Shown here in pieces: positions 1 to 64,000 of a DNA stretch of 64,000 nt. The translations under genes and the position numbers were made by a program. The notes under the pieces were generated by a model, which did no database searches, had not been told where the DNA came from, and was given only the letters and a program-made list of their open reading frames with translations. Numbering within the stretch: position 1 is the stretch's first letter; every line of letters begins with the position of its first letter. Source of the stretch: Heterodontus francisci (taxonomy: Eukaryota); the NCBI RefSeq assembly GCF_036365525.1, contig NC_090417.1, forward strand, positions 3,024,832 through 3,088,831, in the 5' to 3' direction.

Positions 1-750
1 CAAATAACATTCATGCCATACAAGTGCCAGTGAGAGTATAATCACCTCCTCTTGATATTCAAAAGCATTACTAATACTGAATCCCCCCCCTTCACATTCT
101 GTGGGGTTACCATGGACCAGAAACTTAGATACACCAGCCACATAAATACTGTGGGTATCTGCAGGTCAGAGGCTTGGAATTCTGCAGTGAGTAACTCACC
201 TCCTGACTCCCCAAAGCCTGTCCACCATCTACAAGGTACAAGTCAGGAGTGTGATGGAATACTCTCCACTTGCCTGGATGAGTGCAGCTCCAACAACACT
301 CAGGAAGCTCAACACCATCCAGGACAAAGCAGCCCGCTTGTTTGGCACCCCATCCACCACCTTCAACATTCACTCCTTCCACCACCGACGCAGTGGCAGC
401 AGTGTGTACCATCTACAAGATGCACTGCAGCAATTTGCCAAGACTCCATCAACAGTACCCTCTAAATCCGCCACCACTACCACTTAGAAGAACAAGGGCA
501 GCAGACATTTGGGAACACCAGGACCTGCAGGTTCCTCTCCAAGTCACACACCATCCTGACTTGGAACTATATCACTGTCACTGGGTCAAAATCCTGGAAC
601 TCCCTCCCTAACAGCAACGTGGGTGTACCTACCCCACACGGATTGCAGTGGTTCAAGAAGATGGCTCACCACCACCATCTCGAGGACTATTAAGAATGGG
701 CCATAAATCTGGCTTTGCCAGCGATGTCCACATTGCATGAACAAATAAAA
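1..750 (+). mobile_element. 3' fragment of a shark CR1/L2-group non-LTR retrotransposon
   Basis: Degenerate RT C-terminus (MEYSPLAWMSAAPTTLRKLNTIQDKAARL) plus 3' UTR; same family at 16795-17640 (+) and 51035-51812 (-). Confidence 0.8.
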
Positions 751-829
751 AGCCAAATTATATTTCAACAGTTTAAAAGTAACTTTCATCCCATCCTGTA
801 TAAAAATGTATTGCTACAGTGCATTTGAT

Positions 830-1235
830 AACTCAGTACTGTCCCTGAGAGGGCAGCACCTTCAGTACAGCCCCTCCAACAGTGCTGCACTCCCTCAGTA
901 CTGTCCCTCCATGAGAGCAGCACTCCCTCAGTACTGACCCTCCAATGGAGCAGCACCCCCTCAGTACTGACCCCTCCAACAGAGCAGCACACCCACAGTA
1001 ACGACCTTCCCACAGTGCAGCACACCCTCAGTACCGTCCCTCCAACAGAGCAGCACTCCCTCAGTAATGTCCCGCCAACAGAGCAGCACACCCTCACTAC
1101 TAACCCTCTGACACAACAGCACTCCTTCAGTATTGCACTGGAAGTGTTAGCCTGGATTTTGTGCCCATGTCTCAGGAGTGGGATCGAATCCACAACCTTC
1201 TGTTTCTGAGATGAATGCGCTACCGAGCCAGGGCG
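830..1235 (-). mobile_element. Deu-domain (SacSINE1-like) SINE with expanded ~33-bp internal tandem repeat
   Basis: About 9 degenerate copies of ctccctcagtactgaccctccaacagagcagca (840-1140), followed by a tRNA-like head on the minus strand; matches the SINE at 12341-12760. Confidence 0.65.
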
Positions 1236-1302
1236 GACACCTCCAAAGCTTAAGCCTTTGGCTGAGCAGTGCCACACAGTTTGGTGATATCAGGGAACTT
1301 AC

Positions 1303-1505
1303 GTTATATACTTGTTGTAGAGAACGAATGCACTTTCCAGGTTGCCTTCATCCACATAAACTGAGGCCATTCGTATCATTTCGACTCCAGAACGGAAGTA
1401 CCTCCGTGGAGGGACATCATCATTTACGTCCACAGAACTTCCCTTCTTGGTGAGAGCCCGCACACGATCCTCAGGAGACAAGCTCACATCATGGTGTTCC
1501 GGCAT
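1303..1505 (-). CDS. STAMBP: STAM-binding protein (AMSH deubiquitinase), first coding exon; rest of gene lies left of the window
   Basis: [68 protein letters not shown] matches the AMSH N-terminus (MIT region). Donor AC|GTAAGT at 1302, acceptor AG at 1521-1522. Neighbouring DUSP11 favours STAMBP over STAMBPL1. Confidence 0.9.
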
Positions 1506-1739
1506 CGCACGCAGCCCGCTCTACCCAAGGGAAAGGATTGCTCAGTTTCACATCACATCACATCATAACACAACGACAACTAGTTCACAATTAGACCTCA
1601 GTCCAATGACCTAGGAAAGGCACTCAGTGTTACTACTCTCTGACTGACTGATGTTAGAGGCAGAGGGATTGGTCTGCCATTCCTGGGGAAATTAGCCAGG
1701 GCTTCTGATCCTGGGACTCTCAATGGCCCCTTATCCCAG

Positions 1740-3110
1740 GCTCAGCTGTTCTACACAATATCTCCTCACAGGATAATCCCTTCATTCCAGGAATCAGTCT
1801 TGTGAACCTTTGTTGCACTCCCTCCCGAGGAAGCTTGTCCTTCCTTAGGTAAGGAAACCAAAACACCGTACTCCAGGTGTGGTCTCAATAATGCCCTATA
1901 TAATTGCAATAAGACTTTAATTTTTATTCTCCAACCCCATTGTAATAAAGGTGAACCTAACATTTGCTTTCCTAATTGCTTGCTGCACATTAATTTTCTG
2001 CAAGTCATACAAACAAAAATCCATGTTGATTCTGCCTAATCATATGATCTTCCATGTGCCCTTATACCACATGCTTAATAATAGCATTTTCCCTCCCTCC
2101 TGATGTTCGGCTACCTGGCCTCTCATTCCGTTTTCTCCATCCCTCCTTTCTCGGATAGTGGAGTTACGTTTGTGACCTTCCAATCCACAGAGACGATTCT
2201 AGAATCTAGGGAATTCTGGAAGATCACAAGTTTCTCTCTACATTACCAGTTCTCGATAGCTGTAATCTCTCCATTCTGGTATTATCCTTTCAAATCTTTT
2301 TCTGCACTTTGTCTAGTGCTTCTATATCTCCTTTATTATACAGAGACCAGATCTGTGCACAGTACTCCAAGGCAGCCTGACCAGGGCCCTATACAAGTTT
2401 AGCATAACTTGACTATTATTGACATTCTATATACCTAGAATTTTGTTTGCATTTTTAACAGCTTTGCTGACCTGTGATGCTGCTTTTAATGATTTAGTTA
2501 CCTGTCTCCTTAGATCTCTTTGCTCTTCTACCCCATTGAGCTTCTTAATGTGTAAGGTGCAGGTGATGGCTGTTTTTCCAACCAAAGTGCATCACCTCGC
2601 ATTTATCTGTGTTAAAACTTATTTTTCCACCAAATGCCCCCAGTCTGCAAGTTTTTAAATGTCTTATGTTATGTTGCATTCTTCCTCAGTGTTAGCTATG
2701 ACCCTAGTTTGGTATCCTCTGCAAATTTTGATACTGAATTACTTATTCCCAAGTCCAAATCATTAGAGAACAGTGGCCCCAGCATGATCTTCGTGGAACA
2801 CTGTTTTGTACCTTCCTCTAATCTTCATAACTACCCTTTCTTTCTGCTTTCTATGTTATAGAATGGTTACAACATGGAAGGAGGCCATTCAGCCTGTCAC
2901 TTTCTTGCCAACGCTCTTCAAGATCTCAGTTGTTCCCACTCCCCTGCTCCTTTCCTGTACCCAATTTACTATCCATTTGGCTATTGATCCTGACTCCACG
3001 CGCAATAGCTTTTGTCATGAGCCTATTGTGTGGTACCTTATCAAAGGCTTTTTGAAAATCCAAATACATGACATCCGCTGCATTTCCTTTGTCTACGATT
3101 ACCATGCTGG
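1740..3110 (-). mobile_element. Old degenerate CR1 LINE fragments
   Basis: LLQLYRALLRPHLEY and DVMYLDFQKAFDKVPH motifs on the minus strand. Confidence 0.7.
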
Positions 3111-3479
3111 CTGCCTCTAATCTGCTTGAATTTCTCCAAGTGTTCAGCCACTGTATCCTTAATGATAGATTAAAGGGAGAGGGATTCTTAGACTGCACCC
3201 AGCAATGTTAAGCCACGTGCAGCATGTCCAACAAGGGGCCTGGTTGCAGGTAAGTAAAATGCCTGCTGATAGGAAAGCCCTGGAGAAAGAGTGATCATAA
3301 CTTAGTTAGGATCACACCCAAAACATGAGGGTGGGAGCAGCAAGTGACAGATCGAAGAGACTGCCTGCCCCAGGAAATCACTGAATGGCAGGAGGGGGAG
3401 TGAGGGGCAGGAGGGCAAATCCCTCAAATTATGGAAGGAGGGACCTTGGGACGGGGAGGAGGGCCTTGAGAAGAGGGGG

Positions 3480-3890
3480 GGGGGGAGGGGTCCGGCAGGT
3501 TGTGGGGAGGGGCCTGGGTGACGTGGTGGGGGGGGAAAGGGGTCGGTCCGCGGCGAGAATCAGGGAGGCGGCGCCGGCTGGGCCTGTTCCGGGCCGGGTT
3601 CCGATCCCTATCCCGCCACCCGACCCCCGGTGGATAAGACTAACTCCCCTCCAAGCCGGTATCAGTGCCTTCAGCCGCGGGGTGAACATAAAAATAACCC
3701 CCGGGAGGCCGCGCTCCCTCACTCACCCGTCCAGCACCGCCGATCCGGTTCTCGCTTCCCGGTCAGCGGAGGCGGGATTGGAAACAACGAACAGGCCGCA
3801 GCCCCGCCCCTTTGCGCTGCTTCACCGGAAACCCCGGGGCCGGTAAAACAAAACCTCGCTTACCGACCAATCAGAGCGCGAGGGGAGCCA
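3480..3890 (-). promoter_or_regulatory. STAMBP CpG-island promoter and non-coding exon 1
   Basis: CpG-dense. Minus-strand donor GG|GTGAGT at 3726, GC box ccccgcccc ~3802, CCAAT box gaccaatcag ~3865, ETS-like ccggaa ~3826. Confidence 0.7.
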
Positions 3891-4084
3891 GCTGTCAATC
3901 ACTGACACAGGTCGGCAAACTCCGCCCAGCTGTCAATCACTGACACAGGTCGGCAAACTCCGCCCAGCTGTCAATCACTGACACAGGTCGGCAAACTCCG
4001 CCCAGCTGTCAATCACTGACACAGGTCGGCAAACTCCGCCCAGCTGTCAATCACTGCCCGCAGCTGGCAAGCCCCGCCCAGCTG
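3888..4084. repeat. 38-bp tandem repeat, ~5 copies, upstream of STAMBP
   Basis: Unit ccagctgtcaatcactgacacaggtcggcaaactccgc; ctgtcaatca at 3892, 3930, 3968, 4006, 4044. Confidence 0.95.
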
Positions 4085-4714
4085 CCCAGGATTCCATTTG
4101 GCCCACCCTGCCCGTGCCGGCTCTTTGAAAGAGCTTTCCAACTAGTTTCAGTCTCCTACTCTTTCCCCAAAGCCCTGTAAATGTTTTCCTTCAAATATCC
4201 TTAATAAAGTCCAATCTGCTTTAAGCAGTGGATTCCAAATCACAACAATTCACTATTTAAAAAGTGTTTCATGTCTCCCTCAGTTCTTTTGCCAGTCACC
4301 TTAAATCTGTGTCCTCCAGTTACTGACTCTTGCCACTGAAAACAGTTTCTTATTTTATCTATAAAACCATTTATGATTTTGAACAACTCCACTAAAATCT
4401 ATTCTCAACCTTCCCCAGCTTCTCCACATTGCTTAAGGCCTTCATCCTGATACCATTCTAATGAATCTCTTCTGTACCCTCTTCAGTGTGTTGACATCCT
4501 TCCTAAACTGTGGTGCGCACAATTGGCTCTATGAAGCCTAACCAGTACTTGCTAAAGGTTTAACATAACTTCCTTGCTTTTGTACTCTATGCCTCGATTT
4601 TTAAAGCAATTTCATTCTTTACCCCTGGTTCAAACTACAATCCGTAAGCCATCTCGCTCAACTGCGTACCTCATTTTGGGCTATTTACCTCCTATCCCTC
4701 TGGCAACCTGCAAG

Positions 4715-5840
4715 ATTTAGCATGTAAAATTAAAGCGCATGGGATTGGGGGTAGTGTATTGCGATGGATAGAAAATTGGTTGGCGGACAGGAAACAAAGA
4801 GTAGGGATAAATGGGTCTTTTTCCGAATGGCAGGCAGTGACTAGTGGGGTATCGCAGGGATCGGTGCTCGGGCCCCAGCTATTCACAATATACATGAATG
4901 ATTTAGATGAGAGAACTAAATGTAATATCTCCAAATTTGCAGATGACACAAAACTGGGTGGGAGGGTGAGTTGTGAGGAGGATGCAGAGGGGCTTCAGGG
5001 TGATTTGGACAAGTTGAGTGAGTGGGCAAATGCATGGCAGATGCAGTATAATGTGGATAAATGTGAGGTTATCCACTTTGGTAGCAAAAACAGGAAGGCA
5101 GATTATCCGAACGGCTATAAACTGAGAGGGGAATATACAACGAGACCTGGGTGTTCTCGTACACCAGTCGCTGAAGGTAAGCATGCAGGTGCAACAGGTG
5201 GTAAAAAAGGCAAATGGTATGTTGGCCTTCATCGCGAGAGGATTCGAGTACAGAAGCAGGGATGTCTTGCTGCAATTATACAGGGCCTTGGTGAGGCTAC
5301 ACCTGGAATATTGTGTGCAGTTTTGGTCTCCTTATCTGAGGAAGGATGTTCTTGCTATAGAGGGAGTGCAGCGAAGGTTTACCAGACTGATTCCTGGGAT
5401 GGCGGGACTGACTTGTGAGGAGAGATTGAGTCGGTTAGGATTATATTCGCTGGAGTTCAGAAGAGCGTGGGACGATCTCATAGAAACCTATAAAATTCTA
5501 ACAGGACTTGACAGGGTAGATGCATGAAGGATGTTCCTGCTGGTGGAGGAGTCTAGAACCAGGGTCATAGTCTAAGGATACAGGGTAAACCTTTCAGGAC
5601 TGAGATGGGGAGAAATTTCTTCACCCAGAGAGTGGTGAGCCTGCAGAATTCGCTACCAGTTGAGGCCAAAACATTGTATGTTTTCAAAAATGAATTAAAT
5701 ATAGCTCTTGGGTCTAAAGGGATCAAAGGGTCTGGGGAGAAAGCAGGAACACGCTACCGAGTTGGCTGATCAACCATGATCATTATGAAGGCAGAGAAGG
5801 CTCGAAGGGCCTACTCCTACTCCTGCTCCTATTTTCTATG
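4715..5840 (+). mobile_element. 5'-truncated CR1 LINE (RT to 3' UTR)
   Basis: SGVSQGSVLGPQLFTIYMNDL, SKFADDTKL and LYRALVRLHLEYCVQFWSPY motifs; frameshifted; ttctat tail. Confidence 0.9.
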
Positions 5841-7459
5841 TTTCTATATGTTTCTATTCTGTGACTTGCTTAAGCAAAGCATCCCATTCCCCACAGCACG
5901 CCCAAAGCAGCATCAATGAAAAATTCCTAATGTTCAATCCCAGGATCAGAAAACTGCAGCCGGCGGACAGGGAAACTCATTTATTTTTGAATTAAGTTTG
6001 TGCACAGTGCAGCTTGTGAAGATAAAACAATCCTAAAAATTAAAACATTTATTCTTTTTGATCCAGACAACTTATGTTTAAAAACAAACAAAAAAGATCT
6101 TGAGCTTTGTCTTATTCGAATGTGAATGTTGAGAGTTTAGGGAGAAGCTGGTAAAAGAAAGAGGCCACATTTGCGATACAGTTTTAGTGTGAGAAGCAGC
6201 CACTGGAGAATAAAGATGTCCCTTCCTCACTAGGCTGAGTCTCACTCAGGCACTGGCCATCATCCAGCTCCAAGTGAGCATCAGCAGGGTATTCCACTGC
6301 ATGGGCAGCACAGCTAAGCCTGACCTCTGCTCTCATCTGACCTCCGCAGTTGGGAGCAAGGCACGCTGATCAGGAAAAGGGACCCTCCACCCCCCTCCCT
6401 CCCCTGAGCGATTTCCCCCTCTCTGGCCCACATCCAACCCACAACCAGCTGAGATCAGTGGATTTGACAAAGACTGAAGATCAAAGCTGGGGGCATCACT
6501 AGGATCAGGTCAGAACACTACACCCTGACAGAATGCAATGAGAATTAAATAATTTAAAAGCAGTATTAAAGATTTCCTTTGGTACAATGCTCTCTCACTG
6601 CTCATTGAAACTTGACTGGTTAGATTATATATCAACCCAAAAGCAGAAACTATTCCTTGTATTGAAAGAGAAAATAATGTGAATTATTTCTCAGTGACCA
6701 CCAGTTAGAGCCAAGGAAATGAAAGAAATGTCCATCACTTTGAATCAGTGCTACAGAGACAGGGATGGATGGGATCCAGGAGATCTCTACCCCCTGCTCT
6801 TGCCCATTCGTACCCCACTAATGCCTGGTTACAGGCACTAGGGAACAAACATTGGGCAAGAATGGGGCAGCACCCTGAGTGTTCCTGTGGCAGGGAGCAC
6901 TCGACACACTGCTCCCAGTTTTAAGTGTAAAGACCAGTGAGACATTTAACAGAATGTAAAGTCAGCTCGGTTAACTCAACAATGAAAATGGAAGGACCGT
7001 AGGATAAAACTCTCTTTCAATAATTATACTGAGTCTGCGGTCAGTGTTGGCATTGGGATTTCAGCAATGTAATGCTGGCTGGCCAAAGATTTCAGACTGT
7101 GTCCCTGTGGCCAGCGTGGGTACAATTCTAGACATTGTGCTTCCAGACTTGGGGATATATGAGGTGAGAATTTGAGTTGGTTAAGACTGGGGACAGGGCT
7201 TTCAGTGGGGTGTGGCAGTAAAGATTCACAACATTAAACTGGATGAAATGAGAATTCTTTCCCATCGTACTCAATACCAATAGACTAAACAAACCCAGTG
7301 ACGCCCTGATCGAGAACCTGCTACCTGCACTAGTTCCCAGTCACCCACTCAGTTTCACATTGAACATTATTTTGGACTGAATCGGCCTTTATAAAACAGC
7401 AATGCTAAACGTGTTTACACATCAGCAAATAAAATAAGAAAATATTGTCTATTTTCACT

Positions 7460-8069
7460 TCAATTGTCCCATCGCAGATGTGTATTAAATCTGTCCCGGC
7501 CTCCAGAATTTAGCTTCCCCCCTCTGTTACTCCTTCCACCGCATGACAGCTGATAATTCTGCCAAGGGGACTCGGGCTGACTGCTCCACCGTGAGGACTC
7601 GGGCTGACTGCTCCACCGTGAGGACTCGGGCTGACTGCTCCACCGTGAGGACTCGGGCTGACTGCTCCACCGTGAGGACTCGGGCTGACTGCTCCACCGT
7701 GAGGACTCGGGCTGACTGCTCCACCGTGAGGACTCGGGCTGACTGCTCCACCGTGAGGACTCGGGCTGACTGCTCCACCGTGAGGACTCGGGCTGACTGC
7801 TCCACCGTGAGGACTCGGGCTGACTGCTCCACCGTGAGGACTCGGGCTGACTGCTCCTCCAGGATGATCCCTGTCTTCCATAATCCAGGTTGGAATATGC
7901 CTCCGTATGACCATTGTGCAGCACAGTTTGATGCACAGCACCAGACCCAAACCTTTGTCTCCCGGGATGCTGCACAGGCTGGTAGGGATAAGTAGACTGT
8001 TTAGGTGGGCAGGTGGATTGGCTGAACTCACGAAAGCCATTAGGTGTGCGACATTTTCCCTGGTACGGT
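7460..8069 (-). CDS. DUSP11: DUSP11 last coding exon (exon 9), low-complexity C-terminus with (SSRWSSQPE)n repeat
   Basis: Acceptor ttctcttacag at 8070-8080. Phase matches exon 8 (AG|A CCG TAC CAG GGA...). Open for 203 codons to TGA at 7460-7462. Minus-strand AATAAA downstream at ~6048 and ~5979. Confidence 0.75.
7569..7862. repeat. 27-bp coding minisatellite, 11 copies
   Basis: gactcgggctgactgctccaccgtgag starts at 7569 and repeats every 27 bp to 7839. Confidence 0.97.
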
Positions 8070-10849
8070 CTGTAAGAGAACAGTCAATGCATCAGTTACA
8101 GGTTTACAAATCTAGATCTATCCCTGAACTTCATATTCTCAGCAGAATACTGCACAACCTGTATCTTGACATGACATTAAAGGCAGCACAGAAAAAAACC
8201 AGTGTCACTCCATTTTACACCTCCCAACTAACTGCACAAAGCCAAGGGCAGTCACTGTTATTATATAGACAAATATTCTGTACCAGAAAGATCCAAAAAC
8301 CACACAGATTTAAATAACTACTTCATCTGTGTTAAGTGTTGGTTGAGGAATAAATATTGGCCAGGACACCAGGGAGAACTTCCATGCTCTTCTTGCAATA
8401 GTGTTTTGACAGTGCAGCGCTCCCTCTGTACCGTCCCTCCAACAGTGCAGCACTGACATGTCAGTCCAGATTATGAGCTCAAATTCTATAGTGAATATTC
8501 ACCTCATTGCTCGCCACTGTACCAAGTTTGTTCATGAATCAAGTATGGGGCTCCCTTTCCCCCGAAGATTCGGCCCCACCCAGGTTAGCACTCCTTGGCT
8601 TTGAACATTTGGCAGCTGAGATCTGTTAGCTTATTGAATCACAGCTGTGGCTGACTCTGGCGTCATCCACAATTCAGTGATCAGCACCTTCCAGTCAGCA
8701 GTCGCTGGAATACTGTAGCACTCACTGCCATCAGCAAGTTTAACACAGACTGGGGATCAAACATGGAATGGCTTGGTCTCTGTGGCACAGTTACTGGCTG
8801 CCTTAACCAGCTGAGCCACCAGGAGAGCTGCACAACACCAGATAACTAAAAACATCTGCTTTAATTGGGGCGGCTGTGGGATTGGTTCTGGAACAGAATA
8901 TCTGGGAGTCGAAGGGAATAAAGTGTAATTACACAACTGAAGCAACAATCCTTCCTCACAACTAAGGAACATAACGTACTAAAGCTACAATGAACAGATG
9001 GATACACAGGAGGCTGTTGCATCCCTGTGAGAGGTTACGCACTCTATCTCAGATCTAACTTGCTCCCCGCAGCTGGCACAATCACTCCTGGGCACACAAA
9101 CACTACACAATAGGAGGCACATGGGACAAAGACAGACAGCTGAGGGAGCCCAGACAGCGTGCCAGTCACACCACAGAGTGAAAGCTGCAGCCAAAGAGAG
9201 AAACTTGGCACCCAGTACCATTGTGCAGCTGAACGACTGTCAAACCAGCCACTCAAGTCAAACTAAACTGGATCACAAATGTACCTCATTTACCCGAATG
9301 GTCCCAGTGCACTTTATTCAACACACTGGAGTAAAACTACAGAAAATTACATTGTACAATGAAGTTACAACACAGATACAGGCCATTCGGCCCAGCCAGT
9401 CCATACTGGTGTAATTCTGCCACACGCGCGGTGTCCCCATTTTCCTTCAACCATTTCTCTATCCTATTCTTAGACGTGGTCTCTGCTTCAATCACTAATG
9501 CATTCCATAGTCTTGCAACTCTGTGCAAAAAGATTTCCTCCTCCTCTCTGTCCTAAACCTCATACATTGAATCTTATATCAGCGTCCCTTCATTCTGGAC
9601 CCCTTGACCACAGGGAACTGTTTCCATCCCTCCCTTCATCACCCTGTTAAATCTCCCCTTTTCTAACAAAGGCTGCCCCAATTGGTTGAGTCTTGCATGA
9701 TATTTTGTACTTCCTTCTACCGGCAGCATCCCTGTGAACTCTCTCCAACTCTCTCCGGCAGCCATCCATCATCTCGTGAGGTGATGGTTTGCACCTTGGT
9801 TGTCAACTCTGTGTTCAGCAAAACTGAAGTGTCCTCTCCAGGCCATGAGTCTGGGCAAAATTTATGGAGACCCTGCGCTGCTCAAACATCGGTTGGGTCC
9901 AAAGGACTGAAGAGCACGATGTTTGGCACTGGCTTGGTTGCAGAAGTTGTCAGAAAGATGACCTAGCTGGGCCTCAGTCTGCCGCCGCATTTGGGCTCCA
10001 CTCCAGATTTTATTTGTCAGGGTTTACCCCCTTAACCTTCGTCTCTCCCAAAGTATCCAGAAGGCAGCGGAGCTATTCGCCCATGGCTGGGAGTTTGGTT
10101 CATGAGTGCCAGGGTGCGTCCACACCCTGATGGGACAGTGCACTGCATGTCTGGGGGCCAAACCTCCTCCGAGGTCCTTCGAAACTTTAGCCTGAGGCCA
10201 AGTGGAGGCACAGCAGAGGACTTGCTGATGGAGAGGCTGAAACCTTGGCTCTCCTTTTTATACTGCTGCTAGCCAGCCAAGTAGGTTGAACATGAGAATC
10301 ACACTAACACACAAAAAGCCAACTGTAATGTCCTGTACCATTTGCCTTAAATCCCAGTGCTCTACTATTTTTTTTTTTCTTTAAATGGTTGTGTCCAGTT
10401 GAGGTATTGATTTTATGAATCTGCACACAAACCTCTCACACTTGGCGTCTAACACTCCTTCAAACTCCCACAACCCTGGCCCCGCTTGTACTTCACCGCA
10501 GTGTGAGCCCACATTGATCCCACAACACACAGCCCGAGTTTGCACAATCAGGAATAAAGACAGAAAATGCTCAACAGGTCGGGCAGTATCAATGGAGAGA
10601 GAAAAAGGTAGATGATCCTTCATCAGAACTTGGAGTGCTTTGAGATGCAACAGATCTTAAGCAAGGCAGGGCAAGGGAGGGGAAAGGGGAGAAAAGAACA
10701 AAAGGGAAGTCTGCGATGGGGAAAGAGCAGGAGAGGTTAAATGACAAAGGGGATGATAGTGCATAGTAAGTGAGTCCAACAACAAAAAATAAACTCAAAC
10801 AAAATCAGGAATTGGTTCTCAGTCCCACTGGACAGTGTGAGGAGATCAT

Positions 10850-11570
10850 GCAGAATCACAGAATTGTTACAGAAGAGGAGGCCATTCGGCCCATCGTGTC
10901 TGCAGCAGCTCTCCGAATGAGCAATTCACCTAGTGCCACTCCCCTACCTTCTCCCTGTAACCCTGCACATTCTTCTTTTTCAGATAGCAATCTAATTCTC
11001 TTCGGAATGCTTCAGTTGAACCTGCCTCCACCACACTCTCAGGCAGTGTATTCCAGATCAGAACCACTCACTGTGAAAAAGCTTTTCCTCACATAACTTT
11101 TGCTTCTCTTACCAAATACTTTAAATCTGTCACTGACCCGAAACGTTAACTCTGCTTCTCTTTCCACAGATGCTGCCAGACCTGCTGAGTGGTTCCAGCA
11201 TTTCTTGTTTTTATTATTACTTTAAATCTGTGCCCTCTCGTTCTTGATCCTTTCACAAGTGGGAACAGTTTCTCCCTATCTACTCTGTCCAGACCCCTCA
11301 TGATTTTGAATACTTCTATCAAATCATCTCTCGGCCTTCTCTTCTCCAAGGAAAACAGTCTTAACTTCTCCAATCTATCTTCATAACTGAAATTCCTCAT
11401 CCCTGGAACCATTCTCATTAATCTTTTCTGCACTCTCTCCAATACCCTCACATCTTTCCTAAAGTGCGGCGCCCAGAACTGGACGCAATACTCCAGCTGA
11501 GGCCGTACTAGTGTCTTATACAAGTTCAACATAACTTCCTTGCCCTTGTACTCAATGCCCCTATTAATAC
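10850..11570 (-). mobile_element. CR1 LINE 3' fragment containing a nested 87-bp Penelope-like tail
   Basis: LYKTLVRPQLEYCVQFWAPH...RTRGHRFK. Insert 11131-11217 is flanked by duplicated tactttaaatctgt. Confidence 0.85.
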
Positions 11571-11636
11571 ATGACAAGACATCACCTACAAGCAATCAGG
11601 TTAATAAGACTGCACAGATTTCACACTGTTACACAC

Positions 11637-11726
11637 CTGGCTCGCTGCGTGAACACGGCCTGCTGACCAAATTGTTCCTTCTGTCTTGTAACTGAGCAAC
11701 GAGCCGGTACATCAATTCCTTTATTG
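11637..11726 (-). CDS. DUSP11: DUSP11 exon 8
   Basis: ttccgcag|C AAT AAA GGA ATT GAT...GCC AG|gtgtgt; 90 nt; phase-compatible with exons 7 and 9; poorly conserved sequence. Confidence 0.65.
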
Positions 11727-12070
11727 CTGCGGAACAGAAAAAGATTAAACACAGAAGGAAGTTGAGCCGACGTATCTTCTCAACGTGAAACACAGCCAGT
11801 GTAACAAGCTCAGAGGAACTTGTTAAAAGGCAAGAATTTTAAATCCACAAACCTCTCCCTCATGTATTTTCCCATTCCGGGATCAATTTTCACTCTGAAT
11901 ATTCTGAATAGAAACTCAATCAGGAAAAACTGAGTGAAAGGGAGCGATGTCTGAAAATCAGACTCCTACTCTACCTTACACAGCCTGTATATAGCTGATG
12001 GGCTAAGAACAGTCTGAATGCAAGTTAATCAGCTTTCTGTTGGCTAGGATCCTGAATCAGTTGATCTTAC

Positions 12071-12146
12071 CTTCTGCGCGGCCCCTGCAGCAGATCTTGT
12101 ATGTAATTTTGCCTTTCTATTGGGTATCCTCGGGATTTATTGAACA
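12071..12146 (-). CDS. DUSP11: DUSP11 exon 7
   Basis: (L)FNKSRGYPIERQNYIQDLLQGPRR; AG/GT junctions; 76 nt. Confidence 0.9.
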
Positions 12147-12238
12147 CTTGAGAGAAAGAATCAGGGGTTAAAAGATTTTAAAATGACAAAATCAGTGCAA
12201 CAGTCACACAAGACAACTGGTGAAAACCAAGAGCTTAC

Positions 12239-12285
12239 AATTTATTGCTTCACGAGGCTCCATCCCATCCACATCGATCAGGTAC
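12239..12285 (-). CDS. DUSP11: DUSP11 exon 6
   Basis: YLIDVDGMEPREAIN; tttcag| acceptor, |gtaagc donor; 47 nt. Confidence 0.9.
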
Positions 12286-12340
12286 CTGAAACAAACCAGA
12301 GACAGGAATCAGCAAGGCAGCAGTCAGCAGGATCACTGTC

Positions 12341-12760
12341 AGCCGTGGCTCAGACGGTAACACTCTTGTCTGTGTCAGGAGGTTGTGGGTTCAAATCCCA
12401 CTCCAGAGGCTTGAGATCAAAATCCAGGCTGACACTCCTTGTGTAGTACTGAGGGAGTGCTGCATTGTCGGAGGTGCCATCTTTCAGATGGGATGTTAAA
12501 CCGAGGCCCCATCTGCCCTCTCATGTGGGCATAAAAGATCCCATGAAACTATTTCAAAGAAGAGCAGGGGAGTTCTCCCCTGTGTCCTAGACAATATTTA
12601 TCCCTCAACCAACATCACAAAAACAGATTATCTGGTTATTTTCACACTGCTGCTTGTGGGATCTTGCTGTGCACAAACTGACTGCCGTGTTTCCTACAAC
12701 AGTGGCTACACTTCATTGGCTGTAAAGCACCTCGGAATGTCCTGAGGTTGTGAAACATAC
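12341..12760 (+). mobile_element. Deu-domain tRNA-derived SINE (SacSINE1-like)
   Basis: A-box-like tggctcagacgg, B box ggttcaaatcc, core gatgttaaaccgaggccccatctgccctctc. Related copies at ~8330, 14160, 33900, 49680, 51815, 58890. Confidence 0.75.
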
Positions 12761-13946
12761 ATTATTCAGTCAGCAGTCAAAGCCCAGTGTGCAAGACTCC
12801 TTTTTCACCCAATCACTAGCACAGCCAGTGCTGTGACTGGGTTTTTGAGATCACACACTAATATATCTGAGCAGAAAAACACACAGAAACCAACTGATGT
12901 TTACATGTCTCATCAGCTTCATTTAACACTCCTAACTCATTCCCTCCAAGTGCTGCCAGCTCTATTGAGAGCCCCATCCCCACTCATCATCATTGGTTGC
13001 TCTCTCCACACACAGCTCTGGTTTGGAACAACACAATGTGGAACTGCACAGCTGGAGGGTTGATAGTTCTGGTAGACAGAATGCATACAACACAGTGACA
13101 CTGCAAGAAGTGGAAGCTAACCCAGTGTTGCCAAACACGACACATTGGGGGAGAACGAGTAAGACAACCTTTGATCACAAACATATTTAAACAGACGTTA
13201 CAGTGAAATGTTTACTGTGTGAACAGTACATTATAGTTGGTCCCAACAAAGACTCTGCACAAACAGCAGTGTCAGTCCACACAAGTCATCTCCTGGATTA
13301 AACTAACCGAGGCGTTATCCGACAGGAGTCTCAGCCTTTCCTGCACAACTTCCCGGTTCATTCAGGAATCCTTCAGAGACACAAAATTTGAATTCTGATC
13401 TCGCTCGATCAACCAGTTTACCTGCACAGAACAGGAAGGTCTCGGATACAATCCCTGGCCTGGGCTGAGTTAGCGACACAGCCAGAACGGGTGTGGGAAA
13501 AGGGGCGAAGGAGGAGAAAATCAGAGAAGGATCCATGACTTTCCAGTAAGTGTGTATCAGAAATCAGCACGAGATTCAGATCAGATACACTTGCATCACA
13601 TCTGGAGGTGGATATAGTCGGATCCTTTAGGAGAGCAGGGAAGGTAATGGATGAGTTTCAAGTAAGAAAACAGACAGTGGTAGTAACCATCTGAATGAAC
13701 TGTGTGTCAATAAGCTCCCACGGCACCACCGATCTCTATGGATCTTGATGATTGAAGTGGGGTGCAGCGGCTACTGTCACTGTTACAGGCACTGAGCATC
13801 TTCATCGACATCACCCCCCACACACAAAAATAGCAGCAGCTTTCTCCTGGGAAATCCCATTCAAAGCAGCAGGGCGAGAAAACTGAGCTGCTCAACCACT
13901 TTCACATTACTCTTTGACACAGTTATTAACACACCAGACAACGTAC

Positions 13947-14007
13947 CTGCAAATTAGATAGCCAGTTCTGTTAACTCCGTGAGTGCAGTGAACTCCAACC
14001 AGTTTAT
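13947..14007 (-). CDS. DUSP11: DUSP11 exon 5, catalytic P-loop
   Basis: DKLVGVHCTHGVNRTGYLICR contains the HCTHGxNRT (CX5R) signature of PIR1/RNA triphosphatases; 61 nt. Confidence 0.95.
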
Positions 14008-14494
14008 CTACAAGTAGATGCACACAGAGAAAGCTTAAAAACACAGCGTACTCAGGTTTGACACCACCCCCCCACCCCCAACATAACGCCCTGCATCTTA
14101 CAGCATATGCCTGTGACGTGCCAGCAAACAGGCAGACTCTCCGACACATGGGCACTCAGTGTCACAGTACAGACTCTGCTCTGAAACAGAATGTTGGAGA
14201 GGACCAAGGGAGTGCCACACCGTCTGAGGGGCAGGACCGAGGGAGTGCCGCACCGTTGAAAGCGCCTCAGAGGTCCTGGCTGTCCTCTCAGATGGACGCA
14301 AGACATTTATTCGAAGAAGAGCTGGTGAGTTTTCCCTGGTACCCTGGCCAACATTTATCCTTCAACCAACGCACTTAAAAAAAAATCTCTTCATTCTCAC
14401 ATTGCTGTTTGTGGGATGTTACTGTGTAAATATTGGTTGGCATGTCTCCCTACATTACAACAGTGACTAGACGTCAAAAAAGTGCTTTATTAAG

Positions 14495-14960
14495 TGGGCG
14501 GCGCAGTGGTTAGCACCGCAGCCTCACAGCTCCAGCGACCCGTGTTCAATTCTGGGTACTGCCTGTGTGGAGTTTGCAAGTTCTCCCTGTGTCTGCGTGG
14601 GTTTTCTCTGGGTGCTCCGGTTTCCTCCCACAGCCAAAAGACTTGCAGGTTGATAGGTAAATTGGCCATTATAAATTGTCACTAGTAAAGGTAGGTGGTA
14701 GGGAAATATCGGGACAGGTGAGGATGTGGTAGGAATATGGGATTAGTGTTCTTTCTTTTGGGCCTCCTTATCTCGAGAGACAATGGATACGCGCCTGGAG
14801 GTGGTCAGTGGTTTGTGAAGCAGCGCCTGGAGTGGCTATAAAGGCCACCTATAAAGGGATTAGTGTAGGATTAGTATAAATGGGTGGTTAATGGTTGGCA
14901 CAGACCCGGTGGGCCGAAGGGCCTGTTTCAGTGCTGTATCTCTAAATCTAAAAAAAATCT
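14495..14960 (+). mobile_element. HE1-like V-SINE containing a nested antisense RTE-type fragment
   Basis: tRNA-derived head ggcgcagtggttagcac and V-domain gtgtggagtttgcaagttctccctgtgtctgcgtggg; insert at 14750-14855. Confidence 0.85.
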
Positions 14961-15029
14961 AAATTAAGCTCGACAAAACTTTGGGATGTCCTGAAAAGTG
15001 TTCTGCTTTCATCCCAGGGCCAAGCTTAC

Positions 15030-15153
15030 CATTGTCCACATTATCCAACAGGAATGTTCTGACAGCTTGTTTGAAAGTTAAAATGTTTTTCGCATTTGGC
15101 ACTTCATGTCCAGCAGTGAAAATCTTCTCAAAGAGCAAACCCTCCGGCAACTC
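15030..15153 (-). CDS. DUSP11: DUSP11 exon 4
   Basis: ELPEGLLFEKIFTAGHEVPNAKNILTFKQAVRTFLLDNVDN; 124 nt; AG/GT junctions. Confidence 0.92.
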
Positions 15154-15987
15154 CTAGAACCACAGAGAATACATTGAAAATTAACTGGTACGCCAACAGA
15201 GTTTCATGTCTGTGGAGTAAAGCAAGTGCAGATTCAGCAGTAACAAGCGATCCACCCTTGTACGCTGTCCGATGCTGTGCATTCACCCGGCCTCTACCCG
15301 CTGTTCTTCACCCCAGCTCCCTCCACACACCACCCATGTTTGGAATGACTCTACGCAAGGTGCTGTTTGCACTACAAACTTCACACAGCCACCATTACAC
15401 TTCACTGCAATCCTGCTCACAGCACTGGCAGTCTCAATGCTCACAGACTCTCTAATCGAAACTCTCCTCCGCTGCTCGTCCCCCCCAAATAAAATAATAA
15501 TTCCCCACTACAGTCTTACACACCACCTGGCTGGTGAAAGTGAGAACTACATTTCTGCTGGAGATAATAACCAATGATGCCGCTTAGTCTAATGACCCAC
15601 AACTTGGCTGAAACAAAGTTAAAATCCCCATCACACTCAATCCCCCGTTTATTATTTCTGGGGACGATTTCTAAATAATACATTTTTTTGAATGGGGAGA
15701 GAATCGGAAAAAAAATTAAATGGAATAAATAATGATATTGACCAAACTGTTTTCAAAAATCAAAACATGACAAATTTAGAAATAAGAAACTAGATTAAAG
15801 TCAAGAACTGTCATTCCTACACCAGCGGAAAGGTGAAACTATAACCCAAATAAGCAGCTGGCCTGAGATATTAGTCAGCCAAAGCCCTCAATCGCAACAA
15901 CTGGTACTAGTTTCAACAGTGAACAGAAATTCATAATAGTGTCCATCACCATCAGCAAAAGGTGAAAGCAGACACTTCTGTTGTTAC

Positions 15988-16119
15988 CTTAGGGTCGTAA
16001 TAACGCTTTGTAAAGGTAAGGTCAATGATTTTCCCCAATTCCTCTCTCTGCTCCTTAATCTGTCTCAGAAGGTCAGTCGGTGAGAAGACTTTGTTGGGTG
16101 GCAGGTGGCTTTCGAAGAC
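15988..16119 (-). CDS. DUSP11: DUSP11 exon 3
   Basis: VFESHLPPNKVFSPTDLLRQIKEQREELGKIIDLTFTKRYYDPK; 132 nt. Confidence 0.92.
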
Positions 16120-16149
16120 CTGAAACAAGCAAGCACACTTCAAGGCCAT

Positions 16150-16790
16150 GGAGATACAAGAACGGAAGGAGACCATATAGTCTCTCCAGCCAGTTCTGCC
16201 GTTCAGTGAGATCACAGCTGATCTGTGATGTACCTCCATATACCCGCCTTTTCCCCCTAATCCCTTGATATCCTAAGCTAAACAAAAATCTTTCAATCTC
16301 AGATTTAAAATAAACAGTTGATCGAGCATCACGTGTCATTTGTGGGAGAGAGTTTCAAACTTCTACCACCCTTTGTGTGTAGAGCTGTTTCCTAATTTCA
16401 CTCCTGAAAGGGCTGGCTCGAATATTTAGACTACGCTTCCAGTCCTAGACCCTGTAACCAACAGTCATTTCCCTCTATTTCCCCTATTTGTTCCCGATAA
16501 TATCTTGAAAAACGTCAATCAAACCACCCCATAACCTTCTAAATTCCAGGGAACACAACTCTAATCTGCATAATCTCTCCTCCTAATTTAACTCTTGGGA
16601 GTCCAGGTTCTGGTAAATCTATGATACACACCCTCCAAGGCCAATATGTCCGTACTAAGGTGTGGTGCCCAGAACTGCTCACAGTTCTCCAGGTGTGGTC
16701 TAACTAGGGCTTTGTATAGCTGAAGCAGGACTTCTATCCCATGTATTCTAGTCCTCTAGATATAAAGGCCAACATTCCATTAGCCTATTT
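16150..16790 (-). mobile_element. CR1 LINE 3' fragment
   Basis: Reverse complement of a CR1 RT C-terminus and 3' UTR. Confidence 0.75.
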
Positions 16791-16794
16791 AATC

Positions 16795-17640
16795 AACTGA
16801 AGCAGTCCGTGCAGAAATGCAGCAAGACCTGGACAATATCCAGGCTTGGGCTGATAAGTGGCAAGTAACATTTGCGCCACACAAGTGCCAGGCAATGACC
16901 ATCTCCACCGAGAGAGAATCTAACCATCTCCCCTTGACATTCAATGGCATTACCATCGCTGAATCCCCCACTATCAACATCCTGGGGGTGACCATTGACC
17001 AGAAACAAAACTGGAGCAGCCGTATAAATACTGTGGCTACGAGAGCAGGTCAGAGACTAGGAATCCTGCGGGGAGTAACTCACCTCCTGACTCCCCAAAG
17101 CCTGTTCACCATCTACAAGGCACAAGTCAGGACTGTGATGGAATACTCTCCACTTGCCCGGATGGGTGCAGCTCCAACTCAAGAAGCTTGACACCATGTA
17201 GAACAAGCAGCCCACTTGACTGGCACACCATGCACAAACATTCACACCTTCCACCACCGACGCACAGTGGCAGCAGTGTGTACCATCTACAAGATGCACT
17301 GCAGCAACGCACCGAGGCTCCTTAGACAGCACCTTCCAAACCCGTGACCTCTACCACCTCGAAGGACAAGAGTAGCAGATGCATGGGAACATCACCACCT
17401 GCAAGTTCCCGTCCAAGTCACACACCATCCTGACTTGGAACTACATCGCTGTGCCTTCACTGTCGCTGGGTCATAATCCTGGAACTCCTTTCCTATCAGC
17501 ACTGTGGGTATACCTACCTCACATGGACTGCAGCGGTTCAAGAAGACAGCTCATCACCACCTTCTCAAGGACAATTAGGGATGGGCAATAAATCCTGGCA
17601 TAGCCAGTGATACCCACATCCCATGAATGAATAAAAAAAA
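16795..17640 (+). mobile_element. Shark CR1/L2-group LINE 3' fragment
   Basis: QQDLDNIQAWADKWQVTFAPHKC...YKAQVRTVMEYSPLA; tail tgaatgaataaaaaaa. Confidence 0.85.
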
Positions 17641-17655
17641 AATCTTTCTTTATAC

Positions 17656-17731
17656 CTTCTTCAGTGGGACTTTAAATGCGATGAACCTGGTCCCCAGCAG
17701 CCTCCGTCCCACAGCAGAATATTCCTGCCAT
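17656..17731 (-). CDS. DUSP11: DUSP11 exon 2
   Basis: WQEYSAVGRRLLGTRFIAFKVPLKK; 76 nt; AG/GT junctions. Confidence 0.92.
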
Positions 17732-17989
17732 CTGCAGAGAGAAAGAGGGAAATATCAGACACACCAGCCGGAGACACAGCGTGGGGACCCAGGGCGATCT
17801 GGTGAGAGGTAAATCGGCTTGAAGTGATCCAAAAGCGTGCGGCATGATTCTGTGCAAATCAGGATGGGAAACACACCAGTGTCACAACCTGGATCAAAGG
17901 TCGGGAATGGGAATCACTACAACAAAGGAGGGAGGAAAGTAGGCTGGCCATGTCCTATAATATGGAATGAAGTGGTGGCAAGTGGCAGG

Positions 17990-18200
17990 AGCAAGTACCT
18001 AGTGCCCTCTGGCAATGGGAAAACACGAGGTGGCCATCCACAGAAACTACAAAGAACATTTGTTTCCAAGACAGTTTATCAACAACCTTTCTTTCCAAGA
18101 ACAATCCCACAGTGGAACAAGCTGGCACAGCAAACAATCTTGAAATTTACAAAACCCATCTTTAGATACTATACATCTATAAGGTTTACATGACCATGAC
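17990..18200 (+). mobile_element. Short 3' remnant of a divergent non-LTR element
   Basis: KTRGGHPQKL...FFPRTIPQWNKL resembles LINE ORF2 C-termini. Confidence 0.5.
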
Positions 18201-18366
18201 TACTATATCACAGGGTCATGTCTGGTTGAACCAAATTCCTAATTTAAACGGAATAGGGATGTTAGTTAGACTGTGACGCCAACACAACCGAAGCAGAAGA
18301 GTTTGGGGAGGGGCGACCCCAGGCTTACTCGCCCTGCCCGGGGAGGAAGGAATCAACAAGCCTCAC

Positions 18367-18392
18367 CTGTCCGGGATCTTGTTCTTACTCAT
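18367..18392 (-). CDS. DUSP11: DUSP11 exon 1 (coding part)
   Basis: gccATGagt Kozak context; MSKNKIPDR; donor AG|GTGAGG at 18366; joins exon 2 to give IPDRW. Confidence 0.85.
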
Positions 18393-18965
18393 GGCTCCGC
18401 TGGCCTCCCTCTTACTGCCCGCCACCACCACCACCAGGCCCAAACCCCGGCACCAGCGCCCGGCTGCAGCCATTGCGCAGGCGCACCAGCCACATCCCGG
18501 CGAGGGAAAAGAAAAAAAGGACAGGAGCGCCATCTTTGTGCGGGGCGGACAGGCCGTCGCCACACTGGGAGGGGCGGGAAAAGGGGGGCGCCATCTTTGT
18601 GCGGGGCAGCCAGGTGGGCCGTCGCCACACTGGGAGGGGCGGGAAAAGGGGGGCGCCATCTTTGTGCGGGGCCGCCAGGTGGGCCGTCGCCACACTGGGA
18701 GGGGCGGTTAAAGGGAGTGTGTCAGTACGTGCGGGGCACAGGCGTGGCCGCCATTCTGAGGGTGGCAAGAGCCGGCGCCATTTCTGTGAGGGGTAAAGTA
18801 ACAGCCGCCGTATCTGTGGGAGGCAAATGCAATCCTCCTCACTTGATAAAGCCCATCGGAATTATATATATTTGCAGGTTTTCAATCGTTCCTTTCCGAT
18901 AAATCACGCGCGCTTTTGCAGCACGTGGCGATTTTGTTTACAGCAGGAAGCCGGGGTGAAGGGTC
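18393..18965. promoter_or_regulatory. CpG island; DUSP11 promoter and probable shared BRF2 promoter
   Basis: NRF1 motif tgcgcaggcgca 18474-18485; YY1-type cgccatcttt at 18528, 18589, 18654; repeated ggggcggg GC boxes; 61-65 bp tandem units. Confidence 0.75.
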
Positions 18966-19089
18966 AGTGACACCATTCCTATTTCTCCAGCCAGAGCCTG
19001 AAAAACTCCTCATGGAAATGGAGGGACCGGGGAAGAGCAAGTGGCTATTCAAATTCAGCATTTCTTAGTGTGTCACTGTTTCGAAAGTG

Positions 19090-22000
19090 TCCTGGGCATG
19101 TGTTAAATATTTACAGGGGGTCCTCGGGAGTGTGTCAGTATTTACAGGGGGTCCTCGGGAGTGTGTCAGTATTTACAGGGGGTCTCCGGGGAGCGTGTCA
19201 GTATTTACAGGGGTTCTCCGGGAGTGTGTCGGTATTTACAGGGGGTCTCCGGGAGCGTGTCAGTATTTACAGGGGGTCTCCGGGGAGCGTGTCAGTATTT
19301 ACAGGGGTTCTCCGGGAGTGTGTCGGTATTTACTGGGGTTCTCCGGGAGCGTGTCAGTATTTACAGGGGGTCTCCGGGGAGCGTGTCAGTATTTACAGGG
19401 GTTCTCCGGGAGTGTGTCGGTATTTACAGGGGGTCTCCGGGGAGTGTGTCAGTATTTACAGGGGTTCTCCGGGAGTGTGTCAGTATTTACAGGGGTTCTC
19501 CGGGAGTGTGTCGGTATTTACAGGGGTTCTCCGGGAGTGTGTCGGTATTTACAGGGGGTCTCCGGGGAGTGTGTCGGTATTTACTGGGGTTCTCCGGGAG
19601 TGTGTCAGTATTTACTGGGGTTCTCCGGGAGTGTGTCAGTATTTACAGGGGGTCTCCGGGAGTGTGTCGGTATTTACTGGGGGTCTCCGGGAGTGTGTCA
19701 GTATTTACAGGGGGTCTCCGGGAGTGTGTCAGTATTTACTGGGGTTCTCTGGGAGTGTGTCAGTATTTACAGGGGTTCTCCGGGAGTGTGTCGGTATTTA
19801 CAGGGGGTCTCTGGGAGTGTGTCAGTATTTACAGGGGGTCTCCGGGAGTGTGTCAGTATTTACTGGGGTTCTCCGGGAGTGTGTCAGTATTTACAGGGGG
19901 TCCTCGGGAGTGTGTCGGTATTTACTGGGGGTCTCCGGGAGTGTGTCAGTATTTACTGGGGTTCTCCGGGAGTGTGTCAGTATTTACAGGCGTTCTCCTG
20001 GAGTGTGTCAGTATTTACAGGGGTTCTCCGGGAGTGTGTCGGTATTTACAGGGGTTCTCCGGGAGTGTGTCAGTATTTACTGGGGGTCTCCGGGAGTGTG
20101 TCAGTATTTACAGGGGGTCCTCGGGAGTGTGTCGGTATTTACAGGGGGTCCTCGGGAGTGTGTCGGTATTTACTGGGGTCTCCGGGAGTGTGTCAGTATT
20201 TACAGGGGGTCCCCGGGAGTGTGTCGGTATTTACAGGGGGTCCTCGGGAGTGTGTCGGTATTTACTGGGGGTCTCCAGGAGTGTGTCAGTATTTACAGGG
20301 GTTCTCCGGGAGTGTGTCAGTATTTACAGGGGTTCTCCGGGAGTGTGTCAGTATTTACAGGGGTTCTCCGGGAGTGTGTCGGTATTTACTGGGGTTCTCC
20401 GGGAGTGTGTCAGTATTTACTGGGGTTCTCCGGGAGTGTGTCAGTATTTACTGGGGGTCTCCGGGAGTGTGTCGGTATTTACTGGGGGTCTCCGGGAGTG
20501 TGTCAGTATTTACTGGGGTTCTCCGGGAGTGTGTCAGTATTTACTGGGGTTCTCCGGGAGTGTGTCAGTATTTACTGGGGTTCTCCGGGAGTGTGTCAGT
20601 ATTTCCAGGGGGTCCTCGGGAGTGTGTCGGTATTTACAGGGGTTCTCCGGGAGTGTGTCGGTATTTACAGGGGGTCCCCGGGAGTGTGTCAGTATTTGCA
20701 GGGGGTCCCCGGGAGTGTGTCAGTATTTGCAGGGGGTCCTCGGGATTGTGTCAGTATTTACAGGGGGTCCTCGGGAGTGTGTCAGTATTTACAGGGGGTC
20801 TCCGGGAGTGTGTCAGTATTTACAGGGGGTCCTCGGGAGTGTGTCAGTATTTACAGGGGTTCTCCGGGAGTGTGTCAGTATTTACAGGGGGTCTCCGGGA
20901 GTGTGTCAGTATTTACAGGGGGTCTCCGGGAGTGTGTCAGTATTTACAGGGGGTCTCCGGGAGTGTGTCAGTATTTACTGGGGTTCTCCGGGAGTGTGTC
21001 AGTATTTACAGGGGGTCTCCGGGAGTGTGTCGGTATTTACTGGGGTTCTCCGGGAGTGTGTCGGTATTTACAGGGGGTCCTCGGGAGTGTGTCAGTATTT
21101 ACAGGGAGTCTCCGGGAGTGTGTCAGTATTTACAGGGGGTCCTCGGGAGTGTGTCAGTATTTACAGGGGGTCTCCGGGAGTGTGTCGGTATTTACAGGGG
21201 GTCCTCGGGATTGTGTCGGTATTTACAGGGGGTCCTCGGGATTGTGTCAGTATTTACTGGGGTTCTCCGGGAGTGTGTCAGTATTTACAGGGGGTCTCCG
21301 GGAGTATGTCGGTATTTACAGGGGGTCTCCGGGAGTGTGTCAGTATTTACAGGGGGTCTCCGGGAGTGTGTCTGTATTTACTGGGGTTCTCCGGGAGTGT
21401 GTCGGTATTTACAGGGAGTCTCCGGGAGTGTGTCAGTATTTACAGGGGTTCTCCGGGAGTGTGTCACTATTTACAGGGGGTCTCCGGGAGTGTGTCAGTA
21501 TTTACTGGGGTTCTCCGGGAGTGTGTCGGTATTTACAGGGGGTCCTCGGGAGTGTGTCGGTATTTACAGGGGGTCCTCGGGATTGTGTCAGTATTTACTG
21601 GGGGTCTCTGGGAGTGTGTCAGTATTTACTGGGGTTTTCCGGGAGTGTGTCGGTATTTACAGGGGGTCTCCGGGAGTGTGTCAGTATTTACTGGGGTTCT
21701 CCGGGAGTGTGTCGGTATTTACAGGGGGTCCTCGGGAGTGTGTCGGTATTTACAGGGGGTCCTCGGGATTGTGTCAGTATTTACTGGGGGTCTCTGGGAG
21801 TGTGTCAGTATTTACTGGGGTTTTCCGGGAGTGTGTCAGTATTTACAGGTGTTCTCCGGGAGTGTGTCAGTATTTACAGGGGGTCCTCGGGAGTGTGTCG
21901 GTATTTACAGGGGGTCCTCGGGAGTGTGTCGGTATTTACTGGGGTTCTCCGGGAGTGTGTCAGTATTTACTGGGGGTCTCCGGGAGTGTGTCAGTATTTA

Positions 22001-25000
22001 CTGGGGGTCTCCGGGAGTGTGTCAGTATTTACAGGGGTTCTCCGGGAGTGTGTCGGTATTTACTGGGGTTCTCCTGGAGTGTGTCAGTATTTACAGGGGG
22101 TCTCCGGGAGTGTGTCAGTATTTACTGGGGTTCTCCGGGAGTGTGTCGGTATTTACTGGGGTTCTCCGGGAGTGTGTCAGTATTTACAGGGGGTCCTCGG
22201 GAGTGTGTCAGTATTTACTGGGGGTCTCCGGGAGTGTGTCAGTATTTACAGGGGTTCTCCGGGAGTGTGTCGGTATTTACTGGGGTTCTCCGGGAGTGTG
22301 TCAGTATTTACAGGGGGTCCTCGGGATTGTGTCAGTATTTACTGGGGTTCTCCGGGAGTGTGTCGGTATTTACTGGGGTTCTCCGGGAGTGTGTCAGTAT
22401 TTACAGGGGGTCTCCGGGAGTGTGTCAGTATTTACTGGGGTTCTCCGGGAGTGTGTCAGTATTTACAGGGGGTCTCCGGGAGTGTGTCGGTATTTACAGG
22501 GGGTCCTCGGGAGTGTGTCGGTATTTACAGGGGGTCCTCGGGAGTGTGTCGGTATTTACAGGGGGTCCTCGGGATTGTGTCCGTATTTACTGGGGGTCTC
22601 TGGGAGTGTGTCAGTATTTACTGGGGTTCTCCGGGAGTGTGTCAGTATTTACTGGGGTTCTCCGGGAGTGTGTCAGTATTTACTGGGGTTCTCCGGGAGT
22701 GTGTCAGTATTTACTGGGGGTCCTCGGGAGTGTGTCGGTATTTACAGGGGTTCTCCGGGAGTGTGTCGGTATTTACAGGGGGTCTCCGGGAGTGTGTCAG
22801 TATTTACAGGGGTTCTCCGGGAGTGTGTCGGTATTTACTGGGGTTTTCCGGGAGTGTGTCAGTATTTACAGGGGGTCCTCGGGAGTGTGTCAGTATTTAC
22901 AGGGGTTCTCCGGGAGTGTGTCGGTATTTACTGGGGTTTTCCGGGAGTGTGTCAGTATTTACAGGGGGTCCTCGGGAGTGTGTCAGTATTTACAGGGGTT
23001 CTCCGGGAGTGTGTCACTATTTACAGGGGGTCTCCGGGAGTGTGTCAGTATTTACAGGGGTTCTCCGGGAGTGTGTCACTATTTGCAGGGGGTCTCCGTG
23101 AGTGTGTCACTATTTACAGGGGGTCTCCGGGAGTGTGTCACTATTTACAGGGGTTCTCCGGGAGTGTGTCGGTATTTACAGGTGTTCTCCGGGAGTGTGT
23201 CGGTATTTACAGGGGGTCCTCGGGATTGTGTCAGTATTTACTGGGGTTCTCCGGGAGTGTGTCGGTATTTACAGGGGGTTCTCCGGGAGTGTGTCAGTAT
23301 TTACAGGGGGTCTCCGGGAGTGTGTCACTATTTACAGGGGTTCTCCGGGAGTGTGTCGGTATTTACAGGTGTTCTCCGGGAGTGTGTCGGTATTTACAGG
23401 GGGTCCTCGGGATTGTGTCAGTATTTACTGGGGTTCTCCGGGAGTGTGTCGGTATTTACAGGGGGTTCTCCGGGAGTGTGTCAGTATTTACAGGGGTTCT
23501 CCGGGAGTGTGTCGGTATTTACTGGGGTTTTCCGGGAGTGTGTCGGTATTTACAGGGGGTCCTCGGGAGTGTGTCAGTATTTACAGGGGTTCTCCGGGAG
23601 TGTGTCGGTATTTACTGGGGTTTTCCGGGAGTGTGTCAGTATTTACAGGGGGTCCTCGGGAGTGTGTCAGTATTTACAGGGGTTCTCCGGGAGTGTGTCA
23701 GTATTTACAGGGGTTCTCCGGGAGTGTGTCAGTATTTACAGGGGTTCTCCGGGAGTGTGTCAGTATTTACAGGGGTTCTCCGGGAGTGTGTCACTATTTA
23801 CAGGGGGTCTCCGGGAGTGTGTCACTATTTACAGGGGGTCTCCGGGAGTGTGTCACTATTTACAGGGGGTCTCCGGGAGTGTGTCACTATTTACAGGGGT
23901 TCTCCGGGAGTGTGTCGGTATTTACAGGTGTTCTCCGGGAGTGTGTCGGTATTTACAGGGGGTCCTCGGGATTGTGTCAGTATTTACAGGGGGTTCTCCG
24001 GGAGTGTGTCGGTATTTACAGGGGGTTCTCCGGGAGTGTGTCGGTATTTACAGGGGTTCTCCGGGAGTGTGTCGGTATTTACTGGGGTTTTCCGGGAGTG
24101 TGTCAGTATTTACAGGGGGTCCTCGGGAGTGTGTCAGTATTTACAGGGGTTCTCCGGGAGTGTGTCACTATTTACAGGGGGTCTCCGGGAGTGTGTCAGT
24201 ATTTACAGGGGTTCTCCGGGAGTGTGTCACTATTTACAGGGGGTCTCCGGGAGTGTGTCGGTATTTACAGGGGGTCTCCGGGAGTGTGTCGGTATTTACA
24301 GGGGTTCTCCGGGAGTGTGTCGGTATTTACAGGGGTTCTCCGGGAGTGTGTCGGTATTTACAGGGGTTCTCCGGGAATGTGTCGGTATTTACAGGGGTTC
24401 TCCGGGAGTGTGTCGGTATTTACAGGGGTTCTCCGGGAGTGTGTCGGTATTTACAGGGGTTCTCCGGGAGTGTGTCGGTATTTACAGGGGTTCTCCGGGA
24501 GTGTGTCGGTATTTACTGGGGTTCTCCGGGAGTGTGTCGGTATTTACAGGGGGTCCTCGGGAGTGTGTCAGTATTTACTGGGGGTCTCCGGGAGTGTGTC
24601 AGTATTTACAGGGGTTCTCCGGGAGTGTGTCGGTATTTACTGGGGTTCTCCGGGAGTGTGTCAGTATTTACAGGGGGTCCTCGGGATTGTGTCAGTATTT
24701 ACTGGGGTTCTCCGGGAGTGTGTCGGTATTTACTGGGGTTCTCCGGGAGTGTGTCAGTATTTACAGGGGGTCTCCGGGAGTGTGTCGGTATTTACTGGGG
24801 TTCTCCGGGAGTGTGTCGGTATTTACAGGGGGTCTCCGGGAGTGTGTCGGTATTTACAGGGGGTCCTCGGGAGTGTGTCGGTATTTACAGGGGGTCCTCG
24901 GGATTGTGTCAGTATTTACTGGGGGTCTCTGGGAGTGTGTCAGTATTTACTGGGGTTCTCCGGGAGTGTGTCAGTATTTACTGGGGTTCTCCGGGAGTGT

Positions 25001-28000
25001 GTCAGTATTTACTGGGGTTCTCCGGGAGTGTGTCAGTATTTACTGGGGGTCCTCGGGAGTGTGTCGGTATTTACAGGGGTTCTCCGGGAGTGTGTCGGTA
25101 TTTACAGGGGGTCTCCGGGAGTGTGTCAGTATTTACAGGGGTTCTCCGGGAGTGTGTCGGTATTTACTGGGGTTTTCCGGGAGTGTGTCAGTATTTACAG
25201 GGGGTCCTCGGGAGTGTGTCAGTATTTACAGGGGTTCTCCGGGAGTGTGTCGGTATTTACTGGGGTTTTCCGGGAGTGTGTCAGTATTTACAGGGGGTCC
25301 TCGGGAGTGTGTCAGTATTTACAGGGGTTCTCCGGGAGTGTGTCACTATTTACAGGGGGTCTCCGGGAGTGTGTCAGTATTTACAGGGGTTCTCCGGGAG
25401 TGTGTCACTATTTACAGGGGGTCTCCGGGAGTGTGTCACTATTTACAGGGGGTCTCCGGGAGTGTGTCACTATTTACAGGGGTTCTCCGGGAGTGTGTCG
25501 GTATTTACAGGTGTTCTCCGGGAGTGTGTCGGTATTTACAGGGGGTCCTCGGGATTGTGTCAGTATTTACTGGGGTTCTCCGGGAGTGTGTCGGTATTTA
25601 CAGGGGGTTCTCCGGGAGTGTGTCAGTATTTACAGGGGTTCTCCGGGAGTGTGTCGGTATTTACTGGGGTTTTCCGGGAGTGTGTCAGTATTTACAGGGG
25701 GTCCTCGGGAGTGTGTCAGTATTTACAGGGGTTCTCCGGGAGTGTGTCACTATTTACAGGGGGTCTCCGGGAGTGTGTCAGTATTTACAGGGGTTCTCCG
25801 GGAGTGTGTCACTATTTACAGGGGGTCTCCGGGAGTGTGTCGGTATTTACAGGGGGTCTCCGGGAGTGTGTCGGTATTTACAGGGGGTCTCCGGGAGTGT
25901 GTCGGTATTTACAGGGGTTCTCCGAGAGTGTGTCGGTATTTACAGGGGTTCTCCGGGAGTGTGTCGGTATTTACAGGGGTTCTCCGGGAGTGTGTCGGTA
26001 TTTACAGGGGTTCTCCGGGAGTGTGTCGGTATTTACAGGGGTTCTCCGGGAGTGTGTCGGTATTTACAGGGGTTCTCCGGGAGTGTGTCGGTATTTACAG
26101 GGGTTCTCCGGGAGTGTGTCGGTATTTACAGGGAGTCTCCGGGAGTGTGTCGGTATTTACAGGGAGTCTCCGGGAGTGTGTCGGTATTTACAGGGGTTCT
26201 CCGGGAGTGTGTCGGTATTTACTGGGGGTCTCCGGGAGTGTGTCGGTATTTACAGGGGTTCTCCGGGAGTGTGTCGGTATTTACAGGGGTTCTCCGGGAG
26301 TGTGTCGGTATTTACAGGGGTTCTCCGGGAGTGTGTCGGTATTTACAGCGGGTCTCCGGGAGTGTGTCGGTATTTACAGGGGTTCTCCGGGAGTGTGTCG
26401 GTATTTACTGGGGTTCTCCGGGAGTGTGTCGGTATTTACTGGGGTTCTCCGGGAGTGTGTCGGTATTTACAGGGGTTCTCCGGGAGTGTGTCGGTATTTA
26501 CAGGGGTTCTCCGGGAGTGTGTCGGTATTTACAGGGGTTCTCCGGGAGTGTGTCGGTATTTACAGGGGTTCTCCGGGAGTGTGTCGGTATTTACAGGGGT
26601 TCTCCGGGAGTGTGTCGGTATTTACAGGGGGTCTCCGGGAGTGTGTCAGTATTTACAGGGGTTCTCCGGGAGTGTGTCAGTATTTACAGGGGTTCTCCGG
26701 GAGTCTGTCAGTATTTACAGGGGTTCTCCGGGAGTCTGTCAGTATTTACAGGGGTTCTCCGGGAGTGTGTCAGTATTTACAGGGGTTCTCCGGGAGTCTG
26801 TCAGTATTTACAGGGGTTCTCCGGGAGTGTGTCAGTATTTACAGGGGTTCTCCGGGAGTCTGTCAGTATTTACAGGGGTTCTCCGGGAGTGTGTCAGTAT
26901 TTACAGGGGTTCTCCGGGAGTCTGTCAGTATTTACAGGGATTCTCCGGGAGTGTGTCAGTATTTACTGGGGGTCCTCGGGTTTGTGTCAGTATTTACTGG
27001 GGGTCCTCGGGATTGTGTCAGTATTTACAGGGGTTCTCCGGGAGTGTGTCAGTATTTACAGGGGGTCCCCGGGAGTGTGTCAGTATTTACAGGGGGTCCC
27101 CGGGAGTGTGTCAGTATTTACAGGGGGTCTCCGGGAGTGTGTCAGTATTTACAGGGGTTCTCCGGGAGTGTGTCACTATTTACTGGGGGTCTCCGGGAGT
27201 GTGTCACTATTTACTGGGGGTCCTCGGGAGTGTGTCAGTATTTACAGGGGGTCCTCGGGAGTGTGTCAGTATTTACAGGGGTCCCGGGGAGTGTGTCAGT
27301 ATTTACAGGGGGTCCTCGGGAGTGTGTCAGTATTTACAGGGGTCCCGGGAGTGTGTCACTATTTACAGGGTGTCCTCGGGATTATGTCAGTATTTACTGG
27401 GGGTCTCCGGGAGTGTGTCAGTATTTACAGCGGGTCTCCGGGAGTGTGTCGGTATTTACAGGGGTTCTCCGGGAGTGTGTCGGTATTTACTGGGGTTCTC
27501 CGGGAGTGTGTCGGTATTTACTGGGGTTCTCCGGGAGTGTGTCGGGATTTACAGGGGTTCTCCGGGAGTGTGTCGGTATTTACAGGGGTTCTCCGGGAGT
27601 GTGTCGGTATTTACAGGGGTTCTCCGGGAGTGTGTCGGTATTTACAGGGGTTCTCCGGGAGTGTGTCGGTATTTACAGGGGTTCTCCGGGAGTGTGTCAG
27701 TATTTACAGGGGGTCTCCGGGAGTGTGTCAGTATTTACAGGGGTTCTCCGGGAGTGTGTCAGTATTTACAGGGGTTCTCCGGGAGTCTGTCAGTATTTAC
27801 AGGGGTTCTCCGGGAGTCTGTCAGTATTTACAGGGGTTCTCCGGGAGTGTGTCAGTATTTACAGGGGTTCTCCGGGAGTGTGTCAGTATTTACAGGGGTT
27901 CTCCGGGAGTGTGTCAGTATTTACAGGGGTTCTCCGGGAGTCTGTCAGTATTTACAGGGGTTCTCCGGGAGTGTGTCAGTATTTACAGGGGTTCTCCGGG

Positions 28001-29320
28001 AGTCTGTCAGTATTTACAGGGATTCTCCGGGAGTGTGTCAGTATTTACTGGGGGTCCTCGGGATTGTGTCAGTATTTACTGGGGGTCCTCGGGATTGTGT
28101 CAGTATTTACAGGGGTTCTCCGGGAGTGTGTCAGTATTTACAGGGGGTCTCCGGGAGTGTGTCAGTATTTACAGGGGGTCCCCGGGAGTGTGTCAGTATT
28201 TACAGGGGGTCTCCGGGAGTGTGTCAGTATTTACAGGGGTTCTCCGGGAGTGTGTCACTATTTACTGGGGGTCTCCGGGAGTGTGTCACTATTTACTGGG
28301 GGTCCTCGGGAGTGTGTCAGTATTTACAGGGGGTCCTCGGGAGTGTGTCAGTATTTACAGGGGTCCCGGGGAGTGTGTCAGTATTTACAGGGGGTCCTCG
28401 GGAGTGTGTCAGTATTTACAGGGGTCCCGGGAGTGTGTCACTATTTACAGGGGGTCCTCGGGATTATGTCAGTATTTACTGGGGGTCTCCGGGAGTGTGT
28501 CAGTATTTACAGGGGTTCTCCGGGAGTGTGTCACTATTTGCAGGGGGTCTCCGGGAGTGTGTCAGTATTTACAGGGGGTCCTCGGGAGTGTGTCAGTATT
28601 TACAGGGGGTCCTCGGGAGTGTGTCACTATTTACAGGGGGTCCTCGGGATTGTGTCAGTATTTACTGGGGGTCTCCGGGAGTGTGTCAGTATTTACTGGG
28701 GGTCCTCGGGAGTGTGTCAGTATTTACAGGGGGTCCTCGGGAGTGTGTCAGTATTTACAGGGGGTCCTCGGGAGTGTGTCAGTATTTACAGGGGTCCCGG
28801 GAGTGTGTCAGTATTTACAGGGGGTCCTCGGGAGTGTGTCAGTATTTACAGGGGTCCTCGGGAGTGTGTCAGTATTTACAGGGGTCCTCGGGAGTGTGTC
28901 AGTATTTACAAGGGGTCCTCGGGAGTGTCAGTATTTACAGTGGTCCCGGGAATGTGTCAGTATTTACAGAGGGTCTCCGGGAGTGTGTCAGTATTTACAG
29001 GGGGTCCTCAGGAGTTTGTCTGTATTTACAGGGGGTCTATGGGAGTGTGTCAGTCTCTCCAGGGGTTTGGGAGGGTGTCAGTATCTCCAGGGGTTTGGGA
29101 GGGTGTCAGTATTTACAGGGGTTTGGGAGGGTGTCAGTATTTACAGGGGTATGGGAGGGTGTCAGTCTCTACAGGGGTTTGGGAGGGTGTCAGTCTCTAC
29201 AGGGGTTTGGGAGGGTGTCAGTCTCTACAGGGGTTTGGGAGGGTGTCAGTATTTACAGGGGTTTGGGAGGGTGTCAGTATCTCCAGGGGTTTGAGAGAGT
29301 GTCAGTATCTCCAGGGTGTT
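19090..29320. repeat. ~10.2 kb tandem array of a 31-bp unit (roughly 325 copies), ending in a 28-bp variant
   Basis: Unit gggagtgtgtc(a/g)gtatttac(a/t)gggg(tt/gt)ctcc. 28-bp variant gggagggtgtcagtctctacaggggttt from ~29050. Confidence 0.98.
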
Positions 29321-29436
29321 ACGGGTATGACTTGATGGGAAAGAATCAAACTCACGATAACTTTATGGGTGCACTGATTTTTCTGTCACTGCCTTTGTTT
29401 TGTGTAGAGAGGAAGTCAGTCTCTGGGCTTGTGTAA

Positions 29437-29593
29437 ATGATGTCTGGACAGCACAAGTGCCCCGAGTGTGGCTCCAGCGCGGTGGAAGAAGACTCGCATT
29501 ACAGCCAAAACCATCTCGTGTGCACTGAATGCGGCTTCCTGCTAACTGAAGGACTACTCACAACAACTCGCTCCGAGGAGACGTTCTTCCAAG
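29437..29593 (+). CDS. BRF2: BRF2 (TFIIIB 50 kDa subunit) first coding exon, zinc ribbon
   Basis: CPECGSSAVEEDSHYSQNHLVCTECG zinc ribbon; upstream acceptor tttgtgtag at 29407; donor G|gtacaa. Confidence 0.93.
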
Positions 29594-30289
29594 GTACAAG
29601 CCTTGTTCAGCACCTAATGACTCCCAGAAATGACTGTGTTCTCTGAGCAAGGTACACGATGCAGGGTGTGTGCTGACCTCGGGTATCACAGCTCACGTAA
29701 CTGCCCCTGTAATAAGGAGAGGAAAGTTTTGCTCCTGTTTCTGCTCCTGATCACCTATCATGGCTGAAAAAGTTTGTCTCTACACTGGACTAGCCTCCTG
29801 ACACTCCGTTTCAATCATGAAATCATTCAACAGTCTCACAACACTCTTGTTAAAAAAAACCTCCCACTTTCTGTCCTAAATATCTTGCATTTTATATCTA
29901 TGTCCTCTTGTTCCTGATGCCTCAAATCTCTGGAATCATTGTCTCTCCACTCTACTATTCCTTCATCATGTTAAGCACCTCTGTTGAATCACCTCACCAT
30001 CTCAATTGTTCAAGCCTTTCCTCATATTTGTATTTCCTCATACTGGGCACATCCTAGTGAATTTACGCTGATCCCTCTCCATTGCCTTATCCTGCTATCT
30101 TGCAGAACTGAAAACTGCACACAGTCCTCCAGATGTGGTTGGAGTGAGGTTTTATATAAATTCCCCTTATTCTGTATCTCTTCCTCGAAACCCTTTTCAA
30201 TGGACTCATCCACTTTTACTGAGATACTTTTAATGTCTTGGGAACTGAACATCTGAATCCCTTTGCTCTTCCACATTAAGTGACCTTCC

Positions 30290-31920
30290 ACCCAACATAT
30301 CAGGAGCAGGCCATTCAGCCCATCGAGCCTGCCCTGCCATGCAATATGATCATGGCTGATCTTCCACTTCAATGCGTTTTTCCCACACTATCCCCATATC
30401 TCTTTATGTCATTTGTATTTAGAAATCTGTCAGTCTCTGCTTTAAACATACTCAATGACTGAGCTTCCACAGTCCTCTGGGATAGAGAATTCCAAAGATT
30501 CACTACCCTCTGAGTAAAGAAATTTCTCCTCATCTCTGTCCTAAGTGGCTTCCCCCTTATTTTGAAATTGTGTCCCCTGGTTGTAGACTCTCCAACCAGG
30601 GGAAACATCTTAACTGCATCTACCCTGTCTATCCCTTTAAGTGTTTTGTAGGTTTCAATGTGATGACCTGTCATTCTTTGAAACTCTAGAGAATACAGGC
30701 CCGGTTTCCCCAACCTCTCTTCATCGAACAGTCCAACCATCCGAGGAACAAGTCTGGTGAACCTTCATTGCACTCCCTGTATGGCAATAATATCCCTTCG
30801 AAGGTAAGGGGAACAAAACTGCACACAGTACTCCAGGTGCGGTCTAACCAAGGTTCTACACAATTGAGGTTTGGAGGGGATTTGAGGAAAATAATTTTCA
30901 CCCAGAGGGTGGTTGGAATCTGGAACACACTGCCTGAAGGGGTGATAGAGGCAGGATCCCTCACATGGATTTATGAATGGGAAATCATGTTTGAGTACTT
31001 GAAATGCGATAGCATACAAGGCTACGGGCCAAGGACTGGAAAATGGGATTAGAATAGATAGGGGCTTGATGGCCAGCACAGACACGATGGACCGAAGAGC
31101 CTGTTTCTGTGCTGTATAACTCTATGAAGCAAGACCCCACTACTCCTGTACTCAAATCCCCTTGCAATAAAGGCTAACATACCATTAGCCTTCCTAATTG
31201 ATTGCTGCACCTGCATGTTAGCTTTCAGTGACGTATTGACAAGAACACCCAGGTCCCTTTGTACATCTACACTTTCTAATCTCTTACCATTTAAAAAATA
31301 CTCTGCATATCTGTTCCTCCTACCAAAGTGGATAACCTGACATTTTCCACATTAATGTTCCATCTGCCAATCAGTTCATTATTATCCATGTGTCTATTTC
31401 TCACATCCTTTAGAATAGATTCTAACATTTTCCCTACTACTGATATAAAGCTAACAGGTCTGTAATCCCCTGTTTTCTCTCTACCTCCCTTGTTAAATAG
31501 TGGGGTGACATTTGCTACCTTCCAATCTGCAGGAACTGCTCCAGAATCTAGAATTTTGGAAGATGATCACCAATGCATCCACTAGCTACCTCTTTCAACA
31601 CTCTGGGATGTAAATTATCAGGTCCTGGGGACTTATCAGTCTTCAGCCCCATTAATTTCTCCAATACAACCTTCTTACTAATACTAGTTTCCTTCAATTC
31701 CTCATTCTTCCTAGTCCCTTGGATCTCTGACTCTGGGAGATTTCTTGTCCCTTCCTCAGTGAAGACAGACACAAAGTAATCATTTAGCTTCTCTGCTATT
31801 TCTCTAGTTCCCATTATAAATTCTCCTGACTCTGCCTGTAATGGACCCACATTTGTCTTAGCCAAACATTTCCTTTTTACGTTTCTATAGAAGGTTTTAC
31901 GATCCGTTTTTATATTTTTT
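30290..31920 (-). mobile_element. CR1 LINE fragments with a nested plus-strand CR1 3' end (~30867-31127)
   Basis: RT C-terminus motifs and KSPGPDNLHPRVLKE. Confidence 0.85.
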
Positions 31921-32171
31921 GCTAGCTATTCTCCCTCTATTCTTCCCTTTTGTTCTTCTTCCACCCCCTCCCCCGCTTGCTGAAAGCCTATTACATTTCT
32001 AACCCTTGCCAGTTCTGATGAAAGGTCAACTATGTTAAAGAAATCTTCAAGCCTGTTTGTGAAGAAGACACTGAGACTCATGCTTTGGTGTCGATCATTT
32101 ATTGCTTGTCACAGAGCTTACTTCTGCTCTTCAAACAACACCACCAGCCAGTGCTGGCTGGTCTATATTAC

Positions 32172-32206
<35 letters not shown>

Positions 32207-32391
32207 CGACTACAATTAACTAATTAACACCCAACACCTGTTCTCCCTATTATCTTGAACTACCAGATATCTGTCATCCATTATCAGAACTTCAGACCCT
32301 AATAATCAACCTGAAACGTTAACTCTGCTTTTCTCTCCACAGATGCCGCCTGACCTGCTGAGTATTTCCAGCATGTTCTGTTTTTGTTCCA

Positions 32392-33165
32392 GCAAAGTTA
32401 TAGCTCCTGGGATAAAAGGGACAGCAGCAACATGGATATGAATTTGGCTGAGTGACAGGAAACAGAAAGCAGTGGTTAAGGGATGTTTTTTGGACTGGAG
32501 GAAGGTTTGTAGTGGAGTTTCCCAGGGGTCAGTGTTGGAACCCTTGATCTTCCTGATATATATTAATGGCCTAGACCTTCGTGTACAGGGAACAATTTCA
32601 AAATTTGCTGATTATACAAAAGTTGGAAGCGTTGTGAACTGTGAGGAGGATGGTGTGGAACTTCAAAAGGACATACACTAGTTGGTAGAATGGGCAGACA
32701 AGTAGCATTTGAAGTTCAATGCGGAGAAATGTGAAGTGATTCATTTTGGTAGGAAGTACACGGACAGACAATATAAAATAAAGGGTATAATTCGAAAAGG
32801 AGTGCAAGAGAAGAGGGACTTGGGTGTATATGTGCGTAAGTTAATGAAGGTGGCAGGACAGGTTGAGAGAGCAGTCAATAAAGCATAAAGTATCCTCGGC
32901 TGTATTAATAGAGCCATAGAGTACAAAAGCAAGGAGGTAATGTTAAACTTGTGTAAGACACTGGTTCGGTCTCAGCTGGAGTATTGCTTCCAGTTCTGGG
33001 TGCCGAACTTGGGGAAAGATGTGAAGGCATAGGAGAGAGTACAGAAATGATTCATGAGAATGGTCCAGGGATGAGGAACTTGATTTACGAAATAGATTGG
33101 AGAAGGGAAGGGTGAGAGGAGATTTGATAGAGGTATTCAAAATCATGAGGGGTCTGGACAGAGTA
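32392..33165 (+). mobile_element. CR1 LINE RT fragment
   Basis: SGVSQGSVLEPLIFLIYINGL and SKFADYTKV motifs. Confidence 0.85.
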
Positions 33166-33413
33166 GATTTCAGCATCTGCAATATTTTGCTTTTGAGGCA
33201 AAAGCCACTCACTCTGGCAGCGAAGCATGTGAGAGGTGAGTTCTAAATCTGCTCTTATTTCAATGTTTCAGGCAGGATTGCAAAATCCATCTAGGTATTT
33301 AGGGGAGTACATCTGGGAGTACAGGAGACCATGGCCCACAGCTTAAATAGCACAGCCTCTTTCAATGTTGAACTGCACTGTTGGAAGTTCACTGTTTCAA
33401 TTCTTTTCCGCAG

Positions 33414-33473
33414 CAGTGAGATACACTGAGAGCACAGCAGAGGTGAAAAAGCCTTGTCGCAATCAGATACAAG
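33414..33473 (+). CDS. BRF2: BRF2 exon 2
   Basis: 60 nt; AVRYTESTAEVKKPCRNQIQ; ttccgcag| acceptor (NAGNAG), |gtaaga donor. Confidence 0.85.
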
Positions 33474-34443
33474 GTAAGATACTTTAATAGTAAAAGTGGA
33501 AATAAGCATTTGAAAGTGAGTAGAGCCATCATTTGAAGGCAAGCCAGTTGTTGCTGGTCAGGAGTGGAAAGTTCCACAGAAAATAGTGCAGCTTATTACA
33601 ATGTCAAAGATCGAAGTTGCGGGAACTTTTACTAAAAGTACCAGGTCTGACAAAAGGTCATCGACCTGGAACGTTGATGCTGTTTCTCTGCCTGACCCTC
33701 TGAGTACTTCCAGCATTCTCCACTTGAGGGAGATGGATTGGTGGCTGAGGTCAGTGCTAATTGACACACTGTCTCAGCCAATGAGCTGGAGGTGGGGGCG
33801 GGACTTAAACCTCGATAAATAACCTGTAATTAGCCACAACATTTGCATATCTGTTCATAAAAGGAAATTCAAGAAATTTGGACTTTACTGGATAAAAAGA
33901 CATGCGTTTTTCTCACATCTTATATGACCTCAGGAATTCTTTTGAAGTGTGGTCGCTGTTGTAATGTAGGAAACTCGGCAACCAATTTGCACACAGCAAG
34001 ATTCCGAAATGGCAGTGAGATAAAATGGCCAGTTTTTAAATGATGTTGATTTGAGGAATAAATATTGGCCAGGATGCCAGGAAGAACGCCCATGCTCTTC
34101 TTTGAACAGTGATCAATTAAGACCACCTGAGGGGGCAGAAATTGCGTTAGTTTACTGTCTCATCTGAAAGTCTGCACCTCTGACAGCACAATGCTCCCTC
34201 AGTACTGCTCCTCTGACAGCGTGACGCTGCCTCAGTCCTGACCCTGCAACAGCACTCACTCAGAGCTGACCCTCTGGTGCAGCGTTCCCTCAGTACTGCC
34301 CCTCATCAGCTCCCTCAGTATTGTCTTGAGTGTAAGATTTCTCAGTTGTTGGCATTTTACTTACATTTCTGCAGTCATTTCACTGACCTCGTCCTTCTCC
34401 TGTGGATGACTCTAATTGTCTCTCTCTCCCTCGCTACCCCAAG

Positions 34444-34765
34444 GTCAAAAGCGGGTCCGTGACCTTTGCAGGATTCTTCGTGTGCGTCCGGTTGTCGAGG
34501 ACACAGCCAGCGAGCTTTACCTGAGGGCTTACGAGCATCAGAGCTTCCTGCACGTCACTCTGGAGAAGAAGGAGGCCTTGGTGGGCTGCTGCGTTCACAT
34601 CTCCTGTCGCCAGCACAACTGGCCCCTGACCATGAGCACCGTCTGCTCACTGCTTCACGTGGACCCCACCCTCTTCTCGACGGTCTACCAGCACCTGGTG
34701 AAAGAACTTTTGCTGGACATCCCCACTCTCAGCCTGCTGGATCTGGTGAAAACCCACTGTGACGG
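34444..34765 (+). CDS. BRF2: BRF2 exon 3, first cyclin fold
   Basis: GQKRVRDLCRILRV...KKEALVGCCVHISCRQHNWPLTM...LVKTHCD; 322 nt. Confidence 0.95.
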
Positions 34766-35779
34766 GTTAGTATGTCCTCTTTCGTCGTCGCTGACCTTCC
34801 ATTGCCCTCCAATTTACAGCACTCATCCTCGGATTTAAAACTCCTCCCAGTGAGGTTAACTGAAGCTGCTTAGGGTGAAATAGGGTTTGTGCCCTCACAG
34901 CTGAGGTTGGTTTCCTATACCTAAGGCCACTGGCATTGCCTCCCTCCCCCATTAGGTATCTAGCCCACAGTGCCCATTGTGCGCAGCCTGCAGTGTAGCT
35001 GCACTCTCTCCATATTCAGGTTCACCTCAATAATACTTGGAATATTCGGGATCAGACCACACTGTGAAGTGTTGCAACTAAACTACAGTTGAGCACTCAG
35101 AAATTCAAAAAAGAATTAATCTTCATTCAAAGGAACCCTTGTCAGCAAGTGCTGGAAATATGGAGCAGTGTCTGAAAGTGAAATAGCTGACCCCTGACTG
35201 CTGCTCACTGACCTTTGTCTATCTCTGGGTCACAGGGTTCAGTTGAAAGATAGGATGATGTGAAATGGTTTCAAATGGTCAGGTTAACACTGAGGTAATG
35301 TTGCATGTTTACCCCTTCTCCCCCACCCCATTACTCCCACTGCGCAGGTCACAATCTGGGCTTTATACCCCTGAGGCTGTGCTGTGTACCCCTCACGCAG
35401 ACATCACCCAATTCCTAGGCTGAGCTGCGTGCACTGAACTGACTGGTGCTTTGGTCTCTGGGTTCATTATGGAGGGTCAGCACAGGTTCCCCACCCCCTC
35501 ATCACTGCTGTATGATCTCTCTGGATAGACCGCCTGTGTGTGGGTGTTCAGGATTGGGCTCAGTTGTGGCGCCTGCTGCGGTGAAATAGTCTACCAATAT
35601 TGAGGCTTGTGTGATTCACGGGCACCCAGGTGAGGGGTAAAAGGGGTGCTTGGATTGTAAGTACTGATTCCTGATACACCCCTTCCCCAGTATCCCCCTT
35701 GCCCACCTCATGACCCTGGTCCTCTGGGTGTGGGATATTAGGGTACAGGAAGATATAACCCTCTGTTCCATCCAGCCAG

Positions 35780-37060
35780 TCACCACAATTGTGATGCCTG
35801 GTATATCACAGTATAAACACTCCCCACCCCAGCAGAAACCAGGAGGTTTCTTTGGCGAGGCAAAGAAAACAGATTAAAGACGCAGGGCAATTTTGGGGGA
35901 AAAGCCTCTGAGAAATTCTTCTCCGACCCATCTAGGCGATCAAAATTAATCCAGGAGATCACTGTGGCCCTGGATTCTCCGAAGTGCTTACCTTAAATAA
36001 GAGGTGATCACTGACCCAGCTAGGAACAGGGTCCAGCTCTTGTGCGAGGGAATTCAGTGAATCGGTGTCACCACACGAGGCTGCAGCCTGTTCCAGAGGT
36101 TCACTATTGTCTGGGAAAAGAACCTCCTCCTGACATCTATCCAAGATGTGGCCTTTTACAACTTAAACATGTTTCATTAGACCAAACTGTCTACACAAAT
36201 ACAGTCCATTCCCTTCACCATTTTATAAACCTCGATCAAATCACCCAAAATCTACACTTCTGTAAAGTGTCAAGTCCCAACTTTTTTAGCCTATCTATGC
36301 TTTATACTGGGAATTAATCCAGAGGCGCCTCCTCTGCACCCTGTCCACAGTCTCAATATCACCCACTATGTGAGGAGATCCAAACAGTATTCCAGGTGAG
36401 GTCGGACAAAGGGCTCATACAAGGATAAAATATTTTTGCCTTGTATTGGGATCAGTTGTCCTCTGAATGCATCCCAACAACTTATGTGCTCTGGCTGTCA
36501 TTCACGGCATTACTCGTGTACCTTTTAGAGATGTTTGCACTGGAACTCACAGATCTCTTTCCTTCTCCATCTTCTTTAATGCTTTTCCCTGAAGGGTGTA
36601 TGTAATGTTATACAGATGGGCATAAAACTGCACTTTTCCAAATTAAACATCATTTGCCAGTCATGAGCCAAACTCCAACCACATTAAACTTCCACCTGAA
36701 GCTGTTGAGCATCATGTACAGGCTTAGCAATCACACAGATTTTAGTATCATCAGCAAATTTGCAGATTGTGCCTCCAACACCTACATCCAGATCCTTAAT
36801 AAAAATAGGAAAGAACCACCATCCCAGCACTGATCCCACTAGTGACTGGTCTCCAGACAGATCCAAATCCATCTCTAACTACTTTCTGCCAATTCTCAAT
36901 CCAGCTCAATATATTATCACTAATCTTGTACCAAAGCCTCTTGCGCAGTACCTTATCAAAAATGTATTGGAAATCTCCGATCCACTGGAGTTCCCTCATT
37001 TAGCAACTTTGTCAATTCTTCAAAAAAATTCAATCAGAATAGAATCTGGACATTGACCCC
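35780..37060 (-). mobile_element. Old degenerate CR1 LINE
   Basis: ICKFADDTK and FDKV motifs on the minus strand. Confidence 0.7.
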
Positions 37061-37145
37061 TTGGTTAAGAGATAATGAGATGTATTGGGATTGTGATCTC
37101 TTGTGTATTTCCTGCCCACTGTGACTCTGATTCCTTCCCTGCCAG

Positions 37146-38019
37146 GTTTCATTTGTTCCAGAATTCTGCATCAATCCCATCCATATTTTTGGAAGATAAA
37201 GACAAGGTGGTGAATCGTGCCATGCAGCTTGTGGAGCTGGCCAGTGAAACGTGGCTGGTGACTGGGAGACACCCTGTGCCCATCATCACGGCAGCAGCTT
37301 ACCTGGCGTGGCAATCGCTGCTGCCCAGGCACCGGCTAAAGTGCAGCCTGGGGAGGTTCTGCAAGCTGGCTGGGATCAGGCAGCCCCCGCCCACCTCTCA
37401 GCGGGTGAAAGAGATCATCAGCATTCTGGTCAGACTGGCATCGCAGCTGGCGTGGCTGGCAGCACAGCAGCTTGACACAAAGACTGTGGTGAAATACACC
37501 GATGATATTCTCCGCCATCGCACCTTGTTACTCAAGCAGACGCTGAGTTGCGCACGGGGAGAAACCGCAGGCGGACAGACGGACCCAAGTGAAGGAACCG
37601 GATCAGGAACTGGCGGGGAGGCTGAGGGTGGGAGTGGGGAAGCTGAGGGCAGGAGTGAGGAGGGCAGGGAGGCTGAGGCTGGATTTGGGGAGGGCAGGGG
37701 TGCGGAGGGTAGGGAGGCTGAGGGCGGCAGTGAGGAGGGCAGGAGTGGGGAGGGGGATGATGGGGAGACTATGCACTCCCTTCAGGATCAGCTGGGTCAC
37801 TCAGAGGACACAGTGTTGAGGCGTAAACGCGCAGCACCTATCTTCCTCCCTCCGTGCCTCACACAAAGGAAAAAGAGAAAGTCTTACCCGGAACCAGAGA
37901 GAAGCCTCAGCAGCGAGCCGACCACTGGCGAGGAGGAGATATCCGACAGCGAAATCGAGCAGTACCTGAGGACGCCTGAAGAGGTGGCAGCATTCCGGGC
38001 AGCGAGTGCCATCCTGTGA
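37146..38019 (+). CDS. BRF2: BRF2 exon 4: second cyclin fold, LPPC pin, TBP anchor
   Basis: LVELASETWLVTGRHPVPIITAAAYLAWQS, FLPPC, EISDSEIEQYLRTPEEV; stop TGA at 38017-38019; AATAAA at ~39192. Confidence 0.95.
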
Positions 38020-39314
38020 GCGACTCCCTGTGGTCTCTCACTCAGCCAGTGATCCTCAAGGCCCTATCTACAGTCTCTGGCCTGTCCAGAATCACTAAAC
38101 CAGTGGAAGATGTGCTGGAAAATGTGTGCACTCAGCAGCTAACCCCCATGACTGAATCGTCCAATGTGTAGGGCAGAGTGTTCGTTTCCATTTCAATTAG
38201 TTTTGGTCGCTTAAACTTGCTTTTGTTGGATTCTCTGGCCAATTTCTCTGAACTATTTGAGAAGGAGCCTGAGTAACAAATGTGGTGATTTATGTGACTC
38301 AAACCAGTCTCCCTCAGCCTGTGTGATACCAGCGCCTGGACTGGACCCGATGTCTAGCATTTTGTCCTTTTTACTTTAGCCTTCAGCAGAGTTTTTGTTT
38401 AAACTTGTGTTCGATGTGGGTGAAGTGGCAGGGAGCTGGCGGCGGGAGCCATCTGCACCCCAGGGAGCTGGTGCCGAGAACGTCCGTACCCCGGGGAGCT
38501 GAGATGTCTTTGGGTCTTCCCTCTGAAGATGATGATTCTGTCTGGAAAGGGTCTCTCTGGTGCTTCACAATGTAACCTGAACCTGAATGCCAGTTGAGTT
38601 ATCCACAATAAGCAGGAGCCAAATTTGTTCCCTCCCTGCATCCAACCCTCCACTGCCTCATTATAGGCTAGTGAGGCTAGTTATACCCTCGCTGCAATGA
38701 ATGAACACCATCACTCCCAGGGAGCAGAGGGAGAAGGCCATTCAGTCCTCAAGCCTGTTCTACCATTCCATCTACCCGACCTATAATCCCCAACAGCAAT
38801 CGACCATTCTCCGTGTTAAATGTTTTAACCCCAGGGAGTGATGTTAGTATATTAGTGTAATGAGAAGTCTGAAATGCACTGATATGAAGCATGGTAAGCC
38901 TGGTAATAAATGTGACGTCAGTAGTAGATAAACAGCCCAGTTCTGAAGCAGCGATGCAGCCAAAGTGTGTAAGTTGTATATGGCTGCTTGTCTCAGTATA
39001 GCTGTTCAAGCTATGGGTCCTGTATTATCGACATTCCTGTTTCTCTAAACCATCAGCCGCACCCCAAAAATCAGCTCGGTACACAGACACTGTCACCCAC
39101 TCCTGACTGGCTGGCTGACTGACAAATTAGAGTTTGTTATATGTATTGTGCCTGCCTGGTAAAGCTGATATTAATCTCCCAGTGGCACTGAAATAAATAA
39201 CCAGAGAAATTTACTGATGTTGTTCGAGCGTTAATTGTTGGCCTGGACACCCCAACTCTTATAACAGTGCATTGCTGCCTCAGAAAGTAATGGCACTAAA
39301 ATGCAATGAATCCC

Positions 39315-40145
39315 TGTGACCGGATGGTTTCCGTCCCAGGGTTTTAAAGCAAGTAGGTGAGAATATTGCATATTCCCTACTTCTCATCCTTCCTTTCGAT
39401 TGGAAAATTGCATATCACTCCACTATTAAAGAAAGGCAAAAGAGGAATTTTAGACCAGTTAGCCTAACATCCGTTGTCAGGAAATTGCTAGAGTCTATGA
39501 TTAAGGATAGAATGACTGAGCATTTTGAAAATTTTCAGCTTATCAGAGAGAAACAGCCTGGATTTATGAAAGGTAGATCATGCCTGACAAACCTGATTGA
39601 ATTTTTTGAAGAAGTGACTAAAGTATGGGGTAGGGGAATGTCTTTGGATGTTATTTATATGGATTTCCTGAAGGCATTTGATAGAGACTTCTAGCTAAAG
39701 TTGAAGCTCATGGAGATTCCCTGACTGGCAAGAGACAGAGAGTAGGGATAATGGGCAGGTACTCCAGCTGGCAGGATGTGACTAGTGGATTTACTCAAAG
39801 TTTTCAAGATATCAAGGTGAACAGATAGGATAGATAGAAATAAACTATTTCCACTGGTTGGAGAGTTGAGGACTACGGGACATAGTCTAAAGATTAGAGC
39901 CAGACTTTTCAGGAGTGAAGTTAGGAAACACTTATACATGCAAAGGGTGCTTTGGAACTCTCTTCCGCAAATGGCAATGATTCTAGATCAATTGTTAATT
40001 TTAAATCTGAGAGATTTTTATTAACCCGAGGTATTGAGGGATATGGGGCAAAGGCAGGTAAGTAGAGTTAGGTCACAGATCAGCCTCGATCTCACTGAAT
40101 TGTGGAAGAGGTCCAAGGGGCTAAATAGCCTCCTCCTGTTCCTAT
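39315..40145 (+). mobile_element. Internally deleted CR1 LINE
   Basis: GRSCLTNLIEFFEEV and DVIYMDFLKAFD motifs. Confidence 0.85.
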
Positions 40146-41590
40146 GTGTGGATAATTTATGACCGTGCATGATTTCAGAGACTAATTAAAAGCAGCTTCA
40201 CTGAACATTTCTAGCTGAACTAGCTACCATCGTTCTAAAGTGTTTGCAGCCTTAAATAGATTTTGACTGGCTTTTCCTTAAGTCGTTAGCATGAAGTAAG
40301 TTTAGATTGGTTCGTTGACTGCGTTCTGTGCTGTTCTCGGTTTGCCGAGACATCACTTTGAAAACTAGCAACACAGAGAACTGGCTAACAATAATGGAGC
40401 CGTTTTGCGCATTACTTTATGTCTTCATTCAGAGTTCTTCTAGGTTAAGACAATGTGTCATCTACCTGAGCTTTGCATAAATCCCCAGTCATAGAAAATT
40501 TACAGCACAGTAGGAGGCCATTCAGCCCATCATGTCTATGCCAGCTGAAAAAGAGCTATCTAGCTCTGTCTGTAGCCTTGTAGTTTCCAGACCCCCACAA
40601 CCCTCTGGCTGAAAAAGTTTCTCCTGAACTCCCCTCTAGTCCATCTACCAATTGAAATCTTTGGCTCCCAGTTATTGAGAATACGAGGTAAGTGCAGTGA
40701 TAATAGCCTCAGAACCCAAATAGTCCTGCAGCGAGGCGTCCGAAATGTACCCTGCACTCTGATCATTCAGGGAGGCTCTCTTGTCTCTCCTCAGCTCAGT
40801 TCAGCACAGCACACAAAAATACAATATTTAGTACAGTATGATGGATATTCATTCTTTTTTGTTTAATCACAAAAAATGTCCTTGGTTCTGGCAGGAATCA
40901 TTACAAGCTGTGATTAAACCACTTCACCAACTTCCTTTCAGACAAGGGAGCCATTCTCTATACAACAAGCAGCTCTCATTAAAAGGAGTTCACTTTCATC
41001 TCCTGAGAACACAGACTATCTACAAACAACAGCAACAGAAGACCCCAGGGTACATTCACATGATTCGGTCATCTTTAGACATAAATAAAACTTGCAGCTA
41101 TATAACCCCCTACCTTTCAAATGTTCAAAGCATTTCACACAATCATGTGCAAACAGTGACACGTAATCTTGCATCTTATGTGCCTTGAGCCACAGCCAAG
41201 TGTAAACCAGTAATGGTGCAGGACAGGAGTGGGGGAAATGGGGAGAGGAGAGAGGGAATAGAGGCACCATTCAGGATCTGAGGCTGAGCTTTGCTGTTTC
41301 CAGGAACATGTAGCTCACAGAGGAGTAGGTCATTAACCCCATTTCTCATGCACCATTACCAGGTGCAAGCTTAATCCATGAATCAAATTTAAGGTGGGAA
41401 TCGGAGAAGAGAAGGAAAATTTCCAAATTCCCCACAGTAACAAAAAGGCTATACTCAGTTCAATTTAAACATAACATTGAGAACGATGAGGACGGATTGT
41501 CCAAGTCAGTGAGCTGGAAACATGTGTACAATGTCCAGTGACAGTTCAACGGTCTCTTGACAAAAGGCACAGAGCACGGCCAGTCTGAGT

Positions 41591-41770
<180 letters not shown>

Positions 41771-42689
41771 CTATACTCTCATTTTAACTCCCTCAGTAAT
41801 TTCTCCTACTAAAACACAATCCAGCTCCCTCACCAATTGGCTGCCATAATCTGAACTTGTATAAGAGGTGTGGACATTCGTCCAAAGTATGGGAGTCGAG
41901 AGACCACCAAAATTTGGTCTAAAGGGTGGGATTTGCAAATGTTTTGAAATTTGGGGTAAGAGGTGGAGTAGGGAGGGGGGTACAGACTGGAGCAGGGTAG
42001 GACAAGACACATAGAGGGATAAAGTGGGAGAGGGATGTGACACTGGGTCACTGCAGAAGCTGGGGTGAGGGATAAAGTCAGGGAGTGAGTTGTGAATGAG
42101 GATTTTCAACAGAACACAGTGAGAGCTGGGGAGCCACAGTTGGTAAGTAATCAGGGGACAGCCACATGGAGCTTATGCAGGTTGAAAGCAGCAAGGGCTT
42201 TGGAGAAATTCAGCAGTCATGCAGTAAAGCCGTGGAGAAGGATTTGAATCGGGGGGGGGGGGGGGGGGGGGGGAAATATGAGCAAGCTCCGCTCTGGGTG
42301 GGTGCAATTTCAGGCGAGGGAGCGGAAGCTTGGTGGGACTGGACCTCCCTATTAATAATATCAAACATGTTAGTTGATGCATTTATTTATAAAGTACAAA
42401 GCCAGTACAGTCCAGCCCGACCCGAGCCCGAATGCTGGACACAGAATAAAGACCCGACCCCGACACATGTAGTCGGGTTCGGGTCGGGTAGCCAGGCTTC
42501 AGTGGGTGTAACAAACATTTCTAAACTGATGCAGTGTCTGTGGAAGAGCTTGGTGAGGAAGAGTTATGGGAAAGGATAAATCATGGGGAACGAAAGGTAG
42601 CGGTGATGGGGTGGGAAGCCCTTGCTGAAGAAGTGCTGACAAGTCAGAGGGAATACAGTGGAAGGAAGTTTCAAGGAAGTAAGACCAGG

Positions 42690-45510
42690 ATGGATGGCCT
42701 CTACTTTAATGCCAGGAGTATTTCAGGTAAAACGGATGAGTTAAGGGAAAGGATTGACACATGGAATTGTGATATGGTAGCCATCACGGAGACATGGTTG
42801 AGGGAGGGGCAGGTTTGGCACTCAATATCCTGGGATATAGAATCTTCAGGCGAGACAGAGGAGGGGGCATTGCAATATTAGTTAAGGGATCAGTTACTGC
42901 AGTAAGGAGAGATGATATCTTGGAGGGGACATCAAATGAAGCTTTATGGGTAGAGTTTAGGAATAAAAAAGGGACAGCCACATTGCTAGGTGTTTATTAT
43001 AGACCCCCAGATAGTCAGCGGGAAATTGAGGAGCAAATATGTGCGCAATTCGCAGAGGTGTGTAAAAATAATAGGGTAGTTATATTCGGTGATTTCAACT
43101 TTCCCAACATTAATTGGGATAGTCATTGTGTTAAGGGCTTAGATGAAGTGGAGTTCTTAAAATGTATACAGGAGAACTTTTTAGCTCAATATGTAGAGGA
43201 TCCAACAAGGGAGGGTGCAGTGCTGGACCTAATTCTGGGGAATGAAGCCGGACAGGTGGTTGACGTTTTGGTGGGGCAGCATTTTGGTGATAGCGACCAC
43301 AACATGGTACAATTTAAGCTTGTTATGGAGAAAGAAATAGATAAGTTGCAAAAAAAGGTTTTTGGATTGGGGGAGAGCGAATTTTAGTAAAGTAAGGCAG
43401 GATCTGGCCAAGGTAGACTGGAAAGAGTTACTTGTTGGGAAATCTACAGAAGAGCAATGGGGAGGGTACAGGCCCAACATGTTCCCTCTAGGGTAATAGG
43501 AGCAACAAGCCCAGAGAACCATGGATGACCAGAAACATTCAGGGTACGATGAGAAGGAAAAGAGAGGCTTTTAGCAAATATAAGGAGTGCAGTAGCAAAT
43601 ATAAGCAAATCAATGGAAGCATTAGTGGAATACAGAAAGTGTAGGATGGACCTTAAGAAAGCAATTAGGAGAGCAAAGATGGACATGAGAAAGCTCTGGC
43701 TGGTAAAAGTGGGGAAAATCCCAAGATATTCCATAAGTCTATAAATGGGAAGAGGATAACCAGGGAAAGAGTAGGACCCATTAGGGACCAAGGGGGAAAT
43801 CTGTGGGTGGAGCCAGAGGACATTGGTAGGGTGTTGAATGAATACTTCACATCTGTCTTCACCCAAGAAAATGAGGAAGTAGATGTGGAACTGAGAGAGA
43901 GAGACTGAGGTTCTTGAGCAAATTGTCATAGGGAGTGACAAGGTATTGGAGGTTTTGGAAGGCTTAAAAGTGGACAAATCTCCAGGTCTGGACGATTTGT
44001 GTCCCAGGATGCTGTGGGAGGCGAGGGTGGTGATTGCAGGGGCTCTGACCCAAATTTTAATTCCTCTCTGGCCACCAGGGAGGTGCCAGAGGACCGGAGA
44101 ACAGCTAATGTGGTCCCACTATTTAAGAAAGGTTGTAGAGATAAGCCAGAGAACTATAGACCAGTGAATCTCACGTCAGTGGTAGGGAAACTATTAGAGA
44201 AAATTCTGAAGGAGAGAATCTATCTCCACTTGGAGAGGCAAAATTTGATTAGGAATAGTCAGCATAGCTTTGTCAGAGGGAGGTTATGCCTAACAAATTT
44301 GATTGAATTTTTTGAGCATGTGACCAGGTGTGCAGATGAGGGTAGTGCAGTTGATGTAGTTTACATGGATTTCAGCAAAGCCTTTGACAAGGTCCCACAT
44401 GGGAGACTTATCAAGAAAGCAAATGCACATGGGATACGGGGTAACTTGATAAGGTGGATTCAAAATTGTCTTAGCTGTAGGAGACAGAGTGATGACAGAC
44501 GGCTGTTTCAGTGACTGGAAGCCAGTGTCCAGTGGCGTACCACAGGGATCTGTGCTGGGTCCCCTATTGTTTGTCATTTATATAAATGACATAGATGACT
44601 ATGTGGGGGGTAGGATCAGTACATTCGTGGATGACACAAAGATTGGCCGAGTGGTTAACAGTGAGGTTGAGTGTCTTGGGTTACAGGAAGATATAGACGG
44701 GATGGTCAAATGGGCAGAAAAGTGGCAGATGGAATTTAACCCTGAAAAGTGTGAGGTGATACACTTTGGAAGGAGTAATGTGACATGGAAGTATTCAATG
44801 AATGGCCTGACACTGGGAAGTTCTGAGGAACAAAGGGACCTTGGCGTGTTTGTCCATAGATCCCTGAAGGCAAAAGGGCAGGTTAATAGGGTGGTGAAAA
44901 AGGCATATGGGACACTTACCTTTATCAATCGAGGCATAGATTACAAAAGCAGGGAGGTCATGTTGGAGTTATATAGAACTTTGGTAAGGCCACAGTTGGA
45001 GTACTGTGTGCAATTCTGGTCGCCACATTATAGGAAGGATGTGATTGCACTGGAGGGGGTGTAGAGGCAATTCATCAGGATGTTGCCTGGGATGGAACAT
45101 TTTAGCTATGAAGAGAGGTTGGATAGGCTTGGGTTGTTTTCGCTGGAACAGAGAAGACTGAGGGTGACCTGATCAAGGTGTACAAGATTATGAGGGTCAT
45201 GGACAGGGTGGATAGGGAGCAGCTGTTCCCCTTAGTTGAAGGGTCAGTTACTAGGGGACACAAGTTTAAGGTGAGGGGCAGGAGGTTTAAGGGGGATTTG
45301 AGGAAGAACTTTTTTACCCAGAGGGTGGTGACAGGCTGGAATGCCCTGCCTGGGAGAGTGGTAGAGGCGGGTTGCCTCACATCCTTTAAAAAGTACCTGG
45401 ATGAGCACTTGGTACGTCATAACATTCGAGACAATGGGCCAAGTGCTGGCAAATGGGATTAGGTAGACAGGTCAGGTGGCTTTAATGCTTTGGTGCAGAC
45501 TCGATGGGCT
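42690..45510 (+). mobile_element. CR1 LINE with near-complete but disrupted ORF2 (APE endonuclease + RT)
   Basis: YFNARS, AITETW, GVYYRPP, GDFNFP and SDHN endonuclease motifs; RT GVPQGSVLGP and FVDDTK; several frameshifts. Confidence 0.92.
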
Positions 45511-46194
45511 GTGATTCTATAGTGGATTCACACAAGGGATGCCCCAAGGCGCAGGGCTGGATGCAATCCACCGCTGAATGCTCCAACTTTACCCTTTGTT
45601 AATAGAATGGACAAGTCCATTCATCCAAGATTGGGACAGTTGGAGGAATGGTTATAGATAAGTAGCTCAAAAGCGCTCCCCTTTTTGTTTTTGAAAATCT
45701 GCTGATATTTCAAAACTCTTTCTATTTTGTCTCTTATTTTTCTTTCAAAAGAAAGCTCTTTAACTTCACACCGTTCATTACAGATACCTTGCCTCTGCAT
45801 GTCACACATTCTGAGGGCAAACGCATTAGTAGCTGCAAGCTTTGTACAAGCGAGGTTCTCACACCGCGAAAGGCAACATAAAGGTTTCAAAGAGAGCTCC
45901 CAGTCACACCTCCTCAAATAATCAAGGTGAGTTACACACTGGTGCGGTAAGAACTTCCAGAAATTTTTAAACAAATAGAAGATAAATTGTTCATTCATTT
46001 TAATGCAAGATTCTCGACTACATTTTCATGCTTGTTTTAAAGGTACAAGGTGTCACTTAAGTGTCAGTGAATTCAATTGTTTGAGAAATGTTTACTTTGA
46101 CAAAGCTTTCTTTGATATAGTTTAACATCATGGACACACAAAAGCTTTAACTTACTGAACAAGACGAACAGACAAAATGATTGCATGCTACTTA

Positions 46195-46353
<159 letters not shown>

Positions 46354-46766
46354 CTAGAGGACTTCACTTGTTTAGCAAAAGGACCTTTAAGGAAGTCAAC
46401 AACTGATTACTCTCAGAGGGAAATCAGCGCCATTACACCGTGATCATTCTCAGGGTGCAGGCAATAATGGGACAGCTGACATTTATTGCCCTGAGAAGGC
46501 GGAGGGGGCACTTCAGAGGTCACTTAGGGTGGGATTGGAGTCACGTGTCGGCCAGACCCAGTAGGGATGGCAGGGGAGAGAGATCCAGTTGGGTTTTTAC
46601 AATAATCCATTGTTATCTGTTCTGATGCCAGTCCAGAATGAGCAGATTTATTGAATTCAATTTCAGTTTGCCATGAACCCGTGACCTCTGGTTGTTAGCC
46701 CAGTTCCACAGGCGATGGGCTGCCCTGCTCACTTAGCACAGCATCAGTTGTAACGAAACAATATTC

Positions 46767-48924
46767 GGCAGGAATTGAAGAATTTAGATTGGGGCGGCTG
46801 TTTGAGGGTAAATCAACATCTGATATGTGGGAGTCTTTCAAACGTCAGTTGATTAGAATCCAGGACCAGCATGTTCCTGTGAGGAAGGAGGGTAAGTTTG
46901 GCAAGTTTCGGGAACCTTGGATAACGCGGGATATTGTGAGCCGAGTCAAAAAGAAAAAGGAAGCATTTGTAAGGGCTGGAAGGCTAGGAACAGACGAAGC
47001 ACTTGAGGAATATCAAGACAGTAGGAAGGAACTGAAGCAAGGAGTCAGGAGGGCTAAAAAGGGTCGTGAAAAGTCATTGGCAAACAGGATTAAGGATAAT
47101 CCCAAGGCTTTTTATACATGTATAAAGAGCAAGAGGGTAAACTAGGGAAAGGGTTGGCCCGCTCAAGGACAGAGAAGGGAATCTATGTGTGGAGCCAGAG
47201 GAAATGGGCGAGGTACTAAATGAGTACTTTGCATCAGTATTCACCAAAGAGAAGGACTTGGTGGATGAGCCTAGGGAAGGGAGTGTAGATAGTCTCAGTC
47301 ATCTCATTATCAAAAAGGAGGAGGTGTTGGGTGTCTTGCAAAGCATTAAGGTAGATAAGTCCCCAGGGCCTGATGGAATCTACCCCAGAATACTAAGGGA
47401 GGCAAGGGAAGAAATTGCTGGGGCCTAGACTGAAATCTTTGCATCCTCATTGGCTACAGGTGAGGTCCCAGAGGACTGGAGAATAGCCAATGTTGTTCCT
47501 TTGTTTAAGAAGGGTAGCAAGGATAATCCAGGAAATAATAGGCCGGTGAGCCTGACATCAGTGGTAGGGAAATTATTAGAGAGGATTCTTCAGGACAGGA
47601 TTTACTCCCATTTGGAAACAAACAAACTTATTAGCGAGAGGCAGCATGGTTTTGTGAAGGGGAGGTCGTGTCTCACTAATTTGATTGAGTTTTTTGAGGA
47701 AGTGACAAAGATGATTGATGAAGGAAGGGCAGTGGATGTTATCTATATGGACTTCAGTAAAGCCTTTGACAAGTTCCCTCATGGCAGACTGGTACAAAAG
47801 GTGAAGTCACACGGGATCAGAGGTGAGCTGGCAAGATGGATACAGAACTGGCTCGGTCACAGAAGACAGAGGGTAGCAGTGGAAGGGTGTTTTTCTGAAT
47901 GGAGGGATGTGACTAGTGGTGTTCCGCAGGGATCAGTGCTGGGACCTTTGCTGTTTGAAGTATATATAAATGATTTGGAGGAAAATGTAGCTGGTCTGAT
48001 TAGTAAGTTTGCGGACGACACAAAGGTTGGTGGAGTTGCGGACAGTGATGAGGATTGTCAGAGGATACAGCAGGATATAGATCGGTTGGAGACTTGGGCG
48101 GAGAAATGGCAGATGAAGTTTAATCCGGACAAATGTGAGGTAATGCATTTTGGAAGATCTAATGCAGGTGGGAAGTATACAGTAAATGGCAGAACCCTTA
48201 GGAGTATTGACAGACAGAGAGATCTGGGCGTACAGGTCCACAGGTCACTGGAAGTGGCAACGCAGGTGGATAAGGTAGTCAAGAAGGCATACGGTATGCT
48301 TGCCTTCATCGGTCGGGGCATAGAGTGTAACAATTGGCAAGTCATGCTGCAGCTGTACAGAACTTTAGTTAGGCCACACTTAGAATATTGCGTGCAATTC
48401 TGGTCGCCACACTACCAGAAGGACGTGGAGGCTTTGGAGAGGGTACAGAAGAGGTTTACCAGGATGTTGCCTGGTCTGGAGGGCATTAGCTATGAGGAGA
48501 GGTTGGATAAACTTGGATTGTTTTCACTGGAACGACGGAGGCGGAGGGGCGACATGATAGAGGTTTACAAAGTTATGAGCGGCACGGACAGAGTGGATAG
48601 TCAGAAGCTTTTTCCCAGGGTGCAAGAGTCAGTTACTAGGGGACATAGGTTTAAGGTGAGAGGGGAAAAGTTTAGAGGGGATGTGCGAGGCAAGTTCTTT
48701 ACACAGAGGGTGGTGAGTGCCTGGAACTTGCTGCGGGGGGAGGTGGTGGAAGCAGATACGATAGTGACATTTAAGAGGCATCTTGACAAATACATGAATA
48801 GGATGGGAATAGAGGGATACGGTCCCCGGAAGTGCAGAAGGTTTTAGTTTAGGCAGGCATCAAGATCGGCGCAGGCTTGGAGGGCCGAATGGCCTGTTCC
48901 TGTGCTGTACTGTTCTTTGTTCTT
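46767..48924 (+). mobile_element. Young 5'-truncated CR1 LINE; RT and C-terminus open for 465 codons
   Basis: ORF 47450-48847 carries the RT motifs; tail ctgttctttgttctt; one frameshift at ~47140 and a stop at ~47426. Confidence 0.95.
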
Positions 48925-48976
48925 AAGTCTCTAAAACGATTACAGCTGCCTATTAATACTGTATAAACTGGAGTCA

Positions 48977-49198
<222 letters not shown>

Positions 49199-50168
49199 TT
49201 AAGACCATAATGTTAGGTGTAAGAAAGCAAATGCTGTTTATTTTAAACAAACAAATTCATAAGCTTAATGAGAAGAATTTGCAACAAGCTTGTTAAGCAT
49301 TTGTCCAGTAATTGCATCAACAGTTAATTTCGTCACAAATATCTGATCAGAGTGGAAAATCACTCAGCTCCACAGAATTATTAACCTATTACACCATCTC
49401 GGCTCCACACTCGAATTTCCTTCCTGAACTTCTCTACTTCCCTCTCCTCCTTTAAAACTCTCCTTATAATTCACTTCTCTACTGATCAGCCCTCCTCATA
49501 TCTTCACCTTTGGATCAGCATCTAAGCTTTTCATGGTCTTTGTGAAATATCTGAGATGTCATTACTTCTACTTTAAGGCACTTTATAAGCACTAGTTGCT
49601 CTTGATTAATAAAAGCTCAGGGTGACTGCTTGCCTCCCTACAGCCATTTGGAGAGGCACCTAGCCTCTGTGGGAAGAAAGACTTGCATTTCTGTAGCACC
49701 TTTAATGACCTGGGTGTCCCAAAGAGCTTTACAACCAATGCAGTACTTTTTTGGAAGCAGAGTCAAGGTCGCAGGAAATGTGGAACTGTGCACAGCAAGA
49801 TCCCACAAACAGCTTAAAAAGTTCATGACCGGCTAATTTGTTTTTAGGTGTTAGTTGAAGGATTACATTGGCTAGGAGACCAGAGAGAACTCCCTTCCTC
49901 TTTAGTGCTGTGGGATCTATTACATTCATCTGAGGGAAGACAGGGCCTTACTTTAGTGTCACATCTGAAAGATGGCACATTTGTCAGTACTGCCCCTCCA
50001 ACTGGGCAGTGTTCCCTTAGATCTTCCCCTCTACTGTGCAGCGCTCCCTCAGTACCACCCCTCTACAGTGCAGCATTCATTCACAATTTGTCGGTCAATA
50101 GCATCCCAAAAGAAAAGCTGATCAATTATCTGAGATTCTATTGTCCCTTTTTTTTAATGACGAGTTAC

Positions 50169-50312
50169 CTGGTGCAAGATCTGTGCCATTCTGTCAAACA
50201 GGACTTTCAGGAAATCGCCTTCGTAAAACATCGCGTCTGGGTCACAGCTTTCCAAAGAATTGAGGACAAGTGGCCATTTCCACTCTCTGGCATTGATGCA
50301 GCAACCCTGGAA
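50169..50312 (-). CDS. FHIP2B: FHIP2B exon 14
   Basis: FQGCCINAREWKWP...FYEGDFLKVLFDRMAQILHQ; 144 nt. Confidence 0.9.
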
Positions 50313-50791
50313 CTATAGAGCACAGCACAGGTATAGGCTGGAACTCAACCTGCCCTCAGCGGATTGGATCATGTTTTTGGAAGCATACACTTGAGGCAAA
50401 TAGTAATCTTAAACTACAATAGTGATCAGTGGGTATTAAATTCTACCAAGAGAAGGCAGAACTCCCTGTATCCACATTGGACAGCAGCAATTCATTTAGA
50501 GGGGCAGATAAGCAGGCAAGCCTGTGTGTGATGCTGTACTGTTTAAGATGGTATTGTAACACAAGGGTGGACAGTCCCAACTCTGTCACAGAAAGGGAAA
50601 CGTTTCCTCCTAACTGCCTGAATTGGCACTGGTTCCAACACACGAAGCTGCCCAACAAATGGGAATAGCAATCCTAGAGTTTTCTCATAAACTGTTCAGT
50701 ACTTAATTCTTTGAATCAGGCTTTAGGGAAACTGCAATCTCACAGAACAGACATCATTCTCATACATCAGCAAGGCAAACAGTCGGCTTAC

Positions 50792-50882
50792 CATTCGATG
50801 TGCATCCACAAGGTAAGTGTCGTACCCACAGCCTGTCACAAGGTGAGAGGTTTTCACTGCATCAGGAACAAGACACAAGAAG
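50792..50882 (-). CDS. FHIP2B: FHIP2B exon 13
   Basis: FLCLVPDAVKTSHLVTGCGYDTYLVDAHRM; 91 nt. Confidence 0.9.
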
Positions 50883-51034
50883 CTGGAACACAAACACACA
50901 CAAGCTGAAGTCTGGAAATGTTACCAGTCCTGAGTTTGCTCGCAATTCCTTTACGGATTCCTCCATCTTTCCTCTGATCCTCACTTTTCAGCCTTATCCC
51001 ATTCCATGCCAGCCGTGGCTCAGGTTTTTTGTTA

Positions 51035-51812
51035 TTATTAATTTCATGGGATGTGTGTGTCGCTGGCAAGGCCAGCATTTATTGCCCATCCCTAATTGCC
51101 CTTGAGAAGGTGGTGGTGAGCTGCCTTCTTGAACCGCTGCAGTCCATGTCGGGTAGCTACACCCACAGTGCTGTTACGGAGGGAGTTCCAGGATTTTGAT
51201 CCAAACGACAGTGAAGGAAAGATGATATATTTCCAAGTCCATGGTGTGTGGCTTGGCAGGGAACTTGCAGATGGCAACATTCCCCCGCGTCTGCTGCCCT
51301 TGTCCTTCTAGGTGGTAGAGGTCGCGGGTTTGGAAAGTGCTGTTGAAGGAGCCTTGCTGCATTGTTGCTGTGCATCTTGTATATGGTACACAATGCTGCC
51401 ACTGTGTGTCAGTGGTGTAGGGAGTGAATGTTTGTAGATGGGGTGCTGATCAAGCGACCTGTTTTGTCCTGGATGGTGTCGAACTTCTTGAGTGTTGTTG
51501 CAGCTGCACCCATCCAGGCAAGTGGAGAGTATTCCATCATACTCCTCTGACTTGTGTCTTGTAAATGGTGGACAGGCATTGAGGCAGGAGGTGAGTTAGT
51601 CACCACAGAATTCCCAGCCTCTGATCTGTTCTGGTAGCCACAGTATTTATATGGCTGGTCCAGTTCAGTTTCTGGTCAATGTTAACCCCCAGGATGTTGA
51701 TGGTAGGGGATTCAGCGATGGTAATGGCATGAAATGTCAAGGGGAATTGGTTAAATGCTGTCTTGTTGGAGATCGTCATAGCCTGGCACTTGTGTGGCGC
51801 GAATGTTACTTG
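51035..51812 (-). mobile_element. Shark CR1/L2-group LINE 3' fragment
   Basis: MEYSPLAWMGAAATTLKKFDTIQDK on the minus strand. Confidence 0.8.
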
Positions 51813-52103
51813 CCCTCTGAATCAGAAGGTTCTGGGTTCAAGTCCCACTCCAGGGCTTGAGCACAAAAATCTAGGCTGACCCTCCAGTGCTGCACTGTCA
51901 GAGGTGTCGTCTTTCAGATGAGATGTTAAACCAAGGTCCTGTCTGCCCTTCAGGTGGACGTGTAAGAGCCCATGGCACTATTTTGAAGCAGAGCAAGGGA
52001 GTTATCCCTAGTGTCCTGGCCAATATTTATCCCTCAGTCAATGAAAAAATTACTTAGTCATTATCACATTGCTATTTGTGGGATCTTGCTATTTGCAAAT
52101 TGG

Positions 52104-52388
52104 CTGTCGAGAGCAAAAAACTGAGATTTGGCACTTACCTGTCGAGAGCAGGAAGCTGAGATTCGGCACTCACCTGTCGAGAGCAGGAAGCTGAGATTTG
52201 GCACTCACCTGTCGAGAGCAGGAAGCTGAGATTCGGCACTCACCTGTCGAGAGCAGGAAGCTGAGATTCGGCACTCACCTGTCGAGAGCAGGAAGCTGAG
52301 ATTCGGCACTCACCTGTCGAGAGCAGGAAGCTGAGATTCGGCACTCACCTGTCGAGAGCAGGAAGCTGAAATTCGGCACTCACCTGTT
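52104..52388. repeat. 35-bp tandem repeat, 8 copies, spanning the FHIP2B exon 12 splice donor
   Basis: Unit gtcgagagcaggaagctgagattcggcactcacct. Confidence 0.97.
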
Positions 52389-52524
52389 GACTATTCTGTT
52401 GACCTCTGATTTCCCATCAGCCTTTGTTGCCGCTTGCATTGCTGCAGGTGGAACAAGCCAATCAGAAGCTGGGAATCTGCTCCCTGTGTAGATGTCAGTG
52501 AAGAAAGGATCTTCTTCCAATTCT
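52384..52524 (-). CDS. FHIP2B: FHIP2B exon 12
   Basis: ELEEDPFFTDIY...DGKSEVNRIVNS; 141 nt. Confidence 0.88.
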
Positions 52525-52902
52525 CTGGAAAACCAAAAAGTATGGAGCGTGGATTTATCTGTGTCTGGTCCAATGGAGCAAATGTTAAAGCACTATTGCA
52601 TTTCACCATTAGGGGGTACAGTAACATAGTGGTTATGTGTGTGAAGTAATGATCCAGAGACATGAGTTCAAATCCCACCATGGCAGCAGCTGGGGAATTT
52701 AAATCCCACCAGTGAGAGATCAGCACTAACAACAGCCCTTCACAAAGCTCCAGCCCCTCAGTTTCAAACAGGACAAATCAGAGAGTGAGAAACAGAAGCG
52801 AGTCTCCTGGTTTAGACCCGGCAAGCTTCGCAAAGTAAGGAAACCGGTTAAAACCCAGCAGAGCATTCACATGATCACTGAAACAATTGCTCGAATCCCT
52901 TA

Positions 52903-53097
<195 letters not shown>

Positions 53098-53406
53098 TCA
53101 CACTGCAGCAACACATGGTGCGCTTCACAATATATTTAAAGCTAACAGTTTGTATATTAGTGCAGCCTAGGTTACAAACTCAAACACTGATATGGGACCC
53201 AAACCATCTGACCCAGGGGCGAGAGTTCTGTCAACTGAGCCCAGGTCGGATGCTGTATTTAGTAACAACTGCTTCAACAGAAGTTTTAAATTGAGCAGCT
53301 GGTAAACCTTTTAACAAAATCTGATGAGTGTGAGCGGCTGAACCTCACTGCACTGACCTGTGACCTCTCCCCGTGCTGACGGCGCCAGACTGACCTGTGA
53401 CCTCAC

Positions 53407-53599
53407 CTCATCAGACAGATGGTTGCAGCGTTCTATCAGCTGGGAACGCAGTAGCTGACAGGCTGGGTCCGTGGGCACTTCCACCTCTCTCTGATCTCCC
53501 AGCAAAAAGAAAACAAGTTCATTCAGCAACTGGGGGGATGTGATGTGAGTCACAACCCCCAGAAGCAGCGCAGTGGATGAGAGGATTCCAATCTCGTAC
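53407..53599 (-). CDS. FHIP2B: FHIP2B exon 10
   Basis: YEIGILSSTALL...LIERCNHLSDE; 193 nt. Confidence 0.92.
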
Positions 53600-54096
53600 C
53601 TGCAGAGGACAAACAAGGCCTACCGTAGTCAATCACAGGCAGCAACACCAGGTCTGCAACAAAGCTCTGCTCAGGGTAGCAGCTTCTACTAAAGAGGCAC
53701 AAGTTTAACTCTTTATTCAAGTAACTTTTCAGAAACAAATTTATCACATCAAGCGTTGGAGCTGGAAATGCACTGAACAAGCCCAGCCTCTGTAGCTAGT
53801 GATGTCGGTGATTAAATTTAGCCCATGTGACATAAGATGCGGCTGGAACTGGCACTAGACCAGCTTCTTCAGTGGGAGAGACTGTAGCAATGGAAGGAGT
53901 GAAACAAGGCAGATGGGCTTGGTGGTGTGGGATGCATTCTGAGGGCAAGGCTGAGACAGGGAGCATCTCCTACTGAATGTGACCTATACAAAATGACCTT
54001 GCCAAAGTCACAGCAGGTGAGAAATGGTTATTAATTGTACTTCTCCTGTTTTAGAAAAAGAAAGGCTATTAAAAGGAGAGAGAAGCAATTACTTAC

Positions 54097-54173
54097 ACCT
54101 GTAATAGTTGTGGCTCCAAGACTCTGACAAAGAAACGCGTCCTGATCTCCTGGGCCACAGCAGCAGCAGTTAC
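54097..54173 (-). CDS. FHIP2B: FHIP2B exon 9
   Basis: VTAAAVAQEIRTRFFVRVLEPQLLQV; 77 nt. Confidence 0.88.
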
Positions 54174-55260
54174 CTGGTTGATGAAGAGGAAATGGAAGTG
54201 TTACTCACCACCACTAGAAATGTAGGGAGAGGCAGGCAGTGTGTAGAACACAGCACCGGCCTGTCAGCCAGGTGGCCCCACCAGGAAGCTGGTTGATAAT
54301 GGGGCCATTACTCAGTGAATCACCGAGCCCAGTCAGTAATCACTGAGCTCACAGCCGGAAATCACTGCAGCAGCAAATCAACCAGAGGCTATGTTTATCC
54401 CGAAAGGCAAGACCAGTATAAAGTGGCACCCTCTTAACATGCTCTCTGCTCTAATCCTAGGGAATAACTATCTCAGGGTGGCAACTAAATGGATGCAGCA
54501 GACCCCAAACAAAATTTGCTAAGATTCCCACCTAATTGAACAAACAGTCTCGAAGATCAATCTCCTGACCTTGCAGTGGGTAAAATTGCAATTTCAGCTG
54601 GTTTTACCAAAGTATTATGGAAGCGACAGTGCATTGGACATTGCTTTTCGGAAAATCATATTTCAAATGAGAAAGGCTGGTTTCATCTGACCTTACAACC
54701 ACAATCGATCTCCCAAGCACCCCCTGAGTTACAGCTATTACACCTTGTTTTTATACAAACAGGCAAGCTGAGACCAAGTTTCACCTTATCAGCAGAATAT
54801 GCTATCCGTTACACTGTTTGTTGTAATAAGTGCGTTGTCTTGACTCACTGTGAGCATCGTAACAGGGAGAATGCTAGTGAAGTGCCTGCTGTTTCTCCAC
54901 TACATTAAACCCCAACTGCAACCTCAGCCTCAACTCTTACACTGTTCCCCATTCGAGAGACTGGGATCGGGGAGAGGGGACTTCTGACTAACATCGGGTT
55001 TGCAATTTAAAAGATTGAAGTTTCCCTGGTGGTGGGGTTGCTGGGAAACTCTATCAACATCCCCTTCCTCCTTGTGGGGAAGTGCCTGGTCCCTGCTCAG
55101 CAGGCCCACAGTGCCAGTCAAGACCTGTCAGTCATTGCTGCAAACTGCATTATGAGGCTTTGCGAAATCAGGAAGTGTTGGGGGCTCTAGCCCACTGTCC
55201 CTGCACACAGTACAACCCCATTCATTCGTTCCACTCGTACATCTGGCAATAGCGACCTAC

Positions 55261-55378
55261 CTTATGAGCTTCCTTCACCAGCTGATCACAGTAGTCTAGC
55301 CATGAGAAGAAAGACATCACAGCCCCTTTTCCTGGAAATGACTCTGCATCTTCCACATGACTGCCAGCATAGTGCGAC
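55261..55378 (-). CDS. FHIP2B: FHIP2B exon 8
   Basis: [39 protein letters not shown]; 118 nt. Confidence 0.92.
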
Positions 55379-55439
55379 CTGTGGATGCAAAACAAAGCAG
55401 GGCGCAGCATCAGCACATCCGCACAACTAACAAACTCTT

Positions 55440-56530
55440 GAAACAGTCGCTTACACCACAGGAGGGGGCCATTTCACCCATCGTGCCTTCGCTGACTCTT
55501 TGAAAGAACAGTCGTTTTTGATCCCACATCCCTGCTTTTTCTCTGTAACCCTTTACGTTCCTCACCCTTAAGTTCCTGTCCAACTCCCTTTTAAAATGTT
55601 TTAAACACCTTATCAACTTGCCCTGCCACCTTTTAAGGATTTGTATCTATCAACACCAAAGTCTCTCTCTGCTCATCTACACTTTTCAAAATGGTGCCAT
55701 TTGTCTTTCCATGTTTCTTTCAAAGTGAACATCTTCATACTTCTCCACATTGAACTTCATCTGCCATGCTTCTGCCCATTTCACCATCCTGTCTATGTCA
55801 TCCTGAAGCCTAGAACAATCCTTATTACTATCTACTACTTTGCCAAATGTTGTATCATCTGCAAATGTTATAATGTTGCTCCCTGTCCACAAATCTAGGT
55901 CATTTATAAAAATTGAGTAGAGTAATAGGTCCAAAACTGACCCTTGGAGAACACCACTGCAAACCACTGCCCAGTCTGAAAACTATCAACCACCTTCACT
56001 CTTCGCTTCCTCTCACTGAGCTTACTTTGTATCCTCACCACCACTTTCCCCCTTAATTCCATGGGCTTTCATCTTAACAAGCCTCCTGTTTGGCACTTTG
56101 TCGAAGGCCTTCCTTCCAACACCTACTTGATCAAACTTCTGTTACCTCATCAAAGAATTCAATCAAGTTAGTCAGATGCAGTTTGCCTTTAACAAATCTA
56201 TACTGGCTTTCCTTGATGAACCCATCCCTTTCCACATGAAAGTTTATTTTGTCCCTCATAATGGTTTCTCATAATTTCGTCACCACTGATGTTAGGCTGA
56301 CTGGTGTCTAGTTTTTTGGTTTATCCCTCTCCCCTTTCTTGAATAGTGCTATAACATTAGCAATCCTCCGGTGCCATTCCTCTGGCACTACTCCTGTATT
56401 CAATGAGGATTGAAAGACTGTGACCAATGCCTCTGCTATTTCGACTTCTTTCAGCAACCTGGGATGCATTCAAACCAGACCAGGTGACTTACCAACTTTC
56501 AGCATGGCTAATCTTTTCAGTAAGTCTTCT
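55440..56530 (-). mobile_element. Degenerate CR1 LINE
   Basis: SGVLQGSVL and TFADDT motifs. Confidence 0.8.
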
Positions 56531-56589
56531 CAATCTAGGCTAATAATTTCTGTTTTTCCCCTTTCTTGAACTGAAATAGTTTGGCGTAC

Positions 56590-56786
56590 CGCCAGTTAAC
56601 TCTTCCCAGCAATTCAACTTGTCCAGGGTCAACGGAGTCCGGTATCAGCCTGTAGAGATCAGACAGTCTGTCGGTCAGTGTGCGACACAACGCTGTGCTT
56701 TCCACCATGTACCTTGCTGCCACTTCCTCTGGTAATGTGACCAACAGGAGCAAGCCTTCGCAGGCCTTCAACGCAAATTGATTTTT
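56590..56786 (-). CDS. FHIP2B: FHIP2B exon 7
   Basis: KNQFALKACEGLLLLVTLPE...RVNWR; 197 nt. Confidence 0.92.
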
Positions 56787-57009
56787 CTAAATACAGAGAA
56801 TGGAAATGTGATGAAAATTTAACATACTTCAATTCTTACATCTGTAAGCACTTCCAGTCAGCTTGTTCCATTATAAATTCCTCTCCCACATTTATAAAGC
56901 TGCCTATGTGACCATCTCGCACTATCATTACGTCGTCCTCACCAAAACTAATAGAAATATAAATATAAGCACAGACTGCATGGGCCGAAATTCACATGAA
57001 AGCTGCCCC

Positions 57010-57935
57010 ATAGTAGATTCATTCTGGCACAGAAGAAAGCCATTTGGTCCATCGAGTCCACGCAGGCTCTCTATATAGCAATCCAGTCAGTCCCATTCCT
57101 CCCGCTCTATCCCTGGAGCCCTGCAAGTTTATTTCCCTCCAGTGCCCGTCAGATTTCCTTTTGAAATCAATGACTGTTTCCACTTCCACCACCCCCATAG
57201 GCAGCGAGTTCCAGATCATTACCATTCACTGTGCAAAAAAGTTCTTCCTCACATTCCTCCCCTGCACCAAACCTTCAATCTGTGTCCCATAGTCCTTGTA
57301 CCCTATCTATGGTGCAACCTATTACTGTTTCCAGGAGAGTCTGGTGTGAGTGACTTACGCCACACCAAAGTTTCCAGATAGTTTTGGACCTTGGTTAGAC
57401 CATGCTTGGAGTACTGAGCACAGTACTGGTCTCCATATTATAAAAAGGATATAGAGGCACTGGAGAACGTACAAAAAAGATTTCCAAGGATGATGTCAGA
57501 ACTGAGAGGTTATAAACTATCAGGAAAGACTGAACAGGCTGGAGCTCGTTTCACTCGAAAAAAAGGCTGAAAGGTGACCTGATAAGAGGTCTTTAAATTA
57601 TGAAGTGTTTCGTAGGGTAGATGTAGAGAGAATGTTTCCACTTGAGGGGGAGACCAAAGCTAGGGGCCGTAAATATAAGATAGTCACCAATAAATCCAAT
57701 CCCAAAGAGTGACAAGAATGTGGAAGTCGCAACCACAAGGAATAGTTGAGGTGAATAGCAGAGATGACTTTAAGAGGAAGCTAGATAAACACATGAGGGA
57801 GAAAGGAATAAAAGGATATGCTGTTAGGGTGCAATGAAGTAGGATGGGAGGAGGCTCGAGTGGAACAAGAACACCGGCATAGACCAGATGGGTCGAATGG
57901 CCTGTTTCTGTGCTGTAAATTGTGTAATTCTACAT
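57010..57935. mobile_element. Two CR1 3' fragments in opposite orientations
   Basis: Minus strand 57010-57310, plus strand 57380-57935; CR1 C-terminal and 3' UTR motifs. Confidence 0.75.
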
Positions 57936-58598
57936 GTTCTTGATCAGATTGATCAAAGCAGAGCCCCAAATCTTTGGCAGTTTGATATAATATAAATGCG
58001 TATGTTGTAATACTTCTTTCTCGTACTGTTAATGTAGTCACGAAAACAAGGGAAGATCCTCGGCACACGGTGGAACTGCCTCTTGCTGTGACAGTTTCCT
58101 GCACTGCTTAAAATCCACAGCTCCCAGTCACAGCCTCGTGACACAGTAAGAGAGTTACAAGACCAACCACTTGTTCTGGTGGCAATGTTTATTCAACATT
58201 TGTCCCTTTTTATATCTTTCAGTGATTTCTTGCCAGATATAAATAAATGTTGACCAGAATTCTTTAACGATTCATTAACAATTTGGTCCGAGTTGGTCAG
58301 CAGAGATGAAATGTAACTTTTATGAAGACTTCAACCAGTTCTAACAACCAACAGTATCCTGTGATGAGAGGGGAGTCAGGCTACTTTTCACGTTATACTC
58401 ACAGAATGATTCAGTTTCAAATGTACAGGATAAAATTCTCGCAGATATCAACAATTAAAATGAATTGTTGACTCTCTGTTTACCACTCCCGATCCCCACT
58501 TGCAACCCTCCCCAACCCCACAACAAGCTTACTCTCTCCGTTCCCTAACTCGTGCTCCCGTCTCTCTTGCCTGCTCTATATAGTAATGCTGGACATAC

Positions 58599-58841
58599 CT
58601 CACTTGCGGTCAATGTCAGTAGAGCATGAAGCAGGCTCTCGTCCAGCTGACTGCCTTCCCCCTCAGGATTGAGGTGTGTGGAGTTTGCGCACATCACTGG
58701 AGATTGGTCAGACTGTGACAGGCTAACCTCGGGCATTAAGCTGGACGTTGGCGTTTCTGTACCGACAGTGTCCTGTCGGTAATCTTCCCTTTTCTCAAAG
58801 GAACAAGACAATGATTTTCTGGAAGCAGCAGAATTCTTTTT
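58599..58841 (-). CDS. FHIP2B: FHIP2B exon 6 (variable linker)
   Basis: 243 nt open; tttcag| acceptor, GAG|gtatgt donor; ends SLLHALLTLTASE. Confidence 0.8.
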
Positions 58842-59545
58842 CTGAAAACACACAGCCCATTTAAGAAGAAAGAAGGAAAGAAAAAGACAGATTTGCATTT
58901 ACATAGTGCCTTTCACAACGGCAGGACTTCCCAAAGCGCTTTACAGCCAATGAAGTGCTTTTGAAGTGTAGTCACTGTTGCAATGCAGGGAAATGTGGTC
59001 GGCAGTATGCGCACAGAAAGCTCCCACAAGCGGCAATGTGTTCATGTTGATTGAGGGATAAATATTGGCCAGGACACCAGGGAGAACTTCACTATTCTTC
59101 TTCAAAATAGTACTGTGGGATCGTTTACATCCACATGAGGGTTTAAACGTCTGAAAGATGGAGTGGGAACATGGTTTCACACTACTTGCAAACCTCAATG
59201 CCTTGGGCTGTTTGTGGGATCAGCACATGATGTGTTAAAACAGCTTTCTGCTGAACAGGGATGCATTGTGAAGATCAATGTGCCCAATTAAAAGGAGAAT
59301 CGTCTTTAGTCAGGCTCGCTGCTAAACCCACAACACAAATGGCACCCATCGTTGCTAACCCATCAAACCTGTGGGTCCAACTGCCTTAAATCTGCCAGCT
59401 ATCTGTCTCTGTTACCCTTGCAGTGCATACAAATGTCACATTCCATAGCAGAACTCGCGCTTATCTGTCCTCAAACATGAAGAGGTGTTTGATCCAGGCA
59501 TGCAGTGACAGACCACTGCAGTTTTGTGTGTTGGACTGTACCTAC

Positions 59546-59668
59546 CTCAATGAAGAAGTTAATCAGGTAGGGATCCTGGCTGAGTTTTGCACAGACTGTG
59601 GTAAGAAAGTGCACTTCCTCCTTTTGTGTTTTGGATCCCAGGCCCTCGCCACACAAACGAATTAACTT
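59546..59668 (-). CDS. FHIP2B: FHIP2B exon 5
   Basis: [41 protein letters not shown]; 123 nt. Confidence 0.92.
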
Positions 59669-60267
59669 CTAACAGCACAAGAGAGAAAACCCAGACATGT
59701 CAGCCTCGAGTGGCAATCTAAGTGATGGTGAGTATCCACCATTTAAAACTGCACTCAATCATTTTTAGATAGAATCAATACAGCTTCAATAACATAAATT
59801 GTGATCTATGGAACATTGTGAAAATATCTTACAGACCACCCCAATTGGGGGAGTGGGCAATGGTGTAATGGAACTTTCCAGCATTTTCTCTTCATATTCC
59901 AGCATCTGCAGAATTATCCTCCTGGATTAGAGACATGCCTCCCTGCTGGCTGAACTCACCAATTGGTATTCTGAGCTTGACACAGCTGGGAAGGCCAAGG
60001 CTCCGCACTAAATTAGCTGATTAGTGGCCTAGCTAACCACGGGCAATGGAGAGAGTGGAAATAGCAGGATTCCTGCTTCAGATCACAGTTCAACAGCTCA
60101 GCTGCACTCACTTTGTAAGCTCACACAGAAACAATGGTCAGCAGTGCAAGCCGCCAGCCAGCTGCATAAGTCAAGTCTTTGGAGAAGGAGGCAGGAAAAA
60201 CAGAGTAAATATTAAAGAAAAGACAGTCTAAAGCAGTGGCAGCAACACAGGGCAGTACCGTACCTAC

Positions 60268-60372
60268 CTGCACAGGGCGGTGCACATTGACGTGAGGCAG
60301 CAACGGCTGCTGAATCTGCCCTAACAGTTTGGTGATGAGGATCATCACTTGCTGTTTCATGCCAGGTGGATA
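60268..60372 (-). CDS. FHIP2B: FHIP2B exon 4
   Basis: [35 protein letters not shown]; 105 nt. Confidence 0.93.
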
Positions 60373-60426
60373 CTGTAGAAACACAGACACACACACAGAT
60401 GTCATTCACTATCAGAGCAGGGCTCA

Positions 60427-60654
<228 letters not shown>

Positions 60655-61089
60655 TTAAACACCACAATGGCCAAACAACATTTCCAGCAGATCAAGGTAC
60701 TGGGAGAGTCCAGGATAGTCCCTGGCTGCCCCAGTTATCTCAGCATTAGGATCTATCAGCAACTGCCCATTCGATCCAATGCTGAAGGTTTATAAAGAAC
60801 TTCCAATCACCACTAGTCAAATTTCTCAAAATGTCTGATTGCACCATGACATTGACAACACACATACTGAAACCAATCACGCACCAGAAGGATTCAAACC
60901 AAAAGCTGCCACACTGCTTCAGGGTATCTGTGCAATGAGGCAAGGCTCCGAGTCAGCAATCCATTCTCAACTGGTTGGTCCTTCTGCATTTGATGGAACA
61001 GCAATGTCAGGAATTCAGCCAACATCTGTGCAAACGGCTCAATGAGAATACAGGAGTCAAGGAAGAGGAAAGGCTCCCTGACCATTGAA

Positions 61090-63470
61090 ACTACCCTAGT
61101 CCTCAAACTCTCCCATCGAAGCCCATCCCTCTAGTCCCCTAACTCTCCAGTGAAACCCATCCCTCGAGTCCCCTAACTCTCCATTGAAACCCATCCCTCT
61201 AGTCCCCTAACTCTCCATTGAAACCCATCTCTCCAGTCCCCTCTCCATTGAAACCCATCCCTCTAGTCCCCTAACTCTCCATCGAAGCCTATCTCTCTCG
61301 TCCCCTAACTCTCCATTGAAACCCATCCCTTTCGTCTACTAACTCTCCATCGAAGCCCATCTCCCGCGTCCCCTAACTCTCCATCGAAGCCCATCTCTCT
61401 AGTCCCCTAACTCTCCATTGAAACCCATCTCTCTAGTCCCCTAACTCTCCATTGAAGCCCATCTCTCCAGTCTCCTAACTCTCCATCGAAGCCCATCTCT
61501 CCAGTCCCCTAACTCTCTGTTTAAACCCCTCTCTCTCTAGTCCCCTAACTCTCCATCGAAGCCCATCTCTCTAGTCTCCTAACTCTCCATTGAAGCCCAT
61601 CTCTCCAGTCTCCTAACTCTCCATCGAAGCCCATCTCTCCAGTCCCCTAACTCTCCGTTTAAACCCCTCTCTCTCTAGTCCCCTAACTCTCCATCGAAGC
61701 CCATCTCTCTAGTCCCCTAACTCTCCATCGAAACCCATCTCTCTAGTCCCCTAACTCTCCATTGAAGCCCATCTCTCCAGTCCCCTAACTCTCCGTTTAA
61801 ACCCCTCTCTCTCTAGTCCCCTAACTCTCCATTGAAGCCCATCTCTCTAGTCCCCTAACTCTCCCATCAAAACCCATCTCTCTAGTCCCCTAACTCTCCA
61901 TTGAAACCCATCCCTCTAGTCCCCTAACTCTCCATTGAAGCCCATCTCTCTAGTCCCCTAACTCTCCATCGAAACCCATCTCTCTAGTCCCCTAACTCTC
62001 CATTGAAACCCATCCCTCTAGTCCCCTAACTCTCCATCGAAACCCATCTCTCTAGTCCCCTAACTCTCCATTGAAGCCCATCTCTCCAGTCTCCTAACTC
62101 TCCATCGAAGCCCATCTCTCCAGTCCCCTAACTCTCCGTTTAAACCCCTCTCTCTCTAGTCCCCTAACTCTCCATTGAAGCCCATCTCTCCAGTCTCCTA
62201 ACTCTCCATCGAAGCCCATCTCTCTAGTCCCCTAACTCTCCATCGAAGCCCATCTCTCTAGTCCCCTAACTCTCCATCGAAGCCCATCTCTCTAGTCCCC
62301 TAACTCTCCATCGAAGCCCATCTCTCCAGTCCCCTAACTCTCCGTTTAAACCCCTCTCTCTCTAGTCCCCTAACTCTCCATCGAAGCCCATCTCTCTAGT
62401 CCCCTAACTCTCCATTGAAACCCATCTCTCCAGACCCCTAACTCTCCAACAAAGCCCATCTCTCTCGTCTCCTAACTCTCCATCGAAACCCATTCCTCTA
62501 GTCCCCTAACTCTCCATTGAAACCCATCTCTCCAGACCCCTAACTCTCCAACAAAGCCCATCTCTCTCGTCTCCTAACTCTCCATCGAAACCCATCCCTC
62601 TAGTCCCCTAACTCTCCATTGAAACCTATCTCTCCAGACCCCTAACTCTCCAACAAAGCCCATCTCTCTCGTCTCCTAACTCTCCATCGAAACCCATCCC
62701 TCTAGTCCCCTAACTCTCCATTGAAACCCATCTCTCCAGACCCCTAACTCTCCAACAAAGCCCATCTCCCTAGTCCCCGAATTCTCCATCGAAGCCCATC
62801 TCTCTAGTTCCATAATTCTCTATCGAAGCCCATCTCTCTCCAGTTCCCTAACTCTCCAACAAAGCCCATCTCCCTAGTCCCCGAATTCTCCATCGAAGTC
62901 CATCTCTCTAGTCCCCGAATTCTCCATCGAAACCCATCCCTATAGTCCCCTAACTCTCCATCGAAACCCATCCCTCTAGTCCCCTAACTCTCCATTGAAA
63001 CCCATCTCTCCAGACCCCTAACTCTCCAACAAAGCCCATCTCCCTAGTCCCCGAATTCTCCATCGAAGCCCATCTCTCTAGTCCCCGAATTCTCCATCGA
63101 AGCCCATCTCTCTAGTCCCCGAATTCTCCATCGAAGCCCATCTCTCTAGTTCCATAATTCTCCATCGAAGCCCATCTCTCTCCAGTTCCCTAACTCTCCA
63201 ACAAAGCCCATCTCCCTAGTCCCCGAATTCTCCATCGAAGCCCATCTCTCTAGTCCCCGAATTCTCCATCGAAGCCCATCTCTCTAGTTCCATAATTCTC
63301 CATCGAAGCCCATCTCTCTAGTCCCCTAACTCTCCATCGAAACCCATTCCTCTAGTCCCCTAATTCTCCATCGAAACCCATCCCTATAGTCCCCTAACTC
63401 TCCATCGAAGCTCATCTCTCTAGTTCCCTAACTCTCCCATTGAAACCCATCTCTCTTTTAGCCCATCTCT
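61090..63470. repeat. ~2.4 kb tandem array of a 34-bp pyrimidine-rich unit (~70 copies)
   Basis: Unit ctctagtcccctaactctccatcgaagcccatct. Confidence 0.97.
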
Positions 63471-63772
63471 CCCAATTATTTTTCTTGATTTCCTTTAAAT
63501 ATATACCTGGCCTGCCTTCCTGCACTGTATGACCCCAGTTTATGGCACTGTCATACTGGGTAATCTAGACACAGTGCATCATGAAATTTAAAAATGAATA
63601 AAGTGAATTGATATTGCTAATAATCCACTGTAATCCCAGTTCAAGTGTTACATTGCTTTGTGTAACAGTGTACAGTAACCACACACCTTCACCTCATCCA
63701 TTTTTTTTGTGAACTGACATTCTGTTGCAGTGACTGTTTAAAGCACAGTTGAATGTAACTGAGTGGCCATAC

Positions 63773-63851
63773 CTGTGGTTACAATGTAATAATTGGTGAT
63801 TCCTTTCCAGTGGCTTATGAAGGAGTCCAGCAGCTGAATGGGCTCTTCCTC
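63773..63851 (-). CDS. FHIP2B: FHIP2B exon 2 (exon 1 lies beyond the window)
   Basis: EEEPIQLLDSFISHWKGITNYYIVTT; 79 nt; ttaaag| acceptor, G|gtatgg donor. Confidence 0.88.
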
Positions 63852-64000
63852 CTTTAACAAAAGAATAAGAGGATAAAACACCATCTTGTCACAGCAGAAT
63901 TATTTCAGGAAATAGCGAACAATTACTGAGCAACTTATTGTAGGGAAAATCAGCTCAAACATTTCACAAGATGAAATGAAGCCTGAGCAGACAACATTAA

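Follow-up and report, generated by a model that had tools for sequence, protein, structure and literature searches.

In the shark Heterodontus francisci, DUSP11 and BRF2 lie head-to-head and likely share one bidirectional CpG-island promoter, the putative core of which, judging from RNA contig ends and sequence features, is the interval between positions 18475 and 18747 of the 64,000-nucleotide stretch of DNA analysed here (the window). This head-to-head pair is apparently undescribed, given that our literature search found no paper on it, and it adds a well-supported example to a common promoter class; in addition, the 5' structure of shark BRF2 is now fixed. We consider it likely that the pair reflects an ordinary housekeeping promoter rather than a dedicated circuit that couples the making of RNA polymerase III (Pol III) transcripts to their clean-up.

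Gene models and transcript ends

The divergence of the two genes noted in the initial annotation holds: both gene models are intact, with splice dinucleotides on opposite strands. On the minus strand, DUSP11 (7460..18474) consists of nine coding exons with GT-AG ends (18473-18367, 17731-17656, 16119-15988, 15153-15030, 14007-13947, 12285-12239, 12146-12071, 11726-11637 and 8069-7460) that exactly reproduce the named 440-aa RefSeq protein P0264. Exon 3 matches the structures of human DUSP11 (PIR1; PDB 4NYH, 4MBB, 4JMJ), the best structural relative, with E=2.5e-12. The shark protein is orthologous in sequence to the human one, with a DSPc domain that carries the HCxxxxxR signature and an intact catalytic loop, HCTHGVNR; it differs in its tail, where a 9-residue repeat occurs about 11 times. 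Matches to this repeat swamped a search, run with a stricter first look, for a second DUSP11 in the same genome, in which a paralog may therefore still exist. As in human, DUSP11 adjoins STAMBP; in the shark, it is in tandem to STAMBP and head-to-head with BRF2. Human DUSP11 is described as an RNA 5'-triphosphatase that limits RIG-I sensing (PMC7706711).

Two ATGs are present at the beginning of DUSP11, at 18473 and at 18392 (MSKNK); the RefSeq protein begins at the former and not at the latter. The N-terminal extension was considered as a mitochondrial presequence, and this candidate was rejected because the extension did not stand apart from translations of the GC-rich island.

On the plus strand, BRF2 has four coding exons (29437-38019) with an open frame of 470 aa; exons 2-5 of the gene span 29408-29593, 33414-33473, 34444-34765 and 37146-38019. 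Matches to human BRF2 structures (E=4e-62 and 6.5e-15), the TFIIB Zn ribbon, cyclin repeats with PF21886 and the LPPC motif identify the product as BRF2 (TFIIIB50). Along with the ribbon, two cyclin repeats and LPPC motif, it shares with the human TFIIIB 50 kDa subunit (PDB 4ROC, 5N9G, 8ITY) a C-terminal acidic segment and, like it, has a single match in its own genome. The neighbours of the shark gene are DUSP11 and a FHIP-family gene, those of human BRF2 being ADGRA2 and RAB11FIP1. In the shark, moreover, a non-coding first exon stands apart from the ATG exon, 10.5 kb upstream of it, whereas the first exon of human BRF2 is coding.

Such a non-coding exon further to the left had been predicted, and it is seen in spliced RNA contigs from all four runs (two studies, two related sharks), inside the CpG island described below. 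Exon 1 (18748..18877, the 5' end being a minimum extent) contains an upstream ATG at 18827, ends at the donor 18877|GT and is joined to 29408, as judged from a contig loose end that equals the sequence from 29408 onward, with an anchor that is unique in the window. The resulting GT-AG intron 1 (18878..29407) is 10,530 nt long. Neither of the donors proposed earlier, at ~18793 and ~18963, is used in the four runs. The predicted acceptor close upstream of the ATG was borne out: its AG ends at 29407, and the ATG at 29437 follows after 29 nt. The in-frame TAA said to precede this ATG is indeed present at 29434 but is not conserved: RNA contigs of the second related shark read TGG at this position, and several other sharks have W-K-M. 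The conserved ATG is the one at 29440.

The runs were accepted as RNA solely on their spliced joints, none being recorded as RNA, and the contigs, which come from two samples, show neither true start sites nor strand nor level. Contig depth, which cannot rank genes, was set aside as a measure of co-expression. For DUSP11, the joint between exons 1 and 2 is likewise present in all four runs, and exon 1 (18367..18474) extends to 18474 in run X4 and to 18448 in run X1. The 5'-most RNA pieces thus reach 18474 for DUSP11 and 18748-18763 for BRF2, leaving a gap of 273 bp (288 bp in run X4 alone), with the caveat that contig ends are minimum extents and not true starts. Because DUSP11 RNA reaches 18474, the 5' ends of the two genes are at most ~290 bp apart, well within the <1 kb between start sites that characterizes bidirectional promoters, as far as such minimum extents can tell. 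The BRF2-side contigs of all four runs and the DUSP11 contig of run X4 terminate within the island and carry no additional sequence.

The CpG island, its motifs and the minisatellite

The island (18380-18960, 581 bp) has a GC content of 0.62 and a CpG o/e of 0.79, compared to 0.46 and 0.34 outside the satellite, and covers the 5' ends of both DUSP11 and BRF2. The NRF1, YY1 and GC-box motifs attributed to it were all recovered in our motif scan of the window. A palindromic NRF1-type site (18475..18484), the only one in the window, adjoins the upstream DUSP11 ATG. The only three YY1 cores in the window (18528, 18589 and 18654) fall in three copies of a 65-bp tandem unit (18527..18715), and a degenerate fourth unit lies within BRF2 exon 1; four GC boxes are found in the island, at 18543, 18572, 18637 and 18702. 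The YY1 sites count as one event because all lie in copies of the same unit. When two units were removed, dinucleotide shuffles yielded P ~0.015 (NRF1), ~0.02 (YY1) and ~0.04 (two GC boxes).

There are indirect signs that these motifs are old. The peptide ACAM, a read-through of the NRF1 site, recurs in the DUSP11 models of Hemiscyllium, Hypanus and Hemitrygon, which hints that the site may be conserved beyond this shark. The leader of Mustelus BRF2 isoform X1 matches the island with E=5e-4 (0.045 over the whole window), an indirect sign of an old YY1 unit.

Vertebrate bidirectional CpG-island promoters have start sites <1 kb apart and are enriched in GABPA, NRF1, NF-Y, YY1 and ZNF143 motifs (PMC1487180; PMC3082894). 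The DUSP11-BRF2 interval resembles them in the divergent orientation, the proximity of the 5' ends, the island with its NRF1, YY1 and GC boxes and the housekeeping type of both partners. It differs in that our own pattern scan found no match to ETS/GABPA, CCAAT or ZNF143 patterns in the island, in the tandem triplication of the YY1/GC unit, and in a first intron that consists of a 10-kb minisatellite.

This 31-bp minisatellite (19108..29289, 329 copies) makes up 97% of BRF2 intron 1, where the RNA joint from 18877 to 29408 places it. Its family is dispersed genome-wide, with 129 perfect matches to the consensus unit spread over at least 9 contigs. With a CpG o/e of 0.69 and a GC content of 0.54, the minisatellite itself passes the CpG-island thresholds, so that the claim of a sole promoter-like CpG island at 18.4-18.96 kb stands for non-satellite DNA but not for the window as a whole.

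The gene neighbourhood across vertebrates

The RefSeq accessions of DUSP11 and BRF2 are within 34 numbers of each other in 10 of the 12 elasmobranchs; with accession distance as a proxy, this suggests adjacency of the two genes throughout sharks and rays. The accession gaps in Hemiscyllium (252), Chiloscyllium plagiosum (429) and Polyodon (313) are uninformative, and the Latimeria accessions come from different annotation rounds and carry no adjacency information. Rows from GenBank drafts do not enter the count: those of S. torazame are on tiny contigs, and in the C. punctatum draft, two partial models (GCC20762 and GCC35281) are on different scaffolds (230 kb and 1.15 Mb), whereas in the newer assembly of this species the genes are 8 accession numbers apart. 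No chimaera BRF2 record was recovered among the protein records searched, the one candidate (P0275) being from a skate.

On a larger scale, DUSP11 and BRF2 are on equally long records, which we took to be the same chromosome, in all 12 elasmobranchs, the coelacanth, the paddlefish and two shads; the physical opportunity for pairing is therefore ancient. In Alosa alosa, however, the genes are far apart on one chromosome (locus tags G00163100 and G00169000). In human, they are on different chromosomes.

A probable shared housekeeping promoter and the alternatives

The explanation that we favour, and regard as probable, is an ordinary shared housekeeping promoter, with a pairing that would have arisen on an old common chromosome and later become locked in. 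NRF1, YY1 and Sp-type factors would keep one nucleosome-free region open, from which Pol II would be loaded both ways, so that the levels of the two mRNAs would be loosely correlated, like those of most head-to-head pairs. With both genes dependent on the same ~300 bp, a break between them would strip one of its promoter; this cost, combined with shark chromosomes that rearrange slowly, would explain the retention of the pair across sharks and rays without a selected circuit. Chondrichthyan chromosomes are reported to change slowly (PMC11406177), and pairs 1-400 bp apart are the commonest class of human head-to-head pairs (62% of 1,262; PMC1487180). A human-mouse study, in what it reports on conservation of bidirectional pairs, found co-expression but not a functional link to be the driver (PMC3403606).

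A more specific possibility, to which we give limited credence, is that the promoter was kept by selection because it matches BRF2-dependent 5'-triphosphate RNAs, such as Y RNA and RMRP, to their clean-up by DUSP11, limiting RIG-I self-activation. The spliced contigs reveal the shared promoter structurally, the accessions are nearly consecutive in 10 of 12 sharks and rays, and the NRF1 site and YY1 unit may be old, as outlined above. Conversely, the two genes lie apart in Alosa alosa and on different chromosomes in human, and among the ~1,000 head-to-head pairs of a genome, chance alone should produce a few plausible partners (a rough estimate). Alu RNA is not the product of a classic type 3 gene, and vault and 7SL RNAs are not known to be. 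According to human data, Y RNA and RMRP are transcribed from type 3 promoters and serve as DUSP11 substrates. By contrast, U6 and 7SK, which are major products of BRF2, receive a methyl cap from MePCE, and the substrates of DUSP11 also include Alu, vault and 7SL RNAs (PMC10498592, PMC7706711); in this human literature, the overlap between what BRF2 makes and what DUSP11 cleans is partial. Head-to-head partners statistically tend toward common function (PMC1487180). In the one inflammation model tested, type 2 transcripts were the drivers, and type 3 transcripts fell outside the test (PMC13535238). The full evolutionary version, in which one promoter has tied type 3 Pol III RNA production to 5'-triphosphate removal since the common ancestor of sharks and rays, as a feed-forward safeguard against RIG-I self-sensing that dissolved in teleosts and mammals, seems to us similarly doubtful. 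If the coupling were real, it would provide a natural test of whether Pol III output must match 5'-triphosphate removal for RIG-I invisibility, and a promoter core of only ~300 bp makes the coupling cheap to test.

Alternatively, the island might hold two separate, independently regulated one-way core promoters, NRF1 serving DUSP11 and the YY1/GC units BRF2, as could be read from the adjacency of the NRF1 site to the DUSP11 5' end and from the position of the units between this site and BRF2 exon 1, with the degenerate fourth unit inside the exon. Starts less than 300 bp apart would, however, be generally expected to share one region of open chromatin, and it is on the DUSP11 strand that the YY1 cores have their typical orientation (AAGATGGCG), so there is no clean sorting of YY1 to BRF2. 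We consider such independence improbable, even though ~38% of human head-to-head pairs lack a significant expression correlation, compared to 62.3% with one (PMC1487180). Least plausible by far is that BRF2 transcription starts mainly in the minisatellite or around 29.3 kb, with the island exon belonging to a minor isoform. Assembled contigs, the RNA basis here, drop rarer forms, and several BRF2 5' isoforms are in RefSeq for other sharks; yet, all four runs join the island exon to exon 2, so that the contigs show the island exon where the initial annotation had envisaged a possible downstream start, and the 29290-29437 segment has a CpG o/e of 0.33 without any of the scanned promoter motifs. 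A minor BRF2 isoform with a ~18793-type donor is nevertheless possible, given this loss of rare forms from contigs and the similar leader of Mustelus isoform X1, which ends at a motif resembling the 18793 site.

RNA from both sides of one CpG island

The head-to-head anatomy of DUSP11 (minus strand) and BRF2 (plus strand) proposed in the initial annotation is correct and now rests on RNA: both genes are intact, on opposite strands, with their first exons in one island (18380-18960; GC 0.62, CpG observed/expected 0.79). Island words occur in six sequencing runs, none registered as RNA, and four of these six were aligned on 17620-19100: X1 and X4, from one sample of a related shark (organism A), and X5 and X6, from one sample of another (organism B) in a different study. 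In 4/4 runs, 17732-18366 is skipped with CT..AC ends, the joint of DUSP11 exons 1 and 2, so that these runs represent spliced RNA. All four also contain a piece ending at 18877 with a loose end that continues into 29408 onward, a string that occurs once in the window. BRF2 thus has a non-coding exon 1 (about 18748/18763-18877, plus; spliced contigs in 4/4 runs), as the initial annotation anticipated, and a long first intron (10,530 nt, GT-AG, 97% minisatellite). The donor is 18877 in all four runs, not ~18793 or ~18963 as originally suggested.

DUSP11 RNA extends to 18474 (run X4), and this contig and the BRF2-side contigs stop in the island with no letters beyond, which places the 5' ends at most 273-288 bp apart as read from contigs, which give neither true starts nor strand nor level. 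Minor BRF2 starts may exist outside the island, for example, near 29.3 kb, the runs having been aligned only over the interval around the island. Over about 130 letters of exon 1, organism B departs from this genome at 6-7, and it reads TGG where this genome has TAA preceding the BRF2 ATG; the in-frame stop noted initially is therefore present here but is a local feature.

The NRF1, YY1, and GC-box elements previously ascribed to the island were all found by motif pattern: the sole NRF1-type site and the sole three YY1 cores of the window, along with four GC boxes. A single 65-bp unit, repeated in tandem, accounts for all three YY1 sites; with two unit copies removed, shuffle probabilities are ~0.015 for NRF1, ~0.02 for YY1, and ~0.04 for two GC boxes, and the enrichment is real but modest. 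The 31-bp minisatellite (19108-29289, 329 copies) also passes CpG-island thresholds, so that the island is the only one between the genes solely when the satellite is set aside. This minisatellite family is dispersed, with 129 exact unit copies on at least 9 contigs.

Structure of the two genes

DUSP11 (18473 to 7460, minus) comprises nine GT-AG coding exons that exactly match the 440-aa RefSeq protein P0264; its catalytic loop, HCTHGVNR, is unbroken, and its closest structural relative in a structure-database search is human DUSP11. An Arg-rich, acid-poor N-terminal extension (18393-18473, minus) precedes the MSKNK-type start and is also present in models from sharks, rays, chimaera, coelacanth, paddlefish, and shad, with a leader of at least 30 aa in 23 of 122 DUSP11 records. 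The extension resembles a mitochondrial presequence, yet does not separate from translations of GC-rich islands, and we rejected that reading. The last exon contains a perfect 27-bp coding tandem repeat (7568-7857, minus; 10.7 copies of a 9-residue unit); the DUSP11 tails of other sharks carry related, divergent repeats.

BRF2 (29437 to 38019, plus) has four coding exons encoding 470 residues without an internal stop, shows similarity to human BRF2 structures at each end, contains domains PF08271, PF00382, and PF21886, and is the single match in the 6.0-Gb genome. In the spliced 5' UTR (18827-18877 joined to 29408-29440, plus), a 27-codon frame starts at an upstream ATG, and its TGA overlaps both start codons (ATGATG, 29437-29442). 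Judging from sequence, this frame could lower translation of BRF2; the overlap seems specific to this species. The exon 3 acceptor is a tandem CAGCAG (33411-33416, plus), and a one-residue difference there separates isoforms X1 and X2 of Stegostoma.

Conservation and possible function of the pair

Adjacency elsewhere was gauged from RefSeq accession numbers and equally long sequence records rather than from direct reading of gene order, in the 12 sharks and rays with both records; neither species with a single record nor GenBank draft rows entered the count. The genes are on equally long records in 12/12, with smallest accession gaps of 1 in Narcine, Scyliorhinus torazame, and Heptranchias, 2-4 in three further species, 8-34 in another four, and 252 and 429 in the remaining two, in a numbering that is not strictly positional and carries no orientation. 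With several of the chromosomes longer than 140 Mb, such small gaps are unlikely unless the genes are neighbors, and the pairing is probably common to sharks and rays. The Mustelus BRF2 isoform X1 leader, the sole convincing match among 11 leaders tested, aligns with the YY1 unit (E=5e-4 when the island is searched, 0.045 for the whole window), and the peptide ACAM, which here reads through the NRF1 site, recurs in the Hemiscyllium, Hypanus, and Hemitrygon DUSP11 models upstream of the matching ATG; these indirect signs suggest that the promoter itself is old.

Outside elasmobranchs, both genes are on equally long records in coelacanth, paddlefish, Alosa alosa, and A. sapidissima; the A. alosa locus tags (G00163100 and G00169000) imply that they are not adjacent there. 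In human, DUSP11 and BRF2 are on chromosomes 2 and 8. No chimaera BRF2 was recovered among protein records, and the pairing may have been gained in elasmobranchs or lost in bony fish.

With less than 300 bp between the two RNAs and both first exons in the island, NRF1, YY1, and Sp-type factors would keep a single open region that fires in both directions, giving loosely shared expression. The pair would be retained in sharks and rays through mutual dependence on the promoter combined with the slow chromosome change of chondrichthyans (PMC11406177). A make-and-clean circuit, in which RNAs made through BRF2 are matched to DUSP11 clean-up, is reasonable and cheap to test, and we consider it unlikely. 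Two DUSP11 substrates, Y RNA and RMRP, are transcribed from type 3 promoters (PMC10498592, PMC7706711, PMC12058148), and shared function is favored among head-to-head partners (PMC1487180). However, the substrate data are human or mouse, MePCE methyl-caps U6 and 7SK (PMC10498592), the substrates include Alu, vault, and 7SL RNAs (PMC10498592, PMC7706711), and in PMC13535238, which did not test type 3 transcripts, inflammation was driven by those of type 2. Furthermore, a human-mouse comparison of head-to-head pairs reported co-expression and no functional link underlying their conservation (PMC3403606), and about 10% of human genes are so arranged (PMC3082894), so that, roughly, some attractive pairings are expected by chance. 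DUSP11-BRF2 is a new example of this common class. No paper on the arrangement is apparent in the accessible open-access literature, where supplementary pair lists may bear on it; searches there on shark DUSP11 and on fish BRF2 synteny or TFIIIB yielded only unrelated papers.

Flanking genes and repeats

From left to right, the genes are a STAMBP-like gene (minus, beyond the left edge of the window), DUSP11 (minus), BRF2 (plus), and a FHIP/RAI16-family gene (minus). A second CpG island lies at 3500-4250; it carries a 38-bp repeat together with CCAAT and GC boxes, and near 3737 there is a donor on the minus strand. The coding exons of the STAMBP-like gene are in the outside stretch L006, and this island likely provides its promoter and a non-coding first exon. 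The FHIP/RAI16-family gene (50000-60500, minus) is tail-to-tail with BRF2, and its first coding exon is probably in another outside stretch (L007:5370-5471), near a CpG island. A CGI-121 (TPRKB) gene of this shark is on contig C27, and a RAB11FIP gene is 1.55 Mb off on C47, the contig of the window. Further minisatellites occupy 61096-63456 (34-bp unit), 52104-52387 (35 bp), and 832-1132 (33 bp), and reverse-transcriptase fragments, which we take to be LINE-type, are numerous across the window.

What the first reader, a model, noticed from the sequence alone, without database searches (positions are those of the whole stretch)
52104..52388. Tandem array of eight splice donors at FHIP2B exon 12, each also a recursive-splice-like AG|GT, guarded by an in-frame stop
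Seen on the minus strand: the true donor CAACAG|GTGAGT (52383) is followed every 35 nt by CTTCCTGCTCTCGACAG|GTGAGT at 52348, 52313, 52278, 52243, 52208 and 52173, then by a perfect CAG|GTAAGT at 52138. Each copy is a pyrimidine tract + CAG + consensus donor, the form of a ratchet point. Reading past the first donor gives AGG TGA, so use of any distal donor creates a premature stop with five downstream exons, predicting NMD. Inference: a copy-number-tunable poison-splicing or U1-decoy device, or a natural test of how the correct donor wins against seven equal or stronger competitors.
Basis: partly seen in the sequence, partly recalled or inferred. Interest (0 to 1): 0.7.

Follow-up and report, generated by a model that had tools for sequence, protein, structure and literature searches.

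The report
Repeated splice donor in shark FHIP2B
A 35-base repeat at the start of one intron of a shark FHIP2B gene copies the exon's splice signal seven extra times, but the main assembled transcripts in two species use the first, correct signal, so it is likely a tolerated example of a repeat type already described in several human genes.

Summary
The array is real: eight 35-nt units (52383-52104, minus strand), each starting GT(G/A)AGT after CAG. The gene is an intact FHIP2B orthologue, 729/729 identical to a horn-shark RefSeq protein. It is a boundary-spanning minisatellite of the human F7 IVS7 / CBS / IFI6 and amphioxus 'mirage' kind; the scan noted this kind before on other DNA, including a shark EMILIN1. 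In 3 of 4 runs laid (two species, three studies) the dominant contig joins exon 12 directly to exon 13 at donor 52383; no distal-donor joint is among the 15 listed, 226 were hidden. The 'guard' stop is a by-product: 4 of this gene's 5 phase-2 introns have it. AG|GT is simply the copied donor, in a 1.5-kb intron. The unit's 3' end matches both the exon end and a truncated repeat element, giving a slippage seed. A related species has the array too, with a GT>GC unit variant and unexplained high array depth. Minor NMD-destined leak is not excluded; a designed device is unsupported.

The parts
52104..52383 (-). Minisatellite: 8 x 35-nt units, each beginning with a 5' splice-site consensus
52384..52524 (-). 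FHIP2B exon 12 (141 nt, ends in phase 2); its last 7 nt match the unit's last 7 nt at 6 of 7 positions
   Evidence: covered with 0-1 differences by spliced contigs
52378..52386 (-). Authentic donor (first intron base 52383), the one used in the spliced contigs
   Evidence: joint 50882-52384 in X2, X5, X8
52380..52382 (-). In-frame TGA formed by intron positions +2..+4 of the phase-2 donor
52133..52351 (-). Seven pseudo-donors at 52348, 52313, 52278, 52243, 52208, 52173 (GTGAGT) and 52138 (GTAAGT)
51816..52111 (+). Interspersed repeat (SINE-like; family not determined, 'HE1-like' is recalled), antisense to the gene and cut off at its 3' end inside unit 8; its last 8 aligned bases are the 3' end of the repeat unit
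   Evidence: blastn to three other copies in the window, alignment, loose end at 52106 in X8
50883..52383 (-). Intron 12, 1501 nt
50792..50882 (-). FHIP2B exon 13 and its acceptor

Best explanation
This is a minisatellite whose unit includes the exon 12 splice donor, so every copy repeats CAG|GT(G/A)AGT; the dominant assembled transcripts splice at the first donor, and the seven extra donors are likely near-silent passengers. Origin (inferred): a 7-nt imperfect direct repeat, the exon end and the broken end of an antisense SINE-like fragment 35 nt downstream, seeded slippage or unequal exchange, and the unit was then amplified and homogenised, with the edge units diverging. Donor choice (inferred from the F7 experiments): exon definition and 5'-to-3' priority commit the first strong donor, which is as strong as its copies; any transcript that slips to a later donor carries the TGA that every phase-2 GTGA donor makes and would be removed by NMD, which keeps the array harmless rather than making it a regulator.
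For: Array anatomy and edge divergence. Exon end vs unit end 6/7 identical; repeat-element homology runs 8 nt into the unit's 3' end and its family's contigs leave the window sequence at 52106 (table 7). Joint 50882-52384 at depth 220 (X2), 277 (X5), 60 (X8); in X8 record 20 exon 13 (record 1208-1298) abuts exon 12 (1299-1439) with no array bases between. In organism A the array is at intronic background: mean 3.9 vs 6.4 in X2, 4.7 vs 2.3-4.2 in X1. All 3 RefSeq isoforms of the identical protein read VN|SFL across this junction. Immediate stop in 4 of 5 phase-2 introns. 7 clear minisatellites in this 64-kb window; about 0.06-0.12 per such window are expected to start on a donor by chance (rough estimate). 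Precedent: F7, IFI6, CBS, LMNB2, PDGF (PMC1557585); amphioxus mirages (PMC3087553). In organism B the deeper of two array contigs has GT>GC at +2 of the repeated donor (91.4 of 126.9), which argues against conservation of decoy donors.
Against: Only contigs were available: they drop rare variants, NMD was active, and 226 joints were not shown, so low-level distal use is untested. 1 of the 4 runs (X1) had no spliced contig here. The pseudo-donors are stronger than F7's (8-9 Watson-Crick pairs to the U1-type consensus); in F7 minigenes CAG/gtgagt copies took about 70-90% of splicing from a weak first site, and IFI6 and CBS use two pseudo-sites each. In organism B the array is much deeper than intron background (X5 mean 38.8, peak 126.9, against 2.2-4.3), which a longer array would explain but so would real exon extension. 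The array is shared by two species whose exons differ at 10 of 733 bases, so it is not ephemeral.
Confidence: 0.8

Rival explanations
1. Copy-number-tuned poison splicing: a sizeable share of transcripts uses distal donors, is destroyed by NMD, and unit number or GT/GC state sets FHIP2B dose.
For: Every distal product has a stop 508-718 nt before the last junction; copies are consensus-grade; perfect copies can compete in F7 minigenes; array depth in organism B is a third to a half of mRNA depth at its peak.
Against: No excess array depth in organism A; no distal joint among the 15 listed; F7 site choice did not change with 1-12 units; the stop is automatic.
Confidence: 0.1
2. Recursive splicing: donor 52383 splices to a unit's CAG, regenerating an identical donor that then splices to exon 13.
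For: AG|GT with 12 of 17 pyrimidines upstream; the final mRNA would be indistinguishable from the normal one, so cannot exclude it.
Against: Intron is 1501 nt and sites are 35-245 nt from the real donor, whereas described RS sites sit in long introns (PMC6110456 passages); tracts have 5 T against 6-11 in the 16 real acceptors and a competing AG at -19, seen within 20 nt in only 1 of 16 real acceptors; +2 variant in organism B.
Confidence: 0.04
3. U1 decoy or enhancer: the extra sites load U1 snRNP to strengthen exon 12 definition or protect against premature polyadenylation, and were selected for it.
For: Eight U1-complementary sites in 280 nt; persistence in two species.
Against: Donor 1 is already among the strongest of the gene's 15; unit variants that lose GT in organism B; F7 deletions and insertions showed no regulatory effect on site choice.
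Confidence: 0.04
4. Assembly artefact.
For: Short perfect repeats can be mis-counted.
Against: Units carry distinct variants; contigs from all four runs lie on the array, some fitting two places.
Confidence: 0.02

Closest known systems
Human F7 intron 7 VNTR (37 bp, 5-9 copies); Borensztajn et al. 2006, PMC1557585 (read parts 1, 3 and 4 of 6 of the text)
   Same: First unit spans the exon-intron boundary with about 4 exonic bases, similar unit length and copy number, identical donors repeated, first donor used.
   Different: Shark gene; the repeated donor is consensus-grade CAG|GTGAGT (F7: TGG|gtgggt, CV 74); all distal uses hit a stop (in F7 two pseudo-sites do not); unit 3' end appears to derive from a SINE-like fragment.
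IFI6 (6-16) intron 2, CBS IVS13, LMNB2 and PDGF boundary minisatellites (as summarised in the introduction of PMC1557585; primary papers not seen)
   Same: Same architecture: donor reiterated by a minisatellite.
   Different: IFI6 and CBS use two pseudo-sites besides the real one; no such use was seen here at contig level.
'Mirage' minisatellites of amphioxus (Adh3, globins BflGb6/9); PMC3087553 (passages read)
   Same: Tandem duplication of an exon-intron boundary, AG/GT kept in many copies, divergent edge units, reported not to disturb normal splicing.
   Different: Vertebrate; shorter unit than the globin cases; length polymorphism not tested here.
Latent 5' splice sites and suppression of splicing (SOS); PMC3510495 (abstract and outline only)
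   Same: Intronic consensus donors preceded by an in-frame stop and normally unused.
   Different: That abstract says most such sites are preceded by a stop, so the stop here is the rule; the F7 paper found stop-free pseudo-sites also unused.
Recursive splice (ratchet) sites; PMC6110456 (passages read)
   Same: AGGT motif with a pyrimidine-rich upstream stretch.
   Different: Short intron, next to the real donor, modest tract, no conservation shown, no intermediate reads.

Membership tests
Boundary-spanning (F7-type / mirage) minisatellite | Head-to-tail array of 10-100 nt units | tested here: met
   period 35, 8.1 copies, 96%
Boundary-spanning (F7-type / mirage) minisatellite | First unit spans an authentic exon-intron boundary | tested here: met
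   TRF array starts 4 nt inside exon 12 (52387); boundary confirmed by RNA contigs
Boundary-spanning (F7-type / mirage) minisatellite | Splice signal reiterated in the intronic copies | tested here: met
   7 of 7 further units keep CAG|GTRAGT
Boundary-spanning (F7-type / mirage) minisatellite | Authentic (most upstream) site dominates | tested here: met
   joint 50882-52384 in 3 of 4 runs; minor forms not measurable
Boundary-spanning (F7-type / mirage) minisatellite | Length polymorphism between alleles | not testable with these tools
   only contigs; unit variants and deeper array in organism B hint at turnover
Recursive splice site | AGGT motif | tested here: met
Recursive splice site | In a long intron, far from annotated sites (5 kb and 2 kb were the pipeline cut-offs in PMC6110456) | tested here: not met
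   intron 1501 nt; sites 35-245 nt from the donor
Recursive splice site | Strong 3' splice site | tested here: inconclusive
   no MaxEntScan; 12/17 pyrimidines (real 9-15) but 5 T (real 6-11) and an AG at -19
Recursive splice site | Evolutionary conservation | tested here: inconclusive
   array present in one close relative, with a GT>GC unit variant; no distant genomes available
Recursive splice site | Intermediate junction reads, lariats or sawtooth coverage | not testable with these tools
   no raw reads served
Poison splicing (AS-NMD) element | Alternative form carries a stop well upstream of the last junction | tested here: met
   508-718 nt
Poison splicing (AS-NMD) element | Alternative form is actually made and rises on NMD block | tested here: inconclusive
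   not among 15 listed joints, 226 hidden; no NMD-block data
FHIP2B (FAM160B2) orthologues | FAM160 domains and grouping with named FHIP2B | tested here: met
   PF10257 on 4 and PF19314 on 1 of 7 exons scanned; tree, 100/100 away from FHIP2A

The most novel reading that the evidence does not exclude
The array leaks a real share of FHIP2B transcripts into NMD through its perfect-consensus copies, and the sister species has answered by spreading a GT>GC variant through a longer array: a minisatellite gene-dosage dial caught being silenced by concerted evolution, seeded by a SINE fragment.
Probability: 0.08. Interest if true: 0.55.

Novelty: new member of a known kind. Interest (0 to 1): 0.17.

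Why it matters
As it stands it adds one more vertebrate case of a known repeat type and shows that first-donor priority holds, at the level of the main transcript, even when seven downstream copies are perfect consensus sites, the condition under which F7 minigenes began to leak. If raw reads showed copy-number-dependent leak, or selection for GC copies in the related species, it would be a neat natural experiment on 5' splice-site competition; nothing found here shows that.

Tried and rejected
Whole-genome search for the unit: no genome is held for this window; within the window the unit has no other match longer than 10 nt. Run search: 8 runs listed, none on record as RNA ('no RNA holder listed'), all contigs; 4 of 8 were laid, and three proved spliced. 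X1 had no spliced contig over these exons (no evidence either way). RNA structure as the reason donor 1 wins: mean unpaired probability 0.24-0.33 for donor 1 against 0.15-0.27 for the copies and a median of 0.27 for the gene's 15 real donors: a slight trend, not a discriminator. Stop codon as an evolved guard: rejected. RNA editing as source of the +2 variant in organism B: it is T>C on the transcribed strand, not A>G, so a genomic variant is likelier; no DNA run to confirm. Literature: no paper on this locus in one search of FHIP2B/FAM160B2/shark/minisatellite/splicing (8 listed, none relevant by title); two searches for human VNTRs with repeated donors and copy-number effects gave 0 and 1 paper (PMC13747324, listing only); PMC10078293 and PMC2630376 passages added nothing on donor-repeating arrays beyond the CBS VNTR's existence. 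No supplements were read. No look-alike of this locus among earlier scan notes.

Full report
Observation. TRF gives period 35, 8.1 copies, 96% matches. Five units are identical, units 1 and 6 differ at one base, unit 8 at five. The 9-mer does not occur elsewhere on that strand of the window, and the unit has no other match over 10 nt in the window.

The gene. Sixteen exons from 63851 to about 41590 give an open frame of 729 codons that is identical at 729 of 729 residues to a Heterodontus francisci RefSeq protein. NCBI names it 'FHIP2A-like', but in a tree of 23 proteins chosen it falls with the 5 named FHIP2B rows and apart from the 9 named FHIP2A rows, shark FHIP2A included (100/100; midpoint root). 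Pfam gives PF10257 for 4 and PF19314 for 1 of 7 exons scanned. The array therefore sits at the start of a 1501-nt intron of an intact FHIP2B orthologue.

Which donor is used. Eight runs hold the stretch, all as assembled contigs; I laid four. In three of them, from two organisms and three studies, one contig runs exon 10-11-12-13 with the joint 50882-52384, at depth 220 (X2, organism A, no differences from the window), 277 (X5) and 60 (X8) (organism B, 10 differences in 733 exon bases). In X8 the exon 13 and exon 12 pieces are adjacent in the record with no array bases between. X1 shows no spliced contig here. No joint from a later donor is among the 15 listed, but 226 less-supported joints were hidden, contigs drop rare forms, and NMD was active, so this shows dominance, not exclusivity. 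In organism A the array's depth is at intronic background (X2 3.9 against 6.4; X1 4.7 against 2.3-4.2).

Organism B. Its runs also hold the array. In X5 two contigs cover it with variants: one (depth 91.4 of 126.9) changes +2 of the repeated donor from T to C, i.e. GT to GC; the other (35.5) changes +8; X8 has a +26 variant. Which unit the tool places them on is arbitrary. So the array predates the split of two close relatives, yet its donor dinucleotide is not held constant. Unexplained: array depth in B is well above intron background (X5 mean 38.8 against 2.2-4.3). A longer array collapsed by the assembler, a second locus with the unit, or real exon extension could each produce this; the tool warns that such depth is no copy number.

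The stop. The intron is in phase 2, so GT(G/A)A automatically reads TGA or TAA as the next codon. Four of the gene's five phase-2 introns (after exons 9, 11, 12, 16) do so, and all 15 introns reach a stop within 48 codons. Any distal product would indeed carry a stop 508-718 nt before the last junction, so NMD is predicted, but the 'guard' needs no special explanation; the SOS literature says most latent donors are preceded by a stop (PMC3510495 abstract).

The ratchet-like form. A consensus donor is CAG|GTRAGT, so any tandem copy has AG|GT. As acceptors the units have 12 of 17 pyrimidines (real acceptors 9-15) but 5 T (real 6-11; unit 8, which has no GT after it, has 8) and a competing AG at -19, which only 1 of 16 real acceptors has within 20 nt. 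Described recursive sites are long-intron, strong, conserved sites (PMC6110456 passages). The first segment, 35 nt, is below the usual vertebrate minimum intron size (recalled). Recursive use would give a normal mRNA and cannot be excluded, but nothing calls for it.

Origin (inferred). The exon's last 7 nt and the unit's last 7 nt match at 6 positions. Directly downstream lies an interspersed repeat with three more copies in the window and very deep coverage in all runs; its homology runs to 52109-52111, i.e. about 8 nt into the 3' end of unit 8, where it is cut off (loose end at 52106). That it is a shark SINE is recalled, not tested. The simplest history is that the broken end of this antisense element supplied a short direct repeat 35 nt from the exon end and slippage or unequal exchange amplified the interval. 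The order of events is not shown. The region is rich in minisatellites: seven clear arrays in 64 kb; a rough calculation expects 0.06-0.12 per such window to start on a donor (the higher figure assumes about 28 donors, counted by eye).

Comparison. PMC1557585 (parts 1, 3, 4 of 6 read) describes the human F7 IVS7 VNTR: 37-bp unit, first unit spanning the boundary, 4-8 identical pseudo-donors, only the first used; 1-12 units did not change the choice; only CAG/gtgagt copies competed with the weak first site (about 70-90%). It lists IFI6 and CBS (two pseudo-sites used) and LMNB2 and PDGF (none). Amphioxus 'mirages' are the same arrangement (PMC3087553 passages). The shark locus meets the testable defining features of this class and fails the long-intron feature of recursive sites. 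Its one distinguishing point is that all copies are consensus-grade, with the first as strong as six of the others and one pair weaker than the last. Earlier notes of this scan record the same kind in other genomes, including a 56-copy case in a shark EMILIN1 (unchecked AI notes, not used as support).

Verdict. Real, correctly described, ordinary in kind: new member of a known class, interest 0.17. Shown: anatomy, gene, dominant donor, automatic stop, presence and variants in a relative. Inferred: origin, scanning-type choice, NMD of leaks. Open: minor distal use and the array depth in organism B.

Noticed in passing
window 53404-53352 (minus): After exon 10 a 16-nt motif ending in a second donor occurs twice, 37 nt apart (donor G at 53394 and 53357). 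RefSeq isoforms X1 and X3 carry VRSQ here, i.e. use the in-frame donor 12 nt downstream of the main one; the contigs laid use the upstream donor. A small two-copy version of the same donor duplication.
   Followed up: partly
window 7568-7857 (minus): A perfect 27-nt x 10.7 repeat lies in an open frame (SSQPESSRW repeats in one frame) in what looks like the last exon of a DUSP11-like gene (gene name recalled from exons at 18.4-12 kb): a probable coding VNTR.
   Followed up: no
window 19108-29289: A 10.2-kb array of a 31-nt unit (329 copies) between the 5' end of the DUSP11-like gene and a BRF2-like gene (names recalled).
   Followed up: no
window 61096-63456: A 34-nt x 69 minisatellite filling most of FHIP2B intron 2, not touching either splice site.
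   Followed up: no
window 3888-4084 and 18527-18715: Short arrays (38 nt x 5.2; 65 nt x 3) just upstream of GC-rich first exons of a STAMBP-like and the DUSP11-like gene (names recalled): promoter-region repeats.
   Followed up: no
FHIP2B gene, P0001: The shark gene NCBI calls 'FHIP2A-like' groups with FHIP2B in the tree, with a separate shark FHIP2A clade.
   Followed up: yes
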